Positions 1 through 48,364 are shown, numbered from the stretch's first letter. The stretch is DNA of 48,364 nt from Polyangia bacterium (GCA_044228505.1 JBGAUT010000014.1:78725-127088), one strand, 5' to 3'. Translations and numbers: made by a program. Notes: generated from the sequence alone by a model not told the origin.

Positions 1-1800
1 GTCATCGGACAGTCGGCGTTCATCACGCACGCCACACAAGCGGTCTTGGTCGGATCCGCATTGTCCACGTAGCACTTGGGAGTCGGGTTCTTACATTCCA
101 TATCCGTTGCGCATGGAACACAGAGGTTTTTGACCGGCATACCCATCACGGACTGACAGATCTTATTGCTACCTTTGCAGTCTGCGTTCATAAGACACGC
201 GGTGCAGACGTTGAGGTGCTTATCTACCGCGTCCAAGTAGCACACCGGAGCGCTCATGTTCGTACATTCGGCATTTGTCAAGCATGCTGTGCAAACATTC
301 TTCTTGGCGTCCGCAGCATCGACATAACACGTCGAACTCGGTGCTTTGCAGTGCACGCCCGACGTGCATTCCACGCAGAAGTTCTTGGTGTCGTCCATGC
401 CCGGATCTTTGAAGCAAGCGGGCTTCGGAGCGGAGCAGTTTACGTCGACCAAGCAAGTGAGACACATGTTCTTGCTGGGATCCATGTTGTCGACCTTGCA
501 GGTAGGGGTCATCACCGGGCAATCGAGCGTCCCCACGCAAGGCACACACTGATTCTTGGTCGTGTCGGCAGCGTTGAGGTAGCAAGCAGGTTTGCCCGCA
601 ACCCCCGTACAGTCCGTACTGCTCTGGCAAGCGATGCACTGGTTGTTTCCAGGATCGCAGATCGGCTTGCCCATGACGTTCATGCAGTCGGCCCCAGTCA
701 AGCACGGGACGCACTTGTTCTTGCTCGCATCCGTCATGTCCTTGAGACACTTCGGGCTCGCCATCGGACAGTCCGCATCAGCGAGACACGGCACGCACTT
801 GTTCTTGGTGGTATCGCAGACCGGACGGCTCGGGAGCGTCTTGCAATCGTTCGAACTCAAGCACTCGACACAAGCATTGAGCGTCGAATCCGGATCGGTC
901 TTGCACTGCGCCGGGCTCATGTTCTTACAGTCAGCAGCGATCAAACACGGCACGCACTTGTTGATGGCGGTGTCGCAGGTCGTCTTGCCGGGAGTGGTGC
1001 AGTGACTGCTCTGGGTGCACTCAACACACATGTTCTTGCTGCTGTCCGTTGGATCGACTTTGCAGCCAGGTGCCGCTGGTGACAGACAGTCCATGTTGGT
1101 CAAGCAGGTCGCGCACTTCCCAGTGGCGGTATCGCACGCAGGACGACCTGGGAAGGCCGAGCAGAAGCTGTTGTCGGTACACTCCACGCAGCGATTCTGA
1201 CCAGGACTGCAGGCACGAGTGGTCGTGCCCGCCCCCAGAATGCGCACACAGTCCGATCCGCTGAGACACTGCACACAGCCACTGTTCGACTTGCACAACG
1301 ACTTGGTCTGACTGGCGGGATCGCACGCGACCTCGTTGTTGCACATGCACTGGCCACCACCGCAGCGATCCGCCGTGCTGTTGCTGCAGGCGTTGGAGCA
1401 GCCACCGCAGTGGTTAAAGTCGGTCTGTGGATCAATACACATCCTTAGCATCGGACAGCAGCTTCCTTTTCCGCTGTCTGCACCGGTTCCACACTGCTCA
1501 AAGCCATCGTTGCCCGGCGTCATGTTGACGTTGCCACTCACGCACTTGTTGTCGAGGCTGTCGCACAGCTCCGGGGCACCATCGCGAGCCTGCATACTAG
1601 GCGGCGGAATCGCCGGCCAAACGTTGCGATTGTTGTCATCGCAGTCGCTGCAATACAGCAAGTTGCTATTAAACGCGGCAGGGTTATCGGTGTCGGTGCA
1701 GCCCGCGCAGGACATGTACTTGTCTCCATCGAGATCGCTCTCGTTAGGAGGAAGAGCCCCGCTACAGTCATCATCGAAGCCGTTGCAGATCTCCGCAACC
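1..1800 (-). repeat. Array of ~38-40-codon coding repeats (Myxococcus cysteine-rich repeat units) in the 3' part of the giant lipoprotein gene
   Basis: Periodic C-x2-C-x4-(D/E/N)C...K-N-x-C-V-x-C in the translation. The boundaries are approximate. Confidence 0.6.
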
Positions 1801-3980
1801 GGATCGGTCTGATCCTTACAGACCAAATAGCGATCTTTGGAAGAAAATCCGGGGACGCTCAGTGCATAGAAGGGATTGTCCTTGCCACGGACACAACCGA
1901 CCACCGTGCCAGCCTTGCAACGAGTGCCGTTCACCGTCACACCGCACGCTCGACCCTTTTCCGCCAAGAAGCTGCCTGCGGGGTCGTCCATGCTGCCGTT
2001 GCAATCATCATCCACCGGATTTGTGGCATCGCAGGTCTGTGGCTTCGGCTGATTGGCACCAAAGCAGCGAGCCGTAAAGAGCGCGCTGTTGTCCTGAGCC
2101 GGGCACCCCGCAAACGCCTTGGGATCGACAGTGGACGAAGGCAGAGTCGAAGTACAGACACAGCGGCCACTGAAAAATCCACTGATGTCTTTCTGTCCAC
2201 ACAGTCCGACCGTGGAGTCCGCACACGAGGTCGTTCGCTTCGACAGATCGGTACCGGTCTGCACCAAGCGACTCCCCAGCGAGTCGGGGTTTAGCTCATC
2301 GATCAGACCATCGCAGTCATCATCTTTGCCGTTACACATCTCCACCGCGAACGGATGGACATCGAAGTTTGCATCATCGCAGTCACTTGCGGAGTCGTAG
2401 CCGTCCTTGTCACGATCGAAGCTACAGACATCCATCATTCCGTCGCAGTTGTGATCCTTGCCATCGCAAGCGATCGGCGCACCAGGAAAGCTGCTCGGGT
2501 CCGCATCATTGCAGTCAAATGGCTTGCCAGCCACCAGACATCCGGCGGTGTTCTTGGGGAATCCGTCTCCATCCGCATCACACGCCACGGTAGGACAGCC
2601 ACTGCGCGCCATCGTGGGATCCTCACAACTCGTGTTCTGCACCCCACCCGTCGCATCGGTGTTTCGACACAGTCCACGCATTGCGGAAAGAACATTGAAT
2701 CCCTTGGACGCTGCATCGAGCATTCCGTACTTGGTCGCACTCCCAAGCGTGGTCGCAGAGCCCGGAAACACACCGCGATCGTTGTCATCACAATCGAGCG
2801 GACGACCGGACATTTTGTAGTTGGTGGTCGGGCAAGTCTGTCCCGCCAGTACCTCGGAACGCTGAAAACCATCGCCATCGAGATCGCAAGGAACACAGCC
2901 CGCGGATGGACGACCATCGCAGGCCCAGTCCTTGATCACACCATCTGCTGGATCGCAGAGCTTCTGCGCATTGGGATGCACCCGGGAATCGGTATCATCG
3001 CAGTCACGCAGCTTCACATCGGGATTGTTGGGCGAGTAGCCGTCACAGTCTTCATCGGTAAAGCAATCAACATTCAATCCGGTGCAGTCAAAGTCGAAGG
3101 TGGTATCGCAGCGCTTCGGCTGACACAGAGTCTGATCCGCACGCTTATTGTGATTGGTTTTGCAACTGGTGACATCAGTGCACTCACAACAGTTTCGGGG
3201 GCGCGGGTTGCCGTGATAGCGATTCTTATCGGTGTCATCGCAGTCACTCCCTTCAGGATCACCGTCAGAATCTTTGTCTTCACAAGCCCGTGGCTCGCCC
3301 GCACATGTGACATCAAACAGAGCCAGTGGCGGCAGGCTGGTGGCACTCGGGGAGTGAGCAGGACGCAGCTTGACGTTGCAAGATGGACTTGCAAGGGGAT
3401 GGATGTCAAAGCTGCGGAGTCGCACTGGCTCCAAGTCTCCCGGGGGCGGATCGCCGTCGACACAGTCTAAGACCTCTGGCTGATCCTGATACAGAGACGC
3501 GGCCTCCGCATTCTGAGCGGTCCACGACAGAGCATCCGGAAAGTGATCCCCATCGACATCGAACTCGGAGGCAACCGGGAGCAGTTTGGCTTCGACTTCC
3601 TGGTAGGCACCGATCTCTAAGATTCGTGCAAAGAAGTACTGCGGCTCGGGATTCCCTCTCTGGGGCAGCGATTCCACATTGGGTACATTGGCCGCCAAAA
3701 CTTGCAGCAAAAAGCGACCATGCTGCGAAAAGGGAAGTGCGACCCTGAGTGGGTCGTTTGCCAGCAATCGCTTGTCGCTCACATTCTGGATGCCTGACAG
3801 GAACACCACCTTGCGGGTAGCACGGTCCTGAATCTTGATGACGTAGCTCTGAAGGCGAACTCCATCCGGAGCACGGATCACCACCATCACACCATCTGGT
3901 ACACTACACGATGCCAATAGCAGCACGAGTAGTGCCCCAAGGAAGTGGCAAAGTCCCTTCTGATTGCGTTGGCAGTTCAT
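1..3980 (-). CDS. Giant Cys-rich repeat lipoprotein, 5'-partial in window (>1320 aa). N-terminal lipoprotein signal MNCQRNQKGLCHFLGALLVLLLASC, then MopE-like putative metal-binding motifs (C-D-D-x-D...C-D/N-G-x-D-x-D-C-D-G), then more than 15 tandem Myxococcus cysteine-rich repeats (C-x2-C-x4-DC-x7-C-x5-C, ~38-40 aa period).
   Basis: My own translation of the reverse complement from the ATG at 3978-3980. A strong SD (GGGGGG) lies 4 nt upstream. The reading frame stays open to position 1. The repeat families were recognised by motif only. The plus-strand ORF-track entries at 216-3470 are frame shadows of this gene. Confidence 0.75.
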   Translation of the reverse strand, partial: MNCQRNQKGLCHFLGALLVLLLASCSVPDGVMVVIRAPDGVRLQSYVIKIQDRATRKVVFLSGIQNVSDKRLLANDPLRVALPFSQHGRFLLQVLAANVPNVESLPQRGNPEPQYFFARILEIGAYQEVEAKLLPVASEFDVDGDHFPDALSWTAQNAEAASLYQDQPEVLDCVDGDPPPGDLEPVRLRSFDIHPLASPSCNVKLRPAHSPSATSLPPLALFDVTCAGEPRACEDKDSDGDPEGSDCDDTDKNRYHGNPRPRNCCECTDVTSCKTNHNKRADQTLCQPKRCDTTFDFDCTGLNVDCFTDEDCDGYSPNNPDVKLRDCDDTDSRVHPNAQKLCDPADGVIKDWACDGRPSAGCVPCDLDGDGFQRSEVLAGQTCPTTNYKMSGRPLDCDDNDRGVFPGSATTLGSATKYGMLDAASKGFNVLSAMRGLCRNTDATGGVQNTSCEDPTMARSGCPTVACDADGDGFPKNTAGCLVAGKPFDCNDADPSSFPGAPIACDGKDHNCDGMMDVCSFDRDKDGYDSASDCDDANFDVHPFAVEMCNGKDDDCDGLIDELNPDSLGSRLVQTGTDLSKRTTSCADSTVGLCGQKDISGFFSGRCVCTSTLPSSTVDPKAFAGCPAQDNSALFTARCFGANQPKPQTCDATNPVDDDCNGSMDDPAGSFLAEKGRACGVTVNGTRCKAGTVVGCVRGKDNPFYALSVPGFSSKDRYLVCKDQTDPVAEICNGFDDDCSGALPPNESDLDGDKYMSCAGCTDTDNPAAFNSNLLYCSDCDDNNRNVWPAIPPPSMQARDGAPELCDSLDNKCVSGNVNMTPGNDGFEQCGTGADSGKGSCCPMLRMCIDPQTDFNHCGGCSNACSNSTADRCGGGQCMCNNEVACDPASQTKSLCKSNSGCVQCLSGSDCVRILGAGTTTRACSPGQNRCVECTDNSFCSAFPGRPACDTATGKCATCLTNMDCLSPAAPGCKVDPTDSSKNMCVECTQSSHCTTPGKTTCDTAINKCVPCLIAADCKNMSPAQCKTDPDSTLNACVECLSSNDCKTLPSRPVCDTTKNKCVPCLADADCPMASPKCLKDMTDASKNKCVPCLTGADCMNVMGKPICDPGNNQCIACQSSTDCTGVAGKPACYLNAADTTKNQCVPCVGTLDCPVMTPTCKVDNMDPSKNMCLTCLVDVNCSAPKPACFKDPGMDDTKNFCVECTSGVHCKAPSSTCYVDAADAKKNVCTACLTNAECTNMSAPVCYLDAVDKHLNVCTACLMNADCKGSNKICQSVMGMPVKNLCVPCATDMECKNPTPKCYVDNADPTKTACVACVMNADCPM

Positions 3981-4060
3981 CGTTCCCCCCTACGTAAGCG
4001 AAGCAAGTTCGATCGAAGCACTACGAAGCGAATGCAAAAAAATCAAAGTCACGCTCAGTC

Positions 4061-4987
4061 CTACTTGGATGACGATCGGCGTGGCACCTTCCCAACGGCC
4101 AATAGCGGGTTGGTGGTTCGCTCAGCTGACGGTAACGCAACACTACGGAGCCTACGCAGCTCGGTCAGCAGAATCTGCTGCTCGACCTGGGCCAGACTAC
4201 TGTCTCGCGAGCGCTGCGCCCGCATCTCGATAAGCTCGGCCAGCAGCGGTGCCAGCGCCGTGGCCAGCCCACGCTCCAGCGTCTCTGCACTAACCGGCTT
4301 TTCGATTCCTTTGACCGGTAGCAACGTGGCACTGATGCCTCTGGCCAGCGGGACCAGGGTTGCCTCAATCCGCGATAACATGGTCTCTGTCTGGTTGACC
4401 CTTACGACCAGTCCTTGAATCTGCGTCATCAAACGATCGACGTCGTGCGCCAGACCTGAGACATTGCGAACGGTCTGAGACTGAGACTTCGAGATCTCCT
4501 GAGACAGCCGCTCGTGGCCTTCCGCTAGCAACTGGTGCAGCTCGCCGAGCTTACGAGCGACTGACGCGACATCGACACTATCAACCACAGCATCCGTTCC
4601 CACCACAGCCGCAGCAGATACGGTAGCGACCGTCGGCTCGGGTGGCACAGAGTCGCTGACAGTCGCCGCAGTCCTCACATCGGGAAGCGGAATCCCGACC
4701 ACCGGAGCCAAAGCCGCAGAGTCCGTTCCTCCGGACTCCTTCACCAACAGTGCTGACGTGTCTGGCTGCGGAGTCGCTGCATCATCTGCCTCCGCAACTG
4801 GGGGCCGATCGCTGGGCGACAGATCCGTCCCCACCAAGATGCGCTGACTCCGGGATGAGCTGGCCACCCGACGCGTCGCAGCGGTCCGACTGGTAGTCGC
4901 TCGCCGACGAGTGGTGACCACCGCCGCAGAATCTACGGGTGGCTCGGTCGGTGCTACGGCTGGTGTCTTACGAACCCGGGTGGCCAT
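4061..4987 (-). CDS. Hypothetical protein (~308 aa) with an Ala/Thr/Arg/Pro-rich disordered N-terminus and a C-terminal coiled-coil-like domain. It is the last gene of the vgrG cargo module and a possible effector, immunity or accessory protein.
   Basis: The ORF-track entry 4061..5059 starts from a GTG. An internal ATG at 4985-4987 has a textbook SD (TAGGAGTAACG-ATG), so I prefer that as the start. The N-terminal half is low complexity. I recognise no domain. Confidence 0.5.
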   Translation of the reverse strand: MATRVRKTPAVAPTEPPVDSAAVVTTRRRATTSRTAATRRVASSSRSQRILVGTDLSPSDRPPVAEADDAATPQPDTSALLVKESGGTDSAALAPVVGIPLPDVRTAATVSDSVPPEPTVATVSAAAVVGTDAVVDSVDVASVARKLGELHQLLAEGHERLSQEISKSQSQTVRNVSGLAHDVDRLMTQIQGLVVRVNQTETMLSRIEATLVPLARGISATLLPVKGIEKPVSAETLERGLATALAPLLAELIEMRAQRSRDSSLAQVEQQILLTELRRLRSVALPSAERTTNPLLAVGKVPRRSSSK

Positions 4988-4995
4988 CGTTACTC

Positions 4996-5382
4996 CTAAG
5001 GGGTCATCACCGTGGGAACACCAGGCGGCAGAATCTCGATCACCCCCGCCCACAGACACATCAGCTTTGCAGAGTTATTCAGAATCGGCATATTTCCAAG
5101 CAGCACGGTCGGAGCCCCGACAATCCATGGGGCCGGTGTGTTCGGAATGCAAGGCATCGGAGTCAGTACGCCGAGCGCTGCTGCCGTGGCCGCTGCCACC
5201 ATCGGATTGGCCATCGACTGACACATGCCAAACGGCAGGATGTTCACCATGGGCTTGTTGTCCATGATGTTGGCGACCGGCACTGGAGACATCACGCGGT
5301 TCACCGGCAGCACCATCAGTGAGCCAGGAGCCAGCCCAAACGAACACTTTAGCATTGCGCCCATGCAAACTGCGTTTGGCAT
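4996..5382 (-). CDS. DUF4280 / PAAR-like spike-sharpening protein (128 aa)
   Basis: Motif VCMGAMLKCSFGLAPGSLMVLPVNRVM...PMVNILPFGMC is typical of the DUF4280 (PAAR_like) family. The start codon overlaps the stop of the upstream MORN gene (TAATG). It sits two genes downstream of vgrG. Confidence 0.7.
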   Translation of the reverse strand: MPNAVCMGAMLKCSFGLAPGSLMVLPVNRVMSPVPVANIMDNKPMVNILPFGMCQSMANPMVAAATAAALGVLTPMPCIPNTPAPWIVGAPTVLLGNMPILNNSAKLMCLWAGVIEILPPGVPTVMTP

Positions 5383-6593
5383 TACTTGCCTCTCGGTGTA
5401 GAGGTTTCAGTCATCGGCAAAGTACCAATATTCGGAGGCTCCAGAATCAATCCCTTGCGAGGGGGCGGCGGGGGCGGCGGAGCCTTCTTCCCCGGCTTGA
5501 CCGTCAACGCGGGAGCTTTCTCCGCTGCCGCAACTGGAGGTACCTTTTCCGCTGCGGCTGCCGCTAGCTCTGGCTTGGCAATCGGTGACTCTGGAACCTG
5601 TGGTACCTCGGGAGCTTGAGGAAGCTCCGGAGTCGCAGGAATCTCAGGTGCCGTCGGCAGCTCGGGCGCACTCGGCAGCTCCGGTGCAGCGGGCATCTGT
5701 GCACCACTTAGGAGTCCGGTTACCGCCGGAGCCGCAGCCGCTACGATCTTCTTGCGCGCCACATCCATGAGTCCGCGCAGCGCCGACTGCTTGGCTGCAT
5801 CAGCCGCTTGCGCCTCCACGGAAGGCGTTGCGGGAACCGGAGCAGTCTGCAGGGGTCGCCCTTTTTCATCAAACTGTTCCGGAGTCGGTACGAGCGCCCC
5901 GTGCTCATAGCGAGCCCGCCTCTGAAGTTTACCGCTCGGATAGTAGACCAAAGATTCGCCGTGGAGCTTGCCCGCCAGATACTGATTGGTTTCGCGCAGG
6001 CGTCCATCGGGAAGAAACTCCTCGACGAGTCCCTGAAGCAGTCCCTCGACATAGGGCTCGCGGCGGACCACCACCCCGTGCGGTCCAAAATAGACCGCCT
6101 CCCCATGCCGTTTGTCGTTCACATAATGAGCAGACAGAATCGGTCCACCGTCAGGACCGTAGATGACACCGACTCCGTGCTTTTTGCCCTTCACGTAGTG
6201 CTGCTGGCTCACCATTTGACCGTTTTCATAGGTCACCATGTCGCCATGTAGCTCTCCGCTCACATACGACGCCAGCAGCTCGGACCGACCCTGTTCATCA
6301 AAGCGGCGCAGCAGTCCATTCATCTTTCCGGCCTTGAAGTGAACGCGCTGCAAGACCTTGCCACTAGGAAAGAACTCGACAGATTCACCGTCGAGCTGGT
6401 CATTTTTATACTGCGACTTCTGATGTAATTTGCCGCTCTGAAAAAATGAAAACTCACCGTCCATTTTGCCGTCGTGCAAAGGCCCACGCATGCTGACGTT
6501 GCCATCCGCATCGTGATCGACATGCTCGGCCTTGCCATCGATCGGCCCCTGCGCAGACTCTCCTTCTGGACGATGCTTTGACTGTTCACTCAT
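5382..6593 (-). CDS. MORN-repeat (YwqK-like, MORN_2) protein with a C-terminal Pro/Ala-rich linker (PELP repeats, PPPPPPP). Translationally coupled to vgrG, so a candidate T6SS cargo, adaptor or immunity protein.
   Basis: Contains at least 8 repeats of the form G-x-x-x-x-Y-x-x-G-x-x-x-x-x-x-x-Y/F-x-x-G-x-x-H-G. The start ATG (6591-6593) lies 1 nt from the vgrG stop. The stop overlaps the start of the DUF4280 gene. Confidence 0.6.
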   Translation of the reverse strand: MSEQSKHRPEGESAQGPIDGKAEHVDHDADGNVSMRGPLHDGKMDGEFSFFQSGKLHQKSQYKNDQLDGESVEFFPSGKVLQRVHFKAGKMNGLLRRFDEQGRSELLASYVSGELHGDMVTYENGQMVSQQHYVKGKKHGVGVIYGPDGGPILSAHYVNDKRHGEAVYFGPHGVVVRREPYVEGLLQGLVEEFLPDGRLRETNQYLAGKLHGESLVYYPSGKLQRRARYEHGALVPTPEQFDEKGRPLQTAPVPATPSVEAQAADAAKQSALRGLMDVARKKIVAAAAPAVTGLLSGAQMPAAPELPSAPELPTAPEIPATPELPQAPEVPQVPESPIAKPELAAAAAEKVPPVAAAEKAPALTVKPGKKAPPPPPPPRKGLILEPPNIGTLPMTETSTPRGK

Positions 6594-6594
6594 A

Positions 6595-8631
6595 TTAGTT
6601 CAGCTTCACCATGCCGCCCTTGATCGCAGCCATCGCTCCACCTTCGAGCTTCGCCATCGCGGCAGCCTTGACGTCGATGTTCACGCCCTCCAGCTTCATG
6701 CCTACCCCAGCCTTGATGTCGAGATTCACGGCCGCTTCCTGCTTCATGTTGGCCCCGGCTTTGAACTTCATATCCGCACCGGACTTCACATCCACAGCAG
6801 CAGAGGCCTCTGCCTTGATTCCCTTCTTCGAAACAATCTTAATGTCGCCATCGACGTTGATCGTCAGGTTCCCTTTGACGGTCAGGATGTAGTCCTTGTC
6901 CACCGTGTGGCTGAACTTGGCCTTGTTTTTGTGCGTCTCATCCTTGTCGACTTCGACCGTCCGCTTGCCCTTGACAGAGTGCTTCTCATCACCCTTATCG
7001 ACCTTGACCGTACGATCTCCCTTTTTGACCGTGAGCATCTCATCACCCTCGGTCACTTCGACCTCACGGTTCTTCTTCACCACGATCTTGTCGTTGTTAT
7101 CGATCTTGGCGCTGCGATCGTTTTTGATCTCGGTCTTGCAGTCGTTGTCGATCTTGGCGGTGCGGTCGTGTTTGACCTCGATGTTCATGTCCTTTTGGGC
7201 ATGGACGTAGATCTCTTCGGAGTCCTTCTTGTCTTCGAGACGAATCTCGTTGAAACCACCACCACCCTTGCTGGTGCGGCTCTTGGTCGTGCTCTTGGTC
7301 TGGTTGTCAGGAAGCGGATAGGGGACAGTCTGCTCAGCGTTGTAGACAGCCCCGGTGATGAGTGGTCGATCAGGATTCCCATCAATGAAGGTGATCACCA
7401 CCTCCTGTCCGATTCGCGGCAGAAAGAACGTGCCATAGCCCTTCCCTGCCCAGTGCTGAGTCACCCGAACCCAGCACGAGCTATTTTCGTCCTTCTTGCC
7501 TTTGCGATCCCATGGGAACTGGACTTTGACGCGACCGTATTTGTCGGTCCACATCTCTTCGCCCGACTTTCCCACCACCACTGCGGTCTGGCTTCCCAAC
7601 GCCATTTGCCGTCGGGTACGTCGCGGAGGACGGAACACCACGGTCGCGGGCAATGCCTCGATCGAGTTGCCGTAGTTGCCCCTGTCTCCGATGTGACTGA
7701 TGCTGCGAATCACATACTCTTGATTGAGATCGCTGCGATCATGCTTGGTCAGCTTGAACTTGCCACCAGCGGTGAATCCGCGACAGTTGCCGCTCGCTCG
7801 CAGGACTTTCTGCGCGTGCTCCATCGATTCAATGCGCAGCTTGGCGAGCTTCTCGCCATCGTTCTTTTTGGCGTAGTTACCCGGATGGTCGTAGACCACC
7901 AGCGCTGGACTTCCACCACCGGTCTTGACGAACAGATCGGTCGAAGGAATTTCAAAGTTATAGTCCGTCAGCGCGTATCCGGTAGTAACCAAAGACTCTT
8001 CGAACGTGCAGTCTCGCAGGCAGTTCGGGGAATCATCGAGTCCCATTCGCACATCAGTCGACCCAGTACACTTGGCGTAGCCATCACTGTCATCGGCCAA
8101 CACCATCATATGTTTACCGTCGCTGTGCTCGAAATAGTAGAAGATTCCCTCGTCTTCCATCAGCCGACTGACGAAGTCAAAGCTCGACTCCTGATACTGC
8201 ACGCAGTATTCGCGCTTGGCATACGTTCCCTTCAGACTCTTTTTGAAATCCTTCAGACCAAGATCCGAAAACACCTCTTCGATGATCTCGGGCACGCTCT
8301 TGTTCTGGAAGATTCGGTTGTCGGCGTGAAGCGTCAATAGCCACAACCATGGCCGCAGTTCCGCCACGTAAACGGTGTGCTTGGGATCGTATCCTGATTC
8401 AACGAAACGAGTCACGATTCCGCAGATGTGACGCTTCGACTTATCCGGCAGCACGATCGTAATCGTGACCGCCTTTCCCATCAGCTTCTTAAAGTCGAGC
8501 TTTCGATCCTTGCAGAGAAACTGAAGCGTATAAAGGAACGGTAGGGAGATCTCCTCTTGTCCCTGAAACGACTCCAGAACCAAGGCGTCCGCTGCAGGAG
8601 TCGATGCGCTTAGGAAGTCATGGTCGCTCAC
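6595..8631 (-). CDS. vgrG: Type VI secretion system spike protein VgrG (TssI), 678 aa, with gp27-like and gp5-like domains and no C-terminal effector extension.
   Basis: Conserved VgrG blocks are present: ...RVTQHWAGKGYGTFFLPRIGQEVVITFIDGNPDRPLITGAVYN..., and the KVDKGD/TVEVDKDE beta-helix repeats at the C-terminus. It lies in a T6SS core cluster. Confidence 0.93.
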   Translation of the reverse strand: MSDHDFLSASTPAADALVLESFQGQEEISLPFLYTLQFLCKDRKLDFKKLMGKAVTITIVLPDKSKRHICGIVTRFVESGYDPKHTVYVAELRPWLWLLTLHADNRIFQNKSVPEIIEEVFSDLGLKDFKKSLKGTYAKREYCVQYQESSFDFVSRLMEDEGIFYYFEHSDGKHMMVLADDSDGYAKCTGSTDVRMGLDDSPNCLRDCTFEESLVTTGYALTDYNFEIPSTDLFVKTGGGSPALVVYDHPGNYAKKNDGEKLAKLRIESMEHAQKVLRASGNCRGFTAGGKFKLTKHDRSDLNQEYVIRSISHIGDRGNYGNSIEALPATVVFRPPRRTRRQMALGSQTAVVVGKSGEEMWTDKYGRVKVQFPWDRKGKKDENSSCWVRVTQHWAGKGYGTFFLPRIGQEVVITFIDGNPDRPLITGAVYNAEQTVPYPLPDNQTKSTTKSRTSKGGGGFNEIRLEDKKDSEEIYVHAQKDMNIEVKHDRTAKIDNDCKTEIKNDRSAKIDNNDKIVVKKNREVEVTEGDEMLTVKKGDRTVKVDKGDEKHSVKGKRTVEVDKDETHKNKAKFSHTVDKDYILTVKGNLTINVDGDIKIVSKKGIKAEASAAVDVKSGADMKFKAGANMKQEAAVNLDIKAGVGMKLEGVNIDVKAAAMAKLEGGAMAAIKGGMVKLN

Positions 8632-9716
8632 GGTGCTGGCCTCAGTGGTTCATCGCTGTAACGAGCAACGGCACCCAGCGCCACCCTGGGAACACCACGC
8701 AACTTGGCTCCATATGACAAAAAGGAAGTGAGCCCCAAGACTGGCTGCTCCGCCCCTGGCTTCGGGTCCGCTTCTGGATAACCCAGCCGAGCACGCGGAA
8801 TCTCCTCGGCCTTGATCAGTAGCGAGACAAAGATGTCGTACTCAGGACCAACGTAGAACCGCGCCAGTTGAATGAGCGCGCTCAGTCCTTGATGTCCAGG
8901 TAGAAAATCCAGGTAGCGCACCCACGGCAGTGGCCCGATTTCAAGCTCGATTCCTGCTTGCTGGTCCCAGATCATCGAGCCGATCATCGCTTGCCCGCCC
9001 AGCATCTGGTTCTGACCGCTGAGCCCAAGCTTGGTCCACTGCTCTTCCTCGATCGGACGCATCGCCCCCCGAAGCTGATGACAGACAATCTTGACTTGGA
9101 AGTGATCGCTTAGCAGCGTCTCAAGTCCGGCGGCATCACGAGGCTGCTTGGTCAGTAGTCCCGCGTAGCGCAGCAAGGCTCGGTCAGGAACCTTTAGACG
9201 CTCCTGTAGACCTTCTGTGAGCATTCCCATCAGGCCATACAGAAAGCGTGAAAAGTGGTGCTCCTCAGGAGAGTTCCACTCTGTTCCTAGTTTACAGCTC
9301 TGCCGAACGCGAAACAGAAGCGACACCAGTCGATGATCGAAGATGTCGAGAAAATCCCGCAGCGCAAAGTCTCGCGCCGCATTCCGTTCTAGCACCCAAT
9401 CGGTCATCGGGTGTGGCAGAGGGCCTTGCGCTCCGCCGAGCCCGAGCATGGCTACGGTAACGATCGGAGTGCGCGCTTCCCCCACAGGCTGCTCAATCGC
9501 AACGACATCACTTGGTGGAAAGGCCAACGAAAAGGAAGAACGGAAGCGCAGTGGCTCTGCTTCCGGATTGCCCCCTGATCCAACCGAATCAGCATCCGGA
9601 GCGAGCATCTCTAGGAGTCGCACCAACTGATAGAAGTTGAAGCGATACGGCTCCGCATACAGCTCTTCGATTACAGGAGGTTGCGAGCGCCCGCCAGCGG
9701 TGGCCATTTCTTCCAC
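8628..9716 (-). CDS. tssG: T6SS baseplate subunit TssG (362 aa)
   Basis: N-terminal YRFNFYQLVRLLE motif is characteristic of TssG. It sits between tssF and vgrG. A 46-nt overlap with tssF suggests the true start may be a few codons downstream. Confidence 0.85.
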   Translation of the reverse strand: MEEMATAGGRSQPPVIEELYAEPYRFNFYQLVRLLEMLAPDADSVGSGGNPEAEPLRFRSSFSLAFPPSDVVAIEQPVGEARTPIVTVAMLGLGGAQGPLPHPMTDWVLERNAARDFALRDFLDIFDHRLVSLLFRVRQSCKLGTEWNSPEEHHFSRFLYGLMGMLTEGLQERLKVPDRALLRYAGLLTKQPRDAAGLETLLSDHFQVKIVCHQLRGAMRPIEEEQWTKLGLSGQNQMLGGQAMIGSMIWDQQAGIELEIGPLPWVRYLDFLPGHQGLSALIQLARFYVGPEYDIFVSLLIKAEEIPRARLGYPEADPKPGAEQPVLGLTSFLSYGAKLRGVPRVALGAVARYSDEPLRPAP

Positions 9717-11479
9717 GCCTCCTGTCGCTGACGGCTACGAACCACCAGCGTCGTAAAAGAGTTTACCGCCGTATACAGACCGAAGAATCGACTGAGCACG
9801 GCCGACATCATCAGCGCACTGTGACCAACGTACATCGCCTCATCGACAACGATCTGGACCTCTTGACCATGCACAAAGCCACGCCATGCATCACGCCCGG
9901 CTTGCAGCGTCTTGGGATGACAGCGCAGCTCGGTGATTCCTAAGATCTGATTCTCCGTTGCGGTGGTCGGACTCATCCGATACAGACGCAGGATCTCACG
10001 CAACGAATCGCGACTCTCTCTGCCACCAATTAGCGACAAGTGATTGAGCGATAGGTGGGACACCAGCTGCCACAGCGCCGCGCCTCCCAAGGGAGGAGTA
10101 ATCGGTTCGGTCGGTTTCGACAGACAGGTGACCGCTTTGACCGGAGCGGAATCTTCCATCTGGAGTCGCGCCCGGGCAGGCATTTGCGCCGCCAAGTCAC
10201 GATTGGTACACAGGGTATGGGCGAACACGGTCTGCGTCGCTGGTTGCGTCGGTTTGAACCGCAGATCGACAAACGACAGATAGGTGTCACAGCCGGTCAT
10301 GTCAGCGCGCCCGGTGGGCCGCCGCTGGGCATAGTAGAACGCCTGATGCTGATCACCACTTGCTGGGTGATTGAAGGAAAAGAACGGAGCGATGGTCTGG
10401 CTGGAGTTGGGATCGGCACTCATCGAGACTTTGTCGATCGAGTGGATCTCACAGGTCTTCTCCTCCCGTTTATCGGCTACGAGCTGATACTCCGGAAGTC
10501 GATGGGTCAGCCGAATCGGCTCTGCGGTCTTGCCAAACAGATTGATGATCGGAGCGCAACCGAGCATGAACGTATTTCGATTCACGGCCACGGATCGAGA
10601 CGGCAGCTCGGAGAGCAGAATCAGGATATCGGCGGTCTTCCTGGCTAGCTGAATACGCGGCAGATCGATGTCGAAGAATAGAAATTTTTGCGGAAATACA
10701 AAGTACTCCTGAAGGAGTCGATAGGCCGGATGCGCATACTCAGGAGAGGGGAGCAGCGCATCCTCGATATCGAGTCCCACCGGACGGAGCGCCTGCGGAC
10801 CCATGTACTGGACCTCGGGCCGACCATCGGGCAAAAGTGCCACCCCGACCGTTGATGCAATCAGCAGATCATAGATCGAAGCGGCGATCTCAGCAGAGGC
10901 GTTGACAAACAGCCGCAGGCTTCGCAGATCCAGCTCTCCGAAGCTCTCTGCTTGGCACTCGAGCTTGATGCGTAGCATCGCGATGCCTTTGGGATAGGCA
11001 TCCAAATACGGATAACGATCGGTCGCTTCGATCTGAGCAGAGACGATCGACACCGGCCACAAGGTGGTGTCTGCTCCGGTTCGGAATCGACACAGGGCTC
11101 CGGTATCGGTCTGTGCAAAGAGCCGCGCACCCTTTTGTACCGTGAACCCGCCCAGTGGTAGACCTTGTTCGGAATCGACATCGAAATGTGCGATCGACAT
11201 CGACGGTACGTTCTGCAGTAGATGCGGATACAGACATTCCAGAAGAGAGGTTGTGATCAGCGGAAAATCGGCATCCAGTCGCTGCTGAAGCCGCGCTGTC
11301 AAAAATGCAAAGCTCTCGATCAGTCGCTCAACATGTGGATCAGCACAGGCTTCAGCGGACAGATCGAGTCGGGACGCAATCTTGGGATACTTGCGTGCAA
11401 ACTCTGCGCCCATTCCACGCAGGTACTGTAGCTCGCGCTGATAGGCACGCAGCAGCTCGTCTTTGGCTTCACTACTCAT
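9671..11479 (-). CDS. tssF: T6SS baseplate subunit TssF (ImpG/VasA family), 602 aa
   Basis: N-terminus LLRAYQRELQYLRGMGAEFARKYPKIASRL and FDVDLPRI are typical of TssF. It has an 8-nt overlap with tssE. Confidence 0.9.
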   Translation of the reverse strand: MSSEAKDELLRAYQRELQYLRGMGAEFARKYPKIASRLDLSAEACADPHVERLIESFAFLTARLQQRLDADFPLITTSLLECLYPHLLQNVPSMSIAHFDVDSEQGLPLGGFTVQKGARLFAQTDTGALCRFRTGADTTLWPVSIVSAQIEATDRYPYLDAYPKGIAMLRIKLECQAESFGELDLRSLRLFVNASAEIAASIYDLLIASTVGVALLPDGRPEVQYMGPQALRPVGLDIEDALLPSPEYAHPAYRLLQEYFVFPQKFLFFDIDLPRIQLARKTADILILLSELPSRSVAVNRNTFMLGCAPIINLFGKTAEPIRLTHRLPEYQLVADKREEKTCEIHSIDKVSMSADPNSSQTIAPFFSFNHPASGDQHQAFYYAQRRPTGRADMTGCDTYLSFVDLRFKPTQPATQTVFAHTLCTNRDLAAQMPARARLQMEDSAPVKAVTCLSKPTEPITPPLGGAALWQLVSHLSLNHLSLIGGRESRDSLREILRLYRMSPTTATENQILGITELRCHPKTLQAGRDAWRGFVHGQEVQIVVDEAMYVGHSALMMSAVLSRFFGLYTAVNSFTTLVVRSRQRQEAWKKWPPLAGARNLL

Positions 11480-11948
11480 GGCTCTTGTGCTCCAACAGAC
11501 GAGGGCTGGCCATCACGCGAAACGACACCGGCTCACGCAGCTCCTCCATCACCAAGGTTCCGGTGATGTTGAGAATGAGTCGTGACTCGGTCTGAATAAA
11601 CTGCGCCACCGTGACCCGAGGATTCGCAAGCCGAGGCTCAAATGTCTCAATCGTGCGCGTGAGCAGTGAGATCAAGTGACGCATCGACTGGGGGTCTAAT
11701 GGGTTTACCCACAGCAGATCGGTCGCCCCAAAATCAATGACAGAGCGCTCCCGCTCGAGCAACTCATGGGAAGGCAGTCCGGATCGAGTGTTGAGAAGTC
11801 GCGAGATTTCCTCACGAACGGAAGTCACCAGATCGGAATAGGAAAGCGTGCGCAGCGGTACCGGTTCGCGCGCCTGCTCTGGCTTTCGATCAGAGAGTCG
11901 CTCAAACAGTGGAACCGCAGCAACATGCTGTTTAGATGGAAGCGGCAT
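11472..11948 (-). CDS. tssE: T6SS baseplate subunit TssE (gp25-like), 158 aa
   Basis: Has an N-terminal LFERL-type motif and is gp25-like in length. It sits between hcp and tssF. Confidence 0.85.
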   Translation of the reverse strand: MPLPSKQHVAAVPLFERLSDRKPEQAREPVPLRTLSYSDLVTSVREEISRLLNTRSGLPSHELLERERSVIDFGATDLLWVNPLDPQSMRHLISLLTRTIETFEPRLANPRVTVAQFIQTESRLILNITGTLVMEELREPVSFRVMASPRLLEHKSHE

Positions 11949-11960
11949 CTTGGGCTACTA

Positions 11961-12449
11961 CTAAGCGCCCTTGTTTTCTTCCAGAGACCAGTTGGAAGAA
12001 CTCTTGCCCTTGTTGCCACCCGGCTGCTTCTGAAGCTGCTGGCCGTAGTCCCAGGTGATCTTCTTATAGCTAAAGGTCACCGTTTCGATCGGCTGATCGC
12101 CACCGCCACCGACCGACACGCTGGTGATGATGCAGCTATCGAAGGTGTAGGTCAGGTACTCGAGCGGCTTGCCGGCCGAGTCGGCCTTCCAAACATGAAC
12201 CTTCATCGCCTTGATGTCTTCGCCCGCGCAGCACTTGAGGTTCAGCGTGGGCGAGGCCAGATCGGCCTGCTTGGTCACCGTGAAGTCCTGATGGACGCAG
12301 CGGCCCGATGCACGGCTGGTGTTCGATGGGCCCGAGGTGAGCGGCATCGACACGCCGTGGTTAAAGGACAGAAGCTCGATCATGTCCTTGCCCTGGGCAG
12401 AGGTCGACTCTCCCTTGATTCCGTCAATTTCCCAGAAGATGTTCTGCAT
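11961..12449 (-). CDS. hcp: Hcp (TssD) inner tube protein, ~162 aa
   Basis: MQNIFWEIDGIKGESTSAQGKDMIELLSFNHGVSMP is the canonical Hcp1 N-terminus. I trimmed the ORF-track entry (to 12497) to the internal ATG at 12447-12449, which has an SD (AAGGGGA) 8 nt upstream. Confidence 0.93.
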   Translation of the reverse strand: MQNIFWEIDGIKGESTSAQGKDMIELLSFNHGVSMPLTSGPSNTSRASGRCVHQDFTVTKQADLASPTLNLKCCAGEDIKAMKVHVWKADSAGKPLEYLTYTFDSCIITSVSVGGGGDQPIETVTFSYKKITWDYGQQLQKQPGGNKGKSSSNWSLEENKGA

Positions 12450-12509
12450 TTCGAATTCCCCTTGAGCCTCTGTCCCAGTGGAACAGAGGCGTCTCATAGC
12501 ATCCCGTTA

Positions 12510-13976
12510 TCAACCAGCGGCAGGCGGTGGAAGCTCTGCCACCAAGCGAATCGAAGCGGTCAGCTCATTGAGCTGAAAGTGCGGCTTGAGGAATGCCACC
12601 GCACGGTACACACCCGGCTTACCCGGAACATCGAACACGTCGATCCGAGCCTCGCGCAGCGGATACTTGGCCTTGATCTCCTGACCTGCATCGTCACGAA
12701 GCAGGATGTAGTTTGCGATCCAGTTGTTCAGATAGTTGGCCACATTTTCGCGAGTCAAGAAGCTGCCGATCTTGTCGCGCATGATCGCTTTGAGATAGTG
12801 CGCAAACCGCGACGAGGCGAGCAAGTACGGAAGCTGCGAAGACAGCGACGCGTTGGCATTGGCCTGCGGCGTGTTATAGGTCTTCGGCTTGTTGGTAGTC
12901 TGGCCTCCGAAGAACGCGGCGTAGTCCGTATCCTTACAGTGACACAGCGAGATGAAGCCGAGGTCCGACAGCTCCTTCTCACGGCGATCGGTGATCGCGA
13001 TCTCGGTCGGACACTTGAGAGCGATGTCTCCTTCATCGGTCTTGAAGGTATGCGCGGGCAGTCCCTGAACGATTCCGCCGCCTTCCACACCTCGGATCGC
13101 GGCCGTCCACTTGTGAAGCGCAAATGCGTTGGTGATGCGCTGTCCCATCACGTACGCGGCATTGCTCCACAGGTACTTGTTGTGGTCCTTGCCGTCGGTG
13201 TCTTCCTCGAAACGGAACTCCTCGACCGGCACCGTCTTGGCACCGTAGGGAAGTCGCCCGAGCACGCGGGGCAGGGCCAGCGCAACGTAGCGAGAATCCT
13301 CAGACTCACGGAACGAACGCCAGGTGATAAGCTCCGAGCTCTCAAACAGCTTGGACAGATCACGCGGGTTGCCAAGCTCGGTGAAGCTCTCCATATCGAA
13401 GAGACGAGGACTGGCAGCGCTGATGAACGGAGCGTGTGCAGCGGCCGCAACATTGGAGATCTTGCCAAGCAGCGAGATATCCTGCGGATGCCGACCAAAC
13501 TCGTAGTCACCGACGAGGCATCCATAGGGCGCGCCACCGAAGGTACCAAACTCTTCTTCATAGATCTTCTTGAACAGATTGCTCTGATCGAACTCTGAGG
13601 CCTTCTCAAGATCATTGAGAAGTTCCTTCTTGGTCGCGTGCATCACCCGCAGCTTGAGCGAGGAGCTGGTCTCGGTGTTCATCACCAAGTAGTTCAGACC
13701 ACGCCACGAGCCTTCCAGTTTCTGGAATCGCTCATCGTGCATGATGGCGTTGACCTGCTGCGTCAACACTTCATCAATGTGCGCGATCTTTTCGAGCACT
13801 AGCTTGGCTAGATCAGTAGTCGGCGAAACCGCCGTCGGATCCACCTGATTCACGAACTCGCCGATCAGCGTACGAGAGTGCGCGATCTGCAGCTCATCGC
13901 GGGCCATCTTGCCATCGCGGATCAGGTTGTCGAGGACGTCCGTCGTCGTCTTGGTAGTTGTTTCATTTTCAGCCAC
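12510..13976 (-). CDS. tssC: T6SS contractile sheath large subunit TssC (VipB/ImpC), 488 aa
   Basis: Full-length VipB-like sequence (GTFGGAPYGCLVGDYEFG, LPRVLGRLPYG, KPHFQLNEL). Confidence 0.95.
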   Translation of the reverse strand: MAENETTTKTTTDVLDNLIRDGKMARDELQIAHSRTLIGEFVNQVDPTAVSPTTDLAKLVLEKIAHIDEVLTQQVNAIMHDERFQKLEGSWRGLNYLVMNTETSSSLKLRVMHATKKELLNDLEKASEFDQSNLFKKIYEEEFGTFGGAPYGCLVGDYEFGRHPQDISLLGKISNVAAAAHAPFISAASPRLFDMESFTELGNPRDLSKLFESSELITWRSFRESEDSRYVALALPRVLGRLPYGAKTVPVEEFRFEEDTDGKDHNKYLWSNAAYVMGQRITNAFALHKWTAAIRGVEGGGIVQGLPAHTFKTDEGDIALKCPTEIAITDRREKELSDLGFISLCHCKDTDYAAFFGGQTTNKPKTYNTPQANANASLSSQLPYLLASSRFAHYLKAIMRDKIGSFLTRENVANYLNNWIANYILLRDDAGQEIKAKYPLREARIDVFDVPGKPGVYRAVAFLKPHFQLNELTASIRLVAELPPPAAG

Positions 13977-13988
13977 GGCAACCCCTCC

Positions 13989-14495
13989 TTAGCTCGAAGC
14001 CACGCTCTTGGCAGCAAGGGCTTTGACGGCCCCAAACTTGTCTTTGTCAGAAAGCAGCTTCTGAAGCTGCCCCTGCAAATCCTCGTTACCATCCAGCTTG
14101 GTCAGTAGGTCGACCAGCCGCTGCCGCATTTCCAGCATCTCCCGCAGTTCTTTCGTAGCCTTCACGATTGCGGTCGGATGAAAGTCATCCAGGTGACGGA
14201 ACGTTAGCTCCACCCCAAACGACGACCCGTCCTTCTTGATCTGGTTTGGTACGCTGTACTTTAACTTTGGTGCAATGTTGCCAAGCACCTGGTTGAAGTT
14301 GTCGCGATCGATCTGAACGAACTTGCGATCCTTCAACCTGGGCAGAGCATCCTGCTGACCTGCAAGGTCCGCAAGAATGCCAACGACGAAGGGAAGTTCC
14401 TTCATCTGGATGGCGCCGCCGATTTCCACATCGTAGGTGATCTGGACCCGTGGCGGCCTTACACGGTCGAGTTTGTGCTGGGTACTCTCAGACAT
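13989..14495 (-). CDS. tssB: T6SS contractile sheath small subunit TssB (VipA/ImpB), 168 aa
   Basis: PPRVQITYDVEIGGAIQMKELPFVVGILADL is the VipA signature. It lies immediately upstream of tssC. Confidence 0.95.
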   Translation of the reverse strand: MSESTQHKLDRVRPPRVQITYDVEIGGAIQMKELPFVVGILADLAGQQDALPRLKDRKFVQIDRDNFNQVLGNIAPKLKYSVPNQIKKDGSSFGVELTFRHLDDFHPTAIVKATKELREMLEMRQRLVDLLTKLDGNEDLQGQLQKLLSDKDKFGAVKALAAKSVASS

Positions 14496-14590
14496 CGTTC
14501 CCTCACGTCAGCCTGTGGGGCGTAAAGTCCCCGGTTTCATCCACAGACGCCAGGGCCAATCCTTGGCATCTCACGAGAATTCCTTCTCAT

Positions 14591-15715
14591 TCATTCCGAA
14601 TGCGGTCCCTTTACCCCCAGCAGCGCATAGATCGTTTGGCGATCGTTCCCCTCGGCAACAAGCTCACCAAGTAGTTGGATCAGATCCATGTTACCCCAAG
14701 ACACGGCCCGTTTCACAAGGTATGGAACCGGACTGTGGGGCTCTGTACGCTGAAGATACTCAGCCGCTTCGACAAGTCGTTGATATGCTTGAACCCGACT
14801 CCGAATCGGTCCGCTCGGACCCTCTTCTGGTCGGTTATCTCCTCGGGTCAAAGGCTTGGCTTGGTGTTCGCCCTCCATCGCGACCTCCGTGGTTTGCCCA
14901 CCTTCCGAGGGATGTCCATCCGCTGCTGCTGCACTCTGGCTGCCAGACGGTGCAACCGGTTCGCTCACTCTTTTTGGGGTGTACTGCGCAATCAAGGCAG
15001 AGATGTCTCTCACCAAGTTGCGCAGCTCTCGCAGCATGGCGGGTTGATCCGGTAGCTTATCGAGAACAAGCTGTTCAAGCTCGATCGCAGCAGCATCCAC
15101 CGCAGCCAGCTCACCAAAGCGTGCGGTATAAAACGCCCCGCTGGTGTTACTGGCCGCTGCCAAGAACGTCGCCGGTAGGATCTCATCCCCACCGCTCGGT
15201 GCCTTCTCGTTCCGCAGAGCGCGCTCCCACTCGACCCAACTCAGCGCCGGGCGCTCGCCGTAGGCTTCGGTGAGTGGCACTTCCTTGATCCGCAGTGAGA
15301 TTTTTTGGGACAAGTACTCGATCGGTGCCAGCCGATAGGAGGAATCGCCTTCCTCCATCAAGGGATACAAGGTGACCCAGTAGCGCGACAGTAGCTGGGT
15401 GCAGAGCTTGATGCCCAACGTCAGGCCTGGGAGCCCATACAGCTTGAGCCACGCTTCGCAGAGCCACACCGCGATCTGCAGATCCTTGCTCCGCTCGCGC
15501 AGAGCCTTCTGTCCCAGAAGCGATACCTTGGCAAAGTCCGCCCGCTTGACCTTGATCTGCCAAATCCCTTGCGGAAGGCTCTCATCCTCTTCACGACGTG
15601 CCTCACCGATCGCGTCGTAGGTTCCTTCGTACCGCAGCCACTCTCCTGCTGGCTCGCGCTCCGAGATCGGCTGAAGGAGTGATTCAAAGTCGATGGATGG
15701 CAACTCAGACATCAC
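14591..15715 (-). CDS. tssA: T6SS protein TssA (ImpA_N domain), 374 aa
   Basis: N-terminal ImpA_N motif SIDFESLLQPISEREPAGEWLRYEGTYDAI. C-terminal VKRAVSWGNMDL helix. It sits between tssM and tssB. Confidence 0.85.
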   Translation of the reverse strand: MMSELPSIDFESLLQPISEREPAGEWLRYEGTYDAIGEARREEDESLPQGIWQIKVKRADFAKVSLLGQKALRERSKDLQIAVWLCEAWLKLYGLPGLTLGIKLCTQLLSRYWVTLYPLMEEGDSSYRLAPIEYLSQKISLRIKEVPLTEAYGERPALSWVEWERALRNEKAPSGGDEILPATFLAAASNTSGAFYTARFGELAAVDAAAIELEQLVLDKLPDQPAMLRELRNLVRDISALIAQYTPKRVSEPVAPSGSQSAAAADGHPSEGGQTTEVAMEGEHQAKPLTRGDNRPEEGPSGPIRSRVQAYQRLVEAAEYLQRTEPHSPVPYLVKRAVSWGNMDLIQLLGELVAEGNDRQTIYALLGVKGPHSE

Positions 15716-15721
15716 GATTCC

Positions 15722-18700
15722 TCACTGTCCATTCCGACCGCGAGTAAGCGGCGCTAGCGTCGGCCAATCAACCGGAATTACCAGCAGTTCCTTGCTTTCC
15801 GGCGGATTTAAGACAATCCGGACAAAGACCACAGCCTTGTTGTAAAGGAATGCCATTTTGGCTGCACCGCTCGGAGTATTTCCTTTGTTGGTGTAATAGG
15901 AATCGGGCAGCAGTCGCACTCGTCCGGTGTGCTTGCGCTCAGCGATATCGACCATGAACTTTAGAACGTGCGGCTGGCGGTCCAGTGACTTCCGCAGATC
16001 TGTCTGAGAGGCTCTGAACATTCGAATGATCCGCACCAGTCCCCAGATTCCGGCGAAATCAAACGAGATCGAATCGTTCGAATCGACCGTTGCGCCGCGG
16101 GGTTGCCCAGTGGGTGCCGGTACATAGGGCCCGTCCTTCGCCCAACGCATCGACAACCGCACCCGATCGCCGAGCTGCCAGGCCCCCTGTCCATCCTCGA
16201 CCTTCTGGTCACCCGTGGAGAATCCCCACTCTGCAATCTGCTGACCATTGATCTCGTTGCTCTTGTTGATGCGGTAATCCACCGAGACGTTGTAACGAGC
16301 CAGATCACCGCGATCACCAAGGAGTGGTGCAAAGAACGGACGCACCTCTCGCAAGGATTGCAGGAAGGTACTTACCTCACGGCCCACCTCGCCTGACCCA
16401 CCGAGCGTCTCGCGACGACCGACGTAGGCATCGTACTGGCGGATAAACTCGTCGTACTCCTGAAAGAATCCCCGAATGTCACGAGGTATCGCATCGGGAT
16501 CATCAAGAGACTGCGCGTTGCGGGTAAACGGAAATTTTCCGGCCAAATCTTGGTTAAAGCGCCGCGCCAGATGCTCGTACAGCTCTAGGATCTTCTCGGC
16601 CGCAAACACCAAACAACGCTTGCGCACGGAGTCATGGACGCGAGCTTTGGTCTGCAAGAAAAAGTCGGTGTTGTCACCAGTCTGTCTCGGAAGTTTGTCC
16701 AGACAGTTTTCCGGAGTAACAGTGATGAGCGTGGTGTCAAAGAACGACTCCATTTCCTTGACGGAGTTACCAGGAGTCATGCGCTCGAAGTACTCCAGTT
16801 GGTTGACGATATTGCGCCACTTGCCAACCAAAGGATCGTCGCTGCGAGCGCTGGTTAGACCATCGAGTAGAGAGACCGGAACCTTGGCATAATCCCGGCC
16901 CCAGCCCTTCATCCGATTGCGCTGGGTCTTAATGTACTGCGATAGTGCATCGGCATCTTCGACATCAAACGCGGCCAGAACCGGCGGCTTGTCACCACGC
17001 CAGCTCGCCAGCTTGCTAGAGACTCGATACATCTCCTCGCGCTCTGGGAGGAGATCGATCCGACGCAGAATTTCCCGTGAATCTTCCTGAAGCTGCTGAT
17101 ACAGCTCACTGTGCGGAGCTTTCAGTGTCAGCCGATCGTACGTCTCCAAGATCTGCCGTAGCACGGAGGAGACTCTCTTTAGGTCACCCACCTCACTGCT
17201 TAGCTCATCCTGCAGCGCGTTGACATCGCCACTAAAGCGCAACACGCGTTCTTCGCGACGTGCTTGGGCCACCAGCGCCGGCATATTCTGTCCGAGTCGC
17301 TCCAGCGCCGTACTCTTGACGACTTCGCGGATATGCCGATAGACCTGTCCGAGGCGATCCCGAACATAGGTATCATAGGCATCCGCAAACGCGGTCGACT
17401 GCCGCAGCAGATCATCGTTCCACACCACCCGATAGGAGCCTTCGGAGTTCTGGGCGTGCGGCTTTTCCAGGTTCTGCTGCACAAATGCAAGAGACAGGAA
17501 CGTCTCTAGGTTCGCCTTTAGCTCTACCAACCCCTGGGTGATCACCAAGCGGTGTTTTTCGTTGTCGCGAGCGATGATCACACCCATCTGCGGAAGTTGC
17601 ACTTCGAGCAGACGACGCCGTAGCTGCTGGTGGGACTGCTGCCATTCCTGTCTCAGCTCATCACTCATTCGCCCATCCGGAGAGAAATGCCGCAGCGAGG
17701 CCAACACCTCCGAGAAAGGATCGCCAAGTTCTAGGGAGTCCTTTGACAGCCACTGCAGCTCCGGCCGATTGAGATCTCGATCCAGCCTCTGTAGGACGTC
17801 GCGTAGCTCCGTGAGTATCGGCAGATCGGCACCGCCACCCTCACTCTCTGCTTTGAGCCGACTAATGTGCGCGAGGATTTCTTCTGTCTCGATCGCGATG
17901 GCGTTCTCGATGAACATACGCCGATGCAGCGCCTTGCAAATGGTTCGCGCCCGCGCTTGTACTTTGGGATTCACCAGGGCCAAGTCAAAGGAACGACTGG
18001 TCGCGTTGGCTAGCGCCTCTTGATACAGCTCTGCATTTCGCAAAAAGATCGGCTGCAGCTCGACCCCGAACACGTACTTCACAAGGGGAACGACGGTATC
18101 GAATCGCTTGTGACGTTCACTCCCCAGACGGTTGTAGGTATCTACGTTTTGGACAAACTCCAGATACGCATGCGATAGATCCCGCAGCTCTTGGAACTCT
18201 GGCATGGACTGCAATGCCTGAATCTGGACGGTCTTCGAAGTCAGCCTCTCCGCACTCGCTGAAGGACTGCGGGAAGATCCCGGCTCTCCCGCAGGCGGAG
18301 GCTCATCACTCGCCAACGGCGCAGTGATGTCTCCTTCCAGTCCTAGCACCTGCTTGGCTTTGAGCGCCAAGCCCTCATGAAGACCTCCCAGCACCACCCG
18401 CTCAAACGAGCGCCGCATCGCCTCCTGAACATCATCATCGAGTGAACTAAGCCAAGACGAAGGGAGTCGAACACTGAGCAGACGACTGTTGGCGACGTTG
18501 CCAATCGCAGCAAGCAGTTCCTGGGTCTGCTGCGCAAAACGGTCCTTGTCTTGGGCCACCGAAAGGGAGGTCTCGACCGGAACTTTGTCTAGGAATCCCA
18601 TCACCGCTCGGGCATCGCGGCTCAGGTTCGCGTACGCAGTCCACAAAAGGAGTACACTCACCAGGATCGACGCACCGAGAGCGATGCGCACCAGCCGTAA

Positions 18701-19828
18701 GGCTCTCGCCTGATCGAGAACTCCCTTCTTGAGGGGTCTCGCCAGCCCACTCTCCGGAAAGAGCTTTTTGGAAAACAGATCATGCACAAAGACTGGACGC
18801 TTCTGCCCCTCATCCTCTTCCGACTGCTTCACCATGGCACTCGCAGTCGTCGCGTCACCACACATATACACGCCGCGCAGTAGGTTCGACTCGCTGTAGA
18901 CGTTTGCACGGAAGAGCTGATCCAAAAAGGTCTTCATCGGCTCGCGCAACGCTTGGGTATTGCGCGGTAGCAGGAAGGCCAGATCCTGCTCCTTATCGGA
19001 CAGCTTGGCGCTGGCAAGTAGATCGATCTGAAGCCCGCACTGGGTCTTATACAGCTCCGCAAACGCTTGGTCGACCCAACTGGGATTGTAGGACAGATTC
19101 AGCGGAAACGGAGACGACCAGCCGGCAAGCTGTTCTCGCTGATGACTCGCTAGACCTCCGCAGAACGCAGTGAAGCCCGGAATCGCATCGCTCTTGCTGA
19201 CCATCACGTACGTCGGCAACCGCAGCGAGATCTCCTGCTGTAGCCGCTGCAGACGCTGATAAAGTAGCTCACTTTGGTCCCTGATCTGATCTGGGGCGAG
19301 CTTGTCATCTCCCACCAGCGTAGGTGCCCCGACCACGACCAATACCGCATCAAGCGGACGCTTCGGTCGGGCAGCACGGAGGAGTCCGCAGAAATAAACA
19401 AACAACTCCTCTTCCTGCCAAATTTCTGCTCCCAGATCGATCGCGATTCCTTTGTCGTAGAACCAGAATCGACAGTGACCCGCTTCTGCAAGCTGCTCAC
19501 TCGCACCACGGAACGGAACGTGCAGGCCCGTATTCTGCAGGATCGAAGTCTGTCCCGCCCCTTTTTCACTGAGAACCAGACACCATGGCATCGCATAGCG
19601 GCCTGGCATCCCGCCCGCGTTCTGGTCAAGCTGGCGCAGCTCCTCACCCACCAGCGCGCTCAGGCTCGATCGTAGCTCAGCAATTCGCTTGACCCGCTGG
19701 GGATCTTTGGGAGGAGGTGGCGGTGCAGCAGGAGCTTCCTGTTTCTTGCGACGAGCCCGCAAGAATAGGAAGACACCAACGGCAATCACCGCTAGGAGTA
19801 GTACGACTATGACAATGCGAATTAGCAC
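15722..19828 (-). CDS. tssM: T6SS membrane-complex subunit TssM (IcmF family), 1368 aa, with a degenerate Walker A motif
   Basis: N-terminal TM helix. IcmF-like length and blocks. The P-loop region reads LVLSEKGAGQTSIL, where Gln replaces the canonical Lys in GxxGxGK[ST]. Confidence 0.9.
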   Translation of the reverse strand: MLIRIVIVVLLLAVIAVGVFLFLRARRKKQEAPAAPPPPPKDPQRVKRIAELRSSLSALVGEELRQLDQNAGGMPGRYAMPWCLVLSEKGAGQTSILQNTGLHVPFRGASEQLAEAGHCRFWFYDKGIAIDLGAEIWQEEELFVYFCGLLRAARPKRPLDAVLVVVGAPTLVGDDKLAPDQIRDQSELLYQRLQRLQQEISLRLPTYVMVSKSDAIPGFTAFCGGLASHQREQLAGWSSPFPLNLSYNPSWVDQAFAELYKTQCGLQIDLLASAKLSDKEQDLAFLLPRNTQALREPMKTFLDQLFRANVYSESNLLRGVYMCGDATTASAMVKQSEEDEGQKRPVFVHDLFSKKLFPESGLARPLKKGVLDQARALRLVRIALGASILVSVLLLWTAYANLSRDARAVMGFLDKVPVETSLSVAQDKDRFAQQTQELLAAIGNVANSRLLSVRLPSSWLSSLDDDVQEAMRRSFERVVLGGLHEGLALKAKQVLGLEGDITAPLASDEPPPAGEPGSSRSPSASAERLTSKTVQIQALQSMPEFQELRDLSHAYLEFVQNVDTYNRLGSERHKRFDTVVPLVKYVFGVELQPIFLRNAELYQEALANATSRSFDLALVNPKVQARARTICKALHRRMFIENAIAIETEEILAHISRLKAESEGGGADLPILTELRDVLQRLDRDLNRPELQWLSKDSLELGDPFSEVLASLRHFSPDGRMSDELRQEWQQSHQQLRRRLLEVQLPQMGVIIARDNEKHRLVITQGLVELKANLETFLSLAFVQQNLEKPHAQNSEGSYRVVWNDDLLRQSTAFADAYDTYVRDRLGQVYRHIREVVKSTALERLGQNMPALVAQARREERVLRFSGDVNALQDELSSEVGDLKRVSSVLRQILETYDRLTLKAPHSELYQQLQEDSREILRRIDLLPEREEMYRVSSKLASWRGDKPPVLAAFDVEDADALSQYIKTQRNRMKGWGRDYAKVPVSLLDGLTSARSDDPLVGKWRNIVNQLEYFERMTPGNSVKEMESFFDTTLITVTPENCLDKLPRQTGDNTDFFLQTKARVHDSVRKRCLVFAAEKILELYEHLARRFNQDLAGKFPFTRNAQSLDDPDAIPRDIRGFFQEYDEFIRQYDAYVGRRETLGGSGEVGREVSTFLQSLREVRPFFAPLLGDRGDLARYNVSVDYRINKSNEINGQQIAEWGFSTGDQKVEDGQGAWQLGDRVRLSMRWAKDGPYVPAPTGQPRGATVDSNDSISFDFAGIWGLVRIIRMFRASQTDLRKSLDRQPHVLKFMVDIAERKHTGRVRLLPDSYYTNKGNTPSGAAKMAFLYNKAVVFVRIVLNPPESKELLVIPVDWPTLAPLTRGRNGQ

Positions 19829-19852
19829 GTGGCTCTTCCCATTGGCTCCGCG

Positions 19853-21298
19853 TTACATGTTTGCCGGCGTGTTCACATACACACCATTGGCGACGTCGAT
19901 CTTCCAGCGCTCGAGCAACACCGGATCTCGCCCGCCATCGGTCTGGAAGCGAATCGCTCCGGTCACCCCGAGCAATGTGAAAGGATCGTTGGGTTGTTGC
20001 GCCAATTTTTGAACCGTCTCGTTAAAGAGTCGCGGCGTGAGCGACAGTGAGTTCGCATTCCCATTCAAGCGTCGCAGCACTGTCACAAGCTGATCTGGGC
20101 GGCTCGCTCCCTTAAACGTCGCGGAGGCTGCACCCAGTACAAAGAGAGCGTCGTAGGTGTAGCCGACCATGAAGTCCTGCTCTAGCGGGAGTCCAGGATT
20201 GGTTGCGACAAAGCTCGACTTAAAATCTGCTCCCTCTTGGCTGTCAATGAAGCTAAGAGGTGCCACTCCGGTGATGCGGGACAGGTGATTTTTCATTCGG
20301 CTATCACCGCTGCGTGCCATCTCGATCAGCTCTCCGGTGCGTGCGCTCGATGCTGCTAGCACCTGCGTGGTGCTCTCAAAGGAGCCCGGATTCTTCGCGT
20401 CGAAGGGAAGATCGGCGAACCCGCCCACCACCTGCTGGCTGTTTGAGCCCGGAATCAACACCACGAAGCTCGGCTTGGCATCCAGCAACGTCTTGGTGGT
20501 AATGCTCAGCAGGTTGGCATCGTTGTCGCGATACGAAAAGAAGCGGTCCGTCTTGTTGTTGATCGGATCGCGGCGCTGCCACTCCGGGGTGAACTTGCGA
20601 CGAATGTTTTCGCCATAGGAATCGGTTACGGACAAAAGGCCAAGCTGCGCCGTGCTCTTGCCACCAGACAGCGTCACCAGTTCGCGGACGAGCTGTAGAC
20701 CCTGCTCTCGTTCCACGGGAGCGAGACGATAGAACAGTCCCTGACTGGCCGCATCGGCAATTCCACTGTCCATGATCGCGGGCGAAATGGTGGGAATACC
20801 TGCGGCCTTGATCCGACCAATCATGCTGGTGGCGGCTGACGCGGAATTTGGGCCGATGATCGCCAGCACGTTGCGCTGTTCGATGAGAATCTTGGTGGCG
20901 TTATCTGCGTCTACCGGTGATGTTCCGACGTTACAGACATCAAGCGCAATCGGCCGTGAGCCGTCGAGCTGAACCAGTTCATTGATCTGGCGAACTCCCA
21001 ACTTCAGTGCGATCAGTCGATGGCCTTCCATGGCGCGGCCGTTCTTGTCGCGCAGATCGAGGAGAGCTCCCATATGGACTGCGTTCGGTGAAGGACTATC
21101 GGGAATCGTAATCGTGCACAGTCGTTCTAACGGAGTGTTCGGCAGACAGAGCTGATCGGTAGAACAGAAGCCTTGCGTACCATCGGGCGACACACACTGA
21201 GTGTCGTCCGTACACTGGTTGTAATTCATGGTCAGCGTACATCCCGAGCTGGCCACGCCCACTGCAAACAGAAGCGGCAAAAGCGAATTCCTAAGCAT
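19853..21298 (-). CDS. Lipoprotein of the periplasmic-binding-protein type 1 fold (Peripla_BP_6, Liv-like), 481 aa
   Basis: Lipobox VASSGC. Contains the block VLAIIGPNSASAATSMIGRIKAAGIPTISPAIM...LLSVTDSYGENIRRKF typical of Leu/Ile/Val-binding-type PBPs. It is inserted between tssL and tssM. Confidence 0.6.
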   Translation of the reverse strand: MLRNSLLPLLFAVGVASSGCTLTMNYNQCTDDTQCVSPDGTQGFCSTDQLCLPNTPLERLCTITIPDSPSPNAVHMGALLDLRDKNGRAMEGHRLIALKLGVRQINELVQLDGSRPIALDVCNVGTSPVDADNATKILIEQRNVLAIIGPNSASAATSMIGRIKAAGIPTISPAIMDSGIADAASQGLFYRLAPVEREQGLQLVRELVTLSGGKSTAQLGLLSVTDSYGENIRRKFTPEWQRRDPINNKTDRFFSYRDNDANLLSITTKTLLDAKPSFVVLIPGSNSQQVVGGFADLPFDAKNPGSFESTTQVLAASSARTGELIEMARSGDSRMKNHLSRITGVAPLSFIDSQEGADFKSSFVATNPGLPLEQDFMVGYTYDALFVLGAASATFKGASRPDQLVTVLRRLNGNANSLSLTPRLFNETVQKLAQQPNDPFTLLGVTGAIRFQTDGGRDPVLLERWKIDVANGVYVNTPANM

Positions 21299-22386
21299 TA
21301 GTAGTTCCCTCCAATAGTCAGACCCAAACCGCCCGGAAGCGGTAAAAGTGATCCCGTCAGGGTGCGCTTGGGAGCGGTAGTCGGCTGATTGCGACGCTCT
21401 TCGGAGGTTTGTCGAATTCCCTTTTTCAAAGCGACAATCGCGAACACTCCCGCTCCCGCAAGCAAGGCCCCCCCAGCAGCATAGGAAGCCGTCGAGCCGA
21501 TTGACAACCCGGTGCCTTTGTCACGCAGGGCTCGCTTCTTCTGTTCATCGGATTCCGCAACGAACTGATTGAAGTTGTCTCCCGACTGAACGGCCAAGCC
21601 AACTCCGGTCAGGACACCGGCAAGTCCAGGAATCGCCAGCGCCAGACTCGGCCACAGATATTTCTGTCCCGGAGGAGCAGGCGTAAGCAGAGCAATTCTC
21701 TCAAATGCTCCACGACGGAGACGAGGATCGGCGGTCTCAATCGCCACAAAGCGACGATAGTACTCGAGTGCTTCCTTGCGCTTCCGAACCTGATCGAAGC
21801 CGCTGGCGATGTGATACATCAAAATTGGATCACGGCGAGTCGCAAGTACCTGCTTCATCTGGTCCATGATTTCGTTGGCAACCGCTTGATTACCGGCTCG
21901 ATAATCTCGGACATACTGAGCAATCAATTCCTCGGCATCAGCGATTTCCTCGGCAGCGAGCAGCGGTGCCGGCTCGGGAGCTTCAGCACTCACCTTGGGA
22001 CGACCACTCCCTTTCTCTTGCGAGGCATAGTACTGGTCAATGTAGGTCGTCAGATCTGCATAGATGGTCGGATCGACCTTCTGTTCATCGTGTAAGTATC
22101 GCTGGTAGTACTCTGACGCTTCCGCTGCCAGGCCGAGCTTGCGGTAGGACTGCCCAATATTGAAAAGATATTGCGGCTTTGGTTCGAGCCGATAGGCATG
22201 GGAGAATTGCTTGATGGCCCCCTCATAGCTCTTGCTCAAGAACAGGCGGGCCCCCTCTTCCTCATAGACTGCCGCGCTCTCCTCTTCACAGAGAGCCGGA
22301 TGTGCTTGCAGAAGCACTGCCGATACGAACAGTATCAGCCAGCAGAGCACACGATTCGCCACAGTTCCCCCACGAATGCCCGTCAC
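21298..22386 (-). CDS. TPR-repeat protein with an N-terminal signal peptide and a C-terminal Gly/Ala-rich TM segment (362 aa)
   Basis: N-terminal hydrophobic segment LCWLILFVSAVLLQAHPALC. TPR-like repeats (YLFNIGQSYRKLGLAAEASEYYQRYL; ALEYYRRFVAI). C-terminal hydrophobic stretch. Confidence 0.55.
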   Translation of the reverse strand: MTGIRGGTVANRVLCWLILFVSAVLLQAHPALCEEESAAVYEEEGARLFLSKSYEGAIKQFSHAYRLEPKPQYLFNIGQSYRKLGLAAEASEYYQRYLHDEQKVDPTIYADLTTYIDQYYASQEKGSGRPKVSAEAPEPAPLLAAEEIADAEELIAQYVRDYRAGNQAVANEIMDQMKQVLATRRDPILMYHIASGFDQVRKRKEALEYYRRFVAIETADPRLRRGAFERIALLTPAPPGQKYLWPSLALAIPGLAGVLTGVGLAVQSGDNFNQFVAESDEQKKRALRDKGTGLSIGSTASYAAGGALLAGAGVFAIVALKKGIRQTSEERRNQPTTAPKRTLTGSLLPLPGGLGLTIGGNY

Positions 22387-22453
22387 GAAGACAGGTGTCT
22401 GTAATTCTCGATGCTATCACTACCTAACGGTTCAACACAGTGCGATGTAAAGG

Positions 22454-23362
22454 CTAGCGCTTCCCGACATCTGCGCTACTGGCTGTTGCTGTAGTCACCT
22501 CTGATTTGATGTCAATCCGATTTTCCGTCCTGGGGGCCGGACCCGTGACGGTGGTGTCAACTTTGTGCTGAAGAATCTCGTCCAAACGATTCCCGACAGA
22601 AGTCGAGCGTCGATCCCAGATCAGGTGAGCCACCAAGATGTAGACCACCGCCACCCCAACCAGCGATAGCAGCCAGGGCCGTAGTTGGGGGAGCCAGCTT
22701 GGTGTTTGACCATCCAGTGTGTGCGAGTACGCCTGCGGATACAGCGGAGTACTATCCGGGAGCGCCGGGTTACGCTGAAACAACGTTACATAGGCCTGAT
22801 TTCGGTAGTGGGCGATCTGCGGCGCACTGGCCACGCTGCGATGCTTTCCCCGGAAGCCGAGTGACACCGCCAGCAGATACACTGCGAGCACATCGGCACG
22901 GGTCGCATCCCGAGACTGCAGGAGCTGGTCCAGGTTGTCAAAGAACCGCGTGCCGGCATCATGCGTTCCGACCAAACGTTCTTCTAAAAGATGCGTGCTC
23001 CAGTATTCTTTTCCGATCCATTCAATACTCAGAAACACTTCATCTGCCATGGCGGCCATCACGTACTGGATCTCGTGAAAGCGCTTCTGTTCTCTCGGAT
23101 CGCCACGTCGCTGAATGGTCTGCTGTTGGGACTCCATAAGCTCGACCAGGAGTGCCTGAACGATGTCCGGAGCGATCTGCGATGGTTCCTCTCCGGGGAC
23201 TTTCTCTTCGGCCAGGATGTCTGCTTCACGAATCTGGATGCTGTCTTCTTCCGGCGATGGCGTCTGCGAGCGCTCGATCTGCATCCGATGTTGGAGCACT
23301 GCCGCATAGAACTCACGGAAGTAGTCCACCAAAAATAGCTGCTCTGACGACTCACTAGCCAT
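22454..23362 (-). CDS. tssL: T6SS membrane-complex subunit TssL (DotU family), 302 aa, with a single TM and no OmpA extension
   Basis: DotU block VLAVYLLAVSLGFRGKH. TM segment WLLSLVGVAVVYILVAHLIW. It lies downstream of tssK. Confidence 0.88.
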   Translation of the reverse strand: MASESSEQLFLVDYFREFYAAVLQHRMQIERSQTPSPEEDSIQIREADILAEEKVPGEEPSQIAPDIVQALLVELMESQQQTIQRRGDPREQKRFHEIQYVMAAMADEVFLSIEWIGKEYWSTHLLEERLVGTHDAGTRFFDNLDQLLQSRDATRADVLAVYLLAVSLGFRGKHRSVASAPQIAHYRNQAYVTLFQRNPALPDSTPLYPQAYSHTLDGQTPSWLPQLRPWLLSLVGVAVVYILVAHLIWDRRSTSVGNRLDEILQHKVDTTVTGPAPRTENRIDIKSEVTTATASSADVGKR

Positions 23363-23415
23363 GGCTCACCCAAGTCGACTTGGTGCACGCAACATCAGAG
23401 AATGACAAGTCGAAC

Positions 23416-24756
23416 CTACTCTTTGTTTGCAACATAGAGATAGGCCTCTGCCGGACGAACCCCGGGCGGTTTTTCTACTGAGTTTCCGATGACCAGTGGC
23501 TCATTCGGAACAATGAACTCTGGGTTCATTTGTAACTGAAAGAGCAGCATTCCTCTGGTAGCGACCAGACCCTCCAGCTTGTCGATGGGAGTTCGAGTTG
23601 CACCTAGGAGTCGACGCTCTCGCAGCACCTTGAAGCGACTTGCGGTGCCAATCAGACTACTGGCAACCCACTCGTTGATCTGTTGGTCGGTCGCTCCGGG
23701 CGCGCCTTTGAAACCGATGACCACAGTCCGGCGAGTCCACTCGCGCTCGAACTGAAGCGCGAACAGATTGTTTTCATTGCGGAAGGGTAGCGCCGTAAAT
23801 GCCTCGGAAATTCCGTCACTGAGCGACTGATTTACGAACTGCACGACCTCTGCAAACGACCGCCGCAGATTCAGGTGATCGTACGCAGGAAAGACCGGCG
23901 GCATCAGTTGATTGCCCACGCCAGCGACACTCCCTGCCACCGCAGTCAGTGCGACGTATAGCGCATAGGGATGACTGGTTCCCGTGGCAAGCAGCGCTTC
24001 AAAGGGCGGCAGATTGAGTACCAACTGCGAAAGTAGACGACGATTCTCTTCAATGGCTGCCGGCTTGGTGGTGATGGCGGGGGAGCGAATCACCTCTAAC
24101 AGATAGGTGGCCTTGGCACGAATGAGACTACTGACCTGCGCACACAGTTCGCCCAGCGGAGAATCAACCTCAACCCGTATGAGTGGGGGAATGTATTCGG
24201 AGGGGACAAACGCGCCGTTTTTGTAGACCACTGCCATCAGTGGCAGAGCGACAAAACGGGGGGGCGGTGTTTCGGTTCCTGCGATCAAACGGAGTCGTGG
24301 CTTGAGACGAGGAATACGCAGGGGTCGACCCCCACTGACATCATCGTCGACTTCGTCTCCAGGAATCGACAGATAGCGACCGAGATCTCCGTCGCCTTTG
24401 CTACCACCGGTGCGTTCGATCGGAACGACCAGATAGACCGGAACCGGAGTGTGCTTTGCGCTCTCGGCATGGGCTTTCAAGTCCACCTGAAGCTCGGCGG
24501 CTGGACCGGTACGGAAGGCGACCACCAGACCATCGGGAAGGACCGCCTCTAACTCGGTAATCCGCAGCGTTCCAGTAAAAAGCTGCGTGGACTCATAGCG
24601 CAGTCTCGTGACACCAAACTGATAGGGAAGACCCAGACCCAAGTGATACGTAAGGAGCTTCTCTGTCCGGTGCACTAGCTGCTGGAAGTGCTGCGGAGCG
24701 AGGAGCATCCCCTCGTGCCACTGAATGGTTGGTGGAAGATCGTGCGCGCTTGGCAT
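23416..24756 (-). CDS. tssK: T6SS baseplate subunit TssK (446 aa)
   Basis: N-terminus IQWHEGMLLAPQHFQQ is the TssK signature. The order tssJ-tssK-tssL is preserved. Confidence 0.93.
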   Translation of the reverse strand: MPSAHDLPPTIQWHEGMLLAPQHFQQLVHRTEKLLTYHLGLGLPYQFGVTRLRYESTQLFTGTLRITELEAVLPDGLVVAFRTGPAAELQVDLKAHAESAKHTPVPVYLVVPIERTGGSKGDGDLGRYLSIPGDEVDDDVSGGRPLRIPRLKPRLRLIAGTETPPPRFVALPLMAVVYKNGAFVPSEYIPPLIRVEVDSPLGELCAQVSSLIRAKATYLLEVIRSPAITTKPAAIEENRRLLSQLVLNLPPFEALLATGTSHPYALYVALTAVAGSVAGVGNQLMPPVFPAYDHLNLRRSFAEVVQFVNQSLSDGISEAFTALPFRNENNLFALQFEREWTRRTVVIGFKGAPGATDQQINEWVASSLIGTASRFKVLRERRLLGATRTPIDKLEGLVATRGMLLFQLQMNPEFIVPNEPLVIGNSVEKPPGVRPAEAYLYVANKE

Positions 24757-24774
24757 TCCGATTCCTACATCCCG

Positions 24775-25242
24775 TTACTGGCTCAAGTTCACGCTCTGCT
24801 GGGCAAAGCCAATCTTGAGTGCCTGGTTGGTGTCGAAGGTGTAGCGATGTGAGCCGGGAGTCTGATAGTTCACAAACAGAATCCCTTGGCTGACGCTGCT
24901 CGATACCTTGCGGTTAATCTCTGGAACCTGTTGGCCCGGAATAAACTCGAAGTAGGTCTCCTCCAGATCCCGACGATGGTCCCGCAGAAGCTGCTCTCGC
25001 TGACCGAACCACTGCTTCGCTGTCATATCGAGCAGCTTCTTGAACAACGTGGGATTTTTGGGAAGCACCACTGAGATCAGTACTGGAGAGTTGTTGTTCG
25101 CGTCGGTGGCGATGGTCATCTGAATCCGCCATGGATGAGTCGCACAGCCAAACAGCACAGCACAGAGCAGCACGAGTACAAGACTCGGGACCGTCGTCCG
25201 TCCTGCGCTGGCCCGATAGACTCCATGACGAACCAAGTGCAA
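24775..25242 (-). CDS. tssJ: T6SS outer-membrane lipoprotein TssJ (155 aa)
   Basis: Lipobox LFGC-A. The size and the block IATDANNNSPVLISVVLPKNPTLFKKL resemble SciN/TssJ. It lies directly upstream of tssK. Confidence 0.7.
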   Translation of the reverse strand: MHLVRHGVYRASAGRTTVPSLVLVLLCAVLFGCATHPWRIQMTIATDANNNSPVLISVVLPKNPTLFKKLLDMTAKQWFGQREQLLRDHRRDLEETYFEFIPGQQVPEINRKVSSSVSQGILFVNYQTPGSHRYTFDTNQALKIGFAQQSVNLSQ

Positions 25243-25409
25243 CTACTCCCCGGTTTGAAATTATACCGTCCTTCGTGTGATGTATGGAAGCGCGAATCTA
25301 CGGTAGGAGTGCGGGATTGTTTGCGTTCAGCCGAGTCTTGGACGGCGCGCTTGCGGACAACTCGCGCCATAGCAGCGTGCGCAGACTACGTGGCTGCCGC
25401 GTGTCCGAC

Positions 25410-26561
25410 CTAGTGACCCATGTACTCGATTGAGTACCCTTCTTCAGGAAAGACTCCGGTGACTTTGAACTTCCCGTCGGCATCGCTTATGACCGAGACG
25501 TGATGACCGCCGTCGAACAGCAAGCGTGCAGACGCCCCTGAGACCGGCTTGCCGTCCTCATCCACAAACTGACCCTCGGCCAGGAAACCGGGCTTAAGGT
25601 CGACCACCTCGACGGAAAAGCCCTCTCCGGGGAGTCGGCCCGGAACTGAAAAGGTTCCGTCGGCCCCAGTTTCCACCGACACCAAATCACCGCCATCGAG
25701 CAGCAACTGAAGCACCGCACCCGCGACCGCTTTGCCCTTGTCGTCCTGAAGCTTGCCCTCGATCGCGATTCCACCAGCCGAGATAAAGACATCGAACTCT
25801 TCTTCTTCGACGAATCCCTTGACCTTAAAGGTTCCCCCCCCATCGGTGGTTGCGATCACTGCATCGCCATAGGCAGGCTCGATGGTGATCTTGGCATCTT
25901 TGATCGCTTTTCCGTCGGCGTCCTCGAGTTTACCACTGACCTCGACCGTTCCATTGAGCGTGACCGCATAGGCATCGTGTCGCCAGTAGTCGTCTAGTTT
26001 GTGATGGCCTCCGCCGTCCGGTTTCAACTCCTGAGGCGGCTTGCCTTCGGGCGGCTCGAACACCGATACGAAGCCTTTGACTGCCGGACCGTCGGAAAAC
26101 ACCAACTCCCACTCGATCGGAACCTTCGCAGAGTCGTTTTTGCTGTCTGATGTCTGGCTGCTTTCTTTTGGCGCGTCACTCTGTGGATCGTTCTGCGCAC
26201 TCCCTTTGTAGAAGAAGACCGGAAACAGAGGGGCCGGTTGGGACGGAATCAGCGTCAGTCGTCCCGCCGCGATCTGCACCGCTGTGAGGCGAATCACTTC
26301 CTCATCGCGGAGGAGGTGGGTCTGGGCCGAGACACCCGCACGGCGCAGTGCCTCACGGAGCGTCTGCATCGCCGTCCGATCGATCGAGAATCGACGGAGC
26401 AGCAGCTCCACATCTTCCGCCTTGCTGTTGCGGAGCGTCTGCTTCGCCGTCTGTTCGTCCGAAAATTGACGAAGCAGCAGCTCCACGTCTCCCGCTTTGA
26501 GGAAGGTCGGCGCAGACTCTAGCGACAGGCTATCTGTGGAGGCTTTGAGGAGCCAGCGCAT
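25410..26561 (-). CDS. Hypothetical protein (383 aa). The N-terminal region carries a duplicated ~27-aa helical unit (AxDVELLLRxFSxxxTAxQTLR). The C-terminal half has three CarboxypepD_reg-like beta-sandwich repeats (GK..D..GK...A.V.L.......T.ADG.F.V.G).
   Basis: Repeats visible in the translation. An ~80-nt imperfect tandem duplication is visible in the DNA at ~26340-26510. The stop is 1 nt from the start of the upstream gene, and the gene is co-directional with the T6SS core. Confidence 0.5.
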   Translation of the reverse strand: MRWLLKASTDSLSLESAPTFLKAGDVELLLRQFSDEQTAKQTLRNSKAEDVELLLRRFSIDRTAMQTLREALRRAGVSAQTHLLRDEEVIRLTAVQIAAGRLTLIPSQPAPLFPVFFYKGSAQNDPQSDAPKESSQTSDSKNDSAKVPIEWELVFSDGPAVKGFVSVFEPPEGKPPQELKPDGGGHHKLDDYWRHDAYAVTLNGTVEVSGKLEDADGKAIKDAKITIEPAYGDAVIATTDGGGTFKVKGFVEEEEFDVFISAGGIAIEGKLQDDKGKAVAGAVLQLLLDGGDLVSVETGADGTFSVPGRLPGEGFSVEVVDLKPGFLAEGQFVDEDGKPVSGASARLLFDGGHHVSVISDADGKFKVTGVFPEEGYSIEYMGH

Positions 26562-26562
26562 C

Positions 26563-29500
26563 TTACGGCTTCCACGCAGGCCGCTTGCTCTGCGGATCGG
26601 CCTTCTTCACCGAATCGACAATGCCCCCCGAGCCGCCACCATTGCCGGAGGCCGGGGCCTTGGCTCCCCCAGCTCCCGCCGCGGCTTGCTTTACGCCACC
26701 ACCACCACCGCCGCCACCGCCAGCACCTCCAGCCGCCGCTCCGCTCTTCCCGTCGAGGATGCCTCCATCAGTTTTCGTTGCACCTGATGCCTTGGCCTGT
26801 CCCGTTGGCACGTTGCCCCCAGGCTGGCCAGAATTCTTGGCTTCTCCCCCTGATTTGGTCCCCGAATTGACCCCTCGCTTGGACGCATCAGCGGCAGGAC
26901 TCTCCAACTTGCCATCGGCCGTTTTGCCTTCCGGAGCTTTCAATCCATCCCCGCCCTTGCCTTCTGGGGCCTTCACTCCATCCCCGCCCTTGCCTTCTGG
27001 GGCCTTCACTCCATCCCCGCCCTTGCCTTCTGGGGCCTTCACTCCATCCCCGGCTGGCATGGCTCCGTCTTTGCCTTCCGCTCCCGGCGCTCCGTCCTTT
27101 TTCCCGTCGGCTCCCGGGATCGCTCCGTCCTTGCCTTCCGCTCCCTTGGCTCCGCCCTTCGCTTCCCCGGCTCCGCCCTTCGCTTCCCCGGCTCCGCCCC
27201 TTGCATCCCCGGTGCCGTCCCTTGCATCCCCGGCTCCGCCCCTTGCATCCCCGGTGCCGTCCCTTGCATCCCCGGTGCCGTCCCTTGCATCCCCAGCTCC
27301 GTCCTTCGCGTCCCCAGCTCCGCCCTTCGCGTCCCCGGCTCCGCCCTTGCCGTCCCCGGCGTCCTTCTTTTCGTCGCCGGCCTTGGCCCCATCTTTCTTA
27401 GCATCGGCCTGCGCGCCGTCCTTTTTGGCGTCGCCGCCACCCGCCTGCTTCTCTTGCTGCTTCTTTTCCACCGCGTCAGGGTTGGTCGAGTCCACCTGCG
27501 CCTGCTTGGCGTTCTTTTCGGCCTCGCCGGCTTCCTTCTGAGCCTTGGCCGCCTGACCCGCCGCATCGGCCGCTTTCTGCTCGACCTGGGCCGCCGCTTG
27601 CTCGGCACCTGCGGAATCGCCGCTCGCGATCTTGTCGGTCGCTTTGGCGGCATCCTCGACGGCCTTGAGCGACGACTTCACCGCATCCATCGCCGTGTCA
27701 CATGCTTTGGCCGCCTGTTTGCGCGCATTTTCGTCAAAGACACCGACGGCGCTTTTGGCAGCGACCATCACCCCCTGCCCCGCGGCCATCGCCGACTTGC
27801 CGGCATTTACCGCGCTCTGGGCCAGGCTGCTGGCCGCCGAGATTCCCGTCTGCACCGAGGCCGAGGTCGTACAGCTCGCCAACTCCACCAGCTTGCTCGC
27901 ACCCGCCATCGCCGTCTTGAACTCGCTCGCCGCCGTCGCCATGGTTTGATTGGCTTCGCCGAGCAGTTTTTCCGAGGCGGACTTCACCAGCCCTGCGACC
28001 TCTTTGGGCGCATCCACCGTACTTTGAAACGCCGCCGTTGCCTGCTCGACCACTCCCCCGGCCTGACCGATCACCCCATCGACCGTTTCCTTCACCGACA
28101 GCACATGCGCCTTCATCTTTTCGAAGTGGCCGCGCATGGTTTCCCAGCTCTGTTTGCCCGTCTCGAACAGCTTCTTCGCCTTGACCACCACGTCCATCGC
28201 GCCGCTGACGTCGAGGTTCTTGGCCTTTTCGACGCCATCTTTGACGCTCTGCACCAAATCCTCGACAGACTTCTTCAGCTCGTCGATGCACTTTTGAGCA
28301 TCTTTGATGATCGCGTCGATCTCTTTCTTGATTTCGTCGACGTGCTTTTTGACCTTGTCCTTGGTTTCGTTGAAGAGCTTGACCGATGACTCGCCGACGC
28401 TTTTCCACTGATCGACGCGCTGAGTAATGGCCGTCGTCACATCGGAACCAAGCTGAGACACCGTGCCCTTGACGCTGCCCGCAAAGTTGCGCGCCGCATC
28501 GAGCGTCCGTTGCCCTGCCGAGGCGATCTTGCTCACCTCGGCCTGCACTTCCTGACCGACCGCTCCCAGCTCGCCCCACGACAGCCCCGCCAGCTTGCCC
28601 TGAAGCTCCTTGATCTTTTGCAGCTTGGTCCGGGCGTCGTCCTGCTGCGACATCGCATCGCCCACCGTCTTGTGCAGATCGTCCACGGACGGACCGGGCG
28701 TATCCATCTGATGGGCCGCCTCACTGACCTTGCCCATCGTATCGAGCGTGATCCCGCGTAGCTCGTTCGAGGTGCTCTCGATCTCCGAGACAATGCTGCG
28801 CGCCGTATCCACCGCTTGCTTGGCCGCAGCGCTCGCGGTCACCGTCACAATCGCCGAGAGCTTCTGGGCAGTGGCCTGCGTCGCGGTAGAGATCTCATTG
28901 ACCCCCGCGTCGACCGCCCCACGAATCTCGGTCGCCCCGGCCTTGGCTTGATTGACCACCCCAACGACATCTTCGCGAGTCGCCGCCACCGCTTCTTTGG
29001 CTGCCGATTGCGCCGCCTCCAAGTGCCTTTTCAAGGCGCTGGTCAGCCCATCGGCTGCAACCGACAGTCCACCAATGAGGCGCTTGATGGCATCGAAGCA
29101 CACCTCGCCTTCATGGACCGCCGCCATCGCCGCTTTCTGCGCATCCCCGGCCCGACTCGCCGCGAGCTGAAAGTCTCGCTTGGCCGCCGCTTGCGCCGCT
29201 TCACGCGCCGCCGCGATCGCCTGCTTGGCATGCTCAAACGCGGCAGGACCATTGGTGCTGAGCACGTCAAAGCAGGTGCTCACATCATTAATGACCTTTT
29301 CGACCTTGGACTTGATGTCCTCAAAGGCCGCCATCGCCATCTCGACGAGCTGACGAAGCCTCGCTTCGATGTTAGCCAGCGCCGCTTTGGCCTTGTCGAT
29401 GAGCGGTCCTACGACGCCAGCAACGGTCGACTTCACCTTGTCGATGGCGTTTACGATCGTGTCCTTATACGAAGCGATCGCGCCGGTGATCTTGCTGACC

Positions 29501-37272: not shown

Positions 37273-38073
37273 GTGCCTTCGCTCGTACAGCCAATTTCTG
37301 CAGATCCTCCCTCGCCGTCCTTGACCATCGATCGCTTGATGTCGCTTGGAGCCCTGGTAATACTGGGTGCCCAAGCCACGCTCGATCCACGCAGTGATCG
37401 TCTGGCAAGTAGCTGTGTGGCCCTCACCGCGCTACTCCTGGCACTCCTTGGCACACGGATTGGGAATGCGCCCAACCGCGTCATGACAACGCTGGTTGCG
37501 GCGCTGGTGGTGGCCCAGCAAGCAGTTCTACCTTGGCAACTCTCGATGGTCCTTGCCCTGCTGGCTGTGTTCGGAATCGGGAGAGCTTTCCCCTCGCAAC
37601 GTGTAAAAGCGCGCTGCTGGTCCAAAGGACAGACTCCCATCGTTTGGATCCTGTTCGTCGGTGGCGTGACTCCTTTCGCACTCTCTGCTTGGCTATTCCT
37701 TGCGCATCCCAACCTAAACGACCTCACCAGCTCGCCCCTACTGAAGATGCCCACGATCTGGTTGGTCTGCGGTAGCGTCTTGTTTTCGATCATCAATCCG
37801 GCCCTGGAGGAGCTGATCTGGCGCGGCGTGCTGCAAACCTATCTGCGTCCTCTGTGGGGAGTCCCGGTCAGCATCTGTCTGCAAGCACTGTCTTTTGGCG
37901 TGCAGCACCTTCACGGATTCCCTCGCGGGCCGATGGGAGTCCTGCTGGCGACCGTTTGGGCACTCATGCTCGGCATCCTGCGCCATCGCGCCCAGGGAGT
38001 ATGGGCTCCCTTCCTGGCTCACGTCGTAGCGGACGCCACGATCGCCATCTTGGTATTGAAATTTGTGCTCTAG
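37273..38073 (+). CDS. CPBP (CAAX protease / Abi) family intramembrane metalloprotease-like protein (266 aa)
   Basis: Multi-TM. All three CPBP motifs are present: EELIWRG (EExxxR), FGVQHLH (FxxxH), HVVAD (HxxxD/N). It lies 42 nt downstream of the PLC-like gene. Confidence 0.7.
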   Translation: MPSLVQPISADPPSPSLTIDRLMSLGALVILGAQATLDPRSDRLASSCVALTALLLALLGTRIGNAPNRVMTTLVAALVVAQQAVLPWQLSMVLALLAVFGIGRAFPSQRVKARCWSKGQTPIVWILFVGGVTPFALSAWLFLAHPNLNDLTSSPLLKMPTIWLVCGSVLFSIINPALEELIWRGVLQTYLRPLWGVPVSICLQALSFGVQHLHGFPRGPMGVLLATVWALMLGILRHRAQGVWAPFLAHVVADATIAILVLKFVL

Positions 38074-38078
38074 CCGCT

Positions 38079-40442
38079 CTACGGCGCTGGTTCAATACTG
38101 AGCCAATTCAGCATCGTGTATTCATTGAACTGACCCGCCTCGATCGTCACGTTGCCGTCTTTCACGTCCACGGTGACCGATGAAACGGCGTAGGAGTTCG
38201 TGGGTGTGGTGGCCACGTTATCGAACAGAACTTGGCCTTCGACCACGACTCGATTCTTGGCGTAAGACTTGCCTTGCCAGCCAATCGACACCGTCACTTT
38301 GTAACGACCGCTATCGATGTCCCAGTTGAACGTGTCCGTGCGTCCATAGTCGTTGTAGATGATGCTGCGCTGTAGCTCGTTGGGGGCGGTGGCTACGTAG
38401 GCATATTTCATGATCGTGGTGTTGCCAATGAACGGTCCAAACCAGCCGTAACCGCGCTTGGCATCATAGGCATCCCAGCCAACCTTCAACCATTCCTGAC
38501 CGTTTACAATGAGCGGACTCACCTTAGGGTCGGAAGCGGGATCTTGAAAGTTGATAAAATAGGGAGCACGTGGATGCGCTCCGAGCGGCTTGGAATCGAG
38601 CACCGGCCAGCCATTGACCTTCCCCTCAATCTTTAGACCAAGCTGATTGCGAAGATTCACTAGAGCGCTGCCATCACGAGTATATGCCGTCGGAGAGGAC
38701 ACCGCAGACTTCACTGTGGTATCAACCGCCGCGGCAACATCGGGAGTCTTGGGAAGCGTGCCACTGTTTGCGAGGAGGAAGTACTCGAAGTCTTCTGTTC
38801 CTTCGCGGAGTAGCTCCCAGCGAATCGAGCTGACCAGCTCGCCGTTCTTCGGTGGATAGAGTAGGAATCCATCCCCGTTCTGAGCGGTTCCCATTGGCCT
38901 GGGGTTGTTATACGGATCAGAGCCCCACCCCGTCGTCGAATAATACGCAAAGCCGGAGACTCGGTAATTCCAGGCACCCCAGAACGGAATTCGCGACTCC
39001 ACACCGCTGTGGTCGATCGTGATTGGATTGAAGTTCGGTGGCAAATCGCCATACAGGAAGTACCACCAGACACTCTCCCCTTTGCTCTGGCGTAGCTTGG
39101 CATAGTCTGGCTGAAACGCGGACAGATCCGCCATCCAGATGTCGTAGCTCTTCCCATTGGCCTTGGGATTCTCGGCAATCGCAGGCTTGGGCTCCTCTGA
39201 AACTGCAATCCGCAGGTTGGGTGCAGCGGTCTTAGACAAGCTCGCCAGATACGCGGCCAAGTCGGCATCCGCCTGATTCTGAGGCTCATTCTGAACGTAG
39301 TAGTAGCCCTTCCCTTGCCAGTTGTGAGCCACCAAGTAGGCGTCAATCGCTGATAGTAGCTTGCTCCACGCAGCGTTGTAGGCTGCCGTTCCATAATGGT
39401 CTGGACCTCGGGCAACCCCGCAGAACGGATCAGGACGCGGCGTGCTGTTGTTCACAAACTGCATGATCTGAAACGATGGGAATCCGGCTCCGTTCCAGTT
39501 CTTTCCGTCGATGTACTTTGGACCCAGTTGGCTGAAGTCGTACGGGTCGGTAGGAGTCTCCTTAAAGGTTCCGCTCGCGCAGTCGTAGTTGATTCCACCG
39601 TTGTAGTTCAGTCCCGCTGGCCACGAAACACTGGTGGGGGTCAAACGGTGTTCGTAAAAGAAGGTCTTCAGCTTCTCCACTTCCGCGAGGCTGGCACTGC
39701 CTCCCAATGCCTGAAAGCTCGAGTTCCACTGACCATCAAAGCCAATTCGGCGAGGCAGCGCGAAGTTGTAGACATGGAGCTTGATGGGAATGTTGACGCT
39801 GCCACCGCCACCATTGACCGTTAGCGTAGTTTGATAATCGCCCGGATTGGCACCCTCTGGTACGTAGACCGTGATCCAGAACGGTTGGTTCTGCGCGGCC
39901 GGAATGCTCTCTGCATTGCCCAACTTGCTCGGTTCCAGCGGGTCAGGAATGAAAGCACTCTTGATTGCACTCGCATCGGAGGGCTGGCTGATCTTCACAT
40001 AGCCAACCCGACGTACCTCGATGCGATCAATCGCGGCACCTCCTGGAGCAGCCCCAGCCGGCATAAACGGAGCCATGGTCAGCGTGACACTGCCCGCCAC
40101 GTCCGCACGAACCGCAATCTGAAAAGGTTCAAACTCATTTTTGGCCGCATAGAGCTGAATCTGTGGCAGATCGTTGGTGGGCGGAGTCGCTTCACGAAGA
40201 ATCTTATCTGTAGTTGGTGCGGTCCAAATTACAGCTCCACTTGGAGATGGCAGCCGCCCCACCATCGTTCCCGTGGGCGTGCAGTCCGTACAGATCGCGG
40301 GAGGATCCGGCGTGCCCGTCTCCGTGCTGCTGTTACAGGAGTTACCGAGCAGCGCCGCAGTCAGACCGAGCAGCATAGCGAAGCGCTGCACCCTCCACGT
40401 AGAAAACCGCTTCCTCGATAGCAAGGCAGTTCGTAGCCCCAT
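38079..40442 (-). CDS. Secreted lipoprotein (787 aa); glycoside-hydrolase-like (DUF4091-type) fold suspected
   Basis: Lipobox LLGNSC. Trp/Tyr/Asn/Gly-rich composition typical of carbohydrate-active enzymes. It is the last gene of the 5-gene minus-strand operon, 34 nt from the PLD gene. The family assignment is tentative. Confidence 0.4.
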   Translation of the reverse strand: MGLRTALLSRKRFSTWRVQRFAMLLGLTAALLGNSCNSSTETGTPDPPAICTDCTPTGTMVGRLPSPSGAVIWTAPTTDKILREATPPTNDLPQIQLYAAKNEFEPFQIAVRADVAGSVTLTMAPFMPAGAAPGGAAIDRIEVRRVGYVKISQPSDASAIKSAFIPDPLEPSKLGNAESIPAAQNQPFWITVYVPEGANPGDYQTTLTVNGGGGSVNIPIKLHVYNFALPRRIGFDGQWNSSFQALGGSASLAEVEKLKTFFYEHRLTPTSVSWPAGLNYNGGINYDCASGTFKETPTDPYDFSQLGPKYIDGKNWNGAGFPSFQIMQFVNNSTPRPDPFCGVARGPDHYGTAAYNAAWSKLLSAIDAYLVAHNWQGKGYYYVQNEPQNQADADLAAYLASLSKTAAPNLRIAVSEEPKPAIAENPKANGKSYDIWMADLSAFQPDYAKLRQSKGESVWWYFLYGDLPPNFNPITIDHSGVESRIPFWGAWNYRVSGFAYYSTTGWGSDPYNNPRPMGTAQNGDGFLLYPPKNGELVSSIRWELLREGTEDFEYFLLANSGTLPKTPDVAAAVDTTVKSAVSSPTAYTRDGSALVNLRNQLGLKIEGKVNGWPVLDSKPLGAHPRAPYFINFQDPASDPKVSPLIVNGQEWLKVGWDAYDAKRGYGWFGPFIGNTTIMKYAYVATAPNELQRSIIYNDYGRTDTFNWDIDSGRYKVTVSIGWQGKSYAKNRVVVEGQVLFDNVATTPTNSYAVSSVTVDVKDGNVTIEAGQFNEYTMLNWLSIEPAP

Positions 40443-40476
40443 TGGATACTCTCCTTTGACTGGATTCCCAGCGTTA

Positions 40477-41895
40477 CTAAGGCTTCAGTCCGACCCGCGC
40501 AAACAACCACAGCAAAAGTGAACACAGCCACATCCGAAGCAGCGCCACCATCCCACTTGGATGAGACAGCGGCATCGATCGTGGGAGTGCCCACAGTCTC
40601 TCAAAATGCGTCGCGAACGCCGCAATGACGGATGAGGAGCGGGTCTCCAAGTCCGTCTCTAGGTAGGCTCCGCTAAAAGAGTTTGGAGTGAAGTTCGCTT
40701 GCCCACCGATCAGCAGTGACTGCGGTCCCAACCTCACCACAGTCTTCAAATGCATCATCGCCCCATCCTTTGACTCGTGAATTTTTAGCTCAAAGCGCCC
40801 AGGAAATCGGGTCTGTAAGCGCCGCGCTTCACAGACTACCGAATGGTTCACCAAATTACAGGTCAGCCAGGAAGGAAGTGGAGGGAGAGGCAAAGCATGC
40901 AGGGAGTCAATGAGAACCCGCACGGTGCAGCCTCGAAGCAGCGCTGCTTCAATCGCAGAAAGCAGATCAAGATCCGAAAAGTATGCAGTCGCAATCAACA
41001 GCTCGTCTCCCGCTGAGCTGTCCTGAAGCAGCGTAGCAATCCGAGCACGTATCGCCTTGTTCTCGACAAGTTCACACGTTGGATCTGGAGCCACTTCAAT
41101 CGTTGCACCGCACGTCGTACGATCGATGGGTAGTGGATAATTCACAACAGTAGACAGAGAGGGAATCAAAGCAGTTGGAGGGCTGGGCGCAGAGCCAGGG
41201 TGAGTACTCGATAAGAGGCCTAGCAGCGTCTGGCGTTCATCTGGGTGCAGCTCCTGCGGGATCAGAAGGGCAGAGGACACCGCCCGCATCGCCACCTGCC
41301 ACAGATCGGTCGCAACCCGCCCCACCAGCCAGAACATATTTTCATGCCAGTCAAATGCCGGATCAAAGAAGTTGTGACTGGTGATCACTCCGACTCGGCC
41401 CCCATCGATGACGAGATTCTTGCGGTGATCCTCTAGGTTGTGCAGCGCTTGCCAGCGATTTTGTCGTTCTACCCAGTCCGATATCGGAACCGTCGCATGC
41501 TGCAGATGAAAGTTCATCGCCGACAGGAATCGAGGACGGTGATCAAACTCAGCCCCAAACAGGTTGGCATTCAGAACCAAGATTCCGGCTTCTCTAAGCT
41601 GCTTCCTGATGAGTGTTCCGCGTCTCCTTGTAAGCTGGGGATTGTCAGGGGTATTTGAGTCGAGCAGCACCACCGTCACAAGTGAAGGACTTTGGCGCTT
41701 CCTTGCAATCAACCAGCCGGCCACCGTCTCCGCATATGGAAAGGCACCATCCCGAGGCAGCAACAGCGTCTGGTCCCCGTTGCTTGCGAACAGATACATC
41801 TGCAACACGATGCTCTGTTCTGCCTTTTCGATGAGATCACGCACCGCAGACAAGATCGCGTGCTGGTCTCCCAGATAGCAAAGTTGCGATTCCAT
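40477..41895 (-). CDS. Phospholipase D / cardiolipin-synthase superfamily protein (472 aa) with a canonical first HKD motif, a degenerate second motif, and a C-terminal TM helix
   Basis: HKD-1: HRKNLVIDGGRVGVITSHNF (H-x-K-x4-D-x6-G-x-x-N). Second motif: MHLKTVVRLGPQSLLIGGQANFT keeps H-x-K but lacks the Asp. C-terminus VALLRMWLCSLLLWLFA. Confidence 0.65.
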   Translation of the reverse strand: MESQLCYLGDQHAILSAVRDLIEKAEQSIVLQMYLFASNGDQTLLLPRDGAFPYAETVAGWLIARKRQSPSLVTVVLLDSNTPDNPQLTRRRGTLIRKQLREAGILVLNANLFGAEFDHRPRFLSAMNFHLQHATVPISDWVERQNRWQALHNLEDHRKNLVIDGGRVGVITSHNFFDPAFDWHENMFWLVGRVATDLWQVAMRAVSSALLIPQELHPDERQTLLGLLSSTHPGSAPSPPTALIPSLSTVVNYPLPIDRTTCGATIEVAPDPTCELVENKAIRARIATLLQDSSAGDELLIATAYFSDLDLLSAIEAALLRGCTVRVLIDSLHALPLPPLPSWLTCNLVNHSVVCEARRLQTRFPGRFELKIHESKDGAMMHLKTVVRLGPQSLLIGGQANFTPNSFSGAYLETDLETRSSSVIAAFATHFERLWALPRSMPLSHPSGMVALLRMWLCSLLLWLFARVGLKP

Positions 41896-41904
41896 CGTTG
41901 GCGA

Positions 41905-42810
41905 TTAGGAAGCGTCGCGGAGTTGCCGGCGCAGAATCGTGGCCAGCAGCGAACCCAGAGCGATGGGCGACCGGTCCACTTTGTCCGCAAAGCTAGCCAT
42001 TCCCATTCGATCGGACTGACTGGGTCCACGATGAAGGAGTCGATGCTTCTGCATCGGGGTGAGACGCAGTTCGGACTCCGCAAGCTCAACCACCTGTTGC
42101 CAGGCACGCCGGGCTTTGAGATCCACAAAGGCGAGAAGTGGCAGTGTGATCGCTGTAGTGGCCGCACTCCTAAGCCGGGAATCTACGGTGTTGTTGTGAA
42201 CCAGAACCCGCGAGTCAATGGCGACATGGGGCTGTTCTTCCTTGGCGTGCAGCCGCATCACTTCGGCAATGATGGGAGCACACTGAGCGGGCTCTTTGTC
42301 GAGTGCGACCGGCACAAACAGCGTAATTTCCTCAAACAGCCAAGCCAGCAAAAAGAAGGATCCTACCGGTGCCAGGGCAACCGCCAGATCATCATCCAAT
42401 CCCCAGCGCAGAAATCGGAGAGCGGTGGTGGTGGTCGCTCTAGCGGTGTAAAGATCTGGACGAAGCATGACCAGCAGCTTCAGGAAGGCGTCAGAGTGCG
42501 CTTTCTCTTCGGCCACAAATCGATGGATTGCCGCGCTAGGAATCGCCGAGATCGCGTCTCCATTTCGTTCGAGATACTCGATCACATAGCGCTCAAAGTG
42601 GATAAACAGCTCACAGGTGAAACAGGCAAACAGCCGATTGAGCTGATGCCGCGCCGGCAGCCCGAGACCAAGACTCTCTACATCCATATAGTGTGACTCT
42701 GTGATGATCAGCCGATCCGTGGGAATGGGAGTCGACCAGTCGAGGCGATCCCAGCGCCGTCTGACGAGATCAATCAAGCGTCCTTGTACTTCGCCGTGAT
42801 CAGAATGCAT
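41905..42810 (-). CDS. AurF-like non-heme diiron oxygenase family protein (301 aa); candidate N-oxygenase
   Basis: Carboxylate/His ligand pattern E...E-x2-H twice (VAEEKAH; HAKEEQPH) plus additional Glu-bearing helices (ITESHYMDVESL, FIHFERYVIEYLE, LFEEITLF). It overlaps the AsnB-like gene by 11 nt. Confidence 0.45.
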   Translation of the reverse strand: MHSDHGEVQGRLIDLVRRRWDRLDWSTPIPTDRLIITESHYMDVESLGLGLPARHQLNRLFACFTCELFIHFERYVIEYLERNGDAISAIPSAAIHRFVAEEKAHSDAFLKLLVMLRPDLYTARATTTTALRFLRWGLDDDLAVALAPVGSFFLLAWLFEEITLFVPVALDKEPAQCAPIIAEVMRLHAKEEQPHVAIDSRVLVHNNTVDSRLRSAATTAITLPLLAFVDLKARRAWQQVVELAESELRLTPMQKHRLLHRGPSQSDRMGMASFADKVDRSPIALGSLLATILRRQLRDAS

Positions 42811-44782
42811 GACTTTGTCCTATGAAAGAAAATGGATGGTCAGGTTGTGACTGCGGTGCCGACCAGCTCGGTAGCTCACACAGACCACCCCCCAAAAACA
42901 AATGGTGCCAAAGCTGGGTCATCACCATCGTGGTGTAGCTACCATCCACCACAAATCGCCTCGGCACAGACGCGGGAAGGAGTCTCTGCAAGGACTGCTC
43001 GTGTTGAACTTTCTCAACGGAAAAGTAGCCGGTCCGCCGCAGAGACTCTGGGCTCACCAGTTGGTCGATCCATCGTGGCGTTGGACCGAGTAAACTCAGT
43101 GAGTTGGCCTTGAACATACTTTTGGGAGGATTGGCGATGTCCTTGGGAAGCACCCTGGCTGCCAGCTTTCTCAGCAGCCATTTTTCACGCAGCCCACGCA
43201 GCTTGTACCGTGGAGACAGACGGCTCGAAAAGTCGATGAAGTCCTCATCCAAAAATGGATATCTCGCCTCGACGCTAGAATGCATCGAAACACGATCCCC
43301 TTTGCCGAGCAGCAGATGCCCCGGAAGCATCAGCTTGTACTCGATGTACAGGGACTGATGCAGCGGGTCCCAATGCTTCATCCGATCCGGCAAGATGTCG
43401 AGTTCTGTGAACGGATTGTGATCCCTCACAGAGTCTGCCATCGCGTCAGAGTAGAGTAGCCAGCGCGCCCGCGACAGCGGTTCGTATAGATCAAGCAAGC
43501 TGGGACGCAGCGCCCCAAAGTGATTCCCAAACCCTGGCTCGGGAGTGCCCGGAGTCGAAAGCCATGACAAGCCTCTGCGTAGCCAATCCGGAATACTGCG
43601 ATGTACTCCAGCCAAGGCCCGCAGCAGGCTCGCCGTCTTGTGCCAGACGTAGCCACCCATTGCTTCATCGGCGCCTTCTCCGGTCAGAACAACCTTGAAC
43701 CCCCGCGCCGCCACCCGTTCTGCCAAGAGCAGCAGACAAGCATTGGCGGTATCCATGATCGGTCCCTCAACCGCCGTGATGACCCGTGGCAGTGTCTGGA
43801 GAATCTGCAGCGGAGATGGGATCAGAACCTCCAGCTCGGCTCCCAGTTGTGCCGCCGAGCGAATCGATCGGGGCCGTTCATCCGGACCGGCACCATCAAA
43901 TCCGACCGTGAAGGTGGTCATCGGTTGGGCGGGACGCAGGGCTTTGGCAATTCCTACAATCAGCGTGGAATCCAGTCCTCCGCTTAGGTAGCTGGCCACG
44001 GGACCGTCGGAAGCAAAGCGGCGCGAGACGGCCGTAGACAGACACGCGGACAGCTCGTCCACCAAGCGCGACTCTGACTCCACCACCCGCTCTTCCCCGG
44101 CCTTTGGGAAGTTGAGATCCCAATACCTGTGCACCTGGAGCTGTCCCTGTTTTACCCGCACATAGTGGCCAGGTAACAGAGAATAGACATTCCGAAATGC
44201 GGTTCGCTTGGTGCCCGCTGCAAACAGCGAAAACACATGATCCAGTCCTGCCAGATCTGCTTCGGCCGTGATCAATCCAGAGGCCAGGAGTCCCTTGATC
44301 TCTGACGACCACAGCAGCATTCCATCAGCCACGGTGTAATAGAGCGGACAGATTCCGATGCGATCCCGCGCCAATAGCAACGTCCTTTCGGCACTGTCCC
44401 ACATGGCGACCGCAAACTGTCCTCGCACCCGCTCAAACGCTGCGACACCTGCGGCCACGTAGAGTGCCGGCCAGATCTCGGTATCACAGCGCGAACGAAA
44501 TCCGTGGCCCAGTGAAATCAGCTCGCTGCGTAGCTCGGACGCGTTAAAGATTTCACCATTTTGGGACGCCCAGACTCGGCCAGATACGTCGCTAAGAGGC
44601 TGTCTACCATGCTCGATATCCTGAATCGAGAGCCGCTGCGTGGCCATCGCAATTCCCTTGGCTGCCCATGCAAAGGAATCATCCGGACCCCTGTGCTGAA
44701 GGCTCCTCGCCATCCGCCACAGACGCTCTCCGGACAGCGTTCGCTGCTCGCGCAGATCATGAGCACCAACAATTCCGCACAT
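42800..44782 (-). CDS. Asparagine-synthetase-like class II glutamine amidotransferase / amide synthetase (AsnB family), 660 aa
   Basis: N-terminal nucleophile MCGIVG. PP-loop SYLSGGLDSTLIV. Asn-synthase domain length. It is 6 nt from the upstream gene. Confidence 0.85.
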   Translation of the reverse strand: MCGIVGAHDLREQRTLSGERLWRMARSLQHRGPDDSFAWAAKGIAMATQRLSIQDIEHGRQPLSDVSGRVWASQNGEIFNASELRSELISLGHGFRSRCDTEIWPALYVAAGVAAFERVRGQFAVAMWDSAERTLLLARDRIGICPLYYTVADGMLLWSSEIKGLLASGLITAEADLAGLDHVFSLFAAGTKRTAFRNVYSLLPGHYVRVKQGQLQVHRYWDLNFPKAGEERVVESESRLVDELSACLSTAVSRRFASDGPVASYLSGGLDSTLIVGIAKALRPAQPMTTFTVGFDGAGPDERPRSIRSAAQLGAELEVLIPSPLQILQTLPRVITAVEGPIMDTANACLLLLAERVAARGFKVVLTGEGADEAMGGYVWHKTASLLRALAGVHRSIPDWLRRGLSWLSTPGTPEPGFGNHFGALRPSLLDLYEPLSRARWLLYSDAMADSVRDHNPFTELDILPDRMKHWDPLHQSLYIEYKLMLPGHLLLGKGDRVSMHSSVEARYPFLDEDFIDFSSRLSPRYKLRGLREKWLLRKLAARVLPKDIANPPKSMFKANSLSLLGPTPRWIDQLVSPESLRRTGYFSVEKVQHEQSLQRLLPASVPRRFVVDGSYTTMVMTQLWHHLFLGGGLCELPSWSAPQSQPDHPFSFIGQSHAF

Positions 44783-44788
44783 GATTCC

Positions 44789-47050
44789 CTACGAGGCCTC
44801 CTGCGCCGTGCGGGGTAGTACCTGATGACGCAGCCAGCGCCATCCCAGGGCGGGTCCAAGTCGCAGCGCAATCGCTCTCAGGAGAGGAGCGCTCGACTGT
44901 CCGTAGGTGGCATAGCCTTGCCAGACTCGCCGCCACGAGTCCGCGACCACTGAGGAATCCGCATGGAGCCCCAGATCGTCCAGATATAGCTGGATGGCCT
45001 GAACCGACCACGCCGTGTGACCGGAGGCTCCGTTATCAATCGTGTTGTGAAGCACAAAGAAGTACGGATCGATCTGATGATGGCGCAGAAGCACTGCAGC
45101 GCGATCGTACATACGTCCGACGCCCGCCATCTCAATCGCCAAATTCAGTCCGAGCAGTTCTGGAAGGAGAGTCCTGCTATGCAGTGAAAATGCGAGCCAC
45201 AGCACTGGTGTCGAAAAGGACTCCGTAAGGAATCCTGCATGACGCACAAACTCCTCGCTATCACAGTCAGGCAGTGCGACCCCTTCCTCTGCAAGAACCC
45301 TTCGCATGATGTTGCCGTGATGCTGATGAGCAATACCGGCGCCCAGCTCATCACGATAAATCCGGAACAGCAACGTCGACACCGCAGAGTGGTAGCAGGC
45401 CGGCACCGTCATTCCCTGCAGCCAGGCCCCATCAATGAGTGCGGCGGGTGCCAACTGCTGAAGCAGCCAGAGCACTTCTTCTCGACGCAGATATCGCTCG
45501 ACTCCCATGTGGCCATCCGCGGGATCCTCACCGCCAAACACCTGCTCGTGAAGTCGGTCGTTCACCCACTTTGAGAGCAGCTCGGCAGACCACGGCCACA
45601 GACCTTGTTTGCGCAGCGTGTCCACTTTGCCGGCAGACATCACCTCACGAAGGCGATCTTTGAGATAGCGATGAGCCAAGTCCATCGTATCCGATTGCTG
45701 CCCCTCACATAGGAATCGATGATAAAGGACTGGCAGTGCAGGAGTCGGCATCGCCCGAATCTGCGTTCGGGGCCGATCATCGTCGAGATCTAATGTGCCC
45801 AAATACCTACTGTCCGGTGATACCGAAATCACCTTCTGGCACTCGCTAGGAGATGAATCTCGCTGCGGAAGAGACCCAATCCAGTCTCGCATGACCGTCA
45901 GCTCGCGGTCATCGAACACTCCGAACATCGGCCCACCAAACTGTGTGGACCGATTGAGAATCGGGCTTCGTTCCGGTTGTCCGGGCACCACCCAGCTAGA
46001 CTGAGCCAGCGCTGTCAAAAATCCTGATAGATCAGGCTTTTCGGGGTCAAACCACGTGTCTAACGAACGCCCTTTGAGCATTACTCGCCGATGAAAACCA
46101 AACCCATGCTGCAGCTTGCTTCCAATGAGCTGGAGCATCGCCTGCTCGTGGGTCAGCACCTGCTTGGGAGCAAGAGACGCAAGCCAGATCCGACGCTGTT
46201 CGCGTAGTGCGAGCGCACCGCTTACAACCCGAGACCAGTGCGGCGTGGCAAGCTCTGCATAGGCCCGAAGACTCCGCTTTGCCAACTGCTCCGCCTGCAG
46301 CTGCGGCGCAGAGCCTGGACGATGTACGGCAAGAAAGGGACTCTCCGTTGAACCAACTGCAGCTTCACGTACGACGTGCGGCGGCCCCCAGCAGGTCAGC
46401 GCGGCATGAAATCCAAGAAGCTCCGGTAGACACTCTTCACCGGTTCTTCCCATTCTCAGTCCAAGTAACGCCAGCTCGAAGTCCTCCTCACAAAATCGCT
46501 CATCCAGCACAAACGAACGGCTGGTCGGTACACGAACAGAGAGTCCCAGCGCAGCCAGCCAGGTTCGATACAGGGTACCGTGGTGACAGTTGGCATCGCC
46601 TGTTCCACACTCAAGGAAGAAGCTATCCAAAAGAATCTCACCGAGCACAGAGTGCGTTCTACGAACCTGCACGCGGCTCGTCAGCCAGCAGCCCTCCAGG
46701 AGGGCGGTGGGAGCATATCCGAGCAAGATCCGACTGACATCCACCGTATCAGGCACTGCCGACTCAGCTCGGCTTTCATCCAGCGCGACAATTCGATCCC
46801 ACACCGCTTCCGGACCATCCTCAGACTCCGGCACGGCGGACAAGGAGTCCGACTCAGCCGACACGAAACGGAGCGAGCTAGAGCTCCGATCCAGTCCGTG
46901 CAGCAACCGATAATATTCAGATCGTGCGCTTCTTTTTTTGCCAGACCCCCCCAAGCTTGGCTCCCCCAGTTGCCGTGCTCGCGGCGTGTCGATCAGGACG
47001 CAAGCAGCCTGCCTGTCGATGCTCTCAGCCGATCGTGCTTGGAAGTCCAA
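44789..47050 (-). CDS. Tandem fusion of two heme-oxygenase-like diiron (HDO / iron-containing redox enzyme, PF14518-type) domains in one 753-aa polypeptide
   Basis: Both halves carry the family hallmark E-x-G-x-G-x4-H(H)-x2-L/I-x-R-x-x-L-x-x-x-G-L/V: LECGTGDANCHHGTLYRTWLAALGL (N-half) and DELGAGIAHQHHGNIMRRVLAEEGV (C-half). It is the first gene of the 5-gene operon. Confidence 0.55.
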   Translation of the reverse strand: MDFQARSAESIDRQAACVLIDTPRARQLGEPSLGGSGKKRSARSEYYRLLHGLDRSSSSLRFVSAESDSLSAVPESEDGPEAVWDRIVALDESRAESAVPDTVDVSRILLGYAPTALLEGCWLTSRVQVRRTHSVLGEILLDSFFLECGTGDANCHHGTLYRTWLAALGLSVRVPTSRSFVLDERFCEEDFELALLGLRMGRTGEECLPELLGFHAALTCWGPPHVVREAAVGSTESPFLAVHRPGSAPQLQAEQLAKRSLRAYAELATPHWSRVVSGALALREQRRIWLASLAPKQVLTHEQAMLQLIGSKLQHGFGFHRRVMLKGRSLDTWFDPEKPDLSGFLTALAQSSWVVPGQPERSPILNRSTQFGGPMFGVFDDRELTVMRDWIGSLPQRDSSPSECQKVISVSPDSRYLGTLDLDDDRPRTQIRAMPTPALPVLYHRFLCEGQQSDTMDLAHRYLKDRLREVMSAGKVDTLRKQGLWPWSAELLSKWVNDRLHEQVFGGEDPADGHMGVERYLRREEVLWLLQQLAPAALIDGAWLQGMTVPACYHSAVSTLLFRIYRDELGAGIAHQHHGNIMRRVLAEEGVALPDCDSEEFVRHAGFLTESFSTPVLWLAFSLHSRTLLPELLGLNLAIEMAGVGRMYDRAAVLLRHHQIDPYFFVLHNTIDNGASGHTAWSVQAIQLYLDDLGLHADSSVVADSWRRVWQGYATYGQSSAPLLRAIALRLGPALGWRWLRHQVLPRTAQEAS

Positions 47051-47229
47051 CCTCTGTCACGGAATTTCTGGATATCACCAGAGTTCCGTACCGTTAGGCA
47101 CGTGCAGCGAAGGTAGGTTTGGGGTCGTTCTTACTTGTCGGAAAAGGGGGTCATCTGTAGGCTGGCAGGCACCAAGCAACGTGTCATCTGTCCAGCCACA
47201 TCGCCCGGTCATTCCTCTCATTTCCGACG

Positions 47230-47370
47230 ATGAGGAATGAGCCATCGACGCTCCTCCGAGTCGCATTCTGTTCACAGGGATCTCAAGCCCGATAAGATCG
47301 AGCACGCCGAGAAGCTCAGCAGAGACTTCCTACCGCCGTCTGAAAATCGTCGGGAAGTCTGCGAATGAGA
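47230..47370 (+). pseudogene. Decayed kinase remnant: a 46-codon ORF MSHRRSSESHSVHRDLKPDKIEHAEKLSRDF... containing a catalytic-loop motif (HRDLKPDKI) and a collapsed DFG region
   Basis: HRDLKP is encoded in-frame beginning at the right copy of the 11-bp repeat (47269-47279). There are no upstream subdomains I-V, and the frame stops after 30 codons. Confidence 0.45.
47269..47279 (+). repeat. Right copy of the 11-bp direct repeat TGTTCACAGGG (codons V-H-R of the kinase remnant)
   Basis: Identical to 34310-34320. Both copies use the rare AGG Arg codon. Confidence 0.5.
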
Positions 47371-47665
47371 CTGGTCCGCAATCGACTGTGTCCAGGCACT
47401 TGGGGAAACGATCCAACCAACGCTGAGTGACCCAAACGACGTGGATACTAGAATCACATTTGGTCGTGACCGCGATGGTTCGCTTGTGGCTATACTGATT
47501 CCTGTTACGTTTGAGACGTTTCGAGTCGAATTCAGCGCCATCTGGCTCCCATCTTCTGCTGATTTCCGTCAGGAGTGTTTGCCAAGCAGCGGAAGACTAT
47601 CGACTCACGATCGATCGTCCTTCACCGGAAGATGAATCCGGTGCTGTTGTGGGAGGCGCATCCAG

Positions 47666-48364
47666 ATGGTTCAGGTAGGCGACAAGATCGGCAACTATCA
47701 GGTGGTCCGCAGCCTCGGCAGCGGTGCCATGGGCACAGTGTACGAAGCGCAACATGATCAGATCAAGTCGCGTGTTGCCATCAAGATTCTACATCCTCAC
47801 TTCGCGCAGCATAGCAGCCTGCGGGGTCGGTTCTTTCAGGAGGCCTACACCGCCAATCGCGTCAACCACCCCGGTGTCGTCACTGTATTTGATCATGGGC
47901 AAGTGGGGGATTCCGCCTACATCATCATGGAGTACCTGGCCGGTGAAACGTTGCACGCTAGGATGCGGCGCGGTGGCAAGCGGCTTGAGCACAACACTGC
48001 GCTTCGTCTGCTTCGACAAATTGCCTGGATCTGCTCTGCTGCTCATCAAAAATCGATCGTTCATCGAGACTTGAAGCCCGAGAATCTGATGGTGATCTCC
48101 GATCCGTTCACTTATGGCGGAGAGAGGGTGAAAGTTCTCGACTTTGGAATCGCCAAGCTGCTCGATCAAGTACGACCCACTGGGCATTCCCAGGGGCTCT
48201 TTGGGACTCCAATGTATATGGCACCTGAAGCTTGGGAGGGCACCCAAAATATCGATCAGTCTGCCGATGTTTACTCGCTTGGGGTCATTGCCTACGAGCT
48301 GTTTTCCGGAGCCCCCCCGTATGAGGACGTGGAAGACAACATTTCTCGGTGGCAGGAGCAGCAC
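47666..48364 (+). CDS. Ser/Thr protein kinase (Hanks type), 3'-partial: N-terminal catalytic domain through subdomain IX
   Basis: My own translation from ATG 47666: MVQVGDKIGNYQVVRSLGSGAMGTVYEA...VAIKIL...IVHRDLKPENLMV...DFGIAKL...GTPMYMAPE...SADVYSLGVIAYEL. It is absent from the ORF track because there is no stop in the window. Confidence 0.9.
   Translation, partial: MVQVGDKIGNYQVVRSLGSGAMGTVYEAQHDQIKSRVAIKILHPHFAQHSSLRGRFFQEAYTANRVNHPGVVTVFDHGQVGDSAYIIMEYLAGETLHARMRRGGKRLEHNTALRLLRQIAWICSAAHQKSIVHRDLKPENLMVISDPFTYGGERVKVLDFGIAKLLDQVRPTGHSQGLFGTPMYMAPEAWEGTQNIDQSADVYSLGVIAYELFSGAPPYEDVEDNISRWQEQH

Follow-up and report, generated by a model that had tools for sequence, protein, structure and literature searches.

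A myxobacterial vgrG–MORN–DUF4280 module without a recognisable toxin: probable kinship with the effectors TseF and TeoL, and lineage-specific additions

What does a type VI secretion system (T6SS) deliver when its vgrG gene is followed by no recognisable toxin gene? This question is raised by a 48,364-nucleotide stretch of DNA from a Polyangia bacterium (GCA_044228505.1 JBGAUT010000014.1:78725-127088), here called the window. The operon end that we studied occupies positions 4061-8631, with all genes on the minus strand, and begins with vgrG (tssI; 6595-8631), which encodes a VgrG3-type spike protein of 678 aa (TIGR03361, 1.4e-184) with Phage_GPD, Phage_base_V and Gp5_trimer_C domains and, from end to end, 42% identity to P. 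aeruginosa VgrG3. The T6SS core, recognised by Pfam matches, lies on the same strand and in the same operon block (8628..25242) and comprises a TssJ-like lipoprotein, tssK, tssL, genes for TPR and Peripla_BP_6 proteins, tssM, tssA, tssB, tssC, hcp, tssE, tssF and tssG. The TssJ-like lipoprotein is a 155-aa ORF (24775-25242, lipobox LFGC), a homologue of which is found upstream of tssK in about 40 related loci. On balance we think that positions 4061-8631 probably represent the distal end of an H3-T6SS-like operon, as part of the explanation that we propose below.

Three closely spaced genes follow vgrG, whose own start overlaps the tssG stop by 4 nt. The MORN protein gene (5382-6593, 403 aa; MORN_2, 4.2e-21) has its ATG 1 nt from the vgrG stop; its TAA has one base in common with the ATG of the gene for the DUF4280 PAAR-like tip protein (TAATG; 4996-5382, 128 aa; PF14107, 6.8e-33); and an 8-nt spacer lies between the DUF4280 TAG and the ATG of a 308-aa ORF (4061-4987, stop at 4061-4063), with an AGGAG that overlaps the DUF4280 stop codon. 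An earlier note on this DNA had all three genes coupled to vgrG by overlaps or 1-nt gaps, which is true of the first two junctions but not of the third, tight as that is; its domain calls for the three genes were correct, as Pfam and NCBIfam profile matches agree. All three are real genes and not chance ORFs, since each has homologues in conserved synteny in many independent contigs. The ATG start of the 308-aa protein is backed by its N-terminus, MATRVRK, which is conserved in all homologues; a GTG start at 5059, from a mechanical ORF call, gives too long a protein and was rejected.

The DUF4280 protein matches PF14107 with 114 bits, above the gathering cut-off of 26.3, and resembles IglG (NF041248, 1.8e-18) at a level below the cut-off for that model. 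It has five invariant cysteines (C6, C13, C54, C78 and C109), where the PAAR-like criterion for DUF4280 is four conserved metal-binding cysteines (PMC5349215). The earlier note was right that this protein marks the spike tip. It is 61% identical to PA2375, the DUF4280 protein of the H3-T6SS (PMC7376260), and 90-91% identical among myxobacterial loci; the subtype is unusually conserved, with identities of 65-80% between the proteins of Myxococcales MAGs and those of Oxalobacteraceae, Firmicutes and Methanoperedens eCIS loci.

The gene arrangement is not peculiar to myxobacteria: among 50 non-myxobacterial loci where this DUF4280 subtype has a vgrG directly upstream, 48 carry a vgrG–MORN–DUF4280 triad, and these span Burkholderiales, Gemmatimonadota, Nitrospirales and Chlorobiota. 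The triad is mostly embedded in the core T6SS operon, directly ahead of tssJ-like/tssK/L/M/A, and at related loci the MORN gene stands between vgrG and the DUF4280 gene, its stop usually overlapping the DUF4280 start. One T6SS clade has kept the triad together as a unit in several phyla. A MORN gene is absent from two vgrG-DUF4280 loci (L041 and L087), from a Caballeronia locus (L094) and from about 20 eCIS loci; more distant DUF4280 and MORN pairs occur in Firmicutes, where all four eCIS loci recovered have a MORN-repeat protein. So strict a gene order, and translational coupling to DUF4280, would be expected of a structural spike partner no less than of a free effector. We found no literature that names DUF4280 and MORN together. 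The triad, fixed and core-embedded in five or more phyla, connects the effectors TseF and TeoL with a tip protein, DUF4280, that has been little studied.

Two members of this kind have been studied. TseF (PA2374; 178 aa, with three MORN motifs) is encoded next to vgrG3, is secreted via the H3-T6SS and binds VgrG3, and its homologues are mostly found with a VgrG (Lin et al. 2017, Nat Commun, PMC5379069). TeoL (Reut_A1725), encoded next to vgrG1 (Reut_A1726), is a T6SS1 effector of Cupriavidus necator/pinatubonensis JMP134 (Li et al. 2021, ISME J, PMC8776902). Both are reported to be T6SS-secreted, non-toxic and able to recruit outer-membrane vesicles, with PQS as the ligand of TseF and LPS as that of TeoL (PMC5379069, PMC8776902); PQS is restricted to Pseudomonas and close relatives and, because the ligands of the studied members differ, that in the window's organism cannot be predicted. 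The published teoL reverse primer matches contig L093 exactly at 7959-7984, and the first 18 nt of the forward primer match at 7268, so that TeoL is identified as a 238-aa MORN_2 protein encoded between vgrG and DUF4280. In the annotated P. aeruginosa record tssF-tssG-tssH-…-vgrG is followed by a 178-aa ‘YwqK family antitoxin’ and then by a convergent DUF4280 gene. The window's vgrG, MORN and DUF4280 genes are same-order homologues of PA2373 (vgrG3)-PA2374 (tseF)-PA2375 and of the Cupriavidus vgrG1-teoL-DUF4280 genes.

In the AlphaFold2 model the MORN protein has a beta-hairpin MORN_2 repeat domain at aa 22-241 (5871..6530; pLDDT >90), the core of the TseF/TeoL family, whose top Foldseek matches are MORN1 and junctophilin (E 4e-9 to 1e-6). 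By BLASTP the protein is 27-32% identical to TseF (E 6e-16), collinear as far as the FDxxGRPL motif with which the domain ends. MORN repeats, it should be said, align easily with one another. Against a family profile of 47 vgrG-linked MORN proteins, taken from non-myxobacterial phyla only, the window protein scores 204 bits, an Azospirillum protein 186 and the TeoL orthologue 178; generic MORN_2 proteins score 52-150 bits, apart from one outlier (P0034, context unknown) at 200, and since the 119 bits of TseF fall within this unrelated range, it is chiefly synteny, together with the higher-scoring members of the TeoL type, that links the window protein to TseF. A helix at aa 259-287 (…QSALRGLMDVARKK…; 5733..5819; block pLDDT mostly 82-87) aligns (alignment A5) with …ILDRLQKLVRGS, with …RRLERWVRG of the TeoL orthologue and with …MARWRWWWIRL of TseF, and appears to correspond to the short amphipathic helix at the C-terminus of TseF, TeoL and other short homologues. 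Inspection of the sequence found no signal peptide, the one observation in the window that speaks for T6SS-dependent secretion. Synteny and profile score together place the MORN protein with the vgrG-linked MORN proteins, of which TseF and TeoL are the characterised members; it is not the candidate for a novel effector class that was suggested earlier.

As our best explanation, which we judge probable by a modest measure, we propose that the module is a myxobacterial version of the VgrG3–TseF–PA2375-type spike module, with a non-toxic bridging effector and lineage-specific additions. By analogy with the TseF and TeoL studies, the MORN protein would ride on the VgrG·DUF4280 spike and be freed outside the cell, where its MORN sheet and amphipathic helix may bind a ligand on a membrane or vesicle surface, so docking a vesicle, or vesicle cargo, back onto a receptor at the surface of the producing cell. 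A non-toxic bridging effector of this kind would explain why the locus has neither toxin nor immunity gene: we found no toxin domain in the neighbour genes scanned in the window and in sampled related loci, and no Pfam match at E <= 0.1 to the adaptors DUF4123/Tap, DUF1795/Eag or DUF2169 in the MORN and 308-aa proteins. These profile searches bear out the earlier statement that toxin, adaptor and immunity folds are lacking here.

Three features are specific to the uncultured Myxococcales-type lineage: an extension of the MORN protein, the 308-aa protein and a downstream lipoprotein. The post-domain helix, C-terminal in the short homologues, is internal in the window protein, with about 115 residues beyond it (aa 288-403) that AlphaFold2 models as a disordered Pro-rich tail. 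The first part of this tail, a spacer at aa 288-367 (5493..5732; pLDDT about 50 or below), contains six hexapeptide repeats, xAPE(L/I/V/S)P, at aa 302-337, and its composition is not conserved, being Gly/Ala-rich in a distant lineage (L096/L099). The lineage's extension of the MORN protein, about 125 aa in all, ends in an invariant PPPPPPPRKGLILEPPNIGTLP peptide; in the window protein the conserved terminal peptide spans aa 368-403 (GKKAPPPPPPPRKGLILEPPNIGTLP…PRGK; 5385..5492), is near-invariant in close orthologues and takes the form PPPPPPxRQ(I/V)(L/V/M)(V/L)LEPPxLGSLP in the distant lineage. This peptide occurs once per locus, in the MORN protein only, and shares its loci with the Arg-rich motif of the 308-aa protein wherever a contig spans both genes.

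The 308-aa protein begins with an Arg-rich segment of net charge +9 (aa 1-50, MATRVRK…TTRRRATTSRTAATRRVASSSRSQRI; 4838..4987), most residues of which are invariant across 14 homologues and the pattern of which is kept in remote homologues at 24-30% overall identity. An acidic Pro/Ala-rich linker follows (aa 51-138; 4574..4837), which is unalignable, variable in length and modelled at pLDDT <50, and then a helical C-domain (aa 139-290) with a basic tail (aa 291-308; together 4064..4573), conserved in both subclades. In the AlphaFold2 model residues 1-136 are disordered, a helix of 83 residues follows (aa 140-222; pLDDT >90), and two shorter helices lie at 234-259 and 264-284; the hydrophobic periodicity of the C-domain, 3.5-3.6 residues, is that of an amphipathic helix. 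No above-threshold match was found in Pfam, NCBIfam, PHROGs, PADLOC or PDB sequences, no fold match to the helical C-domain, and neither transmembrane segments nor a catalytic fold. Relatives number 26 proteins among 5.8 billion representatives of 90%-identity clusters, and 15 among a further-searched 1.84 billion representatives. The homology to a housekeeping family that the earlier note had counted as a possible objection was looked for and not found, and no known family accounts for the protein, which is specific to this lineage. Among the homologues searched, the Arg-rich N-terminus never heads another C-terminal domain, which sets it apart from general delivery tags such as MIX and RIX.

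Beyond the 308-aa gene, on the same strand, lies a Cys-rich lipoprotein gene (3..3980; lipobox LLLASC; PF11617, 1.2e-26) that runs off the window; in contig L001 its product is 1339 aa long and has MopE-type putative metal-binding motifs. Wherever a contig extends far enough, in the distant lineage too, this gene is found downstream of the 308-aa gene. The gene order vgrG–MORN–DUF4280–308-aa–Cys-rich lipoprotein, in some cases with a Sel1 protein gene next, is the same in every related contig, and the stretch from the extended MORN gene to the lipoprotein gene has no exception in about 25 contigs, among them a subclade at 24-30% identity. Whether the cassette varies beside a constant vgrG had been raised as a question, and it does not: it is constant in all related contigs, with no variable cargo slot. 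The appearance of the same three genes at non-T6SS loci had also been named as a point that could tell against the note's reading; every locus in which all three were found together was a T6SS locus.

From this anatomy and strict co-occurrence it can be suggested that the lineage gained a flexible spacer of about 80 aa with an invariant poly-Pro/LEPPxxGxLP end, which may act as a tethered docking peptide, and two dedicated partner genes. In the 308-aa protein the Arg-rich N-terminal 50 residues would serve for loading or docking, and the amphipathic coiled-coil C-domain would be a second spike-borne cargo or tether; the Cys-rich surface lipoprotein is a candidate receptor. The roles given to the tail, the 308-aa protein and the lipoprotein are confounded with phylogeny, because their co-occurrence may lie within a single lineage. 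We advance only tentatively, as a possibility that we would not bet on, the fuller idea that in this lineage the bridging effector, a single protein in the case of TseF and TeoL, has become a secreted tether of several parts (MORN head, long flexible arm with docking peptide, previously undescribed 308-aa co-cargo and lipoprotein receptor) and, jointly with this, that MORN proteins are dedicated partners of DUF4280 tips in both T6SS and Firmicutes eCIS.

A different reading, possible in our view but doubtful, is that the MORN protein is a tip accessory, a chaperone or adaptor through which the DUF4280 protein, itself poorly soluble, stays competent and/or is mounted on VgrG; any MORN protein outside the cell would then have been carried there incidentally by firing, and the 308-aa protein, in the slot after the PAAR-like gene, would be the real cargo. 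The fixed place of the MORN gene between vgrG and DUF4280, its overlapping stop, its membership of the core operon and not of a variable island, and the MORN-repeat neighbours of DUF4280 in the Firmicutes eCIS loci all fit this reading, as do the binding of TseF to VgrG3 (PMC5379069) and the failure to purify DUF4280 proteins, PA2375 among them, in soluble form (PMC5014421). TseF and TeoL, however, are present in culture supernatants in a T6SS-dependent manner and have extracellular activities and receptors (PMC5379069, PMC8776902), and the loci that lack a MORN gene show that a tip does not universally need one; the MORN protein also diverges far faster than its DUF4280 neighbour (about 28% against 61-80% identity).

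The earlier note's reading of the 308-aa protein as a possible new effector would make it a new kind of spike-delivered toxin, with the lipoprotein or the Sel1 protein as its immunity partner; this we consider unlikely. The gene lies directly after a PAAR-like gene, always with the same two genes downstream, its product is lineage-restricted with no known family or fold, and its Arg-rich N-terminus recalls the RIX delivery domain in composition and position (PMC10435454). Toxin/immunity cassettes, however, are polymorphic, whereas here the same protein and neighbours recur at every locus; nearly half of the 308-aa protein is disordered and the remainder an amphipathic coiled coil; the Sel1 protein has no signal peptide, and L009 and L099, at the least, have no gene for it; and an immunity protein in the form of a Cys-rich lipoprotein of 1339 aa would be out of the ordinary.

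Less probable still is an anti-eukaryotic effector, in which the MORN sheet would settle on host phosphoinositide membranes and the end peptide (PPPPPPPR, PxxPxR-type) on SH3, profilin or EVH1-type modules. Myxobacteria do encounter soil amoebae and nematodes, the fold matches the eukaryotic membrane-tethering proteins MORN1 and junctophilin, and the terminal poly-Pro peptide is invariant; but the studied family members target bacterial vesicles and receptors, the SH3 match has little weight because the consensus is satisfied by any Arg that comes after a run of prolines, the best-conserved stretch of the peptide, LEPPxxGxLP, is no known ligand of a host module, and we found no experimental or contextual link to eukaryotes. 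That the MORN protein is a YwqK-type antitoxin, as its MORN_2 (PF07661) match and the NCBI pipeline name of the P. aeruginosa orthologue (‘toxin-antitoxin system YwqK family antitoxin’) would have it, is scarcely credible given that no toxin domain was found in the neighbours scanned in the window and in sampled related loci, a fixed position between vgrG and the PAAR-like gene, and secreted effectors as orthologues; the earlier suggestion of an adaptor or membrane-targeting effector in place of an antitoxin was the better one.

If the bridging-effector explanation is right, a false lead is removed: a ‘toxin-less vgrG cassette’ with a MORN gene would be a TseF/TeoL-type module for the acquisition of public goods or vesicles, neither an unknown toxin nor the ‘YwqK antitoxin’ of automatic annotation. 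Myxobacteria rely heavily on outer-membrane vesicles and outer-membrane exchange, and if this lineage does have a T6SS effector that recruits vesicles and has acquired extra parts, it would offer a testable link between the T6SS and that side of their biology. The 308-aa family is in itself a compact new protein with a conserved Arg-rich N-terminus.

Among known systems TeoL is similar in being a MORN_2 protein encoded between a VgrG3-type vgrG and DUF4280 in the same T6SS clade, in its collinear plan of MORN sheet, FDxxG and short amphipathic helix, and in having neither a signal peptide nor an adjacent immunity gene. It ends at the helix, whereas the window protein adds the spacer and the poly-Pro/LEPP end peptide; Cupriavidus has no genes for the 308-aa protein and the lipoprotein, both of which follow DUF4280 in the window; and LPS binding, CubA/CstR receptors and iron-linked control by Fur are reported for TeoL. 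TseF is likewise encoded directly downstream of vgrG3 with PA2375 adjoining, but it has fewer repeats and a Trp-rich C-terminal helix and is less than half as long, and PA2375 is convergent with tseF where the window's DUF4280 gene is co-directional with the MORN gene. YwqK, the immunity protein of the B. subtilis YwqJ toxin, shares the Pfam repeat family that gave TseF-like proteins their automatic name, but it is encoded beside its cognate toxin, a different genomic setting. Francisella IglG resembles the tip protein, as does PA2375, in its PF14107 domain, conserved cysteines and adjoining vgrG gene, but has an N-terminal helix extension that the window protein lacks. RIX proteins, some of which are non-toxic secreted tethers (Kanarek et al. 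2023, PMC10435454), are T6SS-linked and begin with 50-55 conserved Arg-rich residues; RIX is limited to Vibrionaceae and Moritellaceae and heads many C-terminal domains, whereas the segment described here heads one, in Myxococcales-type MAGs, and the likeness, drawn from the published description of RIX by composition and position, would be one of mechanism only. The VgrG3–TseF–PA2375 kind of module was already known, and what is new here is the Pro-rich tail of the MORN protein and its Arg-rich, coiled-coil 308-aa partner.

The window carries one long T6SS operon on the minus strand, which begins with a gene for a TssJ-like lipoprotein (24775-25242; lipobox LFGC) and continues through tssK, tssL, genes for TPR and Peripla_BP_6 proteins, tssM, tssA, tssB, tssC, hcp, tssE, tssF and tssG (8628-9716) to vgrG (6595-8631), which overlaps tssG by 4 nt and ends the T6SS core. 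Beyond vgrG, on the same strand, lie the genes for the 403-aa MORN_2 protein (5382-6593), whose ATG falls 1 nt past the vgrG stop; for the 128-aa, PAAR-like DUF4280 protein (4996-5382), whose ATG overlaps the MORN stop (TAATG); and for a 308-aa protein (4061-4987), with an AGGAG that overlaps the DUF4280 stop. The three genes are present as the earlier note described them, but the third junction, read there as an overlap or 1-nt gap like the others, is a spacer of 8 nt; we place the start at the ATG at 4987 because the MATRVRK N-terminus is conserved in all homologues. The fourth gene after vgrG, co-directional and starting at 3980, 80 nt beyond the 308-aa gene, encodes a Cys-rich lipoprotein (3-3980, continuing past the window end) with an LLLASC lipobox and MopE-type putative metal-binding motifs; on longer contigs this protein is 1339 aa long and is followed by a gene for a cytoplasmic Sel1-repeat protein. 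Scans of 3700-6800 for promoters, terminators and tandem repeats gave nothing exceeding shuffle expectation.

In the AF2 model, residues 22-241 of the MORN protein form a high-confidence sheet of MORN beta-hairpins, for which Foldseek matches MORN1 and junctophilin, followed by a helix (aa 259-287) and a disordered tail. Read from the sequence, this tail has six copies of the hexapeptide xAPE(L/I/V/S)P (aa 302-337) and ends in GKKAPPPPPPPRKGLILEPPNIGTLP…PRGK; in a distant subclade the spacer is Gly/Ala-rich and the PPPPPPxR…LEPPxLGSLP peptide is still present. The short MORN proteins of other lineages finish in an amphipathic helix (…ILDRLQKLVRGS and variants) a few residues past FDxxG(K/R), which aligns with aa ~269-281 of the window protein, and it is past this helix that the myxobacterial proteins are extended.

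The Pro-rich, low-complexity tail swamped a full-length homologue search, which returned only 6 matches, and a domain-only search missed true orthologues, so that orthologues were taken from the fetched loci. Against a family profile built only from 47 non-myxobacterial vgrG-linked MORN proteins, full-length myxobacterial MORN domains scored 197-214 bits (204 for the window-identical protein), the Azospirillum protein 186, the orthologue of Cupriavidus TeoL 178 and P. aeruginosa TseF 119, while MORN_2 proteins of other or unknown contexts scored 52-150, with one at 200; repeats inflate these scores, and TseF alone is inseparable from the background. On the profile score taken together with the conserved position and the collinear architecture, we file the N-terminal 290 residues of the MORN protein as a probable member of the TseF/TeoL family, nearer to TeoL than to TseF.

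The link to TseF comes from a tblastn search with the DUF4280 protein against annotated plasmid records, which matched a P. aeruginosa record with the H3-T6SS locus: tssF, tssG, tssH, …, vgrG and a gene for a 178-aa ‘toxin-antitoxin system YwqK family antitoxin’, with the DUF4280 gene convergent. These last three genes are PA2373-PA2374-PA2375, PA2374 being TseF, and PA2375 is the DUF4280 protein of the H3-T6SS (PMC7376260). TseF, of 178 aa with three MORN motifs, adjoins vgrG3, binds VgrG3 and is exported by the H3-T6SS; it binds PQS carried by outer-membrane vesicles, as well as two receptors, FptA and OprF, and its homologues ‘mostly co-localise with a VgrG’ (PMC5379069). The window proteins are 42% (VgrG), 61% (DUF4280) and 27-32% (MORN) identical to their P. 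aeruginosa counterparts. TepB (PA14_33970), considered as the MORN protein, was rejected because it is the M91 peptidase encoded on the opposite flank of vgrG3. The record NZ_CP137515.1 is labelled a plasmid yet carries the chromosomal H3-T6SS region, and RefSeq gives its TseF orthologue (9404-9940 of the locus) the YwqK antitoxin name, which is misleading for vgrG-linked MORN proteins. The TseF/TeoL family has no NCBIfam or Pfam model.

TeoL is described as encoded ‘downstream of vgrG1’ (locus tags Reut_A1725 and Reut_A1726 are adjacent) and secreted by T6SS1, and it recruits vesicles via LPS and the receptors CubA and CstR; the paper nowhere mentions MORN (PMC8776902). In the Cupriavidus locus L093 the order is vgrG-MORN_2 (238 aa)-DUF4280-…-tssJ-like-tssKLM, the Azospirillum and Cupriavidus plasmid records being unannotated, with genes mapped in this analysis. 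The published teoL reverse primer matches L093 exactly at 7959-7984, ending at the stop codon, and the first 18 nt of the forward primer match at the ATG (7268), its printed form being one C short in a C-run; the MORN gene of L093 is therefore teoL. From these gene settings it follows that both characterised effectors belong to the vgrG-MORN-DUF4280 triad. The earlier suggestion that the MORN protein could represent a novel effector class thus falls away, since the triad and its MORN effector family are already known in two species.

The triad is widespread. Scanning one genome per species with a DUF4280 alignment gave 80 loci, in which the tip protein is 59-100% identical; outside the Myxococcales-type group vgrG lies directly upstream of the DUF4280 gene in 50 of 74 loci, and 48 of those 50 have a MORN_2 gene for 160-290 aa between the two, its stop usually overlapping the DUF4280 start. 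The hosts include Oxalobacteraceae (Duganella, Massilia, Janthinobacterium, Rugamonas), Comamonadaceae, Gemmatimonadota, Nitrospirales and Chlorobiota, among others. When the window core proteins were mapped onto these loci the order was tssBC-hcp-tssEFG-(~3.5 kb)-vgrG-MORN-DUF4280-[0 or ~4 kb]-TssJ-like-tssK-L-M-A, and the MORN gene is thus embedded in the core operon. The window cluster is circularly permuted relative to these short-triad relatives, with tssJ-like-K-L-M-A first and vgrG last. Of the large ORFs scanned over the 48-kb window, none proved to be a ClpV/TssH gene; in the relatives ~3.5 kb separate tssG from vgrG, a stretch that the P. aeruginosa record annotates as tssH.

The ~4-kb inserts were considered as variable toxins after DUF4280 and rejected: in Duganella- and Limnohabitans-type loci (L019, 10661-11569; L021, 10602-14259) they carry genes for one SBP_bac_3 protein and a pair of SDF-family symporter-like proteins, placed between the DUF4280 and tssJ-like genes, and many of the long ORF calls in these high-GC loci are spurious wrong-frame ORFs. 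In the window, a TPR protein (21298-22386) and a Peripla_BP_6 protein are encoded between tssL and tssM (19853-22386 together), and such solute-binding and transport genes inside T6SS clusters may hint that this T6SS clade is coupled to the sensing or uptake of nutrients. The 155-aa lipoprotein at 24775-25242, for which no significant Pfam or NCBIfam family was found, has a homologue preceding tssK in ~40 related loci and is probably a divergent TssJ. Just upstream of the cluster, on the same strand, a 1113-aa Ala/Lys-rich protein (26563-29904), predicted to be helical and with weak apolipoprotein-like matches, has a long low-complexity C-terminal region of GGAGDA(K/R)-type and DGVKAPEGKGG repeats; its gene lies in the part of the window where GC content (60-68%) and skew are highest. 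A 212-aa ORF (33726-34364) matches only positions 3-122 of 263 of the Pkinase profile, the N-terminal half, and may stem from a Ser/Thr kinase gene that is truncated or mis-called.

The DUF4280 tip also occurs away from vgrG. All four Firmicutes loci with this DUF4280 subtype encode a MORN (PF02493) protein of 600-670 aa with a basic/hydrophobic N-terminus nearby (L048, 5048-6931; L064, 10390-12195; L073, 4370-6175; L083, 1488-3509), directly downstream of the DUF4280 gene in L064 (Paenibacillus), and three of them (L048, L064, L083) show eCIS hallmarks, namely a phage sheath, Baseplate_J or a WHD-AAA ATPase. Among ~20 other vgrG-less DUF4280 loci none had a MORN protein. In Methanoperedens MAGs (L032, L059, L065) the archaeal DUF4280 protein is 66-69% identical to the bacterial T6SS one, and L059 carries eCIS genes for a sheath and WHD-AAA ATPase; conservation of the tip protein is unusually high, between domains of life as well as between two kinds of contractile injection system.

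Within the lineage, every contig with the 308-aa gene that reaches far enough has the order (tssG)-vgrG-MORN(extended)-DUF4280-308aa-Cys-rich lipoprotein(-Sel1) (loci L001-L017 and L096-L108, collected by exact look-ups and by scanning genomes and metagenomes). The MORN end peptide and the Arg-rich N-terminus of the 308-aa protein each occur once per locus, in the same loci. The comparison of gene neighbourhoods suggested in the earlier note thus comes out opposite to what a variable cargo island would show. In a distant-subclade locus (L099, 3785-6103) a gene for a phage-type integrase directly precedes tssG, with no tssF called in the upstream sequence; here tssG, vgrG and the genes for the MORN, DUF4280, 308-aa and MopE proteins may form an orphan or rearranged island. 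The lipoprotein (window 3-3980; L098 1066-2880) has an N-terminal domain of ~200 aa (…VIRAPDGVRLQSYVIKIQDRATRKVVFLSG…), without Cys repeats and conserved into the distant subclade, for which no family was found; the MopE-type motifs and numerous CxxC-type repeats come after this domain.

The N-terminus of the 308-aa protein (aa 1-50) is strongly basic, with a net charge of +9, and mostly invariant. A Pro/Ala-rich acidic linker (aa 51-138), variable in length and sequence, joins it to a conserved C-domain, in which an amphipathic helix of 83 residues (aa 140-222; AF2 pLDDT >90; hydrophobic periodicity 3.5-3.6) is followed by two shorter helices and a basic end. This three-part plan recurs in a second subclade of 24-30% identity. 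No family match was found in Pfam, NCBIfam, PHROGs, PADLOC or PDB sequences, and fold searches gave generic coiled coils only. The family is small, with 26 matches in a word-indexed search of 5.8 billion cluster representatives (90%-identity clusters) and 15 in a full profile search of 1.84 billion representatives, and all named matches are ‘Myxococcales bacterium’ MAGs or metagenomes. Looking for the Arg-rich N-terminus ahead of different C-terminal domains yielded assembly fragments only, and a comparison of domain charge and pI, seeking an acidic partner for it, was uninformative.

By analogy with published TseF and TeoL, we propose that the MORN protein would be loaded onto the VgrG·DUF4280 spike and fired out, and would then act as a non-toxic bridge from a vesicle or membrane surface to a receptor of the producer. 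The cassette matched no toxin, adaptor or immunity family, as the earlier note had stated, and a non-toxic bridge would account for the missing immunity gene. From anatomy, the added spacer and invariant end peptide could form a tethered docking peptide, with the 308-aa helical domain, the lipoprotein N-domain, and the TPR or Sel1 protein as candidate partners. The main rival is that the MORN protein serves chiefly as a chaperone or adaptor of the DUF4280 tip: fixed gene order, translational coupling, the insolubility reported for DUF4280 proteins and the large MORN proteins of the four Firmicutes loci all fit this, but the published secretion and extracellular activity of TseF and TeoL argue against it, as do DUF4280 loci without MORN (L041, L087, L094 and ~20 eCIS loci). 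We disfavour the 308-aa protein as a new toxin with its immunity gene downstream, given its disordered/coiled-coil build and the complete absence of polymorphism. An anti-eukaryotic effector acting via the poly-Pro peptide is speculative, and a YwqK-type immunity protein is rejected because no cognate toxin was found in the neighbouring genes scanned.

Our literature search found no paper mentioning both ‘DUF4280’ and ‘MORN’. To our knowledge three points are new: that TseF/TeoL-type proteins are tied to the DUF4280 tip in a triad embedded in the core operon across phyla, that TeoL is a MORN_2 protein, and that the myxobacterial version is elaborated by tail, 308-aa family and lipoprotein. The 308-aa protein is the part deserving experiment. 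Although its Arg-rich segment, unlike RIX, heads one C-terminal domain only, it is similar to the RIX delivery domain in position and composition, and by this analogy may be a loading or docking segment (PMC10435454).
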